64,000 nucleotides of DNA from an uncultured delta proteobacterium (GTDB taxonomy: Bacteria > Desulfobacterota > Desulfobacteria > Desulfobacterales > UBA2156): NCBI GenBank assembly GCA_963736855.1, contig CAVTQK010000009.1, forward strand, positions 320,001 through 384,000, read 5' to 3'. This document shows positions 1 through 64,000 of the stretch, one piece after another. Within the stretch, counting starts at the first letter, position 1, and every line of letters begins with the position of its first letter. The translations under genes were made by a program, and so were the position numbers. A model generated the notes under the pieces. The model worked only from the letters and a program-made list of their open reading frames with translations. It did not search any database and had not been told where the DNA came from.

Positions 1-2
1 AA

Positions 3-1307
3 ACGGCCATTCCTTTTTTAGGTCCTTGCCGGATCCCTTCTCCCGCACACCGGATGAAAAGAGAACCTTTCAGGAAATGTTTCGTCACGGATTACGACCG
101 GGTCCTCCTCGACGTCAGTCTAATCCGCGTGGAGACCTTATTCAAAACAGGAGAGCCCCTGGCCGCCTTCGAAATGGCCGGACCGCGTGAGCAGATCTAT
201 TTCGACCCATCCAAGCTCAAATGTGCCCTGGTGACCTGCGGCGGACTCTGCCCTGGACTCAATGATGTCATTCGGTCCATCGTCCTGGAGCTGTATCACG
301 GATATGGTGTGGACAACATCTTCGGCATCCGATACGGATTGCGTGGCTTCATCTCCCGCTACGGTCACGACTTGATGCATCTGAATCCTGAGGCCGTAAG
401 GGGTATCCTGGACACCGGGGGTTCGATTTTGGGCTCATCCCGAGGCCCCCAGCCCATTGACGAGATCGTAGACTGCCTGGAGCGTCTGAACATCGGGATT
501 CTTTTTATGATCGGCGGAGATGGAACCCTGCTGGCCGCTGCAAAGATTGCGGATACCATTGCCGGGAGAGGACTGAAGATCGCTGTCGTGGGAATCCCCA
601 AGACCATCGACAATGATATTTTTCTCGTCTCCCGTTCCTTCGGCTTCGACACCGCCGTGGATGTGGCCACTCAAGCAATTCGCGGCGCCCATAAGGAATC
701 GGAAGGGTATCCCAACGGGATCGGCCTCATCAAGCTGATGGGCCGCTATTCCGGTTTTATCGCGGCCACCGCCACCTTAGCCCAGCAGGAAGTCAACTTC
801 GCCCTCATCCCGGAAGTGGACTTCGACCTGGAAGGCCGCAGCGGACTCCTCCAATCGCTGGAAGCCCGCCTGAACTCACGTGCCCATGCGGTGATCGTGG
901 TCGCCGAAGGGGCCGGCCAGAAGTTTTTTGAAGACACTCAAATAGACCAGGATGCTTCCGGAAATATCAAGTTGAAGGATATTGGGCTGTTCTTGAAAGA
1001 AAAGATTTCTGAATATTTTGTTTCCAGAGGAATCGATATTTCGCTAAAATATATCGACCCCAGCTATATGATCCGCAGCCTTCCGCCAAACACCAACGAT
1101 CGGATTTTTTGCAGCGCGCTGGCACGAAATGCCGTCCATGCAGGGATATCCGGAAAAACTCGAATGATGGTGGGGTATTGGAATGATCGGTTTGTCCACA
1201 TTCCCATGAAAGCATCGGCAGGACGTCGAAAGCAGGTTAATCCCCGAGGAGGGCTCTGGCAAAATGTCCTAGATGTCACCGGCCAGGGATCCCTCAAAAA
1301 CCATTGA
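3..1307 (+). CDS. pfkA: 6-phosphofructokinase (PfkA family), probably 5'-truncated by the window edge
   Basis: GGLCPGLN, LGSSRG, IGGDGT, PKTIDND, MGRYSG and YIDPSYMIRS motifs. The frame is open upstream of ATG 54 to the window start (TAIPFLGPCRIPSP). Confidence 0.93.
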   Translation, partial: TAIPFLGPCRIPSPAHRMKREPFRKCFVTDYDRVLLDVSLIRVETLFKTGEPLAAFEMAGPREQIYFDPSKLKCALVTCGGLCPGLNDVIRSIVLELYHGYGVDNIFGIRYGLRGFISRYGHDLMHLNPEAVRGILDTGGSILGSSRGPQPIDEIVDCLERLNIGILFMIGGDGTLLAAAKIADTIAGRGLKIAVVGIPKTIDNDIFLVSRSFGFDTAVDVATQAIRGAHKESEGYPNGIGLIKLMGRYSGFIAATATLAQQEVNFALIPEVDFDLEGRSGLLQSLEARLNSRAHAVIVVAEGAGQKFFEDTQIDQDASGNIKLKDIGLFLKEKISEYFVSRGIDISLKYIDPSYMIRSLPPNTNDRIFCSALARNAVHAGISGKTRMMVGYWNDRFVHIPMKASAGRRKQVNPRGGLWQNVLDVTGQGSLKNH

Positions 1308-1501
1308 ACTATTGCAGCGATCGTACAATTCAAGCTGTCGACTTGAGTCGCCAGTAAAACGCGGCTTCTTCTTAGAAGGAAAATAGGGGCAAACGAATCG
1401 TACGGCTTGAAAAACGACGTCCTCTTTGAAGGCATTGTCATAAGCAGAGCGTTTTGTTATATTTCGAAACTCAAAAAAATAATTAATTAAGAGGATAACA
1501 A

Positions 1502-1897
1502 ATGATGTGGAAAAAATTGAAATGGATAAAATATCTGCCTCTAGTCTTATTACTAGTCCTTTTCTGGTCACTATTAAGAGTCAACAATGTGGTGGACTTT
1601 TCCGGAGGAATCGCGGCTTCGATACTCACTTTGGTCTGCTTTGTGGTTATTGCCATTGAATTTTCAAAGAGCGGGGATATCACTCTTGGTTTTTTCATTT
1701 GGGAAGTCATAACCTCTGTAGCAGCCACCATTGTGGGAACTGCAACCTTTACCTTAATATTTTCCCACAACAGCAGTTTTTACCTGCAGGATGTTTTTAT
1801 GGGTCTTCTGATCCTGTTTGACGCTGTATTCAGTGTCGTAAACTCATTCAGGACCGCCTTAAGGAACTGGGCAGCGTCGATAGGCCCTGGAGCATGA
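1502..1897 (+). CDS. hypothetical membrane protein (about 4 hydrophobic segments)
   Basis: 131-aa ORF with GAGGA RBS; visibly AT-richer than flanks; no family recognised. Confidence 0.7.
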   Translation: MMWKKLKWIKYLPLVLLLVLFWSLLRVNNVVDFSGGIAASILTLVCFVVIAIEFSKSGDITLGFFIWEVITSVAATIVGTATFTLIFSHNSSFYLQDVFMGLLILFDAVFSVVNSFRTALRNWAASIGPGA

Positions 1898-2019
1898 CAT
1901 CATTTGAGATAGTCAGAGGCCGTGCGTATTGAGTGTCTAGAGTCCGGGTCGGATTGTAGCGCGTTGCTACAGTCAAAAGGATCCGTTTTTGTGCATACAT
2001 TATCAGCAAGGAGATTCAA

Positions 2020-3096
2020 ATGAAAAAATGGATTTGCATTCTGTTAGTTGCACTGTTCGGGATCGCTCTGCCGGCTATCGCCGCGGATCCTGCTAAGTCT
2101 CCAACCATTCAAGGAAAGATCAAGATCAAGTACAACACTCGGACCCAAATCGATGACGCCGGCGCCCCAAAAGTCGGGGTAAAAGATGTTTACACCATTG
2201 ATATGGCTGTTACCGATACCTTGCTGTACCAGGGTTCCGTGGAATTTCTCCCGCTTATACCGGGGACTCTATCGGCGAAGCAGCCGGCGACCCTTACATA
2301 CAATCTAAATATGCTGGTGCGTAACCCTGCGAATCTTAGTGAAACCCGCTCCGTAGGGAAGTTGGTCGGTGGAGTTCCTATTACCGCCAAAGGAGTTTAC
2401 GAGTATGAATCCGGTACGTTAAGAACGGCTGTGGAATCCATGGGTAAATCGGTTGGTTTTTCCAGCTCTTTCAAGGGAAGTGCCGAAGGGCGTCCCCTGG
2501 GTGAAGCCGGGTTGCTCGAGCGGGCCAAAAATAAGCTTCAAACCATTAAAAAACAAGTTAAGGGAAAAACAATCACCCTGACTTTGACCAACTATGATTT
2601 GATGACTTATAATAGTTTGATACTTGCAGCCGGCCCTTTGAAGAGCTATCCCGATACGACTGTGAACGGACAAATGTTTTATGATCCGGAACGCGGTGTG
2701 TGGTTCTTTAACGGTGTGACTTTGGCCTACGTAGCTGAAGGCAAGAACATCACGGACAAACTCTCCGGTAACATCCGATGGGTGGAAGACCCCCAAAGAA
2801 AAACAAACGGCCTTGGAGAATATCAATTTGATGTCAGATTCAACGAACCGGAAGTGAAAACCACTGAATCGGAGGTTTTTGCAAAGGCAGATGATGAGGC
2901 CGCGTTCTTCTCCACGGACACGAGTTTGGCATGCATGACCGGTACCGCTAAGTATAAAGATACGATGCTCCGGGACACGGTAACGGCTTCTGAAATCGAT
3001 ATTTCTCTCGTCGGCAACAACCTCAACAAGCAACAAGTCGTCAATGCTTTCAAGCTGATTTGGCTGGTCAATATTGTGCCGATGAACGCGGAGTAA
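2020..3096 (+). CDS. hypothetical exported protein
   Basis: 358 aa, AAGGAG RBS, Sec-type signal peptide (MKKWICILLVALFGIALPAIA); family not recognised. Confidence 0.8.
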   Translation: MKKWICILLVALFGIALPAIAADPAKSPTIQGKIKIKYNTRTQIDDAGAPKVGVKDVYTIDMAVTDTLLYQGSVEFLPLIPGTLSAKQPATLTYNLNMLVRNPANLSETRSVGKLVGGVPITAKGVYEYESGTLRTAVESMGKSVGFSSSFKGSAEGRPLGEAGLLERAKNKLQTIKKQVKGKTITLTLTNYDLMTYNSLILAAGPLKSYPDTTVNGQMFYDPERGVWFFNGVTLAYVAEGKNITDKLSGNIRWVEDPQRKTNGLGEYQFDVRFNEPEVKTTESEVFAKADDEAAFFSTDTSLACMTGTAKYKDTMLRDTVTASEIDISLVGNNLNKQQVVNAFKLIWLVNIVPMNAE

Positions 3097-3262
3097 TCCG
3101 TTTTATTGTAAGGACCCATCAGGTACTTTAGAGGTTGTTAAGGAGAGGCTCTTAACTTGCTGTTTATGCGGAAGGGCGGAGCCTCTCCAAAAATCGACCG
3201 GGTCGGCATGTCCCTTTATATTCACTTTCATACTCCTTCTCCCTCAGAATATAGCAGCTTAT

Positions 3263-3925
3263 ATGCACCTTAACCCTCTTTTCAGTTCTTCTGGAGCATT
3301 ATTAACCCAACCCGGAATAAAGGAGATGTCAACAATGCAGCGATTTCCAACGACACCGACGCGTTTCATCAGCTACCTGAAACGATACGCCGATTTCGGG
3401 TTGTTGATACCCTGGGTTGCTCTGATCCTGCTGGTAGGATTCGGTGCCGTTCCGGCACACGCCCAAGTCTCCCGGACCCCGGATCCGGTGAATGCCTGTT
3501 CTCTTTTGGTTGCTTCGGAGGTTGAAGCGATAATCGGCGGACCTGTCGGCGAACCGAAAAAAACGCATAAGGAACAAAAATCATCCGGCTTCTGGATGTC
3601 CATGTGCCAGTACTATAGCGAAAAAAAAGAGATCAGCGTGGGCATCACCGTTAAACCCCATGGCAAAAAGGTTGACGGTGCGCAAGCATTTACCCAACAT
3701 GAAGCCGATCTCAGGAAAGCACTCGGCAATAATTACAAGATGGAAATCGTGCCGGAAATCGGCGATCGCGCAGGATGGGAAGCAAGCACCAAACAATTGA
3801 CCATCTTTCAAGGTCCTTTAATGGTTATTGTCGGAATTGTCAGCCCAAAACTCGGGGGAAAGGAGGCCTTGGATATGAGCAGCCGTTTTGCTGAAAAGGT
3901 AGTGGTAAAGCTTCCCCGCCAATGA
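3263..3925 (+). CDS. hypothetical exported protein (DUF3558-like); start uncertain
   Basis: Hydrophobic segment followed by 'ACSLL..EVEAIIG...CQY...VPEIGDRA'; the true start may be nearer 3326-3335 after AAGGAG. Confidence 0.65.
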   Translation: MHLNPLFSSSGALLTQPGIKEMSTMQRFPTTPTRFISYLKRYADFGLLIPWVALILLVGFGAVPAHAQVSRTPDPVNACSLLVASEVEAIIGGPVGEPKKTHKEQKSSGFWMSMCQYYSEKKEISVGITVKPHGKKVDGAQAFTQHEADLRKALGNNYKMEIVPEIGDRAGWEASTKQLTIFQGPLMVIVGIVSPKLGGKEALDMSSRFAEKVVVKLPRQ

Positions 3926-4108
3926 TCCCGACATAGACGCCATGACGGTCTGAAAGAGGCAGGCATTTTCTAAAACCCGCCTATGCCCCCAGACATATCC
4001 AGAAAGAAGGATCTCTCTCTGAGACTTCAGCTAAGCAAGGGAGGCCCCTGATAACCTCCAAAATCGGGTCGTCTGAAAAAACCAGATCGTGAACAAGGGG
4101 TCGAAGGT

Positions 4109-5173
4109 ATGAATAACGATACAACCGAAAGATATGATATCGAACCCGGCCAGGATTGGGAAGTGGGCCTCTTCCGGCCGGAGGATGCGGAAGGCGTTGT
4201 ACGCATCTTTCGCTCGGTTTACGGAGATGGGTATCCCGTCAGGACCTATGTTGATTCACAACTATTAACCAAAGAGAATGCCGCCCGCACGATCATATCG
4301 AGTGTAGCCAGGACCCCGCGAGGGGACGTGGTCGGCCACAACGCTTTGTTCAACAGCGCCGCACACCCGGGGACTTACGAGGTCGGGGCAGGGGTGGTGC
4401 ATGCGGCCTACCGCGGAGGAAAAGGGATTTTCACACGGATGGTGGACCACGGCCTGGAAGTGGCAACAACCTTTCCCCAAGTAAACGCCGTATTCGGCGA
4501 ACCGGTCTGCAACCATATTTACAGCCAAAAACTGGTGGACAGGGCGGGTTTTGTTCTTCGGGCGCTGGAGGTGGACCTGATGCCTGCTGCAGCTTTTGAA
4601 AAAGAGGCCAGCGCCGCAGGCCGTGTGGCTGCTTTTCTAGCCTTTAGGACATATCGGCCCAAGCCCCACATGGTCTATCTGCCGGCTGTATATTTAGATA
4701 TTCTCCGTTTCCTCTATGACAATCTGGACGATGACCGGGATTTCCGCTTATCCGAAGATGCGGTCCCTCCCGGTACCGTTTCCGATATCAGGCCTCGGGT
4801 CTTCGACTTTGCCGGTGTGGCACGGGTTGCGGTCCATAAACCAGGGGTGGATTTTTCATCCGAGATGGACGGATTGGAAAGGGAACTCCGGGAAAGACAC
4901 GTTCAGGTGATCCAGATATGGCTGAACCTGGCATATCCCTGGGTGGGAGAGTCGGTCGAGACCTTGAGAAGACGCGGCTATTTCCTCGGAGGCGCGCTTC
5001 CCCGCTGGTTTGACAGCGATGGTCTATTGATGCAAAAAATTCTCAAGAGGCCGGACTGGGAACAAATCTGCTTATACGGTGACCGTGCCGCGGAGATCCT
5101 GAAACAGGTTCTCGCAGACTGGAAACGCAGCATCCAAGAAGAAAATAAACCCTGCAGTTGCATAAAAACATGA
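4109..5173 (+). CDS. GNAT-family N-acetyltransferase-like protein
   Basis: 'VHAAYRGGKGI' acetyl-CoA motif A-like segment; 'VCNHIYSQK' motif. Confidence 0.75.
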   Translation: MNNDTTERYDIEPGQDWEVGLFRPEDAEGVVRIFRSVYGDGYPVRTYVDSQLLTKENAARTIISSVARTPRGDVVGHNALFNSAAHPGTYEVGAGVVHAAYRGGKGIFTRMVDHGLEVATTFPQVNAVFGEPVCNHIYSQKLVDRAGFVLRALEVDLMPAAAFEKEASAAGRVAAFLAFRTYRPKPHMVYLPAVYLDILRFLYDNLDDDRDFRLSEDAVPPGTVSDIRPRVFDFAGVARVAVHKPGVDFSSEMDGLERELRERHVQVIQIWLNLAYPWVGESVETLRRRGYFLGGALPRWFDSDGLLMQKILKRPDWEQICLYGDRAAEILKQVLADWKRSIQEENKPCSCIKT

Positions 5174-5294
5174 CAAGGAATAGAAAAAAAGAATGATAAC
5201 AGGGCACTTGGATACGTTTAGGCATGGTTCGCAAATAAACTTTTGGTAACTTCTACAACAAATTAAAAATTTGTCATGTTTTTTACCCGGAGGG

Positions 5295-5402
5295 AAAGCC
5301 GAAAATGCCCCATCTCCTGCGTTGCCAAGGGCTCGCAGTAAAATACTACGGCTTCGCCCTTGGACGCCTTGGATCTGGGACATCCTCGGCTTTTGCAACA
5401 GC
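5295..5402. repeat. structured MITE-like intergenic repeat (related to 54642-54794 and 26526-26567)
   Basis: Nested inverted repeats GCCGA..TCGGC and CCAAGGGC..GCCCTTGG; shares CCCATCT(C/G)CTGCGTTGC and CGCCTTG(G/C)ATCTG with the 54642 element; ends TTTTGCAACAGC. Confidence 0.65.
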
Positions 5403-5412
5403 AGGGTAAAGA

Positions 5413-5907
5413 TTACGATCCGTTATTAATATGATTGCACAGGTTTTGTATCCATTCTCCTGCCCAGTGGGTGAGCAGAATCACTATAACACCGATGAAA
5501 AGGTGTTCGCCGATAATTTTCCAGGCAGGCTCATTCTGTGATTTGGCGATCCTGTAGCTTAAAATCGTGAGAATCAGCATGCCCCAAACCAAGCTGATGA
5601 CAATGGCTGTAGAAAGGGGAAAAAAGAACACCGGGACGACAAAAGTCATGGCGAATAAAAATTTGGCTAAAAAAGTCGCCACGGTGGCCGCCCAGACCTG
5701 AACGGGGGTATGCACGTTCTCCGCTTCTTCCGAAACGTGGATTCCCAGAGCATCGGAAAAGGCGTCGGCGATGGCAATCGTTAAGATGCCGGCTAAAACT
5801 ACGACCTTGGAGTGGGTTCCGGAATGAAGCCCCACCATCAGGCCGAGAGTGGTGATGACCGCCGACGTCAGCCCGAATGTAATTCCCTTTCGTAATGAAT
5901 CCTTCAT
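5413..5907 (-). CDS. VIT1/CCC1-like membrane protein
   Basis: 'FGLTSAVITTLG...IAIADAFSDALGIHVSEE' pattern; about 5 TM segments. Confidence 0.8.
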   Translation of the reverse strand: MKDSLRKGITFGLTSAVITTLGLMVGLHSGTHSKVVVLAGILTIAIADAFSDALGIHVSEEAENVHTPVQVWAATVATFLAKFLFAMTFVVPVFFFPLSTAIVISLVWGMLILTILSYRIAKSQNEPAWKIIGEHLFIGVIVILLTHWAGEWIQNLCNHINNGS

Positions 5908-5968
5908 GGCGTTTTCCCGGCTTATTAAACCTGCTGCCGCAAGGGATTTCGGTTAAAACGGTGCCGTT

Positions 5969-6244
5969 TCATCCAATCTTCTTTTCCTTGTTGAGGCGGG
6001 CCCTGATGTATGGCCAATGCAGAAAAAGATGGATTCCGATGATGAAAATAAATGCCAGCGCCGTCCACTCATGGACTCCCATCAGGAAATGCCGCAAGGA
6101 AAAGAGAAATCCTCCTTCGCCCCGAAAGCCCCTCGGAAGCAGGAAGGCGTTGATCAGGCCGGTTGTTGCTAAAATTGAGAATAGAACAAAAGACACGATG
6201 TTGACCTGCCAGAGTTTTGCGGCCCTGTTTTTCATATTTTCCAT
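5969..6244 (-). CDS. DUF4405-like small membrane protein
   Basis: Two TM segments with 'HEW...IHLFLHW'. Confidence 0.75.
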   Translation of the reverse strand: MENMKNRAAKLWQVNIVSFVLFSILATTGLINAFLLPRGFRGEGGFLFSLRHFLMGVHEWTALAFIFIIGIHLFLHWPYIRARLNKEKKIG

Positions 6245-6291
6245 TCTCTCATGTTCCTTTCCATATCTTCACGGCAGCGGCTATAGGTCGT

Positions 6292-7656
6292 TCATCCCTT
6301 TTCCTGAAGCCTAACCTCTCCTCCACACCTCTTTCTTCCATTTTTACTCAACAGATTCCGGATGACATCGGCATGCCTTCTGGCGGCTCCCCTGTTCAGG
6401 GCCAGAGATTGACCGGCACGGCAACCCATGGCGCGGGCCTGGTCAGGATGCCGCAACAGGTGAAGCGCTTTTACGGCCAGTTCGTCGATATCCTTGACCT
6501 GGATACCACCGCCGGTTTGATCCAGAATCTCTTTGGCATCCAGGAAATCCTCCATGGAGGGCCCATATAGGATCGGCTTTCCCCACACCGCCGCCTCCAA
6601 TACGTTCTGTCCTCCCGTCGGAACGAGGCTTCCACCGCAAAAGACCACGTCCGCAATACCGTAAACCGACTGAAGCTCGCCGATCGTATCCAGAATCACA
6701 ACCTGGGCCCTTCGCGGAAATCCGCTTCCGAAAAGTTCGGTCCTGAGTTGACATGAAAACCCCCGGGCCCTGACCCTTTGTGCGATATGCCGGACCCGTT
6801 CGATGTGCCGTGGAGCTAAAATGAGCACAGTATTTGGGACCTCACGCACGATTCGGGCATAGGCGCTCAAGACCATGGCATCCTCTTCGCCTCGGATGCT
6901 CCCTGCAATGAATACCGGAGTCTCCTCGGAAATTCCATACAGGGTTCGCATGCGGTTTTTTCCCGAATCAAGGGCATATTCTGTCGGGATATCGAATTTG
7001 GCATTGCCGTGGATCTCAATACGATCCGCCGGGGCTCCCATCAGGGAGATCCGCCGGGCGTCGGACTCCCGGATCATGCTGAAGGCATCCATCCGGGCTA
7101 AAAGGTCTTGCATCAAGGGCCGAATCTTCAGGTATCTATCGATGGACCGGATCGAAATCCGGCCGTTGACCAGTGCTGTTCTGATCCCCATTCGGCAGGC
7201 CTCCATCAGCCAGTTGGGCCACAATTCCGTCTCTACGCACGCCAAGACATCCGGCTGCAGGGAGGCCAGAGCCCGGCGTGTGGTCAATACCAGATCGATG
7301 GGGGCAAATACGCAGGTGGTCCGCGCTTTTAAAGAAGTGCCGGCAATCCGGTTTTCGGCATATCTGCGGCCATGCTCTGTGATGGTGGAAAGAATCAGTC
7401 TGCATCCGGGAACAAGATCCTGAAGGACATGTAAAATGGAAAAGGCAACGCTGACCTCACCCACGGACGCTGCATGGATCCAGATCCTCGGTGCGACGTC
7501 CCCCCGACGATGCAGGTTTTCCGGGTAGTGTCCGAAGCGCTCACTCATCCCGTCGCGATATCGACCGCTCATCCTGGAATAGATCCAAAATGGGGGGAAC
7601 AGGGCAAGGAACAGTCCGGATGTAATCCCGTTATAGGCCATGTGATAGGGATTCAT
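6292..7656 (-). CDS. waaA: 3-deoxy-D-manno-octulosonic acid (Kdo) transferase
   Basis: IWIHAASVGE, ETELWPN, APRHIER, DTIGEL, GGSLVPTGGQN motifs. Confidence 0.95.
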   Translation of the reverse strand: MNPYHMAYNGITSGLFLALFPPFWIYSRMSGRYRDGMSERFGHYPENLHRRGDVAPRIWIHAASVGEVSVAFSILHVLQDLVPGCRLILSTITEHGRRYAENRIAGTSLKARTTCVFAPIDLVLTTRRALASLQPDVLACVETELWPNWLMEACRMGIRTALVNGRISIRSIDRYLKIRPLMQDLLARMDAFSMIRESDARRISLMGAPADRIEIHGNAKFDIPTEYALDSGKNRMRTLYGISEETPVFIAGSIRGEEDAMVLSAYARIVREVPNTVLILAPRHIERVRHIAQRVRARGFSCQLRTELFGSGFPRRAQVVILDTIGELQSVYGIADVVFCGGSLVPTGGQNVLEAAVWGKPILYGPSMEDFLDAKEILDQTGGGIQVKDIDELAVKALHLLRHPDQARAMGCRAGQSLALNRGAARRHADVIRNLLSKNGRKRCGGEVRLQEKG

Positions 7657-7671
7657 ACATTCTCTTCGTTC

Positions 7672-9672
7672 TCAATGGACTTCGACGAACCGGTCTCCTT
7701 TCACACGGAATGGAAAAAGTCTCTTTATGGCTTCACCCTCGGAGTCGAAAGACGTGGGACCGGTCAAACCCTGGAACCCCGAAAGCCTGAGGATTTCGCC
7801 TTTCAACTGGCTTCGGGAACGGATATGCGGCTTCATGGCTGCTTCGAGAATGATCCGGGTGGTGTCGTAGGCCACGGCTTCCATAAATCCCGGTTTTTCT
7901 CCGTACACGGCCTCAAAGCGTTCCACAAAGGACTTCGTCGGTTCGGAAATGCTGTGCACATTGAAGCCGTCCGTCATCATGGCACCCTGGGCGTACTTCT
8001 GAGCCATATCGAGAAGTTTTTGGGAATGCCAAAGGTTGGTTCCCAAAAGATAAACTTCCCGGATTTCATTGTAGGTAAGCTGTGGCAAAATGAGCCCTGC
8101 TTTATCGGGTGCATCCGGAATGAACAGGGCTTGGAAATCGATGTAGGGAGCACCCTTTTTTCTGAAGCGGACCATCGGAGATGCATGAACCGTCCCGGTT
8201 TCTCCTTGCATCTCCCCTGTTTCAGCATCCACTTGCGGCTTTAATTCCCATTCAGGCACCGCGGTCCGCTCTATTTCATCCGGTACATGGTAATAAAGCC
8301 CTACCAGCTTCTTAATGGGATCCGAGAAATCCGTCTGATCCGCAGAATAGGATTCCACTCCCACCATCGTGCCGCCGTGAGTGATGACTGCATCCCAAAA
8401 AAGGTTCATGAGGGTATCCCCGTAACTTTCTTCGGGGTACAAGACGGCAAACCGGGTCAGTCCCAATTTTTTAGCACAATAGCCCACCAGGGTTTCCACC
8501 TGCATTCTAGGGGTCATGAAGTTCCGGAAAACATAATCCCCGGATTTGGGAATATTCTCTTTTTGCGTCAGCGTGATGATCGGGATCTTCAGCTTCTGGG
8601 CCTCAGCGGCGGCTGATTCAGCCTCGGCGATGGGGCCGATGACTGCGGCTACCCCGGCCTGTACTAACTCTCGAATTCCGGTTTTGGCGCTCTCCGGATC
8701 GGAACGGGTATCCTTAACGATCAATTTCATCTGCGGATGTCCAGGGCCGGTGGAACAGTCGGCCAGGGCCATTTCAATGCCCCTCAAGGCCTTTTTACCA
8801 TAGGTCTGGTAAGACCCGCTGAGGGGCAGGAGACAACCCACCGAATGTCGATCAAAGGCGATGGTTGAAGTCAGCTTCTCCATAAGCACCCGGGCTTTTC
8901 CATCCGGATCGTGCCCAGGATTTCGATCCAGGAAATCCTTGAGGGCATCTACGGCCTCCTCAGAGTTTTCCGAAGCCTCGGCATTTATCCCAAACGCAAC
9001 CACGAGTCGACTCTTCAGGACCGGATCATCGGTGCGCCGCATGAGAATTCGGATGGCATCATTGTCCATCTTTCCAATGGCCTCTTCCATGCGGGAAAGG
9101 ATCTTATCCCGGTCAGACCCGATGGCGGCGGCGTGAAATCCCATCAGGTAATATCCGACGGCGTCGAAAAACAATCCTGAAACAAGATACGTATCTCCTA
9201 AAAGTGTGAAAAGCCGCCTTTGCATTGAATCCGGCAGGTCCTTTAGCAGCAGAGCAGGGGCTTCCCGGATCACCCGATCATAGTTTCCCTTTTGATAATC
9301 GGACTCCAGGACCTCCACCCGGGCCTCCGAAATGAAACGGCTTTCCGGATACGTCTGAATCAGTTTTTCATACGCCAGGCGCGCGGCGTCGGAATCCCCG
9401 AGCATCTTTCTTATTGTCCCGATTCTCATCAAGGCTGTATCCGCATCCGGTTCCCGGGGAAAGCGTTTCATGTAGGATTCAAAGGCCACCAGTGATTCCG
9501 GATAGGATCCGGATTCAAACAGATTTTCGGCTTTCTGGAATAGGTTGTGCCCGGTCCCTTCAGCCGGCGGAGTTCTTTTGGCCGGTTCGACCGGAATCAC
9601 CACTTTTTGCATGCAACCCGAAAGCAAAAATGCCAAAAAAAGGATCCCCCAGGTCAGCCGTCCAAAAATCAT
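7672..9672 (-). CDS. penicillin-binding protein activator (LpoA/LppC-like) lipoprotein with TPR domain
   Basis: Lipobox LSGC after ATG 9672; TPR repeats; 'GCLLPLSG', 'VIGP' and 'GLTGPTSF' periplasmic-binding fold motifs. Confidence 0.85.
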   Translation of the reverse strand: MIFGRLTWGILFLAFLLSGCMQKVVIPVEPAKRTPPAEGTGHNLFQKAENLFESGSYPESLVAFESYMKRFPREPDADTALMRIGTIRKMLGDSDAARLAYEKLIQTYPESRFISEARVEVLESDYQKGNYDRVIREAPALLLKDLPDSMQRRLFTLLGDTYLVSGLFFDAVGYYLMGFHAAAIGSDRDKILSRMEEAIGKMDNDAIRILMRRTDDPVLKSRLVVAFGINAEASENSEEAVDALKDFLDRNPGHDPDGKARVLMEKLTSTIAFDRHSVGCLLPLSGSYQTYGKKALRGIEMALADCSTGPGHPQMKLIVKDTRSDPESAKTGIRELVQAGVAAVIGPIAEAESAAAEAQKLKIPIITLTQKENIPKSGDYVFRNFMTPRMQVETLVGYCAKKLGLTRFAVLYPEESYGDTLMNLFWDAVITHGGTMVGVESYSADQTDFSDPIKKLVGLYYHVPDEIERTAVPEWELKPQVDAETGEMQGETGTVHASPMVRFRKKGAPYIDFQALFIPDAPDKAGLILPQLTYNEIREVYLLGTNLWHSQKLLDMAQKYAQGAMMTDGFNVHSISEPTKSFVERFEAVYGEKPGFMEAVAYDTTRIILEAAMKPHIRSRSQLKGEILRLSGFQGLTGPTSFDSEGEAIKRLFPFRVKGDRFVEVH

Positions 9673-9694
9673 TTCCTTTTCGTTTCGAAGCCGG

Positions 9695-11377
9695 CTAAAC
9701 AAGGTGGCTCCGGTACAACGCCTCCTGTTCATCCAGAACGGCGTTTAAGGTATCGAGAGTTGTCATGGGATTCATGATGACGCAACGCAATACCACCCGC
9801 TCTTCTCCGTAAGAATCCATCCCTCCCAGGGTGGTTCTGGATACAAAGCTTCTCCCGGCCTCTCGCTGTAACCGCTGGAGGGCGATGTTGATTTCGTTGA
9901 CGGTTCGGGCGGTGCGTCTTGCTTCTTTTACATCGCCTCCTTGGAGTTTTTCACGCAGCTCCGGGGGGCAAAGCCGATAGGTCAAGATATTGAGGGTCGG
10001 TGGTGTGACCAGTTCAAACAGGGACCTTTTCGATATCTCCTGGGCAAAGGCCCCGGCGGTTTCGATGCCGTGTTCGATGAGAAGGGCGTATCCTTTGGAC
10101 CCCATGATCTTCAAGGCGCTGTGCAAAACCAGGGAATTGGCCTCCCGGGATCCGGATATGGATTTGATGCCCAGGTCCACCGAGCCGGGGCGGTTCACAT
10201 ACCGGGCATAATAGGCAACGGCGTCCAGTGCAGACGGGTCCTTGAAAAAGACCATACCGCAGGTCATGGGCATATAAAACTGCTTGTGGCCGTCGATGGT
10301 CACGGAGTCGGCCTGTGCGATCCCATCAAGGAGATATCGGTATTTCTCAGACATCAGCGTGGGGCCTCCCCATGCCGCATCCACGTGGAAGTGAATCCCA
10401 TTTTTACGACAGATGTCCGCCATCCGGTCCAGAGGGTCGACGGCTCCGGTTTCCGTTGTCCCTGCAATCCCCACCACGGCCATCACCCGGGTGCTTTTTC
10501 CGGATTCCTGTAAGACCCGAATCATCCGATCAAGGGCTTCAGGATCCATTCTTCCCTTCGCATCCGTATCCACGGCGATGACGTTTTCGTTCCCGATCCC
10601 TAAGAGTCCGGCGGCTTTATTGAGGGAAAAATGACCGAACCGCGTAGCCAGGATCACACAGCGATCGATCCCATAGGACCTCAGGGCCGCTCCCACTCCG
10701 GATTGTTCCACGCCGGCAAAGTCGCCCTTGGGTTTCAGCAATTGGTTTCGGGCCACCCAGAGGGCGGTATAGTTGGCCAGGGTCCCGTCTTCCACAAAAC
10801 AGCCTAGTGCGGTTTCGGCGTTTTGAACATGTTCCCGATAAAATGCGTCGTCGCTATTGAAAATCAAGCGGTGAATCTTGGCCAGGACCTGCTTTTCCAC
10901 TATGGAGACCAGTTTGGAGGTTTCGATCTTCACCACGTTCTGATTCAACGCCGCTACGATGGTTTTCAAATGAACCATAAAATAAGGAATGGCGGAAGTC
11001 ATATGACCGACAAAGAAAGGGGATGCTACATTGACGGCGTGGGGAGCGATCCCTTTGATGAGGTCGACAATGACATGCTCGAGCTTTTTTTCAGGGTGAT
11101 CCGAAATCCGAGTGTCCGTGAAGCGTTCGGACAATTCCTTGAGGCTGATTTCTTCGGTGATCCCCACATGCGTCTTCAGAAAATCATGGAGTCCGAAGAG
11201 GATCTGCTCCATATACTTAATCAGGGCCGGCCGGCCGGTGTCACTTTCCGGACGGATAAACGTCCGCATCAACGCCTGCCAATCCGCAACCAGTCGGGTT
11301 CCGGCAGGATTGGTATCTTTTATGTGTATAATCGATGTGTTGCCCATTTGGTGGTCTTGCATTCGGCTTTGCTTCAT
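9695..11377 (-). CDS. panP: pyridoxal-dependent aspartate 1-decarboxylase (group II PLP decarboxylase)
   Basis: FVGHMTS, LNQNVVKIETS, AGTTETG, HVDAAWGG and DSVTIDGHK motifs. Confidence 0.88.
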   Translation of the reverse strand: MKQSRMQDHQMGNTSIIHIKDTNPAGTRLVADWQALMRTFIRPESDTGRPALIKYMEQILFGLHDFLKTHVGITEEISLKELSERFTDTRISDHPEKKLEHVIVDLIKGIAPHAVNVASPFFVGHMTSAIPYFMVHLKTIVAALNQNVVKIETSKLVSIVEKQVLAKIHRLIFNSDDAFYREHVQNAETALGCFVEDGTLANYTALWVARNQLLKPKGDFAGVEQSGVGAALRSYGIDRCVILATRFGHFSLNKAAGLLGIGNENVIAVDTDAKGRMDPEALDRMIRVLQESGKSTRVMAVVGIAGTTETGAVDPLDRMADICRKNGIHFHVDAAWGGPTLMSEKYRYLLDGIAQADSVTIDGHKQFYMPMTCGMVFFKDPSALDAVAYYARYVNRPGSVDLGIKSISGSREANSLVLHSALKIMGSKGYALLIEHGIETAGAFAQEISKRSLFELVTPPTLNILTYRLCPPELREKLQGGDVKEARRTARTVNEINIALQRLQREAGRSFVSRTTLGGMDSYGEERVVLRCVIMNPMTTLDTLNAVLDEQEALYRSHLV

Positions 11378-11550
11378 TCCGGCTTTAAGCGTATCTGCAA
11401 ACCGGGCGATCCGTCAAGGAGATTCATCGGCGATCCTCCTGACAGATGCTTTACAAATCACCCCTGTTTGGGATAAAGAAGCAAGGATCAAAGGCGATTC
11501 TCCCAAAGGACCCTTTGCCGACTGCACAAGGGCCCAATTTGACGGGTACG

Positions 11551-13263
11551 ATGCTCACCGAACTTTTCATTAAAAATTTTGCCATCATCGACGATCTGCA
11601 CATCCGTTTTGCAGATGGACTCACTATTCTGACCGGCGAAACAGGGGCCGGAAAATCAATCATTATACAGGCCTTCAACTTGATCCTCGGCGACCGGGCC
11701 ACCTCGAAAATGATCCGCTCCGGCGAGGAGACCGCCGAACTCGAGGCGCTGTTTCATATCCAGCTCAACAGCGAGCCGGCAAACCGGGTTAAGGCTTCCG
11801 GATACGATGTGTCCGAAAATCTTTTGGTTAAACGGGTGATTTCCCAAAATGATCGGCATCGTACTTACGTGAACGGTCACATCGCCACGATCCAGGTTCT
11901 GTCCTCTATCACCGAGCATCTGGCCAACATTTCCGGCCAGTTCGCTAGTCAGGGGCTGTTAAAAGAAGACCAGCAGCTTTGCGCCCTCGATCAGTTCGGA
12001 GGCCTGACGGCCTTGAGGCAACAGGTCGGTGCAGAGTACCATGAAATCCTTCCCCTCATCGAGCATCTCAAGGACCTGGAGAAAAAGAAGGTTCACCAGG
12101 CCGAACGCACCGAGTTGCTGCGGTTTCAGAAATCAGAGATCGCCGGGGCGTCCATCATTCCCGGCGAAGACGCCGCATTGGAACTGGAAAAAATCCGGCT
12201 GAAAAATGCCGAATCCCTTTATCAGGCGATTTACGATGGAGTCGAATCACTGTATGGAGCTCCGGGCGCGGTGATTGAGCGCCTCACCGAAATCCATAAA
12301 GGGCTGGAGCGGGCCTGCCGCATCGACCCGTCGCTCAAAGATCGTATCCAGGGAATCGTCGACGCCGCCCTTCGACTGGAAGATACGATTTCCGCGATGA
12401 GGGGTTACCTAAAGGGGATCCAGATGGATGAAGGCAGGCTGGAAACGGTGGAATCCCGGCTGGACGTCTTGAATAAATTGAAACGAAAATACGGGCCGGA
12501 TCTTAACGCTGTTGTTTCCCATCTTGGTGCCGTCGAAAAAGAACTTTCCGGGATCGAGGATATCCCCCTTAAGATCGAACGCACAAAAAAATCCCTTCTA
12601 AACCGGCATGAATCCCTGGCAAAAGCCGCCAGGAACCTGTCCGAAAAAAGGCTTCAAGCCGCCGGAAGCCTCTCCAGAGCCATGGAAAAGGAGCTGGCCG
12701 GACTCAAGATGGGAAAGACCCGCTTCGATGTCACGTTTTCCAGGCTTCCGGCAGGACGTGATGTCAGTCCTTACCTGACGGCGGACGAAGCCGGTATCCA
12801 GGAGACCGGAATCGACCGCATCACCTTCATGATCGCCCCGAATGTGGGGGAGCGGTTGAAACCGTTGGCTCAAATCGCTTCAGGGGGCGAGCTTTCCCGC
12901 GTCGTCCTCGCGCTAAAGGCGATACTGGCCAAAACCGATTCGGTAGAAACCCTTGTGTTTGATGAAGTGGATGCCGGAATCGGAGGCGGAGTCGCCGAAG
13001 TGGTGGGGAAAAAACTGGCTGATCTTTCCCGGTACCACCAAGTCATTTGCATCACCCATCTGCCGCAAATCGCCGTTCATGGAGAACACCATTTCAGAAT
13101 CGAAAAAACCGTTTTCGGCGGCAGAACCCGAACAGCCATCACCCCCCTTGGGACAAAGGAACGCATCGAGGAAATCGCCAGGATGCTGGGCGGCGAAGAA
13201 ATCACTTCGACCGCCCTGGACCATGCCCGGGAGTTGTTGAAAAAGGGCTCCACAGTAGGATGA
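11551..13263 (+). CDS. recN: DNA repair protein RecN
   Basis: Start MLTELFIKNFAII; Walker A TGETGAGKS, SGGELSR, LVFDEVDAG, ITHLPQ. Confidence 0.96.
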   Translation: MLTELFIKNFAIIDDLHIRFADGLTILTGETGAGKSIIIQAFNLILGDRATSKMIRSGEETAELEALFHIQLNSEPANRVKASGYDVSENLLVKRVISQNDRHRTYVNGHIATIQVLSSITEHLANISGQFASQGLLKEDQQLCALDQFGGLTALRQQVGAEYHEILPLIEHLKDLEKKKVHQAERTELLRFQKSEIAGASIIPGEDAALELEKIRLKNAESLYQAIYDGVESLYGAPGAVIERLTEIHKGLERACRIDPSLKDRIQGIVDAALRLEDTISAMRGYLKGIQMDEGRLETVESRLDVLNKLKRKYGPDLNAVVSHLGAVEKELSGIEDIPLKIERTKKSLLNRHESLAKAARNLSEKRLQAAGSLSRAMEKELAGLKMGKTRFDVTFSRLPAGRDVSPYLTADEAGIQETGIDRITFMIAPNVGERLKPLAQIASGGELSRVVLALKAILAKTDSVETLVFDEVDAGIGGGVAEVVGKKLADLSRYHQVICITHLPQIAVHGEHHFRIEKTVFGGRTRTAITPLGTKERIEEIARMLGGEEITSTALDHARELLKKGSTVG

Positions 13264-13340
13264 AATCCATTAACCGGCATGATAGGCGACAGAAACCCTC
13301 CTCGCATCACACCGCCGCTTCATTGAAATCCGATCCATTC

Positions 13341-13370
13341 TTGACAGAACAAAAAAATCCATAATAAAAT
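13341..13370 (+). promoter_or_regulatory. putative sigma70 promoter
   Basis: TTGACA-N18-TAAAAT upstream of the FmdB/Fur-FeoA genes. Confidence 0.5.
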
Positions 13371-13450
13371 ATAAGGTTCTAAATAAAGATTATGTTCGAA
13401 ACATTCCATAGCCGTTATTTCGGCTGAAAAAACAAAGGAGCGCGATTTTT

Positions 13451-13696
13451 ATGCCGATCTATGAATTCAAGTGTCGCACATGCGGCGAACTCGTGGAATT
13501 CTTATTTAAAAACCCAGAAGAATCCGTCGCACTGAAATGCCCCAAATGCGGTGGTGAAGAACTGGAACGGGTTTTAAGCACGACCCATTATGCCATGGGC
13601 TCGGATTACCCGAAGGACGCCGGCGCCACTTCTCAAACCCGGACCTGCCCCGGCGGCAGTTGCACGACCTATGATGTCCCGGGGCCGACCCGGTAA
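13451..13696 (+). CDS. FmdB-family zinc-ribbon protein
   Basis: MPIYEFKCxxC...CPKCG signature. Confidence 0.92.
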   Translation: MPIYEFKCRTCGELVEFLFKNPEESVALKCPKCGGEELERVLSTTHYAMGSDYPKDAGATSQTRTCPGGSCTTYDVPGPTR

Positions 13697-13833
13697 GTAA
13701 CCGGGTGATCGGGTCGCTTTTCTCCCTTTGGGTTTGAATACGATACCCCGGATGCTCTTCTTAGGGATTGCATTCCAGCCTTGAACAAGCGAAAATTTCG
13801 ACTTTGTCCGATGATTTGCTTTGGAAAACATCT

Positions 13834-14517
13834 ATGAAACAGATCCACAACCAGGAACAGGAACAGTTTAAGAAGCTCTTCCAGTCCGAAAATGTCGATC
13901 GCTTCGAAGACCGGCTCAAGGTTCTCGAGGTTTTTTTAAGCATGGAAACCCATATCACGGCAGATGACATGGTAACACTCCTGGAAAAAAAGGGACATCG
14001 ATTCGATCTGGAATTCGTGAAATCGACCCTTCACCTGATGTCCCGATATGGATTTGCCCGCGTCAACCGGTTTGACAACGGACGCCTTCTCTATGAACAT
14101 CGACACTTGGGGCACCACCACGACCACATGATCTGCACCAAGTGTAAAAAGATCATCGAGTTTGAAAACCCCTCATTGGAGGACCAGCAGATCCAGGTCG
14201 CCAAGGCCCACGGGTTTCATTTGCTCCAGCACAAGATGGAGCTTTACGGGATCTGTGCCGAATGCCTCAAGGAACGCCAGGCGCTCTTGCCGCTTTCTAT
14301 AGCCAAGCAAGGAGAACGGTTGATCATCCGGGAAGTTCACGGAGGCGGCACCGCCCGGGCCCGAATCCTTTCCATGGGGCTTCGGATAGGTGACGAGATC
14401 GAAGTGCTTTCCAACCAGGGTCAGGGCCAGATGGTCATCGCTGTGGACGTCAAACGCTTTATCATAGGCCGGGGAATGGCGGAAAAGATCATTTGCGAGC
14501 CTGTCCGCAAGAATTAA
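13834..14517 (+). CDS. Fur-family regulator fused to a C-terminal FeoA domain
   Basis: HHHDHMICTKC...ELYGICAEC (Fur), then 'ILSMGLRIGDEIEV...IIGRGMAEKI' (FeoA). Confidence 0.88.
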   Translation: MKQIHNQEQEQFKKLFQSENVDRFEDRLKVLEVFLSMETHITADDMVTLLEKKGHRFDLEFVKSTLHLMSRYGFARVNRFDNGRLLYEHRHLGHHHDHMICTKCKKIIEFENPSLEDQQIQVAKAHGFHLLQHKMELYGICAECLKERQALLPLSIAKQGERLIIREVHGGGTARARILSMGLRIGDEIEVLSNQGQGQMVIAVDVKRFIIGRGMAEKIICEPVRKN

Positions 14518-14538
14518 AGAACGAGCCGAGCAGGCAAT

Positions 14539-15486
14539 ATGGCGAACCGGATGCCTTTAAAGAAACCCGATTATATCGAAGCCCATGAAAAGGGCCTTCT
14601 CAAAAAGAAGCGGGAAGATGCCTTCAAACTCTTGAAATCGTGCGTGCTGTGTCCCCGACAATGCAAGGTGGATCGCCTGTCCGGCGAGACGGGAATATGC
14701 AAGACAGGGGCTTCCGCCATGGTTTCCAGCTATGACCCTCATTTCGGGGAAGAACAACCCTTGGTTGGCCGACACGGTTCCGGCACGATATTTTTCACCT
14801 ATTGCAACCTGTTGTGCAATTTTTGCCAGAATTACGACATCAGCCACCAGGGCATTGGGAAAACGGTTTCTGATCGCGAGCTTGCGGCCATGCTGCTGGA
14901 ACTCCAACAGATCGGATGCCATAACATCAATTTCGTGACCCCTACCCACGTGGTTCCCCAGATATTGCGCGCTCTGGAGATCGCCGTTGAAGACGGCCTG
15001 TCCATTCCGCTGGTATACAATTCCGGGGGCTACGACAGCGTCCACACCCTCCGGATCCTGGAAGGGATCATCGATATCTACATGCCGGATTTCAAGTTCT
15101 GGGATTCAGACATCGCAAAAAAAACCTGTGACGCCCCGGATTATCCGGAAGTAGCCCGAGAAGCCATCCTCGAGATGCATCGCCAGGTTGGGGATCTGGT
15201 GATGGACAAAGATGGGATCGCGCGCCGGGGTCTTTTGTTGCGCCATCTGGTCCTTCCCCATGGCCTTGCCGGAACCCGGGAGATCATGCGGTTTATCGCC
15301 ACCCGGATATCCACAAACACCTATGTCAACATCATGGCTCAGTACCGTCCCTGCGGATGCGCCGCGGAAATTCCCGAGCTCGCCGAAGCGCTTTCAACCC
15401 AAGACTTCCAGGCAGCCCTGACCGCCGCCCGGGAAGAAGGGATCCATCGGCTCGACAGCAGAAGGCGCGTTTTCATGTTGAGGTAG
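14539..15486 (+). CDS. radical SAM protein, PflX-like
   Basis: CVLCPRQC plus CNLLCNFC motif; HNINFVTPTH; DIYMPDFK. Confidence 0.88.
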   Translation: MANRMPLKKPDYIEAHEKGLLKKKREDAFKLLKSCVLCPRQCKVDRLSGETGICKTGASAMVSSYDPHFGEEQPLVGRHGSGTIFFTYCNLLCNFCQNYDISHQGIGKTVSDRELAAMLLELQQIGCHNINFVTPTHVVPQILRALEIAVEDGLSIPLVYNSGGYDSVHTLRILEGIIDIYMPDFKFWDSDIAKKTCDAPDYPEVAREAILEMHRQVGDLVMDKDGIARRGLLLRHLVLPHGLAGTREIMRFIATRISTNTYVNIMAQYRPCGCAAEIPELAEALSTQDFQAALTAAREEGIHRLDSRRRVFMLR

Positions 15487-15496
15487 AAATTATTTC

Positions 15497-16132
15497 ATGG
15501 AAAAAATATTCGCCGTGGGCGATATCCACGGAACCCCGGAAAAAGTTATCGCCCTGATGGACAAGATCGACATGGATCGAAAACGGGACCTGTTGATTTT
15601 CATCGGGGACTACGTGGACCGAGGCCCTGGTTCTTACGAAGTGGTCGATTATCTGATCGATCTGAAGCGGCAGGTGGAAAATATCGTATTTTTGAAAGGC
15701 AACCATGAGGACATGCTTTTAAAATACCTCTCCGGTCACGACCGCTTCACTTATTTGATAAACGACGGGCAAATCACCCTGGAAAGCTACATTAAGCGCA
15801 AGAAACCGGGGGATCGACACCTCATCCCCGAGTCACATATGGAATTTTACAACTCCCTGGTTCTGTACCATGAAACCCAGGACTTTTTATTCGTCCACGC
15901 CGGGATCCGGAAAAAAATCCCCATCAAGAAACAGGATATAAACGACCTTCTCTGGATCCGCAGTGAATTCATCGAGTCGGATTACGATTTCGGAAAAAGG
16001 GTGGTTTTCGGACATACTCCGTTTCCTGAACCCCTGGTGATGCCGAATAAAATCGGCATCGACACCGGTGCCGTTTATGGCAACAAACTGACCTGCGTGA
16101 AGCTTCCGGATATGGTCTTTTACCAGGTTTAA
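15497..16132 (+). CDS. metallophosphoesterase (Ser/Thr protein phosphatase family)
   Basis: GDIHG, GDYVDRG, KGNHE, FVHAG, GHTP, IDTG. Confidence 0.92.
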   Translation: MEKIFAVGDIHGTPEKVIALMDKIDMDRKRDLLIFIGDYVDRGPGSYEVVDYLIDLKRQVENIVFLKGNHEDMLLKYLSGHDRFTYLINDGQITLESYIKRKKPGDRHLIPESHMEFYNSLVLYHETQDFLFVHAGIRKKIPIKKQDINDLLWIRSEFIESDYDFGKRVVFGHTPFPEPLVMPNKIGIDTGAVYGNKLTCVKLPDMVFYQV

Positions 16133-16156
16133 ACCGCCACAGAACAAGGAGCAGCA

Positions 16157-16588
16157 ATGAAAAAATGCCTTTTGACGATCCTGGCCCTGCTTTTGGCCGT
16201 CACCGCCCTGGCCGGTCCCCAACGCCTGGCCGTTAAGGTCTCCGCCGCCAATGTACGGAGCGGTCCGGGCGACCAGTACGAGACCATTTGGCAGGTGGGG
16301 ATGTATCACCCCCTGCAGATCACCGAGAAAAAAGGGGAATGGTTACACTTCATTGATTCCGAAAAAGATGAGGGGTGGATTCACCAATCCCTGGTCGCCA
16401 ATATACCATCCGTGGTTACAATCAGCGACAAGTGCAACATCCGGTCAGGTCCGGACGCTCACCAGACCGTGGCCTTCACGGCCGAAAAAGGAGTTCCTTT
16501 TAAGGTCCTGGAGCGGAAAAAGGAGTGGATCCACGTCGAACACCAGGACGGCGAAAAAGGTTGGATTCACCAATCCCTGGTCTGGTAA
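16157..16588 (+). CDS. exported tandem bacterial SH3-domain protein
   Basis: Signal peptide; two N(V/I)RSGP...GWIHQSLV repeats. Confidence 0.9.
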   Translation: MKKCLLTILALLLAVTALAGPQRLAVKVSAANVRSGPGDQYETIWQVGMYHPLQITEKKGEWLHFIDSEKDEGWIHQSLVANIPSVVTISDKCNIRSGPDAHQTVAFTAEKGVPFKVLERKKEWIHVEHQDGEKGWIHQSLVW

Positions 16589-16630
16589 GCACTGACATGC
16601 ATCCTGAAACACATCCATAGTGGAGAAACC

Positions 16631-17569
16631 ATGAATATCTATGTCTCAGGATCCCTGGCCTATGACCGGATCATGGATTTTCCCGGAAGGTTTTCCGATC
16701 ACATCCTGCCTGACAAGATCCATGTCCTCAACGTTTCTTTCAATGTCAACGGTCTTGCTGAAAAATTCGGAGGAACCGCCGGCAACATCGCCTACAACCT
16801 GGCCATGCTGGGAGAAAAACCCCTCATCCTGGCATCCGCGGGGAAAGATTTTTCGCACTACGAGGCGTGGCTGAGGGAAAACGGGCTCTCCCTGGAAGGG
16901 ATCCGGGTCATTCCGGAGGAATTCACGGCAGGCGCCTACATCACGACGGATCGAGGGGACAACCAGATCACCGGATTCAACCCCGGGGCCATGCGTTACC
17001 CATCCGGCTTTTCCATCCCGGATTCAGGTCAAGGCGCCGTCGGTATCCTTTCACCGGGAAACATCGAAGACATGCTGACCTACAGCCGGGAATTCAAGGC
17101 CAAACGCATCCCGTATATTTTCGATCCGGGGCAGACGACATCGGCTATGTCCGGAAGCCAGGTCCTCGATATTTTGACCGAGTGCGATATCTTCATCTCC
17201 AACGACTACGAACTGGAGATGGTTGTGCGGATGACAGGCATGACGAAATCCGATCTTTTGGCCCGGACGAAACGGGCCATCATCACCACCTTGGCGGAAA
17301 GCGGATCCCTGCTGACGACCCATGAAAAAGAGGTGCGGATTCCGGCGGTTCCTCCCCGACAGGTCGTGGATCCCACCGGCGCAGGGGATGCCTACCGTGC
17401 CGGATTGATCAAAGGGATCGTGACGGAAAAACCCCTCGAGGCGGCAGCATGCATGGGAGCCACCTCCGCCAGTTATGCTGTGGAGCACAAGGGAACCCAG
17501 GAGCACCGATTCACCCCGGAGGCTTTCTGGGCCCGTTATCATGCATTTTTTGGTAGAAAGGATTCTTGA
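16631..17569 (+). CDS. PfkB-family carbohydrate/nucleoside (adenosine) kinase
   Basis: GSLAYD, FGGTAGN, DPGQ, NDYE and DPTGAGDAY motifs. Confidence 0.92.
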   Translation: MNIYVSGSLAYDRIMDFPGRFSDHILPDKIHVLNVSFNVNGLAEKFGGTAGNIAYNLAMLGEKPLILASAGKDFSHYEAWLRENGLSLEGIRVIPEEFTAGAYITTDRGDNQITGFNPGAMRYPSGFSIPDSGQGAVGILSPGNIEDMLTYSREFKAKRIPYIFDPGQTTSAMSGSQVLDILTECDIFISNDYELEMVVRMTGMTKSDLLARTKRAIITTLAESGSLLTTHEKEVRIPAVPPRQVVDPTGAGDAYRAGLIKGIVTEKPLEAAACMGATSASYAVEHKGTQEHRFTPEAFWARYHAFFGRKDS

Positions 17570-17594
17570 CAACTGCCGAATCCTCCATTATTAA
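17566..17594 (+). promoter_or_regulatory. putative sigma70 promoter of tRNA-Asn
   Basis: TTGACA-N17-TATTAA. Confidence 0.5.
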
Positions 17595-17648
17595 AAGCAT
17601 TTCGAGCGGATCAGGACGAACTTTTCGCCTGACGCGCGTATAAATTGA

Positions 17649-17724
17649 TCCCCGGTAGCTCAATCGGCAGAGCGGGTGGCTGTTAACCACTAGGTTCGAG
17701 GTTCAAGTCCTCGCCGGGGAGCCA
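17649..17724 (+). tRNA. tRNA-Asn (anticodon GTT)
   Basis: 76 nt; acceptor stem TCCCCGG/CCGGGGA, D arm GCTC..GAGC, anticodon loop CTGTTAA, T loop GTTCAAG, encoded CCA. Confidence 0.97.
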
Positions 17725-17761
17725 AAATTCAACCCGCTGATTTCAGCGGTTCTTATTTAAC

Positions 17762-17803
17762 GCAAGACCCCGTGGGTTGATCCCCTCGGGGTCTTGTCGT
17801 TTC
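17762..17803 (+). terminator. hairpin/terminator after the tRNA
   Basis: GCAAGACCCCG...CGGGGTCTTGT stem with a weak T tail. Confidence 0.55.
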
Positions 17804-18116
17804 AGTCGTGTCCACGCCGACTTACGCCTGGCTGCGAACGCCGCCCGGGACGGTGCCATGGATATCGAGCGGTTCAAGGCGCGGCTCCGGCGCTGCCGTG
17901 GGCAGATCACCGCCGTCATCGCCTGCCGGACCGACCCGAGCACCGTCTTTGTGCTCAATTTGAGCTTCGACATAATTGCAGTACGCTTTTTTGGGGGCCG
18001 GACAACCTGTCAGCCAGGCACTCAAGGGTGGAAAACGGCATCTTTGCGGAGGCAAGTTTTATCGGGCTGCTTTTTGAGGCTCGCTGTTAGGATGGCACTT
18101 GAATAGGATAGGCGAT

Positions 18117-18947
18117 TCAGTGCCGGTTGATGGGCACTCGGCCGGGATCACCCACGAACGGAAGGATCAGAAGGCGAGGCAGGGAAAGCTTTTGCGGATC
18201 ACGGAATTGAGACAGACCGATCACCATATCATTGTGCCCCTTGTCGGGCTGGTCTTTGTAGGTACCAAAAAGCCGATCCCACCAGGGCAGGTTGAATCCG
18301 TAGTTGCTGTTGGTCTCGCGGATGATGACAGAGTGGTGGACCCGGTGCATGTCCGGCGTTACCACGAGCAGCCGGAGTATCCGGTCCATTTTTTCTGGGA
18401 TGCGGATGTTGCTGTGATTGAACATGGAGGTTGCGTTGAGGACGACTTCGAATATCAGCACGGCCAGCGGTGGCGCTCCGAGCGCGGCCACGGCCGACAG
18501 CTTGATGGCCATGGACACAATGATTTCGATAGGATGAAACCGCAGCCCAGTGGTCATATCGAAATCCAGATCCGCGTGATGCACCATATGCAGCCGCCAA
18601 AGCGTTGGAATGGCGTGATGCAAAACATGCTGCGCATAAACCGTAAGGTCCAGCGCAATCACACCCGCAACGACCTGCATCCATTCGGACATGGATGTGT
18701 GATTGAGCAACCCCCAGTTCTGTTCGGACGCGATATGAGCCAAACCGATAGGCAGAATGGGAAAAATCAAAACTACCGACAAGGGATTCAAAACCACGAT
18801 GGTCAAATTGGCGAACCATCGTCGGACCTTGGAGGTAAGCAAGCGTCTTCTTGGAGCAAGGATTTCCAAAACAGCGAGTACGACAAAAATAACCATAAAC
18901 GCGCCGAATCGAACCACTGTTTCATTTGTCAGGAAAATACATTCCAT
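18117..18947 (-). CDS. sterol desaturase / fatty acid hydroxylase family membrane protein
   Basis: His boxes HVLHH, HMVHH, FNHSN, HRVHH; NSNYG..WDRLFGT. Confidence 0.9.
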   Translation of the reverse strand: MECIFLTNETVVRFGAFMVIFVVLAVLEILAPRRRLLTSKVRRWFANLTIVVLNPLSVVLIFPILPIGLAHIASEQNWGLLNHTSMSEWMQVVAGVIALDLTVYAQHVLHHAIPTLWRLHMVHHADLDFDMTTGLRFHPIEIIVSMAIKLSAVAALGAPPLAVLIFEVVLNATSMFNHSNIRIPEKMDRILRLLVVTPDMHRVHHSVIIRETNSNYGFNLPWWDRLFGTYKDQPDKGHNDMVIGLSQFRDPQKLSLPRLLILPFVGDPGRVPINRH

Positions 18948-18987
18948 TGCCTTGTCTTCGATAAGAATGGTGTGATTGCTTCTTCGA

Positions 18988-19335
18988 TTAAAAAGCGATG
19001 ACCTTTTCCGCCCTGACCGTAAGATCCGTCAATTCAATCAGAGTGCCGCGCCGCGCGCCCTCGGCGATTTCTTCATCCTTCATTCCCCTCGCGTCCATGC
19101 ACGTGCCGCACAGGATGACCTCGCCCTTGCGAACAATCGGTTTCAACATGCGTTCTATATTGTAGTACCCTTGAGGGGTCTGCTGTCCGGTCTTGGCGCA
19201 TAGAACGGCATCGCCCAGCAAGAAAATGGACAGTTCCACAGTTTCACGAGCAACAAGCTGGTCTGCCAAACGCAAAGCATTGTAGCTGCGCTCACTGCCG
19301 TATGGTGGATCGTTTAGGATGATGAGCATTTTCAT
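18988..19335 (-). CDS. DsrE-family protein (YchN-like)
   Basis: ILNDPPYGSERSYNALRLA, FLLGDAV, CGTCMDARG; GGAGGA RBS. Confidence 0.9.
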   Translation of the reverse strand: MKMLIILNDPPYGSERSYNALRLADQLVARETVELSIFLLGDAVLCAKTGQQTPQGYYNIERMLKPIVRKGEVILCGTCMDARGMKDEEIAEGARRGTLIELTDLTVRAEKVIAF

Positions 19336-19410
19336 TTTTTGTCCTCCAGAGTCGATAGAGATTTTCAACTTTCACAATCTATGTGGTCTGGCCTTACGCG
19401 AATGTGGTGG

Positions 19411-20109
19411 TTAAACCGTCGCAGTATCTTTTGACACCCGCGACACTTTCAGGAGCTTGGGAATGAAAAAGGAAAATATGAAAAGCGCAAGGGAGAGAAG
19501 GACCTTCCAGCTCAACAGCTCCTCCCAGCGGCCGGCGGCCCATATGTCCTTTATCGTTCCAACGAAAAAGGTAAATATGAAGGTGCCCACCATGATGCCC
19601 AGCGCCGTGCCGGAAAAGTAGTCCCAAAAACGCACCTTGGTCAGCCCCATGCCGAAATTCATTAGAGTAAACGGGAAATAGACCAGCCGCAAGTAAAGGA
19701 CCGTGGCAAAGCCGTTGCGCCCGATGGCGTCATCGTATCGTTTCAACCTGTTGCCGACGATGGAGGCGGCGAAATCCCGGCCCAAGTAACGCCCGATCAG
19801 AAAGGCGAGGCTGGCGCCGATCATGGCCGCAATCCAGACATATAGGAAGCCCCAATAGGGTCCGAAGATGGCGGCGCCCAAAGCCGTCAGAAGCGTGCCG
19901 GGAAGGAAAAGACACACACCGGCCGCGTAGATAAACACGAACGCCAATGGTGCCCATATTCCCGCGGCTTTCAAAAACAGCCCCAGTTGTTCGGCAGTGA
20001 GGTACTGTTTGGCTGGCGAAAAACGGACCAGGTAAATCGCCGCCACAACGAACAGGATCAGGATGGATACCTTCATCAGCGCGCTTTTTCTTTTTTCATC
20101 GGTTTGCAT
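19411..20109 (-). CDS. TVP38/TMEM64 (VTT/DedA superfamily) membrane protein
   Basis: LPGTLLTALGAAIFG, FLIGRYLGR, LRLVYFPF, GTALGIMVGT. Confidence 0.88.
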   Translation of the reverse strand: MQTDEKRKSALMKVSILILFVVAAIYLVRFSPAKQYLTAEQLGLFLKAAGIWAPLAFVFIYAAGVCLFLPGTLLTALGAAIFGPYWGFLYVWIAAMIGASLAFLIGRYLGRDFAASIVGNRLKRYDDAIGRNGFATVLYLRLVYFPFTLMNFGMGLTKVRFWDYFSGTALGIMVGTFIFTFFVGTIKDIWAAGRWEELLSWKVLLSLALFIFSFFIPKLLKVSRVSKDTATV

Positions 20110-20232
20110 GACGAAACCTTGTTGACACACCTTCCGGATGTCCACGGTCTATTGGATTATTTGTAAGCTCTTCGTCCATGCCTCGGATATATCTATGTAT
20201 TATCGTATTTGCTGCAAATGATCGTTTCAGGA

Positions 20233-20502
20233 TCAGCTTATTGCCACATGGCGACGGATCGCGGCCTCGAAAGCTTCCCCGCTGATCGGACAGCCCTGGA
20301 TGATAATCTCATCGGCAAGCATCAAGGCCGGTGCGGCAGGCAGACCGGATGCAATGAATTCCGTCGTGCTGTAGTATTCCCTGGGCTTTGACAGTGTCTC
20401 GATTTCCAAAGCGTATTTTTTTCCCAACCTGGGAAGCATCTCCATGAAGCCGCCTCAGGTTTTACCCATCGGCTCGTTTAAAAAGACGCGCAGCTTAACC
20501 AT
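20233..20502 (-). CDS. tsoC: NEPxGxxU-motif selenoprotein, copy 2 (89 aa, Sec16 at TGA 20455-20457)
   Basis: MVKLRVFLNEPMGKT-TGA-GGFMEMLPRLG reads in frame into ORF 20233..20445; hairpin TTCCCA-GGT-TGGGAA (20421-20435); paralogous to the upstream gene. Symbol recalled from the NCBIfam motif name, not searched. Confidence 0.85.
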
Positions 20503-20524
20503 TTTATTTCTCCGATCAGACGCA

Positions 20525-20845
20525 TTAAGGTTTCTTGAAAAGACGCCCCAAGATTCCTTTATGCGGTGGCTCGGGCTCGGCCAGACCCAACTGGCGGCAA
20601 ATGTGAACCTCCACCTCATGTTCGGACACATCGGCTCCTTCGACGACAACTTCATCGCCCACCATGACCGCCGGTGCCACGGGCAAATCTAGCTCGAAGT
20701 ACGCGTCGGTCTGATATTCCGCCTTGGCTTTTGAGGTGACGTCGATGTCGATGGCGTATTTTGCGCCCAACCTGGGCATCATTTGCTTGAAATGCTTTCA
20801 GGGTTTGCCGTTGGGCTCGTTAAGAAAAAACCGGACTTTGAGCAT
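20525..20845 (-). CDS. tsoC: NEPxGxxU-motif selenoprotein, copy 1 (106 aa, Sec16 at TGA 20798-20800)
   Basis: GAGGAG RBS; MLKVRFFLNEPNGKP-TGA-KHFKQMMPRLG in frame with ORF 20525..20782; hairpin GCCCA-GGT-TGGGC (20765-20777). Confidence 0.88.
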
Positions 20846-20878
20846 GATCATCTCCTCTATTGTTTGGTTTCTCATGGA

Positions 20879-22648
20879 TCACTGTGCGGAAACGGACCTC
20901 TTTAATTCGGCCATGCGGCTCAGGAAGGGTTCGGGAGGCAAAAAATCCACCAGGCGCAGCTCGGTGCGTTCTTCACCCCGCGCATCCAGAAATACGATGG
21001 TGGGGACTCCCTTGACACCGTATTGCCTCAACAGTTCCTCATGAAATGGGTTTCCTCCCTGGGTCACATTGATTTTAACCATTATAAAATCCTTTTGCCG
21101 CGCTTGCCGGACTACCTCGGGGTGATGAAAGGTCACATTTTCAAGCTCCCGGCACGGCGTGCACCAGTCGGCGTAAAAGTCGATGATGACCGGTTTCTTC
21201 TGCGCGGCCGCCTGCCGCAGGGTTTGTTCCGAATAGGTGTGCCACTCGATGCTTGGTCCGCGCATGGCCCAGGTGGTCACCCAAAAAGTGGCCAGCACAA
21301 TGCAGGCTGTTCCCACGAAGGTCTTGAGCCAGGGAAAGGCCCTGAAACTCGCCTGGTTTTTATCGAGCCAGCCCAGGTGTAACCCGGCGGCGAAGGCGAC
21401 CAAAACCGGCACAACAATTTTAAGCGCCTGGGGCAGGATCGGCCGAATGAAGTATGCCGCCATGCCAACCAAGACCCAACCCATGAGTTTTCGCACCCAA
21501 ATCATCCATCCGCCGGCCCGTGGTAGTCGCTGTAATTGACCGGAAAAGATCGCCAGCACGAAAAGGGGAAGGCCCAATCCCAGGCTTAGGACGAAAAAAA
21601 TCAAAAAACCAAGCCACGGGTTTCCCATCCCGGCCACCCAGGTAAGGAGGCCCAGCACGAAGGGGCCGATGCAGGGCGCGGCCACAACGCCAAGGGTGAG
21701 ACCCATGAACAGACTGCCGAAGTACCCGGTGTAGGATTTGCCGGCGGCCTGGGTCAGGACGCCGGGTAGGCGCAGTTCCCAAAGGCCAAAAAGGCTGGTG
21801 GCGAATAGGACCAGGATGCCGGCCACCAAGGTCAACACGATGGGATTCTGCAGCATGGCCCCCATCAACCCACCAGTTAGTGCGGCCACCACCCCCAAGG
21901 TTGAGTTTGTCAGAGCTAAACCCATCAGGTAGCAAATCCCATGCAAAACAAGTTTGACTTGGCCGGGCCTGTCTTGGGCTGTGCGGCCTCCAAAAAAAGA
22001 GACCGTGATCGGAATCATCGGATAAACGCAAGGAGTCATGTTCAGGGCCAGTCCGCCGGCGAAAATGGCCAAAAGGGTCCAAAGCATGGACCAACCCTGG
22101 AGGGAGCGGTCGCCCATAGGTTCATTTGACGCTTCGCCAAGCGATGTTAGTCCCGCCGGACTACTCGCGATTGGTAAACCCTGTTCCTGCCATTTTGGGA
22201 ATCCGTAGGGGTCGCGGTACACATTTTTATAACCAAGCGATGCGGCCACCCGGGCCGCCGAGTCGCTGCGGACTCATGTCAGCCCCGCTCAGTAAAAGAC
22301 AAGTACGCGCTCCTTGTCCGGGCCTAAAAATGTATTCAGTTCCCCGGCCTTGCGCCAACGCGCCCACCAAGTAGGCTCCATTGAAAAATTGAGCGCCCCC
22401 TTGATATGCCCTGTGCGATATTCCCACTCCTGGCGGGTGTCGATCAGCAGCAGTTCGGAGGGCTTTTTTTCATATCTTTCGGATAGCGCTTCGGTGGTGA
22501 TGATCTTGTACCCGCCGGCGTCAGCCTCGGCCATAACATCTTCCCATGTGGCCTGCCCGGGTGCGATGGGGCGTTGCGCGTACCAGACAATACCAATGGT
22601 GAACAATACGGCCGCCAGCGCGAGAAAATATGATCTTTTTATTTTCAT
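20879..22648 (-). CDS. tsoB: rhodanese / DsbD-transmembrane / thioredoxin fusion selenoprotein with two Sec (589 aa; TGA 22289-22291 and 22274-22276)
   Basis: ORFs 22289..22648 and 20879..22249 share a frame and join as VFY-U-AGLT-U-VRSDSAARVAASLGY at the rhodanese active-site loop; DsbD cysteines TPCVYP and APCIGP; C-terminal WCTPC; hairpin GCGGCC-CGGGT-GGCCGC (22242-22258). Confidence 0.88.
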
Positions 22649-22973
22649 GTCCGATCCCTGATCCCGCTACATTTTGCCAGATAGAAATGTATCCATTTGA
22701 GTTTTGTCGATAGCCACAATGCGAAAGGTGGCTTTTAACCGTCTCTTCTGAAAAGGAGTATTGATACTGATGGCAGTAATCCATGATCGTTCGGTACGCC
22801 GAAACAATCTTGCGGGTCATTTCAGCGCATGACTCCCTATCCTCGACGCATTTGTCCGGATGCCATTTGGTCACCAGTCTCCTGTATCTTGATTTGATCG
22901 ATGCCATGGTGGCGGTTTCCGGAAGCTCCAAAATTCTTTTTGCATCGATGATTTCCTGATATTTATGATCCAT
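22521..22973 (-). CDS. J-domain protein with an aberrant C-terminus that overlaps the tsoB-like gene
   Basis: 'IKSRYRRLVTKWHPDKC...IVSAYRTI' HPD J-domain; after about residue 83 the ORF runs 128 nt into the next gene. Confidence 0.75.
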   Translation of the reverse strand: MDHKYQEIIDAKRILELPETATMASIKSRYRRLVTKWHPDKCVEDRESCAEMTRKIVSAYRTIMDYCHQYQYSFSEETVKSHLSHCGYRQNSNGYISIWQNVAGSGIGHENKKIIFSRAGGRIVHHWYCLVRATPHRTRAGHMGRCYGRG

Positions 22974-23430
22974 CCTCGGCGATTCGTTTCCCTTCTCTCA
23001 AGAGTTTCGTGAGCAAAAATTTGGCCCCTCTGCGCGATAAACCAAGCCGTTCCGCCAATTCTTTATCGTTCAGAGTCCCATGCGTTTTTAAAAGCGTACG
23101 CACTTCCGCTTCCAGTTCCTCCAGCCAATCCTCAAACAGCACCAGCAGATCAGGATCGGCTATAGCCATTAGTTGTTTGGACTGCGCGACCTTGTCCACC
23201 AGGCTTTGGCACATCTGCGTTGGGTCGACACCTTCGCCCATGCACTCGGCCAGTCACAAGTGCACCATGCTGGACACCTTATCCCCCTCGGACTGATTGA
23301 TCAGGTTCAGAAGAAAACGCTCGCGGGCATTATCATCCAGGTCCGCAAGAAGACTTCCCGTGACAGTCGTGATTTTTGACAAGGCCTCTTCCGGAACCAT
23401 GCGGGCAATAATTTCAAAAAGCTCATCCAT
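22963..23430 (-). CDS. tsoA: LULAxC-motif selenoprotein with C-terminal winged-HTH-like segment (155 aa, Sec59 at TGA 23254-23256)
   Basis: GGAGG RBS; MDELFEIIAR...SSMVHL-TGA-LAECMGEGVDPTQMC in frame with ORF 22963..23241; hairpin at 23216-23244 with AGGTG loop. Confidence 0.88.
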
Positions 23431-23453
23431 AGGAATTGGTTGCCTCCTATTGA

Positions 23454-23819
23454 TTAAAAAGTTCTTCGTGTGGATAAAAGGTCCGTCGCCACATCGTTTA
23501 AGATTTTCAAGACATTCAGAATTCTTTCATCTGCCAATTCATAATAAATGAATGGTCCCTCGCGTTCCACCTTGACCAGCAGAGAGTGCTTCAATTCCTT
23601 CAAATGGTGGGATACCAGCGGTTGGGACAGATCCAATTCCTCGACAATGGCGGATACTGACTTCTTGCTTCCGCTGATGAGCACCAAAATTCTTAGGCGG
23701 TTGCAGTCCGACAGACTCTTGGCCAGAAAGGCTGCTCTTTGAAGCTGGGCAATATCCGACTGGCATCGAGTCAGAAACCCTTCGTTTAGATCCGCTGAAT
23801 TCCGCATGTCTTTGTCCAT
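23454..23819 (-). CDS. ArsR/SmtB-family transcriptional repressor
   Basis: KSLSDCNRLRIL...SVSAIVEELDLSQPLVSHHLKELK...VEREG. Confidence 0.92.
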   Translation of the reverse strand: MDKDMRNSADLNEGFLTRCQSDIAQLQRAAFLAKSLSDCNRLRILVLISGSKKSVSAIVEELDLSQPLVSHHLKELKHSLLVKVEREGPFIYYELADERILNVLKILNDVATDLLSTRRTF

Positions 23820-24781
23820 TATTCAACGACACTTCGGCATGTCTGATCACCTTTGCGGGTTTCAACATAGTGCGCGGCCGCCAAGGCCGCCGTACAACCA
23901 TCCGCGGCGGCAAGGACAATCTGGTTGGCGTATTTTTGCCGGAGGTCGCCCACGGCAAAAATGCCGGAAATGTCGGTTTCGCATTTTTCATCCGTGATGA
24001 CATATCCAGTACTGTTGACCTTGATCCCTGCGGGAACCAGTTGATTGTTCGGCGCAAAGCCGACAAAAATGAAAACGCCTTCGGTATCAAGATCCCGCTG
24101 ATCGCCGGTTTGCGTGTTTTTCAAGGAGATGTCACGGACGCCGTTGTCATCGCCATTGATTGTGGTGACGACCGTATTGTATATGATTTCAATCCGATGC
24201 TCGGCGAAAACGCGCTGCTGAAGGATGCGGCTGCCTCGAAAGGCCTCCCGTCGGTGAATGAGGTAAACCTTACGGGTGATTTTTGAAAGGTAAAGGGCAT
24301 CTTCCAGAGCTGTATCGCCGCCACCTACGACAGCAACGACTTTATCGCGGAAGAAGAAACCGTCGCAGGTCGCGCAATAAGAAACCCCCTTGCCGAAATT
24401 CTCGTTTTCGCCTGGTATGTTCAACTTTCGGGCGGTGCCGCCGGCTGCCAGAATGATCGCGTGGGCTTTTAAAAGAGTGCCGTCGGCAAGACGCACGGAA
24501 TGGTATTCAATTCCAGGTTCTGTCGCGATGGCCTCCTTTTCCAAAATCTCAAGGTTATACCGTTTGGCATGCTGCAGAAATTTATCGCAAAGATCGAAGC
24601 CGCCGATTTCAATAAAACCAGGATAATTCTCCACTTCCTTGGTGATCGCCACTTGCCCGCCAAAAACACCCCTTTCAATCAGCACGGTCTTCAGCGCCGC
24701 GCGCATGGCATAAATCCCAGCGGTTAAACCCGCGGGGCCTCCACCGACAATGATCAAATCGTAAAGCTGATTATCCGGCAT
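23819..24781 (-). CDS. trxB: thioredoxin-disulfide reductase
   Basis: GGGPAGL, ENYPG, SYCATCDG, GGGDTALE, FAVGD; start MPDNQLYD. Confidence 0.95.
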   Translation of the reverse strand: MPDNQLYDLIIVGGGPAGLTAGIYAMRAALKTVLIERGVFGGQVAITKEVENYPGFIEIGGFDLCDKFLQHAKRYNLEILEKEAIATEPGIEYHSVRLADGTLLKAHAIILAAGGTARKLNIPGENENFGKGVSYCATCDGFFFRDKVVAVVGGGDTALEDALYLSKITRKVYLIHRREAFRGSRILQQRVFAEHRIEIIYNTVVTTINGDDNGVRDISLKNTQTGDQRDLDTEGVFIFVGFAPNNQLVPAGIKVNSTGYVITDEKCETDISGIFAVGDLRQKYANQIVLAAADGCTAALAAAHYVETRKGDQTCRSVVE

Positions 24782-24830
24782 ATCGTCCTTCCTGTGCTTG
24801 ACCAATAAGAGGTGAACTGAATCAGTTAGC

Positions 24831-24877
24831 AAACAGCATATAGATATTTATTTATATGTTGTTTTAAATTTTGTCAA
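24831..24877 (-). promoter_or_regulatory. operon promoter (-35 TTGACA) overlapped by a 16-2-16 inverted repeat (candidate ArsR operator)
   Basis: AAACAGCATATAGATA-TT-TATTTATATGTTGTTT (24831-24864; arms match 14/16); TTGACA on the minus strand at 24872-24877. Confidence 0.72.
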
Positions 24878-25078
24878 TATTTTTCCGGATTCTGGTCGAC
24901 CCAGCTCGTAGGAAGCATGAAGAAGGTCTGCTTTTACAACAGCTCATTGAAAAGAACCACACGACGGTTGACATCCTTTCATTTGGCCGAAGACCTGGCT
25001 ACGGCCTGGTATCGCGACTATATCAAAACGCCGGTGAAGTGATTTGTACGCGTCTTGCCCGGATCAGCGCATTGGGGG

Positions 25079-26264
25079 CTATCCCTCGGAAGGGGCGGTC
25101 AGGGTCTCCCAGATATCTTCGACAAGGAGCGGATTGAAAATGCGGACGCCTCGGACGTTGAACCGCTGCTCGCCGTTATAGAGGACCGCGCCGGCCGTGA
25201 CCCGTTTGATTTCCAACGTCTGAAAACGCTCCAGTCCCTTGATGAAATCCACGGAAAACGTGCTGGCGGACTTGATCTCGACCGGCGTGAGCGCGCCCTT
25301 TTCCCTGATGAGCAGATCGACCTCGTTGCCGTGGGAGTCGCGGAAGAAATAGATCTCCGGCCTGATCCCCTTGTTGAGAGCGCCCTTCACGATGTCCGCA
25401 ATGATGAGGTTCTCATACAGATTGCCGCGCAAGGGATCGCGGGATGCCTGTTCCTGCCGTGTGGATGCCCAGCAGAAAGGCGGCGAGACCCACATCCGTG
25501 AAAAATATCTTGGGGGACTTGATCACCCGCTTTCGGACGTTCTCGAAAAACGGGGGCAGTTCGAACACGACATACGAGGCTTTCAGCACGGAGAGCCAGT
25601 TTCTGATCGTCGTGCTGGAAGCGCCCACGTCGTTGCCGAGCGAAGCGAGGTTGACGACCTGTCCCACCCGGCCGGCCAACAGGGTGAGGAATTTCTGAAA
25701 CTGCGACAGATCGCGCAACTGGATCAAGGCGCGCACATCGCGTTCGACGTAGGTTTGCAGGTAGCCGTTGAAAAACCTGCGCGGTTCGAGACCCTCTTCG
25801 TGAAGCCGCGGAAAACATCCGCGGCCGATCAGGTCGAAGGGGTCCCGTGCCGACTCATAACGGCGAAGTTCATGAAGGGAGAAAGGCCACAGGGTCAGCA
25901 TGGCGGTCCGGCCCGCCAGCGACTGGCTGATCGCCTCATGCAGTTGCGGCTGATGGCTGCCGGTCAGGATAAACCGCCCGCGTCTTCTGTTCTTGTCGAC
26001 CATTCCCTGGATGTAGGAAAGCAGAGCCGGGAGACGTTGCACCTCGTCCAGGATGCCGCCGCCTTCCATCTGGCCGAGGAATCCCCGCGGATCGGCTTCG
26101 GCCGCCATGCGGACATCCGGGTCTTCCAGGGAAAAGTACGGTTTGTCCGGAAACGTCATCCGGGCCAGCGTGGTCTTGCCCGATTGGCGGGGACCCAGGA
26201 TGGTCACCACGGGATACTCCGCGGCGGACCGGACCAGTTCTTCTGTGATGTCTCGAGTGATCAT
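25079..26264 (-). CDS. AAA+ ATPase with DUF4143 domain; one +1 frameshift near 25455
   Basis: GPRQSGKTT, LDEVQ, LTGS, SLAGR, YVERD, KSPKIFFTDVG; continues in another frame as LYEN...YFFRDSHGNEVDL...EIKS. Confidence 0.85.
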
Positions 26265-26525
26265 GGTGTGATGATAACGTATGTTTGTGCAAAAAGCAAG
26301 TTAAAATTCTGATTTGCACAATTTTTCTTTCATGGTTTGGCCTCCGTCGTTCTCGAGGGACGAAACTGACGGGACACAAGGAGACGCGTCATGTTTTTAA
26401 AGTTCCTTGTTTAACGGGGTGGTGGCAATGGGGGTAAACTGAATCTATATCTTAAAGCCAAATTCCCCGGTGTGAATCAAGTCATCGTCGCAAACCTGAG
26501 CAGCAGCCAGATCGTTTATGATTCT

Positions 26526-26567
26526 GATGCGGTGCAACGCAGCAGATGGACTTTTTACGAAGCCGTC
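26526..26567 (-). repeat. partial copy (one end) of the MITE at 54642-54794
   Basis: Reverse complement GACGGCTTCGTAAAAAGTCCATCTGCTGCGTTGCACCGCATC vs GATGACTTCGTAAAAAGCCCATCTGCTGCGTTGCACTGCATC (38/42). Confidence 0.85.
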
Positions 26568-26788
26568 AACTTTAAAGCGTTGTGGCTCTATCCTGATTCC
26601 TGCCGTACTCTCCATTCTCCTGAAAACTCACTTTTTCGTATAACTTATTGAATTCGTGGCTATAAAATGGCTTTTTGACCACGGAGCGGACTCCGAATTC
26701 TGCCGTTCTCCATTTTTAGAGCCGCCTTGTTTAATGCAGCCAGTGGTGGGATTGCATTCAGGTGCCCGTTTGATGGTCCGAAAATCGA

Positions 26789-26830
26789 TTGACAATAGAA
26801 TGATTTGACGTATGATAGATCATCTGATCA
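26789..26830 (+). promoter_or_regulatory. putative promoter of the Xre/R-M operon
   Basis: TTGACA-N16-TATGAT followed by the GATCA-TC-TGATC palindrome. Confidence 0.5.
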
Positions 26831-26884
26831 ATCGCGTGATATGAAATCTGTTTATTCCAGATCTTAATCAACTTAATAAGGAGC

Positions 26885-27127
26885 GTGCCATTGAATGCCC
26901 AGGCAGACATACCTCGCTTAGTCCGCAGGCTTCGGGAACGAACCGGGCTCACCCAGGAAAAGTTTGCGGCCAAACTTGGCGTGACGTTCCCCACCATCAA
27001 CCGCTGGGAAAACGGCCGGGCCAAACCGTCGCCGCTGGCGTTGAGGCAGATTGAGAAATTGCTCCGGAGCTTGGGCGACCAGGGCAAGGATCTCTTGGAG
27101 GAGTTTTTCCCCGGAGAGAAGAGCTGA
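26885..27127 (+). CDS. Xre-family HTH regulator ahead of the R-M genes
   Basis: LRERTGLTQEKFAAKLGVTFPTINRWENG. Confidence 0.9.
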   Translation: MPLNAQADIPRLVRRLRERTGLTQEKFAAKLGVTFPTINRWENGRAKPSPLALRQIEKLLRSLGDQGKDLLEEFFPGEKS

Positions 27128-27202
27128 TATGGCCAAGGAAAACAGTGAGCTGCCGGCGCCCAGGGATGGTGAGGCGGCGCGGCTTGAGCTCAGACAGGTG
27201 GT

Positions 27203-29332
27203 ATGCGCATGAATAGTGACACCTTCAAGGACATCGAGAAGCTCGAATCCGACCTCTGGGAGGCTGCCGACAACCTGCGGGCCAACTCCAAACTGACCTC
27301 CAGCGATTACTTCATGCCGGTGCTTGGTGTGATCTTTTTACGTCATGCGACCAATCGTTTCGACGCAGCCCACCGACAGATCAAGGCCGACCAGACCGGC
27401 GGCAAGATGCCCAAGCGAAAGGTCCTGCCGGCCGACTACATCGCGCGTCGAGCACTTTACCTTCCTGAACCGTCGCGCTACGACTGGATCATGCAGCAGG
27501 CCGCCGTCAGCGGCGTCGACCTACCCCGGATAGTCACCGAGGCCATGACCGCCATCGAGGCGTCGTTCGAGCCGCTCGTGGGAATCTTGCCCAAGGATTA
27601 CGGCATCTTCGAGCCCAAGGTGCTCGAAGACCTTATGCGCCTATTCAACAGCGAACGCATCCGGCAGGCCAACGGCGATGTCTTTGGCCGTATCTACGAA
27701 TACTTTCTGGCGAAGTTCTCGATCCAGAAGGCCCACGACAACGGCGAGTTCTTCACGCCGTCCTCGCTCGTGCAGACCATCGTCAACGTGATCGAGCCCG
27801 ACCATGGTACCGTGTTCGATCCGGCCTGTGGTTCGGGCGGAATGTTCGTACAGTCGAGCCACTTCATCGAGCACGAGGGCGGCGACACGGCCAAGAAGGT
27901 CGTCTTCTACGGCCAGGAGAAGAACCGTGACACCATCCGCATCGCCAAGATGAACCTCGCGGTGCATGGGCTGGAAGGCAAGATCGCCGAGGCCATCACC
28001 TACTACCAGGACGAGCACAACCTCGCGGGCCAGTGCGACTTCGTGATGGCCAACCCGCCCTTCAACGTGGATCTGGTGGACGCCGAGCGCATCAAGGGCG
28101 ACCCGCGCCTGCCCTTCGGCCTGCCGGGCGTGAACAAGCAGAAGAAGGTCGGAAACGGCAACTACCTCTGGATCTCCTATTTCTGGGGCTACCTCTCCCC
28201 AAAGGGCCGCGCCGGCTTTGTCATGTCCTCCCAGGCCTCCAGTGCCGGACATGGCGAAAAGGAGGTGCGCCGCAAGATCGTGGAGACGGGCGACGTGGAT
28301 GTGATGATCTCCATCCGCTCCAACTTCTTCTACACGCGGACGGTTCCGTGTGAGTTGTGGCACTTCGACCGGGCCAAGCCGCCCGAGCGCAGGGACAAGG
28401 TGCTGATGCTCGACGCTCGCAATGTCTTTCGCAAGGTCACGCGCAAGATCTACGATTTTTCGCCCGAACAAATGCACAACCTCGCGGCGATTGTCTGGCT
28501 CTATCGAGGGCAGCAGCAGCGCTTTCTCTCTCTGGTGAAGGATTACCTCAGCCGGGTCTGCGCCGAGAGCGCCGTCATCCCTGGGACTCTGACATCCTTC
28601 CAAAACACGCTCGCGGATTTACGCGACAGCTTCGATGCGCTGGCCAAGGCGACGGCGAAACACGCCGAGCTCGATGACGCGAAAAAACAGGCGCTCGCCG
28701 ATGCCGTGGCGGAACTGCGCGAAGCCGACGCACTATACAAGACCGACGCGCAAAAACTCCTCGTGAGTTTCGCAGCATTCGGCCGCAAGCATATCAAGAC
28801 GCTGCCCGGGAATAACGACGCCCAGCACGCGGCACGCAAAGCCTTCGACCCGCATGCCGAGGCGATTCGTGGCCTCGCCAAGCAGGTGGACCTGCTCTAC
28901 AAGCTCGCCGCGCGCGTGGCGGACCTGGGCGCGGAACTGGCAGCGGAAGATACGATCTCCGCCGTTTACGACCGGCGCGCCACGGGGCGGCTGGTCAAGC
29001 AGCTCGACTCGGAGCGGAAGGCCACGGTCGAGCAGTTGAAGCGTGCCGTCTATTTCCACCGGCAGGTGGTGTGGTTGCAGGACCGTTTCCCCAAGACCGA
29101 GCTGCAAGCCGTGCCCGGGCTGGTGAAACTGGTGGACCGCGCGGAGATTGAAGCCGCCGACTGGAGCCTTACCCCCGGCCGCTACGTGGGCGTGGCTCCG
29201 CCCGAGGAGGACGAGGACTTCGACTTCGAGCAGACCATCCGCGACATCCACACCGAGCTGGCAGAGCACAACAAGGAGGCGGCGGAATTAGCGGCGAAAA
29301 TCCAGGCAAACTTCGAGGGGTTGGGGATATGA
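27203..29332 (+). CDS. hsdM: type I restriction-modification N6-adenine methyltransferase subunit with a long helical insertion
   Basis: LWEAADNLR, GEFFTP, DPACGSGGM, NPPF, SLTPGRYVG. Confidence 0.95.
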   Translation: MRMNSDTFKDIEKLESDLWEAADNLRANSKLTSSDYFMPVLGVIFLRHATNRFDAAHRQIKADQTGGKMPKRKVLPADYIARRALYLPEPSRYDWIMQQAAVSGVDLPRIVTEAMTAIEASFEPLVGILPKDYGIFEPKVLEDLMRLFNSERIRQANGDVFGRIYEYFLAKFSIQKAHDNGEFFTPSSLVQTIVNVIEPDHGTVFDPACGSGGMFVQSSHFIEHEGGDTAKKVVFYGQEKNRDTIRIAKMNLAVHGLEGKIAEAITYYQDEHNLAGQCDFVMANPPFNVDLVDAERIKGDPRLPFGLPGVNKQKKVGNGNYLWISYFWGYLSPKGRAGFVMSSQASSAGHGEKEVRRKIVETGDVDVMISIRSNFFYTRTVPCELWHFDRAKPPERRDKVLMLDARNVFRKVTRKIYDFSPEQMHNLAAIVWLYRGQQQRFLSLVKDYLSRVCAESAVIPGTLTSFQNTLADLRDSFDALAKATAKHAELDDAKKQALADAVAELREADALYKTDAQKLLVSFAAFGRKHIKTLPGNNDAQHAARKAFDPHAEAIRGLAKQVDLLYKLAARVADLGAELAAEDTISAVYDRRATGRLVKQLDSERKATVEQLKRAVYFHRQVVWLQDRFPKTELQAVPGLVKLVDRAEIEAADWSLTPGRYVGVAPPEEDEDFDFEQTIRDIHTELAEHNKEAAELAAKIQANFEGLGI

Positions 29333-30474
29333 CAAAACCAAAGAATAGTGGATCAGACACCTCCGATGCACGCATGTCGCGTGGACGCATCCGCAATGGC
29401 GCATCTTTCCCTGCGCCGCCTTCCCGCGCGGGATTACCTGCGGGTTACGCTGCATTGCTGGAAAAGATCAAAGAGCGTATCAGCACTGAGCGGCTCAAGG
29501 CGGTCATGGCCGCCAACTCCGCCATGGTGCTGCTTTACTGGGACATCGGAAACATGATTCTGGACCGGCAACAAAAGGAAGGCTGGGGCGCGAAGGTGAT
29601 AGACCGCCTTTCCGCAGACCTTCGCCGGGCGTTTCCGGACATGACCGGCCTGTCGCCCCGGAATCTCAAGTACATGCGGAGCTTTGCCGCTGCCTGGCCG
29701 GATGCGGCAATTGTGCAAGAGGCGCTTGCACAAATCACCTGGTATCATAATCTGGCGTTGATGGAGAAACTGGATACTCCTGAAGATCGCCTTTGGTATG
29801 CTGCAAAGACGATCGAAAATGGCTGGTCCCGTAACATCCTCGCTTTGCAGATTGAATCCCGCGCTCACGAACGCCACGGAAAGGCCGTGAACAACTTTGC
29901 CGTCACCCTGCCGCCCGCCGATTCCGACATGGCCGCCCAGGTTTTCAAGGACCCATACCTCTTCGACTTTCTCGGCACCGCCGATCCGCGCCGCGAGCGG
30001 GAGGTCGAGCAGGCCCTGGTGGACCACATCCAGCGATTTTTGCTGGAACTCGGGGCGGGATTTGCCTTCGTCGGACGGCAAGTCCATCTGGAGATCGGCG
30101 ACCACGATTTCTACGTTGATCTGCTGTTCTACCACCTGAAGTTGCGCCGCTATGTAGTGGTGGAACTTAAAGCAGTGCCCTTTGACCCGGGCTTTGTCGG
30201 AAAACTGAACATGTATCTTTCCGCTGTGGACGATCTGTTGAAGCATCCGGATGACCAACCGGCCATCGGCCTGCTCCTCTGCCGCTCCAAGAATAAGCTC
30301 ATCGTCGAGTATGCCCTGCGCGGCTTCACCCGACCCATCGGCGTGGCCGAATGGGAGACCCGCCTGACCAAGAGCCTCCCCAAGGAACTCAGAGGCAGCC
30401 TGCCGACCGTGAAGGAGATCGAGGCGGAATTGGCGGTGAAAATTCAGGAGAACGTCGAGGAGTTTGGAGCATGA
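29329..30474 (+). CDS. YhcG/DUF1016 PD-(D/E)XK nuclease-domain protein
   Basis: LYWDIG, WGAKVIDRLS, SPRNLKYMR, KDPYLFDFL, ELGAGFAFVGRQ, VVVELK. Confidence 0.93.
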   Translation: MTKPKNSGSDTSDARMSRGRIRNGASFPAPPSRAGLPAGYAALLEKIKERISTERLKAVMAANSAMVLLYWDIGNMILDRQQKEGWGAKVIDRLSADLRRAFPDMTGLSPRNLKYMRSFAAAWPDAAIVQEALAQITWYHNLALMEKLDTPEDRLWYAAKTIENGWSRNILALQIESRAHERHGKAVNNFAVTLPPADSDMAAQVFKDPYLFDFLGTADPRREREVEQALVDHIQRFLLELGAGFAFVGRQVHLEIGDHDFYVDLLFYHLKLRRYVVVELKAVPFDPGFVGKLNMYLSAVDDLLKHPDDQPAIGLLLCRSKNKLIVEYALRGFTRPIGVAEWETRLTKSLPKELRGSLPTVKEIEAELAVKIQENVEEFGA

Positions 30475-31605
30475 GATGGCAACTTCATCAGTTGCAGGAC
30501 CTTTGTGCCGAAATGACATCTGGAGGCACTCCGTCTACCTCGCAGTCTCAATACTACGGAGGGGATATCCCGTGGCTACGAACGCAGGAGGTCAATTTCA
30601 ATCGAGTTACCGACACAGAGATCACGATCACCGAGGACGGCCTAATCAACTCAACCGCGAAGTGGATTCCAGAGAACAGCGTAATCATTGCGATGTATGG
30701 GAATTCTGCAGGGAGAGTGGCCACCAACCAGATTCCACTGACTACGAACCAGGCGTGCTGTAACTTGATCGTTGACCCTCGAAAGGCCGACTACCGGTTC
30801 ATCTATTATCGGTTAATGCTCGACTATGACGTCCTGCATCAAATGGCAAAAGGCTCGGCTCAGAACAACCTCAATGCAGGCCAGATCAAGGCTTACGCAA
30901 TCCAGACGCCGACAGTCGAAGTGCAAGAGCGCATCGCCGACATCCTCTCCGCCTACGACGACCTGATCGAGAACAACCGGCGGCGGATGGCGCTGTTGGA
31001 GGAGGCGGCGCGGCAGCTCTACCGCGAGTGGTTCGTCCGCCTGCGCTTCCCCGGCCACGAGCACACCCGCATCACCAACGGTGTGCCGGAGGGGTGGGAG
31101 CGACAGCCCTTCGAAACAGCTCTCGTCCTTCAGCGTGGTTTCGACCTGCCTATTCAAGAATAGAGAAGATGGCGATGTGCCGATTTATGGCTCAACCGGC
31201 ATTAACGGATTCCACAGCAAGGCAAAAGTTACAGGTCCAGGTGTGGTGACGGGACGAAGTGGCACGTTGGGTGAGGTGCATTACATACCGCGTGACTTTT
31301 GGCCCTTGAACACAGCACTGTGGGTTAAAGAGTTTAAGCGTGTCACACCGCTTTTCGCTATGTTTTTGATGCGTGAGATGGACCTTAGGCAGTATAATGG
31401 TGGGGTTTCGGTTCCGACTCTCGATCGAAAAACGGTGCATAAGGCGGAAGTGTTGATACCTTCGAAGCGGCTGGTGATATCCTTCGAGGAGTTTGCCTCG
31501 CCACTTTTTCATCAGATCGGTACATTGACCGCGCAAACCGAGAAACTCCGCGCGGCCCGCGATCTCTTGTTGCCGCGCCTGATGAGCGGGGAGATCGCCG
31601 TATGA
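30471..31605 (+). CDS. hsdS: type I R-M specificity subunit; +1 frameshift near 31158
   Basis: SGGTPST TRD1, 'ERIADILSAYDDLIENNRRR' spacer, GRSGTLG TRD2, RDLLLPRLMSG end; split across ORFs 30351..31163 and 31081..31605. Confidence 0.88.
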
Positions 31606-31621
31606 TGGGAGCCACAGCGCC

Positions 31622-34600
31622 ATGATCACCGATATCAACAGCGAAGACCGCCTTGTCCAGCAGACCTTTGCGGACCACCTCCGCGACCGGCTCGGCTGGG
31701 AAAGCGTTTATGCTTACAACGCCGAGACCTTCGGGCCGCAGGGCACTTTGGGGCGGGCCTCCGAGCGCGAGGCGGTACTGGTGCGCGATCTGCGTGCGGC
31801 CCTTGGGCACCTGAATCCGGGCCTGCCCGAATCTGCCCGAGAACAGGCTGTCGAAAAGCTGGCTCGCATCGATTTTTCCCGTTCGCTCGTCCAGCATAAC
31901 CGCGAATATTACGGCTTCATTCGTGGCGGGGTGCCGGTGGAGTGGCGGGATGCAAAGGGCGAAACCCGGCACGCCCGGGCGCAGGTGATCGACTTTCGCA
32001 ATACCGGCCGCAACCGCTTCCTCGCCGTGCGCGAGCTCAAAATCCAAGGCGTACGGGTACCGCACTATAACCGGCGCGCGGACCTGGTGTGTTTCGTGAA
32101 CGGTCTGCCCATGGTCTTCATCGAGCTCAAGGCGGTCTACCGCAACATCCGCGCCGGCTTCGACGACAACCTGACCGACTACATGAGCGAACACAGCATT
32201 GCCCAGGCCTTTCATCATAACGCCTTTCTGGTGGTGAGTAACGGCGACCAGGCCCGCTACGGCTCGATCACCAGCCAATGGGAACACTTTGTCGAGTGGA
32301 AGCGAAACGCCGAGACGGATAAGGCGAGGCTGGATGCGCAGGCCCTCCTCGACGGCATGCTGGCCAAGGAACGGCTTTTGGACCTGCTTGAAAACTTCAT
32401 CCTCTTTGACGACAGCCGGGCGGGCGGTACGCGCAAGATTGTTGCGCGCAACCATCAGGTGCTCGGCGTCAATAGCGCCGTAGGAGCCGTGGTGCGGCAG
32501 GAGGAGCTCAAGCGGCAATTCCCGCCGACCGAGCGGCTGATTTCGTACCGTATGCCCAAACCGGAGTTCCTATTGGCCGCGGATGCGCCTTCGGCCGATT
32601 CGGCCTATACGACGGCCGCGCGATCCGATAACGCCAAGAACAATGAGCTGCCGCTGGTGAAGCGGGCCCATGAAGATCTGGGGCGCCTGGGTGTTTTCTG
32701 GCACACGCAGGGAAGCGGCAAGTCTTACTCCATGGCTTTTTTTGCGGAGAAGGTGCGGCGGGTGGTGCCCGGAAACTTCACCTTCCTGGTGATGACCGAC
32801 CGCGAGGACCTGGACGACCAGATCCGGCGCACCATGATCGGCTGCGGCATCACGGACGAGAAGACGCCGCGGGCAGGCTCAGGCAAGGAGCTTAATGAGA
32901 TCCTGCGCGCTAATCACCGCTTTGTCTTCAGCCTGATCCACAAGTTCAACCAGCAGGTTGTAGAGCCCTACAGCGAGCGCGACGACATCATCGTCATTTC
33001 GGATGAGGCGCACCGGACCCAGGCGGGCAGGTTCGCGCGCAACATGCGCCTGGCGCTTCCCAACGCATCGTTCATCGGTTTCACCGGCACGCCGCTCTTC
33101 AAGCACGACGAACTGACCAAGCGCATCTTCGGCGGCTACATCTCGCGTTACGACTTCAAGCGCTCCGAAGAGGATCAATTCCACCGTCAGGCTGGTCTAC
33201 GAGAACCGGGGCGAGAAGCTGGGAATCGCCCGGCTCGACCTGAACGACCGCATCGCCGACGCCGTCGAACAGGCCGATCTCGACCCGGATCAGCAAGCCC
33301 TGCTGGAGAAACTGCTCGGAAAGGACTACGAGGTGATCACGGCCGACGACCGTCTGGACAAACTGGCCGAGGATTTTGTGGAGCACTGCGCCACGCGCTG
33401 GGAGACGGGAAAATCCATGCTGGTGTGCATCGACAAGATCACCTGCGCGAGGATGTTCCAGCGCATCGAGCCGCGCTGGAAAGCCAAACTCGCCCGGCTG
33501 CAAGGGAGCATATTGGATTAAGGAGGCAACCCTTGCCGCTGCCAGCCGACACTGACCTCCGGGAGCGTTTGGGAGCGGAACTCGATGCCTTGCGGCGGAC
33601 AGGTGCGGTGGATGGAGAGTACGATCATCGAGATCGTCATCAGCGAGGCCCAGAACGAGGTCCGCGATTTTGCGAAATGGGGATTTGACATCATCCCGCA
33701 CCGGGTGGTGATGAAGACCGGCTTCGAGACACCCGACGGCAAGCGCGTGCCGGTGGAGGATGCCTTCAAGGACCCGCAACACCCTTTCCGCATCGCCATC
33801 GTCTGCGCCATGTGGCTGACCGGTTTTGACGTCGAGTGTCTGGCGACACTCTACATCGACAAACCCATGAAGGCCCACAACCTGATGCAGGCCATCGCCC
33901 GGGCCAACCGCGTGTTTCCCGGCAAAGACTGCGGCGTGATCGTGGACTACAACGGCATGCTCAAGAGCCTGCGCGAGGCCCTGGCGCAGTACGCCTTGGG
34001 CGACGAAGAAGGCGAAGGCGGGTCCGGCGGCATCGTGGCCCCGATCGAGGAACTGGTCGCGAGCCTGCTCCAGGCCATCGAAGCGGCCGAAAATCACCTG
34101 CTCGGCCTGGGCTTCGACTCCAACCCGGCTGAAGGGCGCGACCGGGTTTGACCGGATCGAGGCGCTGCGTGACGCGGTGGACGCACTCTACACCTCGGAC
34201 GAAGCCAAGCGCCGCTTCGAGATCATGGCTCGGCAGGTCTTCATCCGCTTCAAGGCCCTGCTGATGGAGCCGAGCGCGTTTGCCTATGCCGAGCGCCACG
34301 ACAACATCGAGGCCATCTACAAGAAGCTGCAGGACCGGCGCGACACGGCCGACGTGACCGAGGTGCTCAAGGCGCTGCATCGCATCGTCAACGAGGCGAT
34401 TCGCGCGGCAGCCCCGGGCGATGACCACGCCGAAGGGTTGACGGTGGACCTGAGCCGGATCGACTTCGAAAAGCTCCGGAACGAGTTTGCGAGAAAGGTA
34501 CGCCGCAAGCAGGCAGCTCTTCAGGACATCCGTGACGTGGTCGAAAAGAAGCTGGCGCAGATGCTCGCCCGAAATCCGATGCGGATGGACTATTACAAGA

Positions 34601-35034
34601 AGTACCAGGAGATCATCGCGGATTACAACCGCGAGAAGGACCGCGCAACGGTCGAAGACACTTTTGCGAAACTGATGGACCTTGCGGAAAGCCTCGATGC
34701 TGAACAGAGGCGGGCCGCGGAGGAAGGGCTGAGCGATAACGAGTTGGCGCTGTTTGATCTTCTGTTCAAGGAGAGCATCAGCAAGAAAGATCGTGAGCGT
34801 TTGAAGCAGGCCAGCCGGGGCCTGCTCTCGTCTCTGCGAGAGCTTCTAACGCCCATGCCGGGATGGCTGCACAACGTCACGACGCAGGCCGAGGTCAGAG
34901 TATTCATCCTCGATCGCCTGTACGATTCGCTGCCTCGTCCGCCATTCACCGACGATGAGACCGAGGATATTGCGTCCCGTGTCTATGACTATGTCTGGCA
35001 GAGAAGCGCCAGCGGAGAGCTGCTCGCCGCATAG
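31622..35034 (+). CDS. hsdR: type I R-M endonuclease subunit; five apparent +1 frameshifts (~33179, 33519, 33544, 33594, 34119)
   Basis: DLVCFVNGLP..IELK, WHTQGSGKS, DEAHR, FTGTP, MWLTGFD and QAIARANR spread across successive frames. Confidence 0.88.
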
Positions 35035-35094
35035 CGCCGTGAAAAAAGGGCGGTCAGCCTTGAACTACGCCGCTGGATATATGAAAAGCATACG

Positions 35095-35427
35095 ATGAAA
35101 GCAACGCTCAAGCCGTTTATCGGTAAATGGTTCATTGTGGAGATGGAGGCGTGGGACCAGGAATACGTCAATATGGAGGTTCCGGGACATTTCACATTCA
35201 AGAAAGACGGAACGGGACATTTTCAGTTCGGACTGGTCCAGGGGGAGATGGACTGCCGGCTGGAAAACATGGATGGTAAAGCACGGATCGACTTCTCCTG
35301 GGAAGGACAGGACGAGCTGGACCCCGTGAGCGGAAGGGGATGGGCCGTGATCGAAAATGAAGAACTGCACGGCCGGATCTTCTTCCACATGGGAGACGAT
35401 TCCACATTCCGGGCTATAAGATCATAA
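35095..35427 (+). CDS. hypothetical protein
   Basis: 110-aa ORF (GKWFIVEMEAWD...FSWEGQDE...GDDS) in series with its neighbours. Confidence 0.75.
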   Translation: MKATLKPFIGKWFIVEMEAWDQEYVNMEVPGHFTFKKDGTGHFQFGLVQGEMDCRLENMDGKARIDFSWEGQDELDPVSGRGWAVIENEELHGRIFFHMGDDSTFRAIRS

Positions 35428-35440
35428 AAGGCAAGCTTCC

Positions 35441-36595
35441 ATGAGCGAATACCAATACTACGAATTTCTCGCCATTGACCGACCGCTGACGGCGGATGAG
35501 ATGGCGGCGCTGCGGGCGATTTCCACCCGGGCGCGTATTTCGCCTGTGAGTTTTACCAATGAATACCATTGGGGCGATTTGAAAGCGAATCCGGAAGATC
35601 TGATGAAGCGGTTCTTTGATGCCCATGTCTATGTGGCCAACTGGATGACGGCCATATTCATGGTGCGGTTGCCCATCGAAGCGTTGCCGAAAGAAACGGC
35701 GAAGGCTTTAGCCGTGCCTTACACTTTGGATTTCAAGGCCACTCAAACCCATTGGATCATCGCATGGCATCTGGAAGAGTCCAAAAACTACGACCGCTTC
35801 GGCATGGAAGACGGCCGGGGATGGATGGCACGCCTGGCGCCGGTGCGGGACGAGTTGCTGCGCGGGGACATTCGCAGCCTGTATATCGGATGGCTGGCGG
35901 CCTTGTCCGAGAGATAATGGATGATGACGAATTGGAGCCCATCGCTGTGAATGGGCTGGGACAATTGACATCGGCCCAAAAGGCGCTAGCGGAATTTTTA
36001 GAGGTGGACCAGGACCTGCTGATCGGCGCCGGAATGGGTAATCCGGCTTCGCAAGATGAGGGGATATCCCAACAGCAGATGGATAAATGGATCGACGAAC
36101 TGCCCGACGATGAGGTAAAGGCGGTCCTTAAACAGCTCCTCAATGGCCAGGGACAGCAGGCCGAGCGGACCCTTAAAAACCGGTTTGCGGCATGGCGGCG
36201 TGGTTTGCAAAGCGATGACGGCAAGTCACCCCGGCGGTCGATAGGCAGACCTTTTGGCCAACGCCGGGACGGCTGAAAAGATCCGCCTGGAAAAGCAAAA
36301 TCGCGAAAAGCGGCAGCGGGAGGTCAAACGTCAAAAGGAACGCGAGGTATACCTTAAAAATATAGCCAAGGATTTTCCTAAGGCGTGGAAGTCGGTTCAG
36401 CGGACCGTCGAACGGGGATCGGGCTCGGCCTATGACGAGGCCTGCGGTGCTCTCGTCGATCTTTCCGAAGCCTATGCGCTTCACGCGAGCAAGGAGCGAT
36501 TCCAAGAGGAATTGAAAAAATTCATGGCCGACCACATGAGGCGCAGGGCGCTGGTCCAGAGACTGGTGAAAGCCGGCATCTGGAATGATAAATGA
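35441..36595 (+). CDS. hypothetical protein (MSEYQYYEF N-terminus), frameshifted near 35907 and 36250
   Basis: Three overlapping ORFs (35441..35917, 35752..36276, 36254..36595) read as one continuous protein. Confidence 0.7.
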
Positions 36596-36620
36596 GGCGG
36601 GTAGAATTTGGAGATAGCCG

Positions 36621-36977
36621 ATGTCCGGGTCGAATATCAAAACGGATAAAATTGAATGGTCGGGCCGTATCGTGGCTGTCCAGCCCCACATCCGGCTCAT
36701 GCGATCCTCCGATGAGCGGCACCACAGCTACCAGGACTTTGTGCTTCGTATGGACGGAACATGTGCCGGTGAGAGCGGCGAATTCATCATCGCCATCGGG
36801 AAGGCCGCACATCAAAAGCATCAGTTTCGCGTCGGTATGGAAGTGTGCGGCCTATCGAATCCTTTTCCCGATCCGCGAATGGAGATGACTGGATTTTACA
36901 AGACAAGCGGTCTTAACATACTGAAGAAGGTGGAAAATGGGTCACCTCCCGGTCCGCACGGAGGGGAAAGGCCATGA
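36621..36977 (+). CDS. hypothetical protein, possibly truncated
   Basis: GGAGA RBS; 118 aa; its stop overlaps the Fic start. Confidence 0.55.
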   Translation: MSGSNIKTDKIEWSGRIVAVQPHIRLMRSSDERHHSYQDFVLRMDGTCAGESGEFIIAIGKAAHQKHQFRVGMEVCGLSNPFPDPRMEMTGFYKTSGLNILKKVENGSPPGPHGGERP

Positions 36978-38041
36978 TGACCCTGCGGCTGTTTTCCCGG
37001 AAGTTCGAATCCGTCCCCGCTGCCACATCCTGGTACCTTGCTGACCTCGGTGAGGCGCGGGGAAAGCAGGAATTATTCACCCGCCAATCGCCGCAGCGTC
37101 TCAAGGTTCTCCGTGAGCACGCCCTTATTGAAAGCGCCGTATCGTCCAACCGGATCGAGGGCGTGGAAGTCGATCAATCACGAATCGCCACCATCGTCTT
37201 CGGCCAGCCGCTCCTGCGGGATCGTGATGAAGAGGAAGTCCGAGGATACCGGCAGGCGCTGACATGGATTCATGAGCAGAGTACGAAACTCCCTATATCG
37301 GAAGAGACCGTTTTACAACTCCACCGCCTGACACGCGGAGAGATCTGGGATGCCGGGAAATACAAGGAAAAAGACGGCGACATCATTGAAAAGTTTCCGG
37401 ATGGCAGGTCGCGGGTCCGCTTTAAAACGGTTTCTGCGGTGGACACGCCAATCTGCATGAAGGACCTGGTGGAGCTTTACGACGACGCCATCAAGGAGCG
37501 TAAAGTCCCACCTCTTGTTCTTTTAGCGGCCTTCAATCTGGATTTTCTCTGCATCCATCCTTTTCGTGACGGCAACGGTCGTGTTTCCAGGCTGCTTCTG
37601 CTCCTGCAATGCTACCATCTGGGGTTCGAGGTCGGCCGATATATCAGCCTGGAGCGCCTTATCGAACAGAACAAGGAACGGTATTACGAAACCTTAGAGC
37701 AAAGCTCCCAGGGCTGGCACGAGGGCAAACATGACCCCTGGCCATACATCAATTACATTCTTTCCATCATCAAGATGGCATATCGTGAATTCGAGCAGCG
37801 CCTTGGCCAACTTCAGAGTCCCAAGGGCGATAAAACAAGTCTCGTTCTTCACGCTATCGACAGAACTCTTGGTCCTTTCAGCGTGGCCGAAATTCAAAAC
37901 AGGTGCCCGAACGTCAGTGTGGATATGGTCCGCCGTGTCCTGAAAAATTTGCGGGCGAAAAATCAGATTGAATGCCTTGGACGCGGCCAGAATGCCAGGT
38001 GGCAAAAAACCGAAAAGTGGCAATTGGGTAATGTCGAATGA
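36974..38041 (+). CDS. Fic-family protein with C-terminal HTH-like segment
   Basis: SSNRIEG inhibitory-type motif and HPFRDGNGRVSR Fic motif. Confidence 0.93.
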   Translation: MMTLRLFSRKFESVPAATSWYLADLGEARGKQELFTRQSPQRLKVLREHALIESAVSSNRIEGVEVDQSRIATIVFGQPLLRDRDEEEVRGYRQALTWIHEQSTKLPISEETVLQLHRLTRGEIWDAGKYKEKDGDIIEKFPDGRSRVRFKTVSAVDTPICMKDLVELYDDAIKERKVPPLVLLAAFNLDFLCIHPFRDGNGRVSRLLLLLQCYHLGFEVGRYISLERLIEQNKERYYETLEQSSQGWHEGKHDPWPYINYILSIIKMAYREFEQRLGQLQSPKGDKTSLVLHAIDRTLGPFSVAEIQNRCPNVSVDMVRRVLKNLRAKNQIECLGRGQNARWQKTEKWQLGNVE

Positions 38042-38081
38042 AATGGGTAACGAATTGGGTAACGATAGGAGATCGTAATCC

Positions 38082-38570
38082 ATGACAAATCTTCCGGACA
38101 AAGCACCTCGTTCCAACTTGCTCCTCTACCAGACGGAAGACGGCGGCACGCGCATCCAAGTTCGGCTGGAGAATGAGACGGTCTGGCTGACGCAGAAGAT
38201 GATGGCCGAGCTGTTTCAAAAAGATGTCCGCACCATCAATGAACATATCCGCACCATCTACGATGAGGGGGAACTCAAACCGGAGGGAACTATCCGGAAA
38301 TTCCGGATAGTTCAACCCGAAGGCACCCGACAGGTTTCGCGGGCAGTCGATTTCTACAACCTGGACGTAATAATCTCCGTCGGCTACCGGGTGAAATCCC
38401 ACCGAGGCAGCGAATATGAAAAGTTCCGGAAACAGATGTTGGAAGAGCCGACTCCCGTGGAACGGCATTTTATTGAAGCGATCCGAGAAGTTAAAAAACT
38501 CGAGAGAAGCAAACCAGCAAGCGCGAAGAAGCAAAAGGATAGCGGCGCAAAGAGGTCAAAGGGGATATAG
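38082..38570 (+). pseudogene. RhuM-family protein with an in-frame internal deletion
   Basis: RhuM N-terminus (ETVWLTQKMMAELF...YNLDVIISVGYRVKSHRG) joins directly to a RhuM-like tail (SEYEKFR...PVERHF). Confidence 0.7.
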
Positions 38571-38718
38571 GGTGAAACACTGCGAAACGGCTCGGCCATG
38601 CGGATCAGCCCTATCACCCGGAAGTTTATGGAGATCCACGCGGAACGCGACGAAGCTAAAGCGTCATAGAAAGATTTAGGCCACCGAGTCGTTTACCTGT
38701 TGCTCAAGGATGTTTTAA

Positions 38719-39834
38719 ATGCCATTCAAAATCAAAATGTATTGGATCCTTTGGATTTTCTTGGGTTTGATCCTTGCAGGAAGTTGGGGAAATTTTTCTT
38801 TTGCAAAGATTTACAAATACCGGGATCCAAGCGGAAACTGGCATTACACGGATACACCCTCCGATGAACAAAGAGCTGAAGAAGTTGAAGGCAACAAAAG
38901 CGAATCCCATCCGATCAGCTGGGATCTGGATCGACACCTCGAAGAAAAATTGCACCCGAGAAATTCACTGGAAAAAGCCAGAAATTTTACAGTCACGATT
39001 CAAACCCCCATCGGGCTGGGTTCCGGATTTTTCATCGATGAAAACGGTTCCATAGTCACCAATCGGCATATCTTCGAGGGAGATAGGAATCAAATTGCGG
39101 CCGCGAGTCAGGTTTTCAAGGTCGAAAAGGCCCGATTGGAGCAATTTAGAAAAGAATTATTTTTATTTGCCGTCAATTTGGTCCAATACGAGGGGCTCGG
39201 TGAGGACCCGCAAATGGCTCACAGCCTGAAAAATCAGGATTTGGATTCTTTTTTAAGGCTGTACAAGGAAATCAACCGAAAAGACGCCGCTTATAAAATC
39301 AACTCGGAACGTTTCGACAAGCTGATGAAGGATTATCATCAAAGGCAGGAAAAACTCGATAAACTGAAAGAATATCTTCAAGATGCAGAAGTTCAAGCCG
39401 ACAACCCGCCGGGTTATGTGACCGTCATACTGGCCGATAATACGACTTTCGAGGCGAAATTCGTCACAAAAAGCCCTGATCACGATCTGGCCTTGTTCCA
39501 ATTGTCCGGGTATAAAACGCCGATGCCGAAAATTGGAGATGTTCTCGGTCTTCAGGCTGGGTCTCGCGTTTTTGCCATCGGAAGCCCCTTGGGCTTGAGC
39601 CATTCGGTCTCCGAAGGAATCTTTTCAGCCTTAAGAAAAGATAAGCTGGGCGCATGGATCATCCAAAGCACGGCCAAGGTCAATAAAGGCAACAGCGGCG
39701 GCCCGTTAATCGATGAACAAGGCAGGGTTTTGGGTGTCAATACGGCAAAGGTGATGGGTCCAGGGGTCGAAGGCATCAGTTTTTCCATCTCCATCCACAC
39801 GGTCATGGAAGCGTTTAAAAATGAGCTGAAATAA
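38719..39834 (+). CDS. trypsin-like serine protease with N-terminal DUF4124-like domain
   Basis: IYKYRDPSGNWHYTD; GSGFF, VTNRH, DLAL, GNSGGPL. Confidence 0.88.
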   Translation: MPFKIKMYWILWIFLGLILAGSWGNFSFAKIYKYRDPSGNWHYTDTPSDEQRAEEVEGNKSESHPISWDLDRHLEEKLHPRNSLEKARNFTVTIQTPIGLGSGFFIDENGSIVTNRHIFEGDRNQIAAASQVFKVEKARLEQFRKELFLFAVNLVQYEGLGEDPQMAHSLKNQDLDSFLRLYKEINRKDAAYKINSERFDKLMKDYHQRQEKLDKLKEYLQDAEVQADNPPGYVTVILADNTTFEAKFVTKSPDHDLALFQLSGYKTPMPKIGDVLGLQAGSRVFAIGSPLGLSHSVSEGIFSALRKDKLGAWIIQSTAKVNKGNSGGPLIDEQGRVLGVNTAKVMGPGVEGISFSISIHTVMEAFKNELK

Positions 39835-40716
39835 ATGAACCTGGACCTCCAAAAAAAATTTAGCGAGACTGAAAAATCATTAAAAAAACTCCCTGAGAGA
39901 TGCGCCGTGTGCGGAAACGACACGGGTTCGGTTTTGATGCGGCACGATCCATGGCGGGTTCTGGCCTGCACCCGATGCGGTCTCGGGGTTCTCGATCCGC
40001 GTCCTTCCGAAGACGATCTTCAAAAACTCTACGAAGCCGATTATTTTTTAAGACAATACGACGCCGGCCTGGATCCGTCATCCGCGGAGTTTCAAAAGCG
40101 GATTCAAAGCGAGGATCACCGGGTTCGATTCATCCGGAAAGCAGCCTTTTCCGGAAAAATTTTGGACATGGGTTGCGGATACGGGTATTTCCTGGAAGCC
40201 GCTCGGAAAGCCGGGTTCGAGGGAGTGGGCTATGAAATTGCGCAATGGGCTGCCCGGTATGCCTCTGATAGCCTGGGGATCCCCATCGCCATCGGCCCCT
40301 TATCGGCGGATTTGTTCGCGGCGAAGCACTTCGATATCATCTCCATGTGGCATTTTCTGGAGCACACTTCGGACCCGAACCTTACCATCGCTGCCGCGGC
40401 CGGCTGGCTGAAAGAAGACGGTGCGTTGGTGATCGACGTCCCCAACTATGAAGGGACGGATGCCCAAAAAAGCGGGGAATCCTGGGTCGGATGGCAGCTG
40501 CCGTATCACTTATACCATTTTTCACCGATTAGCTTGAAGGCGCTTCTCGAAAAGCATGGATTCACGATTTACGCGTCCAAGGATTACCACTCGGAAGTCG
40601 TCAAAAAGAAACTGGGTCGGATCCCTATCCTCCGATGGGTGGCCCGTCCCATCGCGAAATTATATTCGGGGACGAGCATCGCCGTCATCGCCCGGCGAAA
40701 AAATCCTTCGGCATAA
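39835..40716 (+). CDS. class I SAM-dependent methyltransferase with N-terminal CxxC pairs
   Basis: CAVC/CTRC; ILDMGCGYG; WHFLEH. Confidence 0.88.
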   Translation: MNLDLQKKFSETEKSLKKLPERCAVCGNDTGSVLMRHDPWRVLACTRCGLGVLDPRPSEDDLQKLYEADYFLRQYDAGLDPSSAEFQKRIQSEDHRVRFIRKAAFSGKILDMGCGYGYFLEAARKAGFEGVGYEIAQWAARYASDSLGIPIAIGPLSADLFAAKHFDIISMWHFLEHTSDPNLTIAAAAGWLKEDGALVIDVPNYEGTDAQKSGESWVGWQLPYHLYHFSPISLKALLEKHGFTIYASKDYHSEVVKKKLGRIPILRWVARPIAKLYSGTSIAVIARRKNPSA

Positions 40717-40728
40717 AAGGAGGAAGAC

Positions 40729-41574
40729 ATGATCATCGATTTTCACACGCACCTTTTCCCGGAAGAGATCCGGAACAATCGGGAGCGCTTTTTCGACGGC
40801 GAGCCGGCGTTTCAACTCCTTTATAAATCCCCTTCATCCCGGCTTGCCGGGATGAATGACATCCTGAAGGTCATGGATGAAGACGGAGTCGGTGTCTCCG
40901 TGATATTCGGCTTTCCATGGAAAAACCTTGAGACCGCAAGGCGCCACAACGACTACATCATGGAAGCCGTCTCGAAGCACCCGGATCGGCTGGTCGGATT
41001 GTGCTGCCTGGAAACGATTTCGGATCCGTCCGGGCAGGAAGTGCGGCGTTGTCTGGACGGAGGGCTTTCCGGCGTGGGGGAGATCGCCTTTTACGATTCC
41101 GGTCTTGACGAAAAGGTTTTGGAAAGCCTCAATTCAGCCATGGAGGTCTGTAAAAACCGGGATATGCCCGTGCTGATCCATGTCAACGAACCCGTCGGAC
41201 ATGCGTATGCGGGAAAAACAAGGGTAACGCTTGCCCAGATCGAGACGCTTGTCCGGCGATACCCTCAAAACAGGATTGTGCTGGCTCATTGGGGCGGCGG
41301 AATCTTCTTTTTTCACCTTTTGAAAAAAGAAATCAAGGAAGCGCTAAAAAACGTTTTTTTCGACACCGCTGCCTCCCCTTTCCTATACGATCCCAAAATC
41401 TATCGGGTGGCATCCGACATCATCGGGCCTGAAAAAATACTTTTCGGAAGCGATTTTCCCCTCATCCGGCCCAAAAGGGGATTGCAGGAAATGGAAAAGG
41501 CGGGATTGAACCCGGAAGAAATCGTCCGGATTCAAGGGCAAAATGCGGCCGGGCTTTTGAAATTAAACCTTTGA
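40729..41574 (+). CDS. amidohydrolase_2 family metal-dependent hydrolase
   Basis: IDFHTH, GVGE, LAHWGGG, FDTAA, LFGSDFP. Confidence 0.9.
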   Translation: MIIDFHTHLFPEEIRNNRERFFDGEPAFQLLYKSPSSRLAGMNDILKVMDEDGVGVSVIFGFPWKNLETARRHNDYIMEAVSKHPDRLVGLCCLETISDPSGQEVRRCLDGGLSGVGEIAFYDSGLDEKVLESLNSAMEVCKNRDMPVLIHVNEPVGHAYAGKTRVTLAQIETLVRRYPQNRIVLAHWGGGIFFFHLLKKEIKEALKNVFFDTAASPFLYDPKIYRVASDIIGPEKILFGSDFPLIRPKRGLQEMEKAGLNPEEIVRIQGQNAAGLLKLNL

Positions 41575-42249
41575 ATCCAGTTTCTTGATCAGGTCTTGGA
41601 TTTTTTCCCGATGCTCCCAGGGGACCATGAGACGGCGCAAGGGACGATTGGGTATGACAACGCGCCGGACAGCCGATGGCTGAGTGAGATCTGCCCGATA
41701 AACGCCGTCGGATTCTGCAAGTTCCAGAAATACATCCGATAAGTTGCCCGAAAATCCTTTGACATCCAGGTGTTCGACATACTGCATCAAGACATGGGCA
41801 ACGGTAAGGACAAAGGGATTCATGGTGGCATGCCCCAAATCCCGGCATGAGATTTCCGAGACCATGGATCGACACATGAAGGGCCGAAAGGCATAGATCG
41901 TGCATTTCCCTTCCTCCAGCAAGGGGCATATGTCCCAGTCCGGATTTCCCTCTTCGTCGGGCACGTCCTCTCCCGAATCAAGAAGATCGGCCATCTGGTT
42001 GAGGGTGAGAGTGGGTTGAAACCGGGGTAGGTTTTTCAGGCCGATGATGCGGTCAAAAAGGCCCCCGGTTGCTGAAGCATCCAGGTTCTGAAGGATCCAC
42101 TCCCCTTCCAGAGCGGTCATCACCACATTTCGGGTGCAGCATGCCGCGCATCCTTTTTCACAGGCCAAGGGATGCGGCTGTATGAACCCGTCGAAGAGCC
42201 GATAAATTCGTTGCAGTTGCATCAGTCGCTCATTCATGTACAGGTTCAA
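41563..42249 (-). CDS. YkgJ-like cysteine-cluster protein
   Basis: CEKGCAACC...CPLL...CTIYAFRPFMCR. Confidence 0.85.
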   Translation of the reverse strand: MNLYMNERLMQLQRIYRLFDGFIQPHPLACEKGCAACCTRNVVMTALEGEWILQNLDASATGGLFDRIIGLKNLPRFQPTLTLNQMADLLDSGEDVPDEEGNPDWDICPLLEEGKCTIYAFRPFMCRSMVSEISCRDLGHATMNPFVLTVAHVLMQYVEHLDVKGFSGNLSDVFLELAESDGVYRADLTQPSAVRRVVIPNRPLRRLMVPWEHREKIQDLIKKLDSKV

Positions 42250-42300
42250 GCTCCTTTCAGGGTTTTTTGCCGGATCGTCAAAGGGGAAAAAGGGTCAGAA

Positions 42301-42338
42301 AGTTTCCAAATGGAAACTGATAATTTCCAGACGGAAAC
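42301..42338. promoter_or_regulatory. tandem inverted repeats, candidate enhancer (bEBP) sites
   Basis: AGTTTCC-AAAT-GGAAACT and TTTCC-AGAC-GGAAA, about 130-170 bp upstream of a sigma54 motif. Confidence 0.55.
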
Positions 42339-42469
42339 ATGGCGGTGTGTTTTGGGATGCTCTTTGGCTTTTCTTTGGGAGTTTCCGATAAATCCAAATC
42401 ATAATTAAGATTTTGATATCATTGACTATTATAATCAATAAAATATTTTGGAGTCTATTTTAATGTTTC

Positions 42470-42485
42470 AGGCATGGTATTTGCT
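42470..42485 (+). promoter_or_regulatory. sigma54 (-24/-12) promoter
   Basis: AGGCATGGTATTTGCT with GG-N10-GC spacing; AT-rich tract upstream. Confidence 0.65.
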
Positions 42486-42495
42486 TGCTATTAAT

Positions 42496-42564
42496 GGTAC
42501 GTGCATTTCTTCATCTTCATTTTCTCCTTAACGGCTGGCCATGGTGACCGGCCGTTTTTATTTT
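42496..42564 (+). ncRNA. candidate sigma54-dependent small RNA with an anti-SD tract
   Basis: Predicted +1 near 42496; CU-rich TTCTTCATCTTCATTTTCTCCTT; hairpin AACGGCTGG..CCGGCCGTT followed by a T run. Confidence 0.45.
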
Positions 42565-43250
42565 GCACCCCCGATTTCTTCCTTGACCAAGGTGCTGTAG
42601 AAGGAATCCGGAAAATCGGCAAGGATTTGCTTGAATTTTTCGGACCTGGCTTCGGTGTTTCCCGCTTTTCCGGACAGATTTGCCAGAATAAAGAGGGCTT
42701 CGTCTTTCAGTAAAGGTACATCCCCCGAGGCGACCTGTTCGAAGTACTTGGCCGCCTGATCGGGTTGTTGCTTTTTCAAATAGGCATGGCCGATGCTGCT
42801 CAAAATGACGTTTCTCAACAAAGGGTTGTCCTTGTAATCATCGAGGGCATCCTGATAAGCAGTGATTGCGCTGTCCTGATCGCCACCTTGAAAACAGAGG
42901 TTTGCATACAAAACCCGTCCCATTTTCCCGGAGCCGGTGCCCGGATATTCTTTGAAAAATGCCGCCAGCATCTCCTTTGTCTGGCCCATCTTCTCACCGG
43001 AGACAGTGCCTTCATCGACCTGACGATAGGTCGCCATGATCTTTCCAAAAGCCTCGATCGCTTTTTTTTCTCTTATATTCCGGTAGTACATCCACCCGGA
43101 ACCGGCCGCTGCAACGAAAATCAAGGCTGCCGCGCCCCAAAAAATCCGATCCTTGTTTTGAAGAATCCATTGAAGCATCCGGGCCGAAAATGTGAGGAAT
43201 TCGTCCGGTTCTTTCAAAAGCTCTTTTCGGGTGATTTTCTTCTTTAACAT
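42558..43250 (-). CDS. membrane-anchored TPR protein (YfgM-like)
   Basis: GGAGG RBS, MLKKKITRKELLKEPDEF, one TM segment, TPR repeats. Confidence 0.85.
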   Translation of the reverse strand: MLKKKITRKELLKEPDEFLTFSARMLQWILQNKDRIFWGAAALIFVAAAGSGWMYYRNIREKKAIEAFGKIMATYRQVDEGTVSGEKMGQTKEMLAAFFKEYPGTGSGKMGRVLYANLCFQGGDQDSAITAYQDALDDYKDNPLLRNVILSSIGHAYLKKQQPDQAAKYFEQVASGDVPLLKDEALFILANLSGKAGNTEARSEKFKQILADFPDSFYSTLVKEEIGGAK

Positions 43251-43525
43251 ATATCCTCCGGTCAACCGGTATATTCTGTGATTTTGAAGCTTCCCGCTAA
43301 AAAACGTGTGGCTTCCTTCCACCCCGTCTTTGAAGGCGGAGCTTGAGCGAAGCATGCCGATCAAACGGCTTTACAAACCTTCCGGCATCCTGTATATTTT
43401 TTATTATGCCTCATAGGATATTCTGAAGGTTGGGGCAATAGAAAAGCGACTCTCCTGGGCGTTTCTGCCTTTCCATTCGTACCCGCAGCCCCGATATTTG
43501 GGTGTGACTTGCTTTTTTCCAGGAG

Positions 43526-45313
43526 GTGATTATCGTGACAGGTATGAAAACAAGATACGAAAAAATGCCTGACCCTAAAGAGCTTGAAAAAGAAATCGGT
43601 GATTTTTTAACCAAGAAGTTCGGGGACTCGGTGAAGATTGCCGGTCCCATCATCTTTTCCCAGGAGCTTCCTTTTGAAAGTGAAAAACCCGGTCCGAGCA
43701 AGAAGAAGAAAAAAATCAACTTTGATCTTAAACCCGAAGACCTGATCGACTACCTGGATCGATATATCGTCAAACAGGACAACGCCAAGGCTATCCTTGC
43801 TACCAAGATTTGCACCCATTTCAACCGAATCAGACGGTCGCAAAACGGCGATGGCGACATCAGTGACATGGTGGGGAGCATCAAGAACAACGTCCTGATG
43901 ATCGGGCCTACCGGTGTGGGAAAAACCTACATGGTGAAGTTGATCGCCAAGAAAATCGGGGTGCCGTTCGTAAAAGGGGACGCCACCAAGTTCAGCGAAA
44001 CCGGATATGTCGGCGGAGACGTGGAAGATCTGGTGAGGGATCTGGTTCGCGAAGCGGATGGGGATATCGAGCTGGCCCAGCACGGAATCATCTACATCGA
44101 TGAAATCGACAAGATCGCCTCGAGTCGCTACATCATCGGCGCTGACGTATCCCGGACCGGGGTCCAACGGGCCCTGCTCAAGCCGCTGGAAGAGACCGAA
44201 GTCGATCTGAAGGTGCCCCATGACCCCATCTCTATGATCCAGGAGATCGATCGCTTTCGCAAGACCGGGAAACGCGATAAGCGCAGCGTTAATACAAGAA
44301 ATATCCTGTTCATCGTCAGCGGTGCCTTTACGGATCTGTCGGAAATTATTAAAAAGCGAATGATCGACCAGAAAATTGGTTTCGGCGCCAAGATCCAAAG
44401 TGGTAAAGACCAGATGGATATCCTCAAACATGTTAAATCGGAGGACCTCATCGCCTTTGGGTTCGAAACCGAATTCGTCGGCCGTCTCCCGGTAAGAGCG
44501 ATCTTCGAGCATCTGACCGATGCGGATCTTTTCGACATCCTGAAAAATCCCAATAATCCCATCATGTTGGGGAAAAAATTCGATTTTGCCGCTTACGACA
44601 TCGACATTCGTTTCGAGGAAGGCCTTCTTGCCCGCCTGGCCAAACTGGCATTTCAGGAAAACACAGGAGCCCGGGGGTTGGTCAGCGCAGTGGAAAAGGC
44701 GCTTTTGTTGTTCGAACGACGGCTTCCCTCCACCCAGGTGCGGCATTTTCCAGCGACGTCTGCCATCCTTGAAGATCCGCAAAAGGTCCTTGAGGACCTC
44801 GTCGACCCTGAAAACCGAGAAAATGTGCTGAAAACCCACGAGGTGCTCTTCCAGGCAGAGAGGGAGCACATTAAGGCCTATTGTTTTGCCAACCGGAAGG
44901 AACTGTCCGAAAAGTACAATCTGACCCTTTCCACATCCCGCATCGATAATATCGCCACCTGCTATTGCAAGAACATCATGGACGTGGGGAGCGCCGTAGA
45001 GAAGATCAAGTCTTCCTATGATGAGATCAAAAAGATAGAGCTTTACTTTTACAAGAGCCACGATATCAATATCGTTTTGGAAGAAGACGCCGTTGATTAC
45101 ATTATCGAACAATTGATCAACACCCCGCTTGATATCAAGGCATTTTATAAAAAGCTGACGACGGATTTTCAACTGGGACTCAAGCTGGTCAGAGAAAAGA
45201 CCGGGAAAAACCGGTTTTTCATCACCCGTGAAGCGCTGCTGAATCCGGAAACCCATATCAGCACCCTTATCAGGGATGAACTTAAGCTGCTCAGCATCGA
45301 TCGGACTCCCTGA
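43526..45313 (+). CDS. ClpX-like AAA+ ATPase (no N-terminal Zn finger, long C-terminal extension)
   Basis: GPTGVGKT, DATKFSETGYVGGDVE, YIDEIDKI, GVQRALLK, GARGL. Confidence 0.88.
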   Translation: MIIVTGMKTRYEKMPDPKELEKEIGDFLTKKFGDSVKIAGPIIFSQELPFESEKPGPSKKKKKINFDLKPEDLIDYLDRYIVKQDNAKAILATKICTHFNRIRRSQNGDGDISDMVGSIKNNVLMIGPTGVGKTYMVKLIAKKIGVPFVKGDATKFSETGYVGGDVEDLVRDLVREADGDIELAQHGIIYIDEIDKIASSRYIIGADVSRTGVQRALLKPLEETEVDLKVPHDPISMIQEIDRFRKTGKRDKRSVNTRNILFIVSGAFTDLSEIIKKRMIDQKIGFGAKIQSGKDQMDILKHVKSEDLIAFGFETEFVGRLPVRAIFEHLTDADLFDILKNPNNPIMLGKKFDFAAYDIDIRFEEGLLARLAKLAFQENTGARGLVSAVEKALLLFERRLPSTQVRHFPATSAILEDPQKVLEDLVDPENRENVLKTHEVLFQAEREHIKAYCFANRKELSEKYNLTLSTSRIDNIATCYCKNIMDVGSAVEKIKSSYDEIKKIELYFYKSHDINIVLEEDAVDYIIEQLINTPLDIKAFYKKLTTDFQLGLKLVREKTGKNRFFITREALLNPETHISTLIRDELKLLSIDRTP

Positions 45314-45382
45314 GACGGTGGCCACCCCCCGGCGTTGCACGGATCCTGCCGAAAGACAGGTTGATATAAAGAACAATTCATC

Positions 45383-46561
45383 ATGATCGGCATATCCAAA
45401 TTATATTGCAATACGGTGGAGCCCTCCGATGCGCTGCGCTACGACAGACACTCCTCCCGCCTCCCGTCCCACTTATTGCAATTTTCCGAAGACAAACGAC
45501 CGGTGGTGGTCTGGAATGTCACCCGGCAATGTAATTTGAGTTGCATTCACTGCTATGCCCATGCCAAGCATACGACCACCGAAAACGAGCTGACCCTGGA
45601 AGAAAGCCGGCAGATCATGGACGATCTGGCCCGGTTCGGCGTGCCGGTCCTCCTTTTTTCCGGCGGCGAGCCTCTGGTCCGAAAAGACCTTCCGGACTTA
45701 GCCGCCTATGCGGTTGAAAAGGGGATGCGGGCGGTGATTTCAACCAATGGCACCCTGATCACGCGGGACATTGCCCGTATCCTTCAAGAGATCGGGCTTT
45801 CATACGTGGGGATCAGCCTGGACGGCATGGAAGCGGTTAATGATCGCTTCAGGGGGATGACCGGAGCGTTTCAAATGGCTTTGGAAGGAATCCGGAACTG
45901 CCAGGAGGCCGGCATCAAGGTAGGATTACGCTTTACCGTCAACAAGTTCAATGTACAAGAGATCCCCAAGATATTCGCCCTCCTCGAAGAGATGGATATA
46001 CCCAGGGTTTGCTTTTACCACCTGGTTTACGCCGGCCGCGGATCTAAGCTCTTGGAAGAAGATCTTTCCCACAAGGAATCCCGGGCGGTTGTGGACCTGA
46101 TCATGAATCTGACCCGGGATCTTCACGATCGGGGAAAACCCAAAGAGGTTCTCACCGTGGATAACCATGCAGACGGACCCTATCTCTACCTGCGCTTGTT
46201 AAAAGAAAACCCGAAACGGGCGGCCGACGTCCTTCAGCTTTTAAAAATGAATGAGGGGAACAATTCCGGCAGGGGGATCGGGTGTATCAGCTGGAACGGA
46301 GAGGTCCACGCCGACCAATTCTGGCGGCATTACAGTTTTGGAAATGTCAAGGAGCGCCCCTTTTCACAGATCTGGACGGATCTTTCGAATCCGCTGATGC
46401 AAAAATTGAAAGAAAAGAAAAAGCACATGACGGGACGGTGCGCCAAATGCCGCTGGCTTGACATTTGCGGAGGCAACTTCAGGGTGAGGGCCGAAGCCGT
46501 GACCGGCGACGTGTGGGCCCCGGACCCGGCTTGCTATCTTACCGACGAAGAAATCGCTTGA
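45383..46561 (+). CDS. ahbC: 12,18-didecarboxysiroheme deacetylase (radical SAM)
   Basis: MIGISKLYC N-terminus, CNLSCIHC, TVDNHADG, SPASM cysteines; next to hemB. Confidence 0.92.
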   Translation: MIGISKLYCNTVEPSDALRYDRHSSRLPSHLLQFSEDKRPVVVWNVTRQCNLSCIHCYAHAKHTTTENELTLEESRQIMDDLARFGVPVLLFSGGEPLVRKDLPDLAAYAVEKGMRAVISTNGTLITRDIARILQEIGLSYVGISLDGMEAVNDRFRGMTGAFQMALEGIRNCQEAGIKVGLRFTVNKFNVQEIPKIFALLEEMDIPRVCFYHLVYAGRGSKLLEEDLSHKESRAVVDLIMNLTRDLHDRGKPKEVLTVDNHADGPYLYLRLLKENPKRAADVLQLLKMNEGNNSGRGIGCISWNGEVHADQFWRHYSFGNVKERPFSQIWTDLSNPLMQKLKEKKKHMTGRCAKCRWLDICGGNFRVRAEAVTGDVWAPDPACYLTDEEIA

Positions 46562-46678
46562 GCGTTTCCAATTTGGAAACCCTTCGGATCGCGTAATCTA
46601 TGCTGAAAGTGGATTCTTTTCCATTACAAAGTCTTATGAAACCTATTAACCCTCAACTCGTTTTAAAAGGAAAAACAG

Positions 46679-47653
46679 ATGTTGTTTCCCGATTACAGGC
46701 CCAGGCGGTTGCGACAAAATCCGGCGTTTCGGCGGATGATCCGCGAAACCCGTCTCAGTGTCGATGACCTCATCCTTCCCCTTTTTGCCGCGCACGGCAA
46801 AGGGGTTAAAGAACCGATCTCTTCCATGCCCGGCCAGTACCACCTGTCTACGGACAACCTGGTCAAGGTCGCCAAGGATGCGTTGGATATGGGGATTCCG
46901 GCCATTTTACTTTTCGGCATCCCTCAGAAAAAGGACGCCCTGGGCACCGAGGCCTATTCCAAAGACGGCATCGTCCAGAAAGCAGTTCGGGCTGTTAAGG
47001 ACAAGGTTTCCGGAATAGCGGTGATCACCGATGTCTGCTTATGCCAGTATACGGATCATGGACATTGCGGGATCTTAAACGGAAAAACGGTAGACAACGA
47101 TGCGTCCCTGGAGCTTTTAGCCAAAGTTGCGCTTTCCCATGCCAAGGCCGGCTCCGACATGGTGGCGCCTTCCGACATGATGGACGGCAGGGTGGCGGAG
47201 ATACGGGATACCCTTGACGAGGATGGATTTGAACATATTCCCATCATGTCCTACGCGGCCAAGTACTGCTCGGCCTATTATGGCCCCTTCCGACAAGCGG
47301 CCGATTCCGCCCCCAAGTTCGGAGATCGACAAACCTACCAGATGGATCCGGCCAATGCCCTGGAAGCCATCCGGGAGGTAACCATGGACATTGAAGAAGG
47401 GGCGGACATCATTATGATCAAGCCCGCCCTGGCCTACCTGGACATCATCTACCGGGTCCGCGAAGAGATCGATCTCCCTGTCGCCGCTTATAACGTCAGC
47501 GGCGAATATGCTATGATCAAAGCGGCCGACAAATTGGGAGTTCTCGACGGCAAAAAGGTAATGATGGAAACCCTGACAGCCATCAAACGAGCCGGCGCCG
47601 ACATGATTCTCACCTACTTCGCAATGGAGGCCGCAAAGGCGCTTCAGGAGTAA
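46679..47653 (+). CDS. hemB: porphobilinogen synthase
   Basis: [34 protein letters not shown]. Confidence 0.97.
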
Positions 47654-47660
47654 TTGTGCG

Positions 47661-48788
47661 TTGAAAGAGACAAACGGCATGACTGCAAACCGCCATCATC
47701 CCTCGCCCAGTCATGACCCTGGAAAAGCTCACCAGGATATGGGGTCCGGCCCGCGATTGGTGGCGTGGGAGATCACGCGCAATTGCAACCTCGCCTGCGT
47801 CCATTGCCGGGCGTCGGCCACCTCCGGGCCTTACAGCGATGAGTTTGACACTGATGCAGCCCTGACGTTGGTGAACCAGATCGCCCAGACAGGAAGCCCC
47901 ATCGTCATTTTAACGGGCGGAGAACCCCTTTTACGGAAAGATATTTTCGAGATCGCCACTTTTGGGACGAAAAAGGGTTTACGGATGGTCATGGCACCCA
48001 ACGGAACCCTCGTTACTGAGGAAATTGCCCGGAAACTAGCCGACTCCGGTATTAAACGGGTCAGCATCAGCCTGGACGGGGCATCTGCCGAAACCCACGA
48101 CCGGTTCAGGGGTGTCGACGGTGCATTCCAGGGGGCCCTGAGAGGTATCCGCCATATCCAGTCGGCGGGAATCGAGTTTCAAATCAACACCACCATCACC
48201 CAGATGAACCTCGACCAGATTCCCGAAATCCAGGACCTGGCTGTCGAACTAGGAGCGGTGGCGCATCACATTTTCCTGCTGGTTCCCACCGGCCGAGGAA
48301 AATACATCGTGGATCGTGCCATCACCGCCGACCAATACGAATCCACCCTGAACTGGTTTTATGACCAGCGGAGCCGAACCCTCCTGCAACTCAAAGCCAC
48401 CTGCGCACCCCATTACTATAGGATCTTGAGGCAACGCGCCAAACAGGACGGAATCTCGGTGACTTTCCAGACTCATGGCCTCGACGCCGTCACCCGAGGA
48501 TGTCTGGGCGGGGTAGGTTTTTGCTTCATCTCCCACCAAGGCATTGTCCAACCCTGCGGATTTCTGAACCTCAATTGCGGGGATGTCACGAAAAACCCTT
48601 TCCCCGAGATTTGGAATCACTCGGAAATCTTTTTATCCCTTCGAGATTTCGGCAAATTGAAAGGGAAATGCGGAGTTTGCGAATATCGGAGGGTCTGCGG
48701 CGGTTGCCGGGCCAGGGCCTTTGAGGCCACCGGCGACTACCTTGCCGAAGAACCGCTCTGCAACTACCTGCCGCGTTCTCTCTCCTGA
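47661..48788 (+). CDS. ahbD: AdoMet-dependent heme b synthase (radical SAM)
   Basis: LVAWEITRNCNLACVHC, LLVPTGRG, KATCAPHYYR, SPASM domain. Confidence 0.9.
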   Translation: MKETNGMTANRHHPSPSHDPGKAHQDMGSGPRLVAWEITRNCNLACVHCRASATSGPYSDEFDTDAALTLVNQIAQTGSPIVILTGGEPLLRKDIFEIATFGTKKGLRMVMAPNGTLVTEEIARKLADSGIKRVSISLDGASAETHDRFRGVDGAFQGALRGIRHIQSAGIEFQINTTITQMNLDQIPEIQDLAVELGAVAHHIFLLVPTGRGKYIVDRAITADQYESTLNWFYDQRSRTLLQLKATCAPHYYRILRQRAKQDGISVTFQTHGLDAVTRGCLGGVGFCFISHQGIVQPCGFLNLNCGDVTKNPFPEIWNHSEIFLSLRDFGKLKGKCGVCEYRRVCGGCRARAFEATGDYLAEEPLCNYLPRSLS

Positions 48789-48942
48789 AAATGCCATTTC
48801 ACTGCTCTTGTTATCCGCGGTAGTAAAAAGAAAGTCTTGCAATTTTTGCGCCATTGGTATTTATTCGATTCGGTCGCATCGTTATCACTCCTTGCGCTCA
48901 AAGTCCGGCCGGTCCCAGCACCCGGAATAAAAGGAACACCCA

Positions 48943-49548
48943 ATGAAGATCAGCGAATTAATGATTCCGAATCCGATCACCATCACCGAAGAGGCCTCCA
49001 TCCAGGATGCCATCTACCTCATGAAGACCAACTCCATCCGTCATCTTCCGGTTGTTTCCAGGGGCAAAGCGCTCAAAGGCTTCGTCACCCTGGCCGATCT
49101 GAAACAGGGCCTGATCCCTTCCATGGTTGGGGATCTTTCACTTTCGGATCTGATGATCAAAGATCCCATCACCGTGGACCCCGATGACGACATCGAAATC
49201 GCTGCCCAGCGGATCTACAAATACAAGATCGGGGGGATTCCGGTGGTGAAAAAAAAGAGGTTGGTGGGAATCATCACGGAAAGCGACATCCTGCGCGCCT
49301 TCATCGATATGATGGGTTTTCTCAAGGCGAGCTCCCGCATCGACGTCACCATCAATGACGTACCCGGCCTGTTCCGAAAAGCCCTCGATATCATCAATGA
49401 CGCAGGGGGCGATATCATCAGTGTCGGTATGGGTGTTCAGCAAAAAGGAAAAAAAACATACTACTTTCGTCTTTCCCCCTGCAAGACCCGGCCCATCCGG
49501 ATTGCACTGGAGGCCCAAGGGTTTACGGTCCCTACCGCAACGGATTAG
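48943..49548 (+). CDS. CBS + ACT domain protein (AcuB-like)
   Basis: IRHLPVV and LVGIITESDIL CBS pair; C-terminal ACT-like segment. Confidence 0.88.
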   Translation: MKISELMIPNPITITEEASIQDAIYLMKTNSIRHLPVVSRGKALKGFVTLADLKQGLIPSMVGDLSLSDLMIKDPITVDPDDDIEIAAQRIYKYKIGGIPVVKKKRLVGIITESDILRAFIDMMGFLKASSRIDVTINDVPGLFRKALDIINDAGGDIISVGMGVQQKGKKTYYFRLSPCKTRPIRIALEAQGFTVPTATD

Positions 49549-49596
49549 GCGGCACCTCCGAACCGATGACCCTTCGGGACCGAATCTGCGGCAACA

Positions 49597-50634
49597 TCAG
49601 ACATTGAACCGGATTTGAATAATATCCCCATCTTGTACCTTGTAGGTCTTGCCTTCTAAACGGACCGTACCCCGCTTCCTGGCTTCCGGGAGGGACCCCA
49701 CTTCCATCAGATCCTTGTGGGCGATCACCTCAGCCCGAATGAATCCCTTCTTCATGTCGGTGTGAATGGTTCCGGCCGCATCCAGGGCACTGCCCCCTTT
49801 TTTTAAAGTCCATGCCCGGACCTCGTCGCTGAGGACCGTGAAAAAGGAAATCAGTCCTAAAAGGGTATAGGAGCACCGGATGACCCGGCGGGCAGCGGGT
49901 TCGCGAATTCCGAATCCCGATAAAAATTGCCGGGCTTCTGTCTCCTCCATCTGGGCGAGCTCTTGTTCGATCTTGCCTCGGATCGCCAGAGTCTCTTCTG
50001 AAAAAACCGAACCCGGCGGCAGCGCCGGGGGCTCGGAATCGTCTTCCCCATTGTTGAAGACTACGAGCATCGGTTTTGCGGAAAGAAGGGCATACCCTCT
50101 CAGGCGGCCATGGGAAGCCAGTTCCGGGGCTTTTCTCAACGGCTGTCCGGTCTCCAGTTGCCGATGGCAGGCTTTCAGCAGGACCGGTTCCTCCTCGTCG
50201 GGCTTTTTCCCCCGCTTTCGATCCGCTAAAAGGTGGTTGATGCGGTTTTCCAGCACGATGAGGTCATTCAGGGTAAGCTCCTGATCCAGCCTTGCAAAGT
50301 CTTCAAAGGGGGAAGGATCCGGAAGGCCCGGAAAAGAAAAATTCCGGAGTACATGAATGAGGGCGTCGCAATCCCGTATGCGGTTGCCGATCCCCTGGTC
50401 GTAAACCCGGTCCTGCTGATGAGGCCCAAGCTGCGGCAAAAAGTAGGTGACCTGGGCAAAAACCACCTTTTTAGGCTTGAAAATACCGGTCAAGTCATTG
50501 AGACGCTCATCCGGTACGCTGACGGTGCCGATCCGATCCTGACCTTTGTGACCGGGCTCCTCCCAAGCTTGAGTGAGGGCCTCAAAAACCGTCGACTTAC
50601 CGGAGCCCGGAAGACCGATGATCCCGATTTTCAT
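49597..50634 (-). CDS. YchF-like P-loop ATPase (DUF933)
   Basis: GLPGSGKST, LISFFT, EVRAWT, AGTIHTDM..GFIRAE, VQDGD. Confidence 0.88.
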   Translation of the reverse strand: MKIGIIGLPGSGKSTVFEALTQAWEEPGHKGQDRIGTVSVPDERLNDLTGIFKPKKVVFAQVTYFLPQLGPHQQDRVYDQGIGNRIRDCDALIHVLRNFSFPGLPDPSPFEDFARLDQELTLNDLIVLENRINHLLADRKRGKKPDEEEPVLLKACHRQLETGQPLRKAPELASHGRLRGYALLSAKPMLVVFNNGEDDSEPPALPPGSVFSEETLAIRGKIEQELAQMEETEARQFLSGFGIREPAARRVIRCSYTLLGLISFFTVLSDEVRAWTLKKGGSALDAAGTIHTDMKKGFIRAEVIAHKDLMEVGSLPEARKRGTVRLEGKTYKVQDGDIIQIRFNV

Positions 50635-50721
50635 GGGGCAGACCTCCTTTGCGGCTATAAGAGATACCCCCATTTCCTGCATACTCCATCCTTAACCGGG
50701 GTGCAAGCCATGACCGCCGTT

Positions 50722-51771
50722 TCACTTGCGCCACGAAAATAAAGCCGCCCCGGTAACAAGGCATACCACTGCGATGGATATCAACACGGTCAGCTCAAGG
50801 GCTACTTCGCTAAGACCCACACCGTCGTTCATCACTTTTCGGGCGGCTTCGACCATGTGAGTAAGGGGGAGCGCTTTGGAAGCAAGCTTGATCCATTCGG
50901 GGGCGCTGTCGATGGAAAACCAGACCTCGGATAAAAACATCATGGGCCAGGTGATAAAATTCAGAACTCCGTCTGTGAATTCTTCACTGGATCCCCTGGA
51001 AGCGAGCAGAAGCCCCAGGGCGCACATACTCAGGCCTCCCACAGCAAAAACGATGAAAAGGTCCAGGTAGGATCCTTCCACCGTAAAGGAAAAGAAGAGA
51101 TTGCATCCGATCCAGACCACGGTAAGGGTGAAGATCAACAGGAAAAGGCGGGACAGGATCTGGGCTAAGAGGTATTCCAGGGCGGTGAGGGGCGTTGCGT
51201 GCAACCGTTTCAGCACCCCGTTTTTCCGGTACCGGACCACGATGTAGCCTACGCCCCAGAGTGCGCTGAACATCATATTCATCGACAGGATTCCGGGGAA
51301 AAACCAGTCGATGTAGCGGATTTTCTTCCCCTGGATCTCTTCTTTTTGCACCAGAGTTTCAACGTCCGCCGGACTTAGGCTTCCTTTGAACACCCCCTCT
51401 ATGGCATATGCTTTCGGAGAAGAATCATCGATCCAATAGCGATGAGGTGCAAGACCGGTTTCAAGTAAAAAATCGATCCGATGGTGCCTAAGTTTTTCCA
51501 GTCCCTCCTCCAGACTGTGGATGCCGATGAATTCCGCATAGGGGATCTCCTTGAACCCTGCGGGGATCTCCACACGATCCAGGGAAACGATTCCGGACGG
51601 ATGAGGGAATATCCCGATCCGGTACTCCTTGAACCCTTTTCCGCTAAAAATAACCCCGAAACCAAGCACAATCAGGAAGGGAAAGATGAAATTCCAACCC
51701 AAGGCGCTGCGATCCCTGAAAAATTCCAGGTTCCTGGCGTAAAACACAGCCCAAAGACGCTCGAATCTCAT
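50722..51771 (-). CDS. ABC-2 type transporter permease
   Basis: TM pattern; YIDWFFPGI, GVLKRL, LPLTH. Confidence 0.9.
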   Translation of the reverse strand: MRFERLWAVFYARNLEFFRDRSALGWNFIFPFLIVLGFGVIFSGKGFKEYRIGIFPHPSGIVSLDRVEIPAGFKEIPYAEFIGIHSLEEGLEKLRHHRIDFLLETGLAPHRYWIDDSSPKAYAIEGVFKGSLSPADVETLVQKEEIQGKKIRYIDWFFPGILSMNMMFSALWGVGYIVVRYRKNGVLKRLHATPLTALEYLLAQILSRLFLLIFTLTVVWIGCNLFFSFTVEGSYLDLFIVFAVGGLSMCALGLLLASRGSSEEFTDGVLNFITWPMMFLSEVWFSIDSAPEWIKLASKALPLTHMVEAARKVMNDGVGLSEVALELTVLISIAVVCLVTGAALFSWRK

Positions 51772-52661
51772 TTTTCGTTTTTCAATTGATGGCCGGTCAG
51801 GTTCAAGAATACATCTTCCAGGTTGGGCGAGCGAATGACCATCTCATCCAACCGAGCACCATTTCGCATCAGTACCGCCAAACATGAGTTAACGTCGTCC
51901 GTATGGATAACCACCCGTTCCCGGATCTTTTGAACCGGCCAGGGGAATCCTTCTTGGATTTCCGGAAACCCCGATTGCGGCAGGGAAACAGTCGCCCCTT
52001 TGCAGTGCGCAGACACCAGGGCTTCCGGGGTTCCCCGGGCGATGATTTTTCCATGGTCCATGATGGCCACCTCATCGCAGAGGTGCTGGGCCTCTTCCAT
52101 GTAGTGAGTAGTCAGGACAAGGGTTTTTCCGAGGCGTTTCTGTCTTTCGATGATTTCCCACAGGTCTCTTCGGGCATGGGGATCCAGGCCGGTGGACGGT
52201 TCGTCCAAAAAGAGCAATTCGGGATCGTTGACAAGGGCAAGTGCGAGGAGAAGCCGCTGGCGTTGCCCGCCGGAAATCCTGTCGTTGTACCGGTCGGCGA
52301 TCTCTTCCAGACGGCATTCCCGGATTAACCCCTTCAGGTCACGGCTCTTACGGTATAGCCTCTTAAAGGTCCGAAGGGTCTCTCTGACGGTGAGAAAGGA
52401 AAGCAAAGCGGTCTGCTGAAACTGGATTCCCACCTCCTCGCGAAAGGAAGCCGGACGGGATTGCCCCTTGTATAGAATCTCCCCCGCGCTCTGCGGGAGG
52501 ATCCCCTCGATGATTTCCAGGAGGGTGGTTTTTCCGGCACCATTGGGGCCCAACAACCCGAAACAGGTCCCCTCGTCGACGGCAACACTGACCCCATCCA
52601 CCGCGGCGATTTCTCCGTAGTGTTTCGTAATGTCGATGATCTCCAGAAGCGGCTGCACCAT
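51768..52661 (-). CDS. ABC transporter ATP-binding protein
   Basis: GPNGAGKT, ISGGQRQR, LFLDEP, TTHYMEEA. Confidence 0.95.
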   Translation of the reverse strand: MVQPLLEIIDITKHYGEIAAVDGVSVAVDEGTCFGLLGPNGAGKTTLLEIIEGILPQSAGEILYKGQSRPASFREEVGIQFQQTALLSFLTVRETLRTFKRLYRKSRDLKGLIRECRLEEIADRYNDRISGGQRQRLLLALALVNDPELLFLDEPSTGLDPHARRDLWEIIERQKRLGKTLVLTTHYMEEAQHLCDEVAIMDHGKIIARGTPEALVSAHCKGATVSLPQSGFPEIQEGFPWPVQKIRERVVIHTDDVNSCLAVLMRNGARLDEMVIRSPNLEDVFLNLTGHQLKNEK

Positions 52662-52687
52662 TCAGCTCATCGATAGGGGTTTTCACG

Positions 52688-52722
52688 CAAGAAGGCCGCC
52701 CAGAACCTGTGCCGGACGGCCT
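52688..52722 (-). terminator. probable terminator after prxU
   Basis: Minus-strand AGGCCGTCCGG...CTGGGCGGCCT hairpin followed by TCTT. Confidence 0.5.
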
Positions 52723-52757
52723 ATCCGTTTCTTTTACTTCCCGGGGATATCTCCTCT

Positions 52758-53477
52758 TTAATCGAATGCCATCTCCGTTTTCCAGACTTCCCAGACCTTG
52801 CCGACCAGATCCGGACCCGGCTTGAGGGTCAATTTGCCGGGTTTCCAGCCTGAGGGTGTAGCTTCTTTTCCTTTGGAGTCTCTGACAAGCTGGAATGCCT
52901 GGACTTGCCGCATGGTCTCCTGGATGTTCCGGCCCACCGGCGGAGTCAACACCTCGTATCCTTGCACGACACCTTCGGGATCGATAATGAACCTGCCGCG
53001 GGTTTCGACACCGGCATCCTCGTCGAACACGCCGAAGACCTTTCCGACCTTTCCGCCGGCGTCTGAAAGCATCGGGAAGGGAACCCCGCCTTTCACCATT
53101 TTGGACAGCTCGTTGTCATTCCACATTTTATGAACGAAGATACTATCGATGCTCATGGAAAGGACTTCAACACCCAGCTTTTGATAATCCGCATATTTTT
53201 CGGCAACTGCCGAAATTTCGGTGGCTCAGACAAAGGTAAAATCGCCCGGATAAAAACAGAGCAATACCCATTTCCCTAAATATTCCGATAGCTTGACAGA
53301 AACAAACCCGCCCTTGTAGTAAGCGGGCGCTGCAAAATCCGGGGCTTTTTTTCCAACTTGAATCATAGCGGAGACCTCCTTTATCGATGCGATTGGCTTT
53401 TCTTTCTCTTTTTCAACGCCTTCTCCCACCAGTCCGCCGGTGGGCCGCGCACATCCGATCTTCATCTCTTCCGGCAT
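52758..53477 (-). CDS. prxU: selenocysteine-containing peroxiredoxin (Sec at TGA 53226-53228)
   Basis: [16 protein letters not shown] joins ORFs 53226..53483 and 52758..53156 in frame at the peroxidatic Cys position; hairpin TTTCGGC-AGTT-GCCGAAA (53198-53215). Confidence 0.93.
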
Positions 53478-53509
53478 AAGCACCTCCTGTTCTGAATTTT
53501 AACCCGAGA

Positions 53510-54049
53510 CTATTTTCCCGCTTGACCAACGGCAAACCCGCTGGGCACCAGACCGGTTGAGGAGGGCGTTCCGGCGATTTTCGCCAGGAAGGTTTCCCCG
53601 AGCTTCTTGATATGGTTGTCGATATTGTCGAAATAGGTGAAATGGATCTGCTCTTCAGCAATGATGTCTTCGAAAAGCTTCATGCTGATGCTGTCGCCGC
53701 TGTCCCGACAGGTGAGGAGAAACTGATTATAGACATCGATGGTATCATCTTCGAGGGTGGCGTCGAACGGGAAGATCACTTCCACCTTCTGTCCTTTTTC
53801 AATCTTGCCGTCATGTCCGGTCACCGGCTCGCCGCCCAGTTCCTTGATGCGCTCGGCAAACATCTCCGCGTGTCTCATTTCATCGATGGCGATGAGCTTC
53901 ATTTTGGCTGCCAGCTCTCCGTAATCCATATTGTCCAGATTGTAGTGCTGATTCATGTACTGATAAATCGCCTTCAATTCCATGGCGCGCGCCTGGTTCA
54001 ACACTTCAATGACCTTTTCCTTTTTTTTCCCCCTTTGCGTGTTTCCCAT
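53510..54049 (-). CDS. bfr: bacterioferritin
   Basis: ELKAIYQYM, DEMRHAE, LEDD and EEQIH ferroxidase ligands. Confidence 0.92.
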   Translation of the reverse strand: MGNTQRGKKKEKVIEVLNQARAMELKAIYQYMNQHYNLDNMDYGELAAKMKLIAIDEMRHAEMFAERIKELGGEPVTGHDGKIEKGQKVEVIFPFDATLEDDTIDVYNQFLLTCRDSGDSISMKLFEDIIAEEQIHFTYFDNIDNHIKKLGETFLAKIAGTPSSTGLVPSGFAVGQAGK

Positions 54050-54175
54050 TGTCTTTCTCCTTTGATCGATTGGCGTTTTGTAAATGGATCGAAATACTAC
54101 CTTAAAAGCTTTCCCTGAACAATACCTTTCGCCTCGCTAAAAGGCCTCTACCGTCATGTCTGAAGGTGGAGACCT

Positions 54176-54853
54176 TCAGCCCATCCCAGCATTCAAGGGA
54201 TGGTCGACGATATTAGATTTTTTTCTTTGCTTTGGCAAGCCGGGCCAAGGCCGCGCGGACCGGCGGTGAGCGCGTTTTGATTGTCCGAAAAAATCTAAAC
54301 GATGGGTCAGGATCTGAAAACCGGTTTCCTCAGCCACCAGTTGCGTCAGGTCTTCAAGGTCGTCCAGTGCCGGATCGACGATGGTTCCGCACTTGATGCA
54401 GATCACATGAGGATGCGGATAGGGCCTGTTTCCGTCGTATCGGTTGCTACCGTCCGGAAAACCGAGTTCCAGGACTTCTCCAAAGGATTTTAAAAGAAGG
54501 ATATTGCGATAGACCGTAGCGAGGCTCATGGTGGGAAAAGTCATTTTGAGCTGTTCAAAGATCTCCTCCACGCTCGGGTGTCCCTTGCTGAGAGCCAGTA
54601 TTTTCGCTATGGCCAGGCGCTGAGACGTCAGCTTCAAACTTGATGACTTCGTAAAAAGCCCATCTGCTGCGTTGCACTGCATCCTTCGTCATTGCGGCGT
54701 ACCCATATGTACGCCTCATTCCTCAGGATTTGCGCGCCTTGCATCTGAAGCTTTTTACTTTGCCATCCTAATTTTGAGTTTTTACGATTTCATCAAAATT
54801 CCCTTGCGAAACTTTTCGACGATTATCGCATATCGCTCTTCTGGATTAGCCAT
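54176..54853 (-). pseudogene. PerR/Fur-family regulator interrupted by a MITE and lacking the C-terminal CxxC
   Basis: MANPEERYAIIVEKFRKG | 153-bp element with in-frame TAA | LKLTSQRLAI..HPSVEEI..SLATVYRN..HPHVICIKC..LDFFG, then unrelated sequence. Confidence 0.82.
54642..54794. mobile_element. 153-bp MITE with terminal inverted repeats and an imperfect 6-bp target duplication
   Basis: Ends GATGACTTCGTAAAAA / TTTTTACGATTTCATC; flanks AAACTT / AAAATT; removing it restores the perR-like frame. Confidence 0.82.
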
Positions 54854-54893
54854 TTCGATGCTAGAAAAAATAAATAGTTATTATTCTTAAAAG

Positions 54894-54933
54894 ATAATAA
54901 TTATTATTTATTATTGAATTCAAATCAAGTCAA
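54894..54933 (-). promoter_or_regulatory. promoter with Per/Fur-box-like palindrome
   Basis: Perfect palindrome ATAATAATTATTAT (54894-54907); TTGACT on the minus strand near 54928-54933. Confidence 0.6.
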
Positions 54934-54991
54934 GCGGTTTTTTAGGGTGCTTGCGGATCCGTTCGAGGCGTTTTACCGGAACAAAGCTTCC

Positions 54992-56108
54992 TTAAGGGTT
55001 TATCGGCCCGGAATCCGGACGCGGTACCGGGAGGGTTGAGGCAGGCATTTCGATCCCATTATCATCGGCCTGGCGCTGATACAAGATGGATGACACCGGA
55101 ACCAGCGTCACTCCTTCTGCAATTTGAGGAAGTCGGGCCTGAAGCACCCGGTAGGTCGCCTCATTGGGATGGGCGATCCCGATGGCCGTGCCCTTTCGCC
55201 GGGCGTATTCCAAGAGTCGATCGATCTGTTTTTCCACAAACGCTGTCTTCGGGATGTGATCCAAGAAATACATCGCGCTGGGCAAAATCAAGATTTACGG
55301 TCCGGGCGATATCCCCGGCCACGCTCCGGGGAGTGGTGAGGCTGTCTACAAAGAACATCCCTCTTTCCTTGAGTATGGAGAAAAGAATCGTCATTCGATC
55401 CCGATCCGAAGTGATCCGGGACCCCATGTGGTTGTTAACCCCCTTGATGGAAGGAACTGCCTCGAGATCGTCGAAGAGCTGTTTCACAAACGCTTCCGGA
55501 GTCATGTCCATGAGTAGCGCCCCCGGACCCGGGTCTACCTTTGGATACTCTCTGGGCTCCATAGGAAGATGGAGAATGATTTCGTTTCCAGCGAGAGACG
55601 CCGAACGGGTGATCTCTTTTTGAAAGGGGCTGTGCGGTAGAACGGAAAGGGTGAGCGCAACGCCCAGATCGATGAATGCCTGGGCCTGTTGTCGATCATA
55701 ACCCAGGTCGTCGATAATGATGGCGACTTTTGGAATCCGGTCCGGGGTGTGGACTTCCGGAAAAGGAACATCATCCTTTTCCAGCGCCGTGTCTTCGGGA
55801 AAGATTTCGAATGGGGGAATGGCATCCGATGGCAATCGATCCCCGTTTTTCAGGGTTTCTCCAGGATGCGTCTTAAACGACACATGTTGCCGTTCCATTC
55901 CAAGCAAAAACAGCACGGACAGCGCCACCAACAGGAGGAGAACGGTCCAGGTCCCGATAAACAGAAGGATGGCCGTGCGTCGGGATTTGAAGCGCTTCAA
56001 TCCGCCCGAAAGTCTATCGTCCTTTCCGGCAATCGTGGCCACCTCACGGGAGCCTTTTTTCCTATCCCCGGATTTTCTTGAAGATCTCGAAACTGATGAG
56101 GGTTTCAA
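54992..56108 (-). CDS. divergent polysaccharide deacetylase (YibQ-like); +1 frameshift near 55265
   Basis: AIIIDDLG, LHLPMEP, GVNNHMGS, FVDSLT, RDVFL|DH...AIGIAHP. Confidence 0.85.
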
Positions 56109-57429
56109 GCGCCCGCCGGATCTGATAATCCTTTTTGAGCGCTTCGACGTCCAGGGACCCGAAGCGCGACCGGTTTTCTTTCATCTTTTCCTTATCCTGC
56201 ATGGAATCCTCCTTTGAATCCCGGCCTTCTTCTTTCTCATCCGGCGCAGCCTCGAGATGGTTTTTCAGATCTTTTTCCCTTAATAGTCCGGATCCCGGCC
56301 CCTCTTTTTTCTTTTCCTGGATAGCGATGGGCTTGACCTCAATATCCGGGACAATACCCTGGGCCTGAATGGATCTGCCGCTGGGTGTGTAATAAAGGGC
56401 AATGGTGTATTTAAGGCCATAGCCGTCCCTGAGCGCTTCCACCGTCTGGACCGAACCCTTCCCGAAAGACGTCGTTCCCATGATCACCGCCTTTTTCTGG
56501 TCCTGGAGGGCACCGGCCACGATCTCGGAGGCACTGGCACTCCCTTCGTTGATCAAAACCACAATGGGATATTTTCGTGCTTCCGCGTCGCGATGGGCGT
56601 TGTAAACCTTGTTATGTTTTGCACCCCGGCCTTTGATGGAAACAATGACGCCTTCTTCAACAAACAGGTCGGTCACATCAATGGCCTGGTTCAACAGTCC
56701 CCCGGGATTATCCCGAAGATCGAGTACAAGTCCCTTGAATCCCCCTTTATCGGACTCCAATTCCTTTAGGGCAGCAATGAGGTCTCTGGTGGTATTTTCG
56801 TTGAAATTGGTAATCCGGATATAACCATATCCGGGAGACAAGATTTTGTGTTTGATACTTTCAATGGGAATGATATCCCTGACCAGAGTATATTCTTTGG
56901 GCTCGGCTTGTCCTTCCCTGAAAATGGTGATTCGGACGGTGGTTTTCTTGGGACCCCGCATCTTCTTGACCGCTTCCCAAAGCGCCATACCCTTGGTGGA
57001 ATCGTCGTTGATTTTAATGATCTGGTCCCCGGCTTTTATTCCTGCCTTATGGGCCGGCGTCCCTTCAATGGGCGAGATGACGGTGAGAACCCCTTTTTCA
57101 AGGCTGATCACGATACCGACCCCTCCGAATTCACCTCGGGTGTCGACCTGAAGCTCGTTGAACGCTTCAGGGGGAAGAAAGGCTGAATGCGGATCCAGAC
57201 TGTTCACCATGCCTTGAATGGCCTTGTTGATCAAATCCTTTGAATCGACCGGATCCACGTAATTTTTCTCGATCAGCTCGATGACGTCGGAAAAAATCTT
57301 GAGACCCTTGTAGGTTTCTTCATTCCCTGTCGAGGGATTGCGTGCCATCGATGGCGCGATTGCCCAGCATACCGCAACGATCCCGACAATCAGGCACCAT
57401 TTCCACGGATTCATTTTTTTAAGAGTCAT
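56062..57429 (-). CDS. ctpA: S41 carboxyl-terminal processing protease
   Basis: LDPHS, PDZ domain, DLRDNPGG, SASASEIVAGALQD, FGKGSVQ. Confidence 0.95.
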   Translation of the reverse strand: MTLKKMNPWKWCLIVGIVAVCWAIAPSMARNPSTGNEETYKGLKIFSDVIELIEKNYVDPVDSKDLINKAIQGMVNSLDPHSAFLPPEAFNELQVDTRGEFGGVGIVISLEKGVLTVISPIEGTPAHKAGIKAGDQIIKINDDSTKGMALWEAVKKMRGPKKTTVRITIFREGQAEPKEYTLVRDIIPIESIKHKILSPGYGYIRITNFNENTTRDLIAALKELESDKGGFKGLVLDLRDNPGGLLNQAIDVTDLFVEEGVIVSIKGRGAKHNKVYNAHRDAEARKYPIVVLINEGSASASEIVAGALQDQKKAVIMGTTSFGKGSVQTVEALRDGYGLKYTIALYYTPSGRSIQAQGIVPDIEVKPIAIQEKKKEGPGSGLLREKDLKNHLEAAPDEKEEGRDSKEDSMQDKEKMKENRSRFGSLDVEALKKDYQIRRALETLISFEIFKKIRG

Positions 57430-57441
57430 GGAATTCTCCTT

Positions 57442-58878
57442 TTAATTCATTTTCAGCCAGGTCAAAGGATCAACGGGTTTTTCATGCTGGCGAATTTCAA
57501 AATACAGGTTCGCCCTCTCACGGGAACCGGGGACTCCAACAGTGGCAATGACTTCCCCGGTTTCAACCCTTTCCTCCTTTTGCTTGAATAATTCCAAAGC
57601 ATGGGCGTACACCGTGAAAAAACCATCCCCATGTTCGATGATGATCAGGTTCCCATAGCCCCTGAACCAGTCTGAAAAAATGACCTTTCCATTGAAGACC
57701 GCTTTTACGGGAAATCCCCTTCCTGCTTCGATTTCGATCCCATTACGCTGAGCGTCCATCTGGAGATGGGGAATCTTGTAAACCCCGAATCGTCCGATTA
57801 TCTTACCTTCAACAGGCATTTCAAGCAACCCTTTCATGGCAGAAAAAGAGCCGGTTTCCGATATTGCCGGTTCGATACTTGTTGCTCGGCGCCGAAGGGC
57901 CTTCAGGGTGTCTTCCAGCCGGTCGGCGGAACACTTAAGATCTTGAACGGCAGCCAGTTGAAGGGTCTTTTGACTCCGGATTTCTTCCAGCAGGCTCGCC
58001 CGTTTGGCTTTTTCCGCGGCCATGGTTTGCATTTGAAGTCGGTGCGTCTGTTCCAGGGTTTGTTTCTCCTGTCTGTTTTTCTTTAAATCATTGAGTGTCA
58101 GGTTCAGCATCCGGCTCTTTTCGGAAAGAATGGAAAGGATGGTCTCGTCTTGTGCCAGAATCCGCCTGAACCCCTCTTCCATGTAGAGATATTCATGAAC
58201 GGATCGGGCTGAAATCAGGTAATGAAAGCTTCCTACCTGGCTCAGTTTGTAAAGGGCCGTAAGCCTTTTTAAGGCATGATCCCGGATCCCTTCCACCTGT
58301 TGGGTTAATTTTAATGAATGCTTTTCAAGAGCATCAATCTTTTTTTGAAGCCCGTCCATCTGAGACTGGATGCGGATCCGCTGCTGATCCATGCGATTCA
58401 AGGCATGCTCGGTTTCGTTGAGGGTGTCCATTACCTCGGATTCTCTGCCTGAGAGATTGCGCACCTTCCCCTGGACCATTTCGATTTCATGCTCGATGTG
58501 GGAAGCCCTCTCTTCCAGCAGCCGAATACAGGCCTTGTCTGGATCTGTTTTGAGATCCCCCGAAAGGATTTTCATATATTCAGGCAAATAGCGCACATAC
58601 CCCGTTGTTTGACCATGAAGCACTCGAAGCCAACCCTTTTTCTTACCCAATATCATCACACAGGTACCGGATTCCAGGATACCGACGGAAGAATGCATAA
58701 TACCAGGGCCACCCCTCAAGATCAGCCGACTCGCCAGGACGATTCCCACCGGTGTCGCCTTCTCCGCTCCGAGGGATGCATACACGGTGCCGAGAACCAC
58801 CAAGGTGCATGCGATCAGCGCTTTAGAAATCCTTTGAGTGAAAGGTAGCATCCGATCCATCCCACCAGCATAGTACAC
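57442..58878 (-). CDS. envC: murein hydrolase activator EnvC-like (SH3 + coiled coil + degenerate M23); start uncertain
   Basis: Coiled coil, GYGNLIIIEHG..TVYAH, LYFEIR; follows ftsX. Confidence 0.85.
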   Translation of the reverse strand: MYYAGGMDRMLPFTQRISKALIACTLVVLGTVYASLGAEKATPVGIVLASRLILRGGPGIMHSSVGILESGTCVMILGKKKGWLRVLHGQTTGYVRYLPEYMKILSGDLKTDPDKACIRLLEERASHIEHEIEMVQGKVRNLSGRESEVMDTLNETEHALNRMDQQRIRIQSQMDGLQKKIDALEKHSLKLTQQVEGIRDHALKRLTALYKLSQVGSFHYLISARSVHEYLYMEEGFRRILAQDETILSILSEKSRMLNLTLNDLKKNRQEKQTLEQTHRLQMQTMAAEKAKRASLLEEIRSQKTLQLAAVQDLKCSADRLEDTLKALRRRATSIEPAISETGSFSAMKGLLEMPVEGKIIGRFGVYKIPHLQMDAQRNGIEIEAGRGFPVKAVFNGKVIFSDWFRGYGNLIIIEHGDGFFTVYAHALELFKQKEERVETGEVIATVGVPGSRERANLYFEIRQHEKPVDPLTWLKMN

Positions 58879-59693
58879 GCCATGATCGAAAGTATCATTA
58901 TCGGGGAAAAATACCGGATGCCTTTAAAACCGATCGGAAGGTGTTCCCCGATGCGAATGGAGGCGACTCTGAATAATCCGTAAAGGATGGCAAGACCCAA
59001 AGCGCCGCCGAGAAAACCCTGAATCAACCCCTGAATATAAAACGGCAATTTAATAAAGTGATCCGATGCACCGATGAGACGCATGATCTCGATTTCCTGT
59101 TGCCGGGAATAAAGCATCAGCCGGATGGTGTTAGCCACGATGAAGATGGCGGCCATGATAAAAAGCCCCCCCATGGCCATCCCTGCGACACGAAAAAGAT
59201 TCATCAATCCTGTGAATCGATCCAACCAGATCTTCCCGTAGGTCACCTCTTCGACCGATTCCATCTTTTGTATTGCTGAAAGGATCTCATCGATCCGAAC
59301 CGGTTCCAGAAAGGCGGCATCCAGACTGACTTCAAAGGTATCGGGAAGCGGGTTTTTATCCAAATCCGCCAGGATGGCCTCAAGGATCTTCATCCGCTCC
59401 TTCATTCGGACCAGTCCTTCTTCTTTGGAAATAAATGCGATTCCTGAAATACCTTTTATCCGTCGGATTTGATCTTCCAGGGTCCGCCGGTTTTCATCAG
59501 ACACGCCAGCCTTGAGATAAACCAAAACCCGAATGCCGTGTCGCCATTTATCCATGAGTTCGTTTAAATTGACCGCAAAAAGACCAAAGGCACTCACCAT
59601 CATCACGGCCAGGGCTATCGTGATGATGGTGATGGTGTTTAGGAATTTCTTGGCCGAAATGTCCTTCTGGGCTCTTTGCCAAAAACGATACAT
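58815..59693 (-). CDS. ftsX: cell division permease FtsX
   Basis: NPLP, NTIRL..RQQEIEIMRLIGA..FI..PF. Confidence 0.92.
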   Translation of the reverse strand: MYRFWQRAQKDISAKKFLNTITIITIALAVMMVSAFGLFAVNLNELMDKWRHGIRVLVYLKAGVSDENRRTLEDQIRRIKGISGIAFISKEEGLVRMKERMKILEAILADLDKNPLPDTFEVSLDAAFLEPVRIDEILSAIQKMESVEEVTYGKIWLDRFTGLMNLFRVAGMAMGGLFIMAAIFIVANTIRLMLYSRQQEIEIMRLIGASDHFIKLPFYIQGLIQGFLGGALGLAILYGLFRVASIRIGEHLPIGFKGIRYFSPIMILSIMACTMLVGWIGCYLSLKGFLKR

Positions 59694-59721
59694 CTTATTT
59701 ATGGTCAGATCACCCGCCCCG

Positions 59722-60405
59722 TCACGGGTTGGCGTCCAGCCGTCCCTGATCCAGGTGGATCACCCGGCTGCCGGCGTTTCGGATCAGTTCTTGGTCGTGC
59801 GTGGCAATGACAAGAGTGGCGCCTTTCTGGTGATATCGGTTCAACAGTGCCAGGATCACACTTGCGGAATCCGGGTCCAGGCTTCCGGTGGGCTCATCGG
59901 CCAGGATAATTTTAGGGTCTCCCACAACAGCTCGTGCCACAGCCACCCGCTGCTGCTCCCCTCCCGACAGGCTTGCCGGAAGCGCATTCGCCTTTTCCTC
60001 CATCCCCGCAAACCTCAAGACGCTCCTGACCCTTTTTTCAATGAACCGACGATGATGTCCCGCCACTTCCAGAACCAGGGCTACGTTTTCAAAAGCCGTC
60101 TTGTCCGGAATCAGTTTGTAATCCTGGAAAATAATCCCCAGCTTGCGCCGAAGCTCGGGGATCCATTTTCGTGAAATTCGCGATAAATTCATGCCGTCAA
60201 CCAGCACTTGTCCTTCCGTCGCCGACTCTCCCAGGTAGATCAGCTTTAAAAGGGTGGTTTTTCCGGCGCCGCTGGCGCCGCTGATAAGGACAAATTCATT
60301 CTCTTGAATTTCAAGGGAGATATCGGTTAAGGCCTTCTTGGGACCGTAAAACTTATGGACATGGTACATGCGGATGATCGGAGGCTTTTCTTCTCCGTCG
60401 GTCAT
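59722..60405 (-). CDS. ftsE: cell division ATP-binding protein FtsE
   Basis: [30 protein letters not shown]. Confidence 0.92.
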
Positions 60406-61784
60406 TCCAGGGTTTCCTGGCCCATTGCCCGATGCAAAGATGCCTTGGCGATCTTGAAGAAGTAAAGTGCCCCGAAGTAGTTGGTCATCGCCCTGGAAAG
60501 GAGTGTCTGGGCATCAAAGACTTCCAGTGAAGTGGCCATCTGGGCCTTGTAGCGCTCCTGGGTGATCCTAAAATTCTCTTTGGCCTGTTCAATGGCTTTT
60601 TGAGCGGTGACGATGGCCTTTTCGGACTCGACGGTATTGAGGTAGGCATCCGTCACCTCCAGACGGATCTGGTCCAAAACCGCCGCCTTTCGGTGCCGAG
60701 CCTGCTGGAGACGACTCAACCTCTCTTTGACACCGTAATGTGTGCGGCCCCACTGCCACAAATCCCATGACGCCACCGCCTTCACATTCCAGCCGCTGGA
60801 GTCGCTGTAAAGGCCCGCGCCGCCGGTGGCATCCCAATCCGTTCCCTCCTGATAATAGGTCCAGTTCAAATACACCGATGGGTAATAATCTTTTTTCGCG
60901 ATCTCCATGTCCTTTTCGGCGAGATCCGCCTCCAGGCCCGCGCGCGTGATCTCGACCCTGGAATCTTCCGCAGTTTTTAAACATTCATTCAGACCTGCGC
61001 TGAAGGACGTGTAGTCCGGGATATCTTCGATGTTCACCGGTTCGGTGACGGGGCGCCGCAAGAGGGTGTTGAGGTTGGCTTTAGCCACATCGACGCTGTT
61101 GGTGGCTGCGATGAATTCCTGCCTATCATTGGCGAGCTCCACCTGGGCCTTCAGGAGATCGTTGAGGGGCGTCATCCCCACTTCATAAAACTGCCGGGCC
61201 ACCTCTTCCTGGTTTTGGCCGAGGGCCACCGCCTCCCGGGCCACTTCCATCAGCTTTTGGGACCGAAGCAGGGTGAAATAAGCCTTCTTGGCCGCCAGGA
61301 TGACATCTTGACGGGTCAGGGTTTCGACAGCCTGGGCAACCTCTAGGCCCATTTTTGAAGCCTCATACCGCCTAAGAATCGAGAAGCCGCTAAACAGAGG
61401 CTGGCTGACGGAAGCGGCAAATGTGTATTTATTTTCAGGCGTAATGATACCAAACCCCGGGATGCTGAACTCCTCATCATTTCCCTGATACTGGTAGGAA
61501 AGATTCGCCGCAGGAAGGAAATAGGATCGAGCGACCCGCCTGGAATATTCAGCAGCTTGAATTTCCTCTTGGGCTGTCTTTAGGTTCAAATTGACATCGA
61601 TGGCCAGTCGGATGGTCTGCTGGAGCGTCAGGATTTGATTTTTTCCTTCCGAGGCAACACTCATTCCCTGAAAGATCCAAATCTCTGCAAACAAGTATAA
61701 CAGGAGAACAAGGGTCTTCATCAAAGGGCTCCGGTTTGACGCCGAAGACCGTTTTTTCATTTTTTTATCCTGTGTCTTTTTCAT
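60402..61784 (-). CDS. TolC-family outer membrane protein
   Basis: Two OEP repeats (QPLFSG, AYFTLL, YYPSV, ERYKAQ). Confidence 0.88.
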   Translation of the reverse strand: MKKTQDKKMKKRSSASNRSPLMKTLVLLLYLFAEIWIFQGMSVASEGKNQILTLQQTIRLAIDVNLNLKTAQEEIQAAEYSRRVARSYFLPAANLSYQYQGNDEEFSIPGFGIITPENKYTFAASVSQPLFSGFSILRRYEASKMGLEVAQAVETLTRQDVILAAKKAYFTLLRSQKLMEVAREAVALGQNQEEVARQFYEVGMTPLNDLLKAQVELANDRQEFIAATNSVDVAKANLNTLLRRPVTEPVNIEDIPDYTSFSAGLNECLKTAEDSRVEITRAGLEADLAEKDMEIAKKDYYPSVYLNWTYYQEGTDWDATGGAGLYSDSSGWNVKAVASWDLWQWGRTHYGVKERLSRLQQARHRKAAVLDQIRLEVTDAYLNTVESEKAIVTAQKAIEQAKENFRITQERYKAQMATSLEVFDAQTLLSRAMTNYFGALYFFKIAKASLHRAMGQETLE

Positions 61785-61974
61785 TTGACCCTCAAGTTTG
61801 CAGCTGTTATGGAAGATGCACGAACAGGGAGTGCCGTTATCGGTTTTCCCTGTGCCACGCCTCCACTGAAACCCAATCCATTGGCTTCTTCCATTTCGGT
61901 GGAGGCTTTATTATCCGATTGGTTCCTTTTAATCAACCCCTTCTTGAAGGCATTTGGTAAAGCGGACGGCAAAA

Positions 61975-62562
61975 ATGAACACGTTGGATGCCATGAAGCA
62001 GGAACTGATCCGGCTGCTTTGCGACAAGTCCTTCCAGTACAGCCGGGAACCGAAATTCAAACTGGTCTCGGGAGGAACAAGCCGGTTTTACGTAAACTGT
62101 AAACCGGTCACCCTGAGCCCCCGGGGGATGATTCTTATCGGGCATTTGATTTATAGCCAAATTCAGGGATTATCGGCGGACGCCGTCGGCGGCATGACCT
62201 TCGGTGCCGATCCCATAGCATGTGCCGTTGCTTTTGTCTCGGGTTTGAAAGAAACACCGATCAAGGCCTTTTCCATCCGCAAGAACCAAAAGGATCATGG
62301 GATCGTCCGCTGGATCGAGGGCGACGTTTATCCCGGTGAGCGGGTGGTGGTCATTGACGATGTAGCCACCACAGGTGGATCTACCATTCAGGCTATTGAG
62401 CGGTCCCGCTCGGAAGGGCTTACGGTCGTCAGGGCGGTGATCTTGGTGGACCGGCAGGAGGGCGGCCTCGAGAATATCCGAAAGGTGGTTCCGGAGGTCT
62501 CGGCCGTCGTTACCCGAGAAGAGCTGATGGCCTGCCGGATATCCTTACACAAGACCGATTAG
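61975..62562 (+). CDS. pyrE: orotate phosphoribosyltransferase
   Basis: [31 protein letters not shown]. Confidence 0.93.
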
Positions 62563-62571
62563 ACCGACCAA

Positions 62572-63027
62572 TCAATCGACAGCCACGGTATAGGTGGCAC
62601 AGGCATCATCCGATTCCCATGCAGTAACCCGGGTCACCCGGAGGCCGGGTTCCCGGATGGCCGCCTGAAGTCGCTTCGCAATCAGGGCCGCAATGTTTTC
62701 CGAAGACGGTGCGACCTGATCCTGGAATCCTTCGAGCTCGTTTAAAAACCGATGGTCCAGCTCTCCAACAATTTCGGACAGATGTTTTTTAATCTCCCCG
62801 AAATCGATCAGCACTCCGGTATGGTTTAGATTTTCCCCCGCAACACAGGCCTCAATCTTCCAGTTGTGTCCATGCAGGTTTTCACATTTTTTGGACACCA
62901 TTTTCAGCTGATGGGCGGCAGCAAAGCGGGTGATCACTTTCAATTCATACACGTCAAGGGTCCTTTGAAGGATCGGGTCTATCCCATGATACGATCCGGA
63001 TGGATGAGGTGTTTTAACCGCCATCAA
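62572..63027 (-). CDS. queD: 6-carboxytetrahydropterin synthase
   Basis: FAAAH..KCENLHGHNW, LDHRFLN, SSENIA, WES. Confidence 0.93.
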   Translation of the reverse strand: MMAVKTPHPSGSYHGIDPILQRTLDVYELKVITRFAAAHQLKMVSKKCENLHGHNWKIEACVAGENLNHTGVLIDFGEIKKHLSEIVGELDHRFLNELEGFQDQVAPSSENIAALIAKRLQAAIREPGLRVTRVTAWESDDACATYTVAVD

Positions 63028-64000
63028 TTCCGGGTGCTCAGGGTCTCCCCTTTAAGGATATTTTTCAATTTATTGGAAAACTTGCCGGCTTCCAGTTTGG
63101 CGAACTCCCTTAAAAGCGATTCCTGTTTCTTGCTCAAGTGGGTGGGGGTCTTGACAAGGACCTGCACAACCTGGTTCCCCCGCTTTCCGTTGCGCAAAGA
63201 CGGGATTCCTTCTCCCTGAAGCCGGAAGATATCTCCCGGTTGGGTTCCCTTGGGAATCTCGAGTGATTTCTTTCCATTAAGGGTAGGAACACTGATGGTG
63301 TCGCCCAGGGCAGCCTGGACAAATGATAGAGGGATCTGGCAGAGGATATCCGTATTTTCCCGGTGGAAGAACTCGTGGGGTCTGACATGAATGAAGACGT
63401 ATAGATCTCCCGGAGGTCCGCCGTACATACCGGCTTCTCCCTCTCCTGTGAGGCGTAGCCGGGAGCCGTTGTCCACGCCCGCGGGAATTTTCACAGCCAC
63501 CTTTTTCCGGACTTGTTCCTTTCCCGAGCCTCGGCAGCCGGTGCAGGGATTCGGAATCGTCTGCCCGTTTCCATTGCAGCCGGGGCATGTCGTCCGGACC
63601 GTGAAAAATCCCTGGTTCCTGGAGACCTGGCCGGACCCCCCGCAGTAGCGACATTTTTCCGGAAAGGTGCCGGGGGCGCATCCGCTGCCTGAACAGGCAG
63701 AACAAACCTGTTCCTTTTCCACCTCGATTTGGGTGTCCACACCCCGTGCGGCTTCCATGAAGTCGAGTTCGAGGTCGTAACGCAGGTCCGTCCCACGGTC
63801 GGATCTGGATCTAGCGCTTCTATTACCCCCAAAACCGAAAAAGTCCTCGAATATATCTCCAAAGCTTGAGAATATGTCATCAAATCCCCGGAAACCGGAG
63901 AAACCGGACCCTTCAAGGCCCCGATGGCCGAATTGATTGTAAATGTCCCGCTTTTGGGCGTCCCGGAGGACATCGTAGGCCTCGGCCGCTTCTTTAAATT
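63024..64000 (-). CDS. dnaJ: chaperone DnaJ, 5' end outside the window
   Basis: FKEAAEAYDVL J-domain end, G/F region, four CxxCxGxG repeats, GDLYV. Confidence 0.96.
   Translation of the reverse strand, partial: FKEAAEAYDVLRDAQKRDIYNQFGHRGLEGSGFSGFRGFDDIFSSFGDIFEDFFGFGGNRSARSRSDRGTDLRYDLELDFMEAARGVDTQIEVEKEQVCSACSGSGCAPGTFPEKCRYCGGSGQVSRNQGFFTVRTTCPGCNGNGQTIPNPCTGCRGSGKEQVRKKVAVKIPAGVDNGSRLRLTGEGEAGMYGGPPGDLYVFIHVRPHEFFHRENTDILCQIPLSFVQAALGDTISVPTLNGKKSLEIPKGTQPGDIFRLQGEGIPSLRNGKRGNQVVQVLVKTPTHLSKKQESLLREFAKLEAGKFSNKLKNILKGETLSTRN

Follow-up and report, generated by a model that had tools for sequence, protein, structure and literature searches.

A predicted four-selenoprotein form of the Tso operon, with a candidate operator, in an uncultured delta proteobacterium

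Organization of the locus

The window, a 64,000-nucleotide stretch of DNA from an uncultured delta proteobacterium, carries ten co-oriented minus-strand genes at 18117..24877, as an earlier note on this DNA had described, with intergenic gaps of -128 to 123 nt. The genes and associated features are as follows.

17649..17724, plus strand: tRNA-Asn, left edge of the variable region (synteny break)
18117..18947, minus strand: sterol desaturase / fatty acid hydroxylase family membrane protein (PF04116)
18988..19335, minus strand: DsrE-family protein with CGTC, cysteine form (PF02635, 72.8 bits)
19411..20109, minus strand: VTT-domain (TVP38/DedA-like) membrane protein (PF09335)
20233..20502, minus strand: tsoC2, 89 aa, NEPMGKTU, accessory subgroup (NF045708, 119.1 > 45)
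20421-20435, minus strand: tsoC2 hairpin (hairpin scan)
20525..20845, minus strand: tsoC1, 106 aa, NEPNGKPU (NF045708, 151 > 45)
20764-20778, minus strand: tsoC1 hairpin (hairpin scan)
20879..22648, minus strand: tsoB, 589 aa (NF045694, 987.4 > 805)
22242..22258, minus strand: SECIS-like hairpin of tsoB, in range of both UGAs (fixed codons)
22669..22718, minus strand: putative 3' remnant of tsoX, last 16 codons, Sec-bearing part deleted (TsoX profile)
22719..22973, minus strand: J-domain gene, truncated after ~85 codons (PF00226)
22963..23430, minus strand: tsoA, 155 aa, U59 at 23254-23256 (NF045695, 215 > 170)
23221..23240, minus strand: SECIS-like bulged hairpin of tsoA, loop AGGTG (fixed codons)
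23454..23819, minus strand: tsoR, ArsR/SmtB-type regulator (NF045707, 155.6 > 115)
23819..24781, minus strand: trxB, thioredoxin-disulfide reductase (TIGR01292, 359.5 > 343.45)
24835..24860, minus strand: 26-bp palindromic operator, AACATATAAA-N6-TTTATATGTT, putative TsoR site (matrix score 35.3)

According to a review (PMC13188914), the Tso (three selenoprotein operon) system was named in 2025 by Haft and Tolstoy and comprises the families TsoR (NF045707), TsoA (NF045695), TsoB (NF045694), TsoC (NF045708), TsoX (NF045809) and TsoY (NF047643). The names TsoA, TsoB and TsoC, proposed from motifs in the earlier note, prove right on profile scores, and the ArsR gene also passes as TsoR. The tsoA-tsoB-tsoC adjacency and order are present in the window. 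By profile and gene order the cluster is thus assigned to an already named, curated operon family, in a four-selenoprotein form. TsoY was not found in the genome, in a search that was also silent in controls.

The operon is led by trxB, with the operator 5' of it. The earlier assignment of this gene holds, with the start corrected to the ATG at 24781. It is the second genomic copy; the other, elsewhere on contig C9, is 67% identical. At the left flank, synteny with four of five same-genus genomes stops at ~17725-17729, the tRNA-Asn end, and the fifth contig stops earlier. This break would suit a tRNA-anchored integrative element, but the genome holds no second copy of the tRNA-Asn end, and none of the 11 neighbouring genes scanned on the right encodes an integrase.

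The J-domain gene listed in the earlier note is present, but it is truncated and joined, in a different reading frame, to what is left of tsoX, 16 codons from its end that had been overlooked. The J frame continues into tsoB, and the tail seen in four related loci (L010, L015, L019 and L128) is missing here. Of 2117 stretches from a six-frame translation of the window, the tsoX remnant scores best with the TsoX profile (E 0.001), and its DNA is 72-82% identical to the tsoX ends of loci L037, L124, L111, L048 and L041. In L128 the tsoA-J-tsoX order is intact and the gap is ~477 nt. Sequence comparison points to a deletion of ~480 bp that left the remnant and truncated the J gene. An assembly error at the junction is possible, because none of the contig pieces listed from two runs, all of them short, spans it. 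An intact tsoX lies on contig C21, beside a Sec-DsrE gene.

Selenocysteine coding

Five in-frame TGA codons in four genes, at 23254-23256 (TsoA), 22289-22291 and 22274-22276 (TsoB), 20798-20800 (TsoC1) and 20455-20457 (TsoC2), almost certainly encode selenocysteine. These genes had been described as split by TGA only and, read with TGA as Sec, all pass their NCBIfam cut-offs. The machinery that the earlier note proposed to look for, selA, selB, selD and the tRNA-Sec gene selC, is found in the genome, outside the tso operon. Likewise borne out is a hairpin with a GGT-containing loop just 3' of the TGA in each gene, 20-24 nt past the nearest TGA. A bacterial SECIS-like element should carry a G in its loop and, by the rule given in the review (PMC13188914), lie 16-37 nt past the UGA. 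For tsoB the spacing is 21 nt to U125 and 36 nt to U120, and since both distances lie in this range a single hairpin can serve both UGAs.

Support for the hairpins comes from conserved synonymous sites. The tsoA stem is bulged, such that 0/59 homologues pass a strict perfect-stem rule while drawing it with the bulge gives pairing in 99.2% of cells. Its codons GGC, GAA and GGT are fixed in 53/53 sequences and GAC in 52/52, with variable flanking synonymous sites; in tsoB, GCC and GTG are fixed in 77/77. No compensatory pair changes were seen in the tsoA hairpin. At dG <= -3 a hairpin is present in 80/84 tsoC and 35/78 tsoB copies, against a control of 86/1039 TGA stops of long ORFs in this genome.

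Could the TGAs be true stops or tryptophan codons? All 14 aligned full-length database matches to TsoA carry W, never C, at the Sec position, as do three TsoC matches, which would reflect TGA called under table 4. The fetched loci argue otherwise: TGA occurs in 84/84 tsoC motifs and at 59 tsoA sites, neither TGG nor TGC was found at Sec sites there, and all 48 TsoB sequences over cut-off carry two TGAs. Alignment for Cys/Sec pairs, also proposed earlier, yields Cys equivalents for TsoC (P0129, P0164) and more distant ones for the loop of the rhodanese (L033, L043); for TsoA there are none in the 14 full-length hits. Together with the fixed hairpin codons this makes stops or tryptophan extremely improbable. 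A practical gain is the repair of four mis-split genes, though the families were already curated.

TsoB and TsoC

TsoB has, in order, an N-terminal hydrophobic anchor and, by Pfam matches, a rhodanese with U120-x4-U125, a DsbD-type membrane block (C207, C326) and a thioredoxin domain (C496xxC499). The DsbD membrane cysteines and the CxxC are conserved in 79 of 79-80 aligned homologues, and a third membrane cysteine, C239, is also conserved. The best PDB match is the DsbD gamma domain (E 3e-18). A hydropathy scan does not fix the number of membrane helices; by homology to DsbD the rhodanese would lie on the exported side, N- and C-terminal domains both being periplasmic.

The closest structures to the TsoC1 model (pLDDT 92) are thioredoxins and SelW-like proteins (Z 9.6-8.8, 79-84 residues, rmsd 2.4-2.7), and Foldseek returned nearly all thioredoxins or thioredoxin fusions, at E > 0.001. 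TsoC is accordingly modelled with a thioredoxin fold, carrying a single Sec (GxxU) and no CxxC. TsoC2 is 42% identical to TsoC1. The operon has four selenoproteins rather than three, as claimed earlier, although this is not unusual: a second tsoC recurs in 17/68 related loci and appears to form a separate old subgroup in a quick tree of 92 columns, from which L011 and L024, both broken, were left out along with the second copy of L045, which is frameshifted. The recurrence and the subgroup rule out a unique gene or recent duplicate. The idea that TsoC2 and TsoX are mutually exclusive was discarded, as loci L041 and L045 carry both.

TsoR, TsoA and the operator

In 30/30 TsoA-anchored loci tsoR adjoins tsoA, upstream. 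Among 60 TsoR sequences no cysteine occurs in invariant or 90% columns, and no histidine was seen in the C-terminal helix. TsoA has a LULAxC motif and three invariant residues, U59, C63 and C74, forming a Sec/Cys/Cys triad. Its C-terminal part is HTH-like, with weak Pfam HTH matches under cut-off. A structure model of low confidence (pLDDT 77, pTM 0.41) gave a best Z of 6.6, mostly to HTH proteins; this full-length model yielded no fold match for the N-terminal part. Profiles of TsoA and TsoC found no significant match among PDB sequences.

The operator is the top-scoring site genome-wide, the window being outside the matrix training set. TTGACA lies just upstream (24872-24877), with a TTGACA/TATAAA spacing of 15 nt; the pair was passed over by a promoter scan. 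The operator precedes the first gene in 51/60 regions, the same regions on which the matrix was trained, and occurs between trxB and tsoR in 0/8 and in 0/600 shuffles. A second operator-like site (C21:288292, score 23.6), flanked by unrelated genes in AT-rich DNA, was dismissed as chance.

TsoR has no conserved cysteine and TsoA has a fixed triad, and therefore TsoA may be TsoR's sensor. Tentatively, and with a probability well under one half, TsoA would be a Sec-based sensor controlling TsoR, or would co-bind DNA via its own HTH, at the shared operator, the pair forming a portable two-protein switch for TsoB/TsoC or Sec-DsrE sulfur-transfer cargo. If so, a selenoprotein would take part in regulating bacterial transcription, with a DsbD-class exporter downstream of it whose output is a diselenide rhodanese, and a sensor role for TsoA would widen the known roles of selenocysteine. 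No comparable selenoprotein sensor was found in the accessible text of the review (PMC13188914) or in our literature search.

Distribution among relatives

A survey of 251 genomes from the order finds TsoR and TsoA together in 44 of the 48 genomes that hold each, and TsoB and TsoC in 50 of 55. Twenty-one genomes have TsoB without the TsoR+TsoA pair and ten the reverse; tso thus consists of two separable modules, TsoR+TsoA and TsoB+TsoC. Seven of those ten carry Sec-DsrE cargo, two a broken tsoB, and one is outside the fetched set. TsoR lacks TsoA in 4/48 genomes, and TsoB is patchy (over cut-off in 48/251). Accessory genes recur unevenly: the VTT-domain gene in 26/80 tsoB loci (fused to TsoC in L062 and L080), the desaturase-family gene in 25/80, trxB in 13/80, and the DsrE type of the window in 2/80, as fragments only. 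Cultured carriers among related loci are Desulfoprunum benzoelyticum DSM 28570 and Desulforhopalus sp. IMCC35007.

Proposed mechanism and alternatives

DsbD-class proteins take electrons from cytoplasmic thioredoxin and pass them to periplasmic alpha and gamma domains, the classes differing in alpha (PMC3322552). The reading we favour, to which we give slightly less than an even chance, is a relay from TrxB via TsoC and the membrane cysteines of the DsbD-type block to a diselenide rhodanese on the exported side, with sulfane sulfur as its substrate, under TsoR/TsoA control. TsoR would bind the palindrome at 24835-24860 and repress trxB through the downstream genes; TsoA, via U59/C63/C74, would sense an inducer and lift repression. 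NADPH would reduce TrxB, which would feed the cytoplasmic TsoC1 and TsoC2, and these would reduce the C207/C326 pair. Electrons would then reach the exported C496xxC499 domain and finally the U120-x4-U125 site of the rhodanese, which would occupy the place of the DsbD alpha domain. The likely substrate would be extracytoplasmic sulfane sulfur, in the form of polysulfide, protein persulfides or thiosulfate-type compounds.

The relay, already suggested in outline by the earlier note, fits the anatomy, namely the conserved DsbD cysteines, the CxxC and the predicted TsoC fold. For sulfane sulfur we count a second operator 5' of an SQR-like gene (L088) and an ArsR-rhodanese fusion immediately 5' of tsoB in 4/19 loci without tsoR. 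Sulfane-sulfur networks are built of DsrE, rhodanese and lipoate-binding proteins (PMC11094781). Against the relay count the scarcity of trxB and of the window's DsrE type among tsoB loci; direct turnover of TsoC by TrxB is not assured, because TsoC has one Sec and no CxxC.

ArsM-type and chromate-resistance genes recurring near tso loci count against sulfane sulfur. They suit the same relay applied to metalloids or heavy metals (As, Sb, Hg, Cu, chromate), the TsoA triad binding the ion: ArsM-type selenoprotein genes lie 3' of tsoA in G052 and of tsoC in L085 and L022, ChrB and ChrE genes adjoin tso in L055/G003, NCBIfam labels TsoR a metalloregulator, and the ScsB class of DsbD derives from a copper-sensitivity suppressor operon (PMC3322552). 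Yet the genes that commonly flank the 80 loci include no metal exporter, Sec-DsrE is the cargo carried instead in 7/10 genomes, and TsoR lacks both the conserved cysteine and the C-terminal histidine, so we consider metals unlikely. Selenium handling, whether selenite or elemental selenium reduction or selenium transfer, with Sec-rich genes tuned by selenium supply, would explain Sec in every core part, and sulfurtransferase folds can carry selenium (PMC9369223). We judge it improbable: the sel genes lie elsewhere, with no operator above threshold nearby among the sites listed, and a need for five Sec would ill serve a selenium-acquiring pathway. Little probability likewise attaches to a broader role in an anaerobe, repairing envelope thiols or defending against oxidants without a dedicated sulfur substrate. 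DsbD and ScsB do supply periplasmic repair enzymes and peroxiredoxins (PMC3322552), and desaturase-family and J-domain genes accompany the operon, but the rhodanese output and the swap to DsrE cargo are left unexplained, and the distribution is patchy. The operator, the TsoA triad, the cargo swaps, which point towards sulfane sulfur, and the cultured carriers make the tso system easier to test.

Comparison with known systems

The window has the same motifs and Sec counts as the Tso operons of PMC13188914, and all core genes pass cut-offs; it differs in having two tsoC, trxB in the lead and tsoX as a remnant only. Beyond that review and BSepDB our literature search, as far as its sources were accessible, found nothing on tso, nor a DsbD-rhodanese fusion or ArsR-rhodanese regulator. 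Our additions are the operator before trxB, the tsoX remnant with its deletion, and the two modules.

TsoB resembles the DsbD/ScsB/CcdA transporters (PMC3322552) in its membrane block, which has two Pro-Cys sites, and in its C-terminal thioredoxin gamma domain; the DsbD model covers residues 183-582 with a score of 258.6, under its cut-off of 330. Unlike DsbD, it has a di-Sec rhodanese instead of the alpha domain, and the extra C239.

The persulfide-sensing ArsR repressors SqrR and BigR (PMC9774590) have in common with TsoR the ArsR fold, a palindromic operator and sulfurtransferase cargo. They sense by two cysteines of their own, whereas TsoR, which scores 43 against the BigR model (cut-off 155), has no conserved cysteine and travels with TsoA.

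No sHdr genes occur among the recurring neighbours of tso loci. Genes similar to those of the sHdr DsrE/TusA/rhodanese/lipoate-binding networks (PMC11094781), namely DsrE, DsrF/H-like, dihydrolipoamide dehydrogenase and GcvH-related genes, do stand under tsoR-tsoA in same-genus genomes; in contrast to those networks, the operon in the window has a predicted reductive, DsbD-type output.

Operon composition and selenocysteine sites

The tso operon is real and was correctly read in the earlier note, which had claimed ten minus-strand genes, four of them split by in-frame TGA. The ten genes are present as described, and re-translation with TGA as selenocysteine (Sec) makes the four split genes whole:

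Selenoproteins of the window operon
TsoA: 155 residues, U59
TsoB: 589 residues, U120 and U125
TsoC1: 106 residues, start ATG at 20845
TsoC2: 89 residues

The Tso names given in that note proved apt, as all four proteins score above the NCBIfam cut-offs, as do TrxB and the ArsR-type regulator TsoR. The genome (100% complete, 2.8% contamination) encodes selA, selB and selD over cut-off together with tRNA-Sec, and its selD itself contains one TGA. The operon belongs to an already known kind with a function that is so far predicted. A 2026 review (PMC13188914) tabulates TsoA, TsoB, TsoC, TsoX and TsoY, gives them the same motifs and, citing Haft and Tolstoy 2025, describes three selenoprotein genes and further adjacent ones.

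Among 80 fetched loci with TsoB, the Sec sites of that protein are stops in 77 of 78 alignments, the exception being a frame-shifted alignment. A second, separate sample covered 251 genomes of the order, and each of its 48 above-cut-off TsoB matches holds two TGAs. The tsoC motifs carry TGA in 84/84 cases, although the search pattern also permitted Cys, and tsoA has TGA at every aligned site (59 loci). Fourteen full-length database TsoA hits have W, never C, at the Sec position; read from the protein entries alone, these are probably table-4 gene calls on short contigs. W-bearing database proteins are P0005-P0035, P0125, P0181 and P0207.

Synonymous-site counts at the SECIS-like hairpins give constant codons GGC, GAA and GGT in tsoA (53/53) and GCC and GTG in tsoB (77/77), with CCC (68/69) and AGG (64/64) in tsoC. 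This freeze coincides exactly with the hairpins, most flanking sites being highly variable, and a similar hairpin lies at just 86 of 1039 ordinary TGA stops. A strict hairpin rule is satisfied by 42 of 78 tsoB and 0 of 59 tsoA sequences, the tsoA stem being bulged. No compensatory change turned up in the tsoA stem, and these results, like the W entries, weigh against the selenocysteine reading.

The second tsoC and the probable loss of tsoX

A second tsoC occurs in 17 of the 68 loci with downstream room (14 counted by script, L038 and L074, which the script had merged, and the divergent L057); the L045 copy is frameshifted. Tandem tsoC is rarer in the order sample (3 of 55 genomes with TsoC, the window genome among them). 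A quick tree groups 67 of the 68 first copies on a single branch (SH-aLRT 100), separate from all 17 second copies, which argues that TsoC2 is an old accessory subgroup. The divergent TsoC-like selenoprotein at L057 9119-9370 scores 39.1, below the cut-off of 45, and is possibly a third subgroup. Structure prediction gives a good TsoC1 model with a thioredoxin fold. Natural TsoC-VTT fusions (L062 5939-6937; L080 from 1107) tie TsoC to the VTT membrane protein.

A fifth selenoprotein gene, tsoX, appears to have been lost from the window operon, the J/tsoX junction being known from the assembly. The match of the J-domain gene to its relatives ends after about 85 codons and the following 50 nt correspond to the final 16 tsoX codons, out of frame. 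One relative (L128) has trxB-tsoR-tsoA-J-tsoX intact, with about 477 nt skipped there in the alignment. An intact tsoX (UxxC) followed by Sec-DsrE lies on another contig of the window genome (G000:C21:764361; L086 1495-2075), a fetched locus from which the operator is absent.

Operator and genomic surroundings

In 51 of 60 regions a 26-bp palindrome, the putative TsoR operator, stands ahead of the first gene; this count overlaps the training regions, and some of the regions are cut off by contig ends. It is found in 0/8 trxB-tsoR intervals and 0/600 shuffles. The window, outside the training set, has the best-scoring site of its genome at 24835-24860; the putative operator lies upstream of trxB, which therefore falls inside the operon unit. 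The site is present in 27 of 30 TsoA-anchored loci, some duplicating training loci, and the other three all have trxB in front. Nine of 12 further regions have it, as do only 2 of 19 tsoB loci lacking tsoR. At L088 a second operator precedes an SQR-like gene.

The operon, which the earlier note had set beside tRNA-Asn, lies in what sequence comparison indicates is a variable region. Same-genus synteny stops at the 3' end of this tRNA, and in G003, another genome, tso is about 13.6 kb past the same tRNA. No att repeat for the region was found in the genome.

Features flanking the operon
17734-17749: two-way terminator-like hairpin right after tRNA-Asn, about 370 nt past the last operon gene
25079-26264 (-): AAA_14/DUF4143 ATPase gene, right of the operon, apparently frameshift-split near 25413-25495; a second related copy is on C15
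About 26526-26582: 45-55 bp dispersed repeat, dozens of copies, also in G002, G004 and G005
26885-38570 (+): right of the operon, GC reaching 0.61; HTH gene, type I restriction-modification cluster (hsdR in several pieces), DUF1016 nuclease, Fic and RhuM-like genes

Modules and predicted function

The tso operon is best described, from gene content, as two modules, TsoR+TsoA and TsoB+TsoC. TsoR and TsoA are each present in 48 genomes of the order sample, 44 of them having both; TsoB and TsoC are each present in 55 and occur together in 50, the TsoB count taking in seven partial matches. The TsoR+TsoA pair is found with TsoB in 34. TsoA has invariant U59, C63 and C74 and a weakly HTH-like C-terminus; that it is a sensor is a doubtful suggestion.

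Where tsoR-tsoA occurs without tsoB, Sec-DsrE is the cargo in 7 of 10 genomes, three of these seven also having DsrF/H-like genes; the G002 cargo (L088) further includes dihydrolipoamide dehydrogenase (lpdA), TsoY and a GcvH-related gene. Loci with tsoR-tsoA ahead of Sec-DsrE and DsrF/H-like genes are L088, L089 (G004, where tsoR is gone and tsoA frameshifted), L090 (G005) and L129 (G134); no NCBIfam model matched their Sec-DsrE. At L022 10888-11712 a GcvH-related protein is joined to a thioredoxin-like part of the HUIPC type. Four of the tsoB loci without tsoR (L023, L033, L042 and L043) are headed by an ArsR-rhodanese fusion, which sits directly 5' of tsoB in place of tsoR-tsoA and has Cys at both Sec positions of its rhodanese.

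Both swaps point to sulfane sulfur, in line with PMC11094781. Counted against are TsoR without TsoA in four genomes and the recurrence of ArsM-type and chromate genes. Of the alternatives, metalloid handling seems unlikely, and selenium handling and general thiol repair both appear slightly less likely still.

For sulfane sulfur, electrons would pass from NADPH via TrxB and TsoC to the membrane Cys pair, the gamma domain (the C-terminal thioredoxin domain of TsoB) and the rhodanese diselenide, which would act on extracytoplasmic sulfane sulfur. The whole relay, with that target outside the cytoplasm, is the favoured but tentative proposal, falling just short of an even chance. Because TsoC has a single Sec it may need a resolving partner, a role that TsoC2 or TsoX could serve.

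TsoR, in which no conserved Cys was found, differs in this respect from SqrR and BigR, as these are presented in PMC9774590. TsoB retains the DsbD membrane cysteines and the gamma CxxC but, where DsbD/ScsB have a periplasmic alpha domain according to PMC3322552, it carries a di-Sec rhodanese.

Follow-up and report, generated by a model that had tools for sequence, protein, structure and literature searches.

In DsbD, electrons pass from a cytoplasmic thioredoxin into the membrane domain, from there to the C-terminal domain and last to the N-terminal one, according to an excerpt of PMC2631958. TsoB, a family defined by the NCBIfam model NF045694, is tabled in a 2026 review as "rhodanese-like form 5", with the motif UxxxxU and two selenocysteines (Sec), citing Haft & Tolstoy 2025 (PMC13188914, in the available portion). 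For TsoB, the literature searched, subscription journals being outside its scope, reports neither a substrate nor a diselenide nor Sec incorporation, and the same search turned up neither experiments on the protein nor a paper on tandem SECIS elements in bacteria. The available part of PMC13326102 mentions neither Tso nor rhodanese.

The window analyzed here is a stretch of 64,000 nucleotides from an uncultured delta proteobacterium, and all genes, domains, codons and hairpins of the tso cluster described below lie on its minus strand. One gene, tsoB (20879..22648), encodes a 589-aa rhodanese/DsbD-transmembrane/thioredoxin fusion with two Sec codons, as assigned by NF045694 and Pfam. Its reading frame runs from 22648 to 20879 and comprises 589 codons and a TGA stop, giving 589 residues when the internal TGA codons are read as Sec. 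The protein scores 987.4 bits against NF045694 (cut-off 805) over residues 7–582, and Pfam detects Rhodanese at residues 52–155 (50.8 bits), DsbD_TM at 189–405 and a thioredoxin-like domain at 468–575. The closest named relatives, at 80–81% identity, come from Desulfosarcina, Desulfococcus and other Desulfobacterales, which makes a host in that order probable. By its sequence, the window gene belongs to the TsoB family, whose motif, Sec count and operon were previously catalogued. The novelty implied by the original prediction is not supported: family, motif and Sec count were already on record (NF045694; PMC13188914, in the available portion), and finding a named family with a named double-Sec motif here is ordinary. 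The genome also carries selA, selB and selD, all with profile scores over cut-off, and a tRNA-Sec.

Genes around tsoB follow the order trxB-tsoR-tsoA-tsoB-tsoC-tsoC. Upstream lie trxB, a thioredoxin-disulfide reductase gene (23819..24781; TIGR01292 over cut-off), tsoR, which encodes an ArsR/SmtB-type regulator (23454..23819; 155.6 bits, cut-off 115), and tsoA, which encodes an LULAxC selenoprotein (22963..23430; TGA at 23256-23254; 215 bits, cut-off 170). Between tsoA and tsoB, a J-domain gene is truncated near 22720 and continues as the 3' tail of a tsoX-like gene (22667..22973), a junction that lacks about 348 nt relative to a near-identical strain. Downstream of tsoB are two copies of tsoC, both over the profile cut-off (151 and 119 bits): the first (20525..20845) encodes a NEPxGxxU selenoprotein with a predicted thioredoxin fold and its TGA at 20800-20798, and the second (20233..20502) has its TGA at 20457-20455. 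They are followed by co-oriented genes for a VTT-domain membrane protein, a DsrE-like protein and a fatty-acid-hydroxylase-family protein (18117..20145). Of the 47 TsoB loci that extend 5 kb or more in both directions, tsoC is found in 45, tsoR in 40, tsoA in 37 and trxB in 13; across all 79 loci, tsoR is present in 65 and trxB is nearby in 19.

Two UGA codons in the rhodanese loop

The rhodanese domain of TsoB (residues 52–155; 22184..22495) is identified by Pfam, structure alignment, modeling and a fold search that returns rhodanese fold matches, and it is predicted to be periplasmic. Rhodanese signature residues are invariant in TsoB. The loop reads VFY-U-AGLT-U-VRSDSAARVA. Alignment and codon census place the first TGA (22289..22291) at U120, which aligns with the catalytic-loop cysteine of solved rhodaneses, and the second (22274..22276) at U125, the second position of a CX4C-type loop, which lies within a two-residue insertion behind U120. 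Two UGA codons five codons apart at the rhodanese catalytic loop are thus present, as originally predicted.

This pair of codons is nearly universal in the family and is not a chance occurrence. Among 80 genome loci, the 78 that bear the loop all show TGA-N12-TGA; the remaining two have lost it to an internal deletion (L010) or to a contig end (L075). Of 80 metagenome loci, 77 retain the loop, with TGA/TGA in 75 and TCA/TCA in 2. Pooling the two collections with the window counted once gives TGA/TGA in 174 of 176 loop-bearing loci, TCA/TCA in 2 and a cysteine codon in none; these comprise 160 distinct segments, the collections may overlap, and related loci are not independent. Sampling of 301 genomes of the phylum found NF045694 matches over cut-off in 21, and all 25 such matches carry two TGA codons. 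A cultured strain, Desulfoprunum benzoelyticum DSM 28570, contributes one of the loci (L047). Internal stops of TsoB are always TGA and never TAA or TAG, and all 79 segments show in-frame conservation of the residues between and after them. An independent 22.5x contig from the near-identical strain has both TGAs unchanged; among the sequencing runs listed as containing the locus, no RNA run appears.

Outside the family, CX4C occurs in 140 of 198 loop matches of other rhodanese families among the best 150 matches. The original prediction expected homologs with CxxxxC, UxxxxC or CxxxxU, and no such variant appears among the 176 TsoB loci; CX4C is common only in the other rhodanese families. It is a puzzle that none of the 176 loci has a cysteine variant though CX4C is so common elsewhere.

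Natural stop-free variants of TsoB do exist. P0010 is a single ORF of 591 aa with G-x4-C in the loop, and L162/L175, which represent one lineage with a frameshifted tsoA, encode 577 aa with S-x4-S (TCA/TCA). A metagenome scan for Sec-free TsoB genes, with P0010 as the query, returned only the TCA/TCA pair of this kind and not P0010's own gene. Such variants show that the rhodanese/DsbD fusion is real and that a TsoB protein can persist without its Sec pair. In the TCA/TCA variant the two Sec codons were lost together, and loss of a single one is seen in none of the 176 loci. A short protein, P0027, ends in C-x4-stop and may be a Cys/Sec form. Reading of Sec from UCA in L162/L175 was considered and is unlikely, since TGA is retained in the tsoA and tsoC of this lineage and its tsoA is the frameshifted copy.

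Standard ORF calling splits tsoB in two, giving pieces of 119 aa and, from a GTG at 22249, 456 aa. Proteins of 119–120 aa corresponding to the first piece are present in databases, and 34 of the best 150 protein-database matches to the rhodanese domain end exactly before U120 (35 were flagged, one of them falsely). Taken at face value, the two pieces would fit TGAs that are real stops, leaving either a pseudogene or a truncated rhodanese gene followed by a separate DsbD gene from ~22249. Such an arrangement is very improbable in view of the in-frame conservation between and after the TGAs, the exclusive use of TGA and the full-length stop-free homologs. The separate DsbD start near 22249, which the original prediction had itself raised, is likewise not favored: this GTG is Val134 inside the second hairpin described below, GTG is kept in 78 of 78 Val codons at this position, and no ribosome-binding site was seen upstream of it. 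The conservation of TGA/TGA and the stop-free ORFs of 577–591 aa instead support the predicted single rhodanese/DsbD/thioredoxin polypeptide, and tsoB is very likely translated as one membrane protein with Sec at both TGA codons.

Two hairpins behind the UGA codons

Two hairpins lie where the original prediction had drawn them. HP1 (22275-22260; 5 bp with a 6-nt loop) overlaps the second TGA and is conserved as either a second SECIS or a spacer. HP2 (22258-22242; 6 bp with a G(G/U) loop) is a predicted SECIS on the grounds of conservation, covariation with compensatory changes, and RNAalifold. HP1 starts 13 nt after U120, with its loop 18 nt after that codon. HP2 starts 15 nt after U125, and its loop lies 21 nt after U125 and 36 nt after U120. 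In Rfam, the only match at the locus is a tRNA at 17649-17721.

What supports the hairpins is their conservation and not their folding energy. Folded alone, the window hairpins are of unremarkable stability (z from +1.33 to -1.59 over six segments), and the pair probability of HP1 in the window sequence is 0.13. At fourfold-degenerate sites in codons 126–135, the commonest third base reaches a frequency of 0.83–1.0 at seven of eight sites in 71 genes, and the eighth, in the HP2 loop, is only ever G or T. By comparison, the 141 fourfold sites elsewhere in tsoB have a mean third-base conservation of 0.50 in these genes, and none reaches 0.9. Of 160 distinct segments, 152 (95%) pair HP1 in full, versus 31% after synonymous recoding, and 154 do so for HP2, versus 13%. 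Both hairpins are under synonymous constraint, and the TCA/TCA loci still carry them.

Across the hairpins of 149 out of 158 distinct 54-nt segments, 99.1% of pairing cells are paired. Two-sided changes number 61 cells compared with 10.4 in shuffles, and none of 500 shuffles scored as high. All of these changes fall in two pairs of HP2, while HP1 shows one-sided wobble changes only. RNAalifold predicts both hairpins, with one HP1 pair dropped. The 22.5x contig differs by a single change in HP2, which turns a G-C pair into G-U. The original prediction had treated the hairpins alike; this holds for the constraint on both but not for two-sided covariation, which is confined to HP2.

The available portion of PMC13188914 (section 5) gives a bacterial SECIS consensus model with a spacing of 16–37 nt and an energy threshold of -7.5 kcal/mol. 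HP2, at -12.3 kcal/mol, agrees with all four constraints of that model for U125, and its spacing also fits U120. All 160 segments have G(G/U) in this loop, a loop type shared with the TsoA and TsoC hairpins. Conserved, covarying and in agreement with the consensus, HP2 is very likely a SelB-binding SECIS for U125. HP1 matches the same published model, in the portion available, in spacing, in the size of its loop and in the position of the G, but at about -6.3 kcal/mol it falls short of the energy threshold, and it lacks G(G/U); it also overlaps the second UGA. The G at position 2 of its loop, which all 160 segments have, is dictated by an Arg codon.

The role of HP1 can be read in two ways. 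We place even odds on HP1 being a weak SECIS of its own for U120. Its start 13 nt after U120 parallels that of HP2 15 nt after U125, its loop-position-2 G is universal (if Arg-codon-forced), and its pairing is far above the recoding expectation. A single SECIS serving both UGAs is a tentative alternative, in which HP1 never binds SelB and is a folded spacer or hinge that brings HP2 into reach. The HP2 loop lies inside the 16–37 nt range for both codons and resembles the TsoA and TsoC loops, and HP1 is weaker and without G(G/U), all of which would suit this arrangement; the parallel placement and excess pairing of HP1 speak against it. Under either reading, HP1 must melt before U125 is read, since it contains the second UGA.

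This natural 54-nt cassette with two constrained hairpins is suited to reporter studies of SelB at two UGAs 15 nt apart, and the decoding of such closely spaced codons bears on the making of proteins with several Sec residues.

Membrane architecture and a predicted electron relay

Mean hydropathy and modeling of TsoB indicate an N-terminal helix followed by eight hydrophobic stretches between residues 186 and 461. The helix (residues 3–24; 22577..22642) is a signal or anchor with a predicted N-in orientation. The DsbD-type transmembrane domain (21266..22093), supported by Pfam, conservation, hydropathy and the model, has eight predicted helices and two invariant cysteines, Cys207 (22030-22028) and Cys326 (21673-21671). 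A DsbD-gamma-like thioredoxin domain with the motif WC496TPC499 (20903..21247) follows, as indicated by conservation, profile and fold. All 71 near-full-length genes retain Cys207, Cys326, Cys496 and Cys499. Structure searches with the C-terminal domain match DsbD-gamma best, both by profile (E 7e-22) and by fold, and the domain keeps an Asp and a Glu equivalent to D455 and E468 of E. coli, which tune the active site there. Mean numbers of Lys plus Arg in alternate loops are 2.8, 2.1, 3.9 and 3.1 versus 0.0, 0.03 and 1.0. This alternation follows the positive-inside rule and places both soluble domains outside, so the topology prediction called for originally gives a periplasmic location for both. 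We hold this predicted placement of the rhodanese and thioredoxin domains with good confidence. The full-length model has a pTM of 0.39 and a mean pLDDT of 69, with core blocks of the rhodanese domain at 68–92 and weak confidence between domains.

The position of the rhodanese within the protein is informative. TsoB has no match to the Ig-like DsbD_N domain, and a rhodanese is found there instead. Among non-TsoB relatives whose N-terminus is intact, those that score best (L104, L105, L106 and L108) are DsbDs whose N-terminal domain carries C-X4-C, 71–76 residues before the first membrane cysteine; Pfam detects DsbD_N in two of the four at E below 1e-5. As the nearest non-TsoB DsbDs carry an N-terminal C-X4-C, the U-X4-U rhodanese occupies the slot of DsbD's terminal redox domain. 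In a tree of 24 membrane-plus-gamma sequences, the TsoB group (93/87) stands apart from the C-X4-C DsbDs. The tree is midpoint-rooted and has no true root, so it does not show which way the domain swap went.

This architecture suggests, with a probability of roughly 0.55, a DsbD-type relay that carries electrons to the Sec pair of a predicted periplasmic rhodanese. By homology to DsbD, electrons would pass from TrxB to a cytoplasmic thioredoxin-fold donor, for which TsoC is a candidate, then to Cys207/Cys326, to Cys496/Cys499 and, last of all, to the N-terminal U-X4-U rhodanese. There, U120 would attack a sulfane-sulfur substrate, such as a polysulfide or persulfide or possibly a selenium analogue, and U125 would resolve the adduct, forming a diselenide and releasing sulfide. 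The gamma domain would then re-reduce the diselenide, and the Sec pair would cycle between selenol and diselenide. The presence of a second Sec suggests resolution rather than simple sulfur transfer. By analogy with DsbD, re-reduction of the Sec pair by the gamma domain is probable, and reduction of sulfane sulfur as the substrate is a possibility offered more cautiously. The originally proposed intramolecular diselenide, recycled by the DsbD/Trx module, remains plausible, with support from the topology and the C-X4-C sister DsbDs.

Reducing a diselenide is much harder than reducing a disulfide. The CxxC of DsbD-gamma may for this reason not be strong enough without strain in the loop, which is the main objection to the relay. 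Two further observations count against parts of the scheme: the full-length variants with G-x4-C or S-x4-S lack the Sec pair altogether, and trxB is found near tsoB at fewer than a quarter of loci (19 of 79), which bears on a TrxB-fed relay.

The assignment of TsoC as the donor is a guess. Its model (pLDDT 91) shows a thioredoxin pattern, and thioredoxins hold nearly all top ranks of the fold search, where significance is weak (best E 1.3e-3, none reaching E 0.001). Thioredoxin_3 is matched by 5 of 30 TsoC members, and sequence searches of TsoC against solved structures returned chance matches only. The lack of an N-terminal hydrophobic stretch makes TsoC a candidate cytoplasmic donor to TsoB; with a single Sec, no CxxC and weak fold matches, the donor step stays a guess.

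Accessory neighbors of tsoB point in two directions. A DsrE-like gene, in 4 of 79 loci including downstream of the window tsoB, and an ArsR-rhodanese fusion directly upstream in 4 loci point towards sulfur. Metalloids are indicated by arsenite-methyltransferase-like matches in 10 of the 79 TsoB loci and by chromate-transporter and neighboring-gene queries with 6 loci each. Together with the ArsR/SmtB-type TsoR of 65 loci, the latter could indicate that the pair of selenolates, kept reduced by the DsbD chain, serves to bind or reduce a metal(loid) (arsenic, mercury, chromate, selenite or tellurite) in the periplasm without sulfur transfer; for another protein, the available text of the Haft and Gwadz preprint puts forward ligation by two seleniums in place of a diselenide as an alternative. 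We consider this unlikely, as arsenite-methyltransferase-like and chromate genes occur in a minority of loci and none lies in the window's cluster, U120 occupies the rhodanese catalytic position, and the ArsR-rhodanese fusions and the window's DsrE-like gene point to sulfur.

A further alternative is that the rhodanese fold is a mere substitute for DsbD-alpha that shuttles electrons to periplasmic proteins and has no small-molecule substrate. It shares position and X4 spacing with the N-terminal domain of the sister DsbDs, DsbD_N has no match in the genome, and nDsbD serves several protein partners as a junction (PMC2631958, excerpt). The genome holds two other DsbD_TM/CcdA-type genes, no periplasmic thioredoxin-like partner recurs among neighbors seen in at least 4 loci, and the rhodanese signature residues are invariant, all of which make a pure shuttle quite unlikely.

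In its most complete form, the relay reading would make the Tso operon a selenium-wired system of electron export. Electrons would run from TrxB through TsoC and TsoB to a rhodanese that displaced the DsbD N-terminal domain, a diselenide cycle would reduce periplasmic polysulfide, and the two UGAs would be decoded by a hand-over in which HP1 melts before HP2 acts. That every element of this picture holds is doubtful. The anatomy of TsoB makes two questions directly testable, namely how SelB acts at close UGAs and whether a DsbD-type chain recycles a diselenide. A precedent of another fold is the Sec-dependent periplasmic polysulfide reductase of Geobacter, described in the available portion of PMC13510729.

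Comparison with known systems

We found no earlier account of the hairpin asymmetry, the C-X4-C sister DsbDs or the TsoC fold in the literature searched, which excluded subscription journals; all three may already be described in the family's primary publication or its supplements.

Compared with the TsoB family (NF045694), the window protein has the same motif and two Sec residues, scores over cut-off and belongs to the same tsoR-tsoA-tsoB-tsoC cluster. The protein itself shows no differences from the family, and the local differences are the two tsoC copies and the J-domain/tsoX junction that is ~348 nt short.

Other rhodaneses, in particular the CX4C-loop domains of secreted multi-rhodanese proteins, share fold, catalytic position and loop length with TsoB. 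TsoB differs from these CX4C rhodaneses, and from other Sec rhodaneses (NF041203 LYCAU; forms 1–4 of the review), in having Sec at both positions and a DsbD relay fused to the domain. The window protein scores 31.6 bits against NF041203, below the cut-off of 115.

E. coli DsbD (nDsbD-tmDsbD-cDsbD) and TsoB share a two-Cys transmembrane domain, a gamma CxxC thioredoxin domain and the predicted topology. The window protein nonetheless falls below the cut-off of the DsbD profile NF001419 (258.6 bits, cut-off 330). DsbD has an Ig-like DsbD_N domain with a cysteine pair, whereas TsoB has a U-X4-U rhodanese in its place.

Variation at the selenocysteine pair of TsoB

The tsoB genes of two metagenomic loci, L162 and L175, carry TCA at both selenocysteine positions, producing an S-x4-S loop (3304-3321 in L162). 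Both hairpins that follow the selenocysteine codons are still intact in this variant. The neighboring tsoA and tsoC genes retain their TGA codons, and tsoA is frameshifted. From sequence, the TCA/TCA form is best read as a natural double selenocysteine-null; the alternative, that TCA serves as a recoded selenocysteine codon in these two loci, appears less likely.

Other TsoB-like sequences also depart from the selenocysteine pair. P0010, a full-length protein-library match with a G-x4-C loop, scores 802.9 bits, slightly below the 805-bit cut-off of the TsoB model NF045694, and a related partial protein, P0119, has a loop without cysteine. A short TsoB-like protein, P0027, ends in C-x4-stop. 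The tsoB gene of locus L010 (7001-8401) lacks the loop through an apparently in-frame internal deletion of approximately residues 90-200.

Elsewhere in TsoB, the third membrane cysteine, Cys239 (window 21934-21932, minus strand), is kept in 70 of 71 genes. For the tyrosine immediately before U120 (codon at window 22294-22292, minus strand), TAC is used in 76 of 77 instances, compared with 53% TAC usage for tyrosine across tsoB as a whole. This codon bias may reflect a 5' context effect on readthrough.

Gene copies and junctions in the window

A second tsoC copy (20502-20233, minus strand) is divergent, with 43% identity to the first, and tandem tsoC copies recur in other TsoB loci. At 22973-22667 (minus strand), a truncated J-domain gene runs, near 22720, into the remnant of a tsoX-like selenoprotein gene, of which the final ~16 codons are present. 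The contig of a near-identical strain has ~348 extra bases at this junction relative to the window, and in two other runs the contig ends at the junction point. Most of tsoX has been lost from the window's strain or from its assembly.

Genomic surroundings of tso loci

Just past the Tso cluster end lies a tRNA gene (17649-17721, plus strand), a possible insertion boundary. The window also holds what we take to be an ATPase-like gene (25079-26264, minus strand), which looks frameshifted near 25420-25490, and, at 26885-33700 (plus strand), presumably an HTH gene and type I restriction-modification-like genes.

Genes for arsenite-methyltransferase-like selenoproteins and GcvH-related genes are recurrent neighbors of tso operons (L080:9993-10601, L018:10090-10599, and L008:1973-2479). 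In four TsoB loci (L019, L028, L037, and L038), the gene directly upstream of tsoB encodes an ArsR-rhodanese fusion whose loop is C-x4-C, and it occupies the usual place of tsoR-tsoA.
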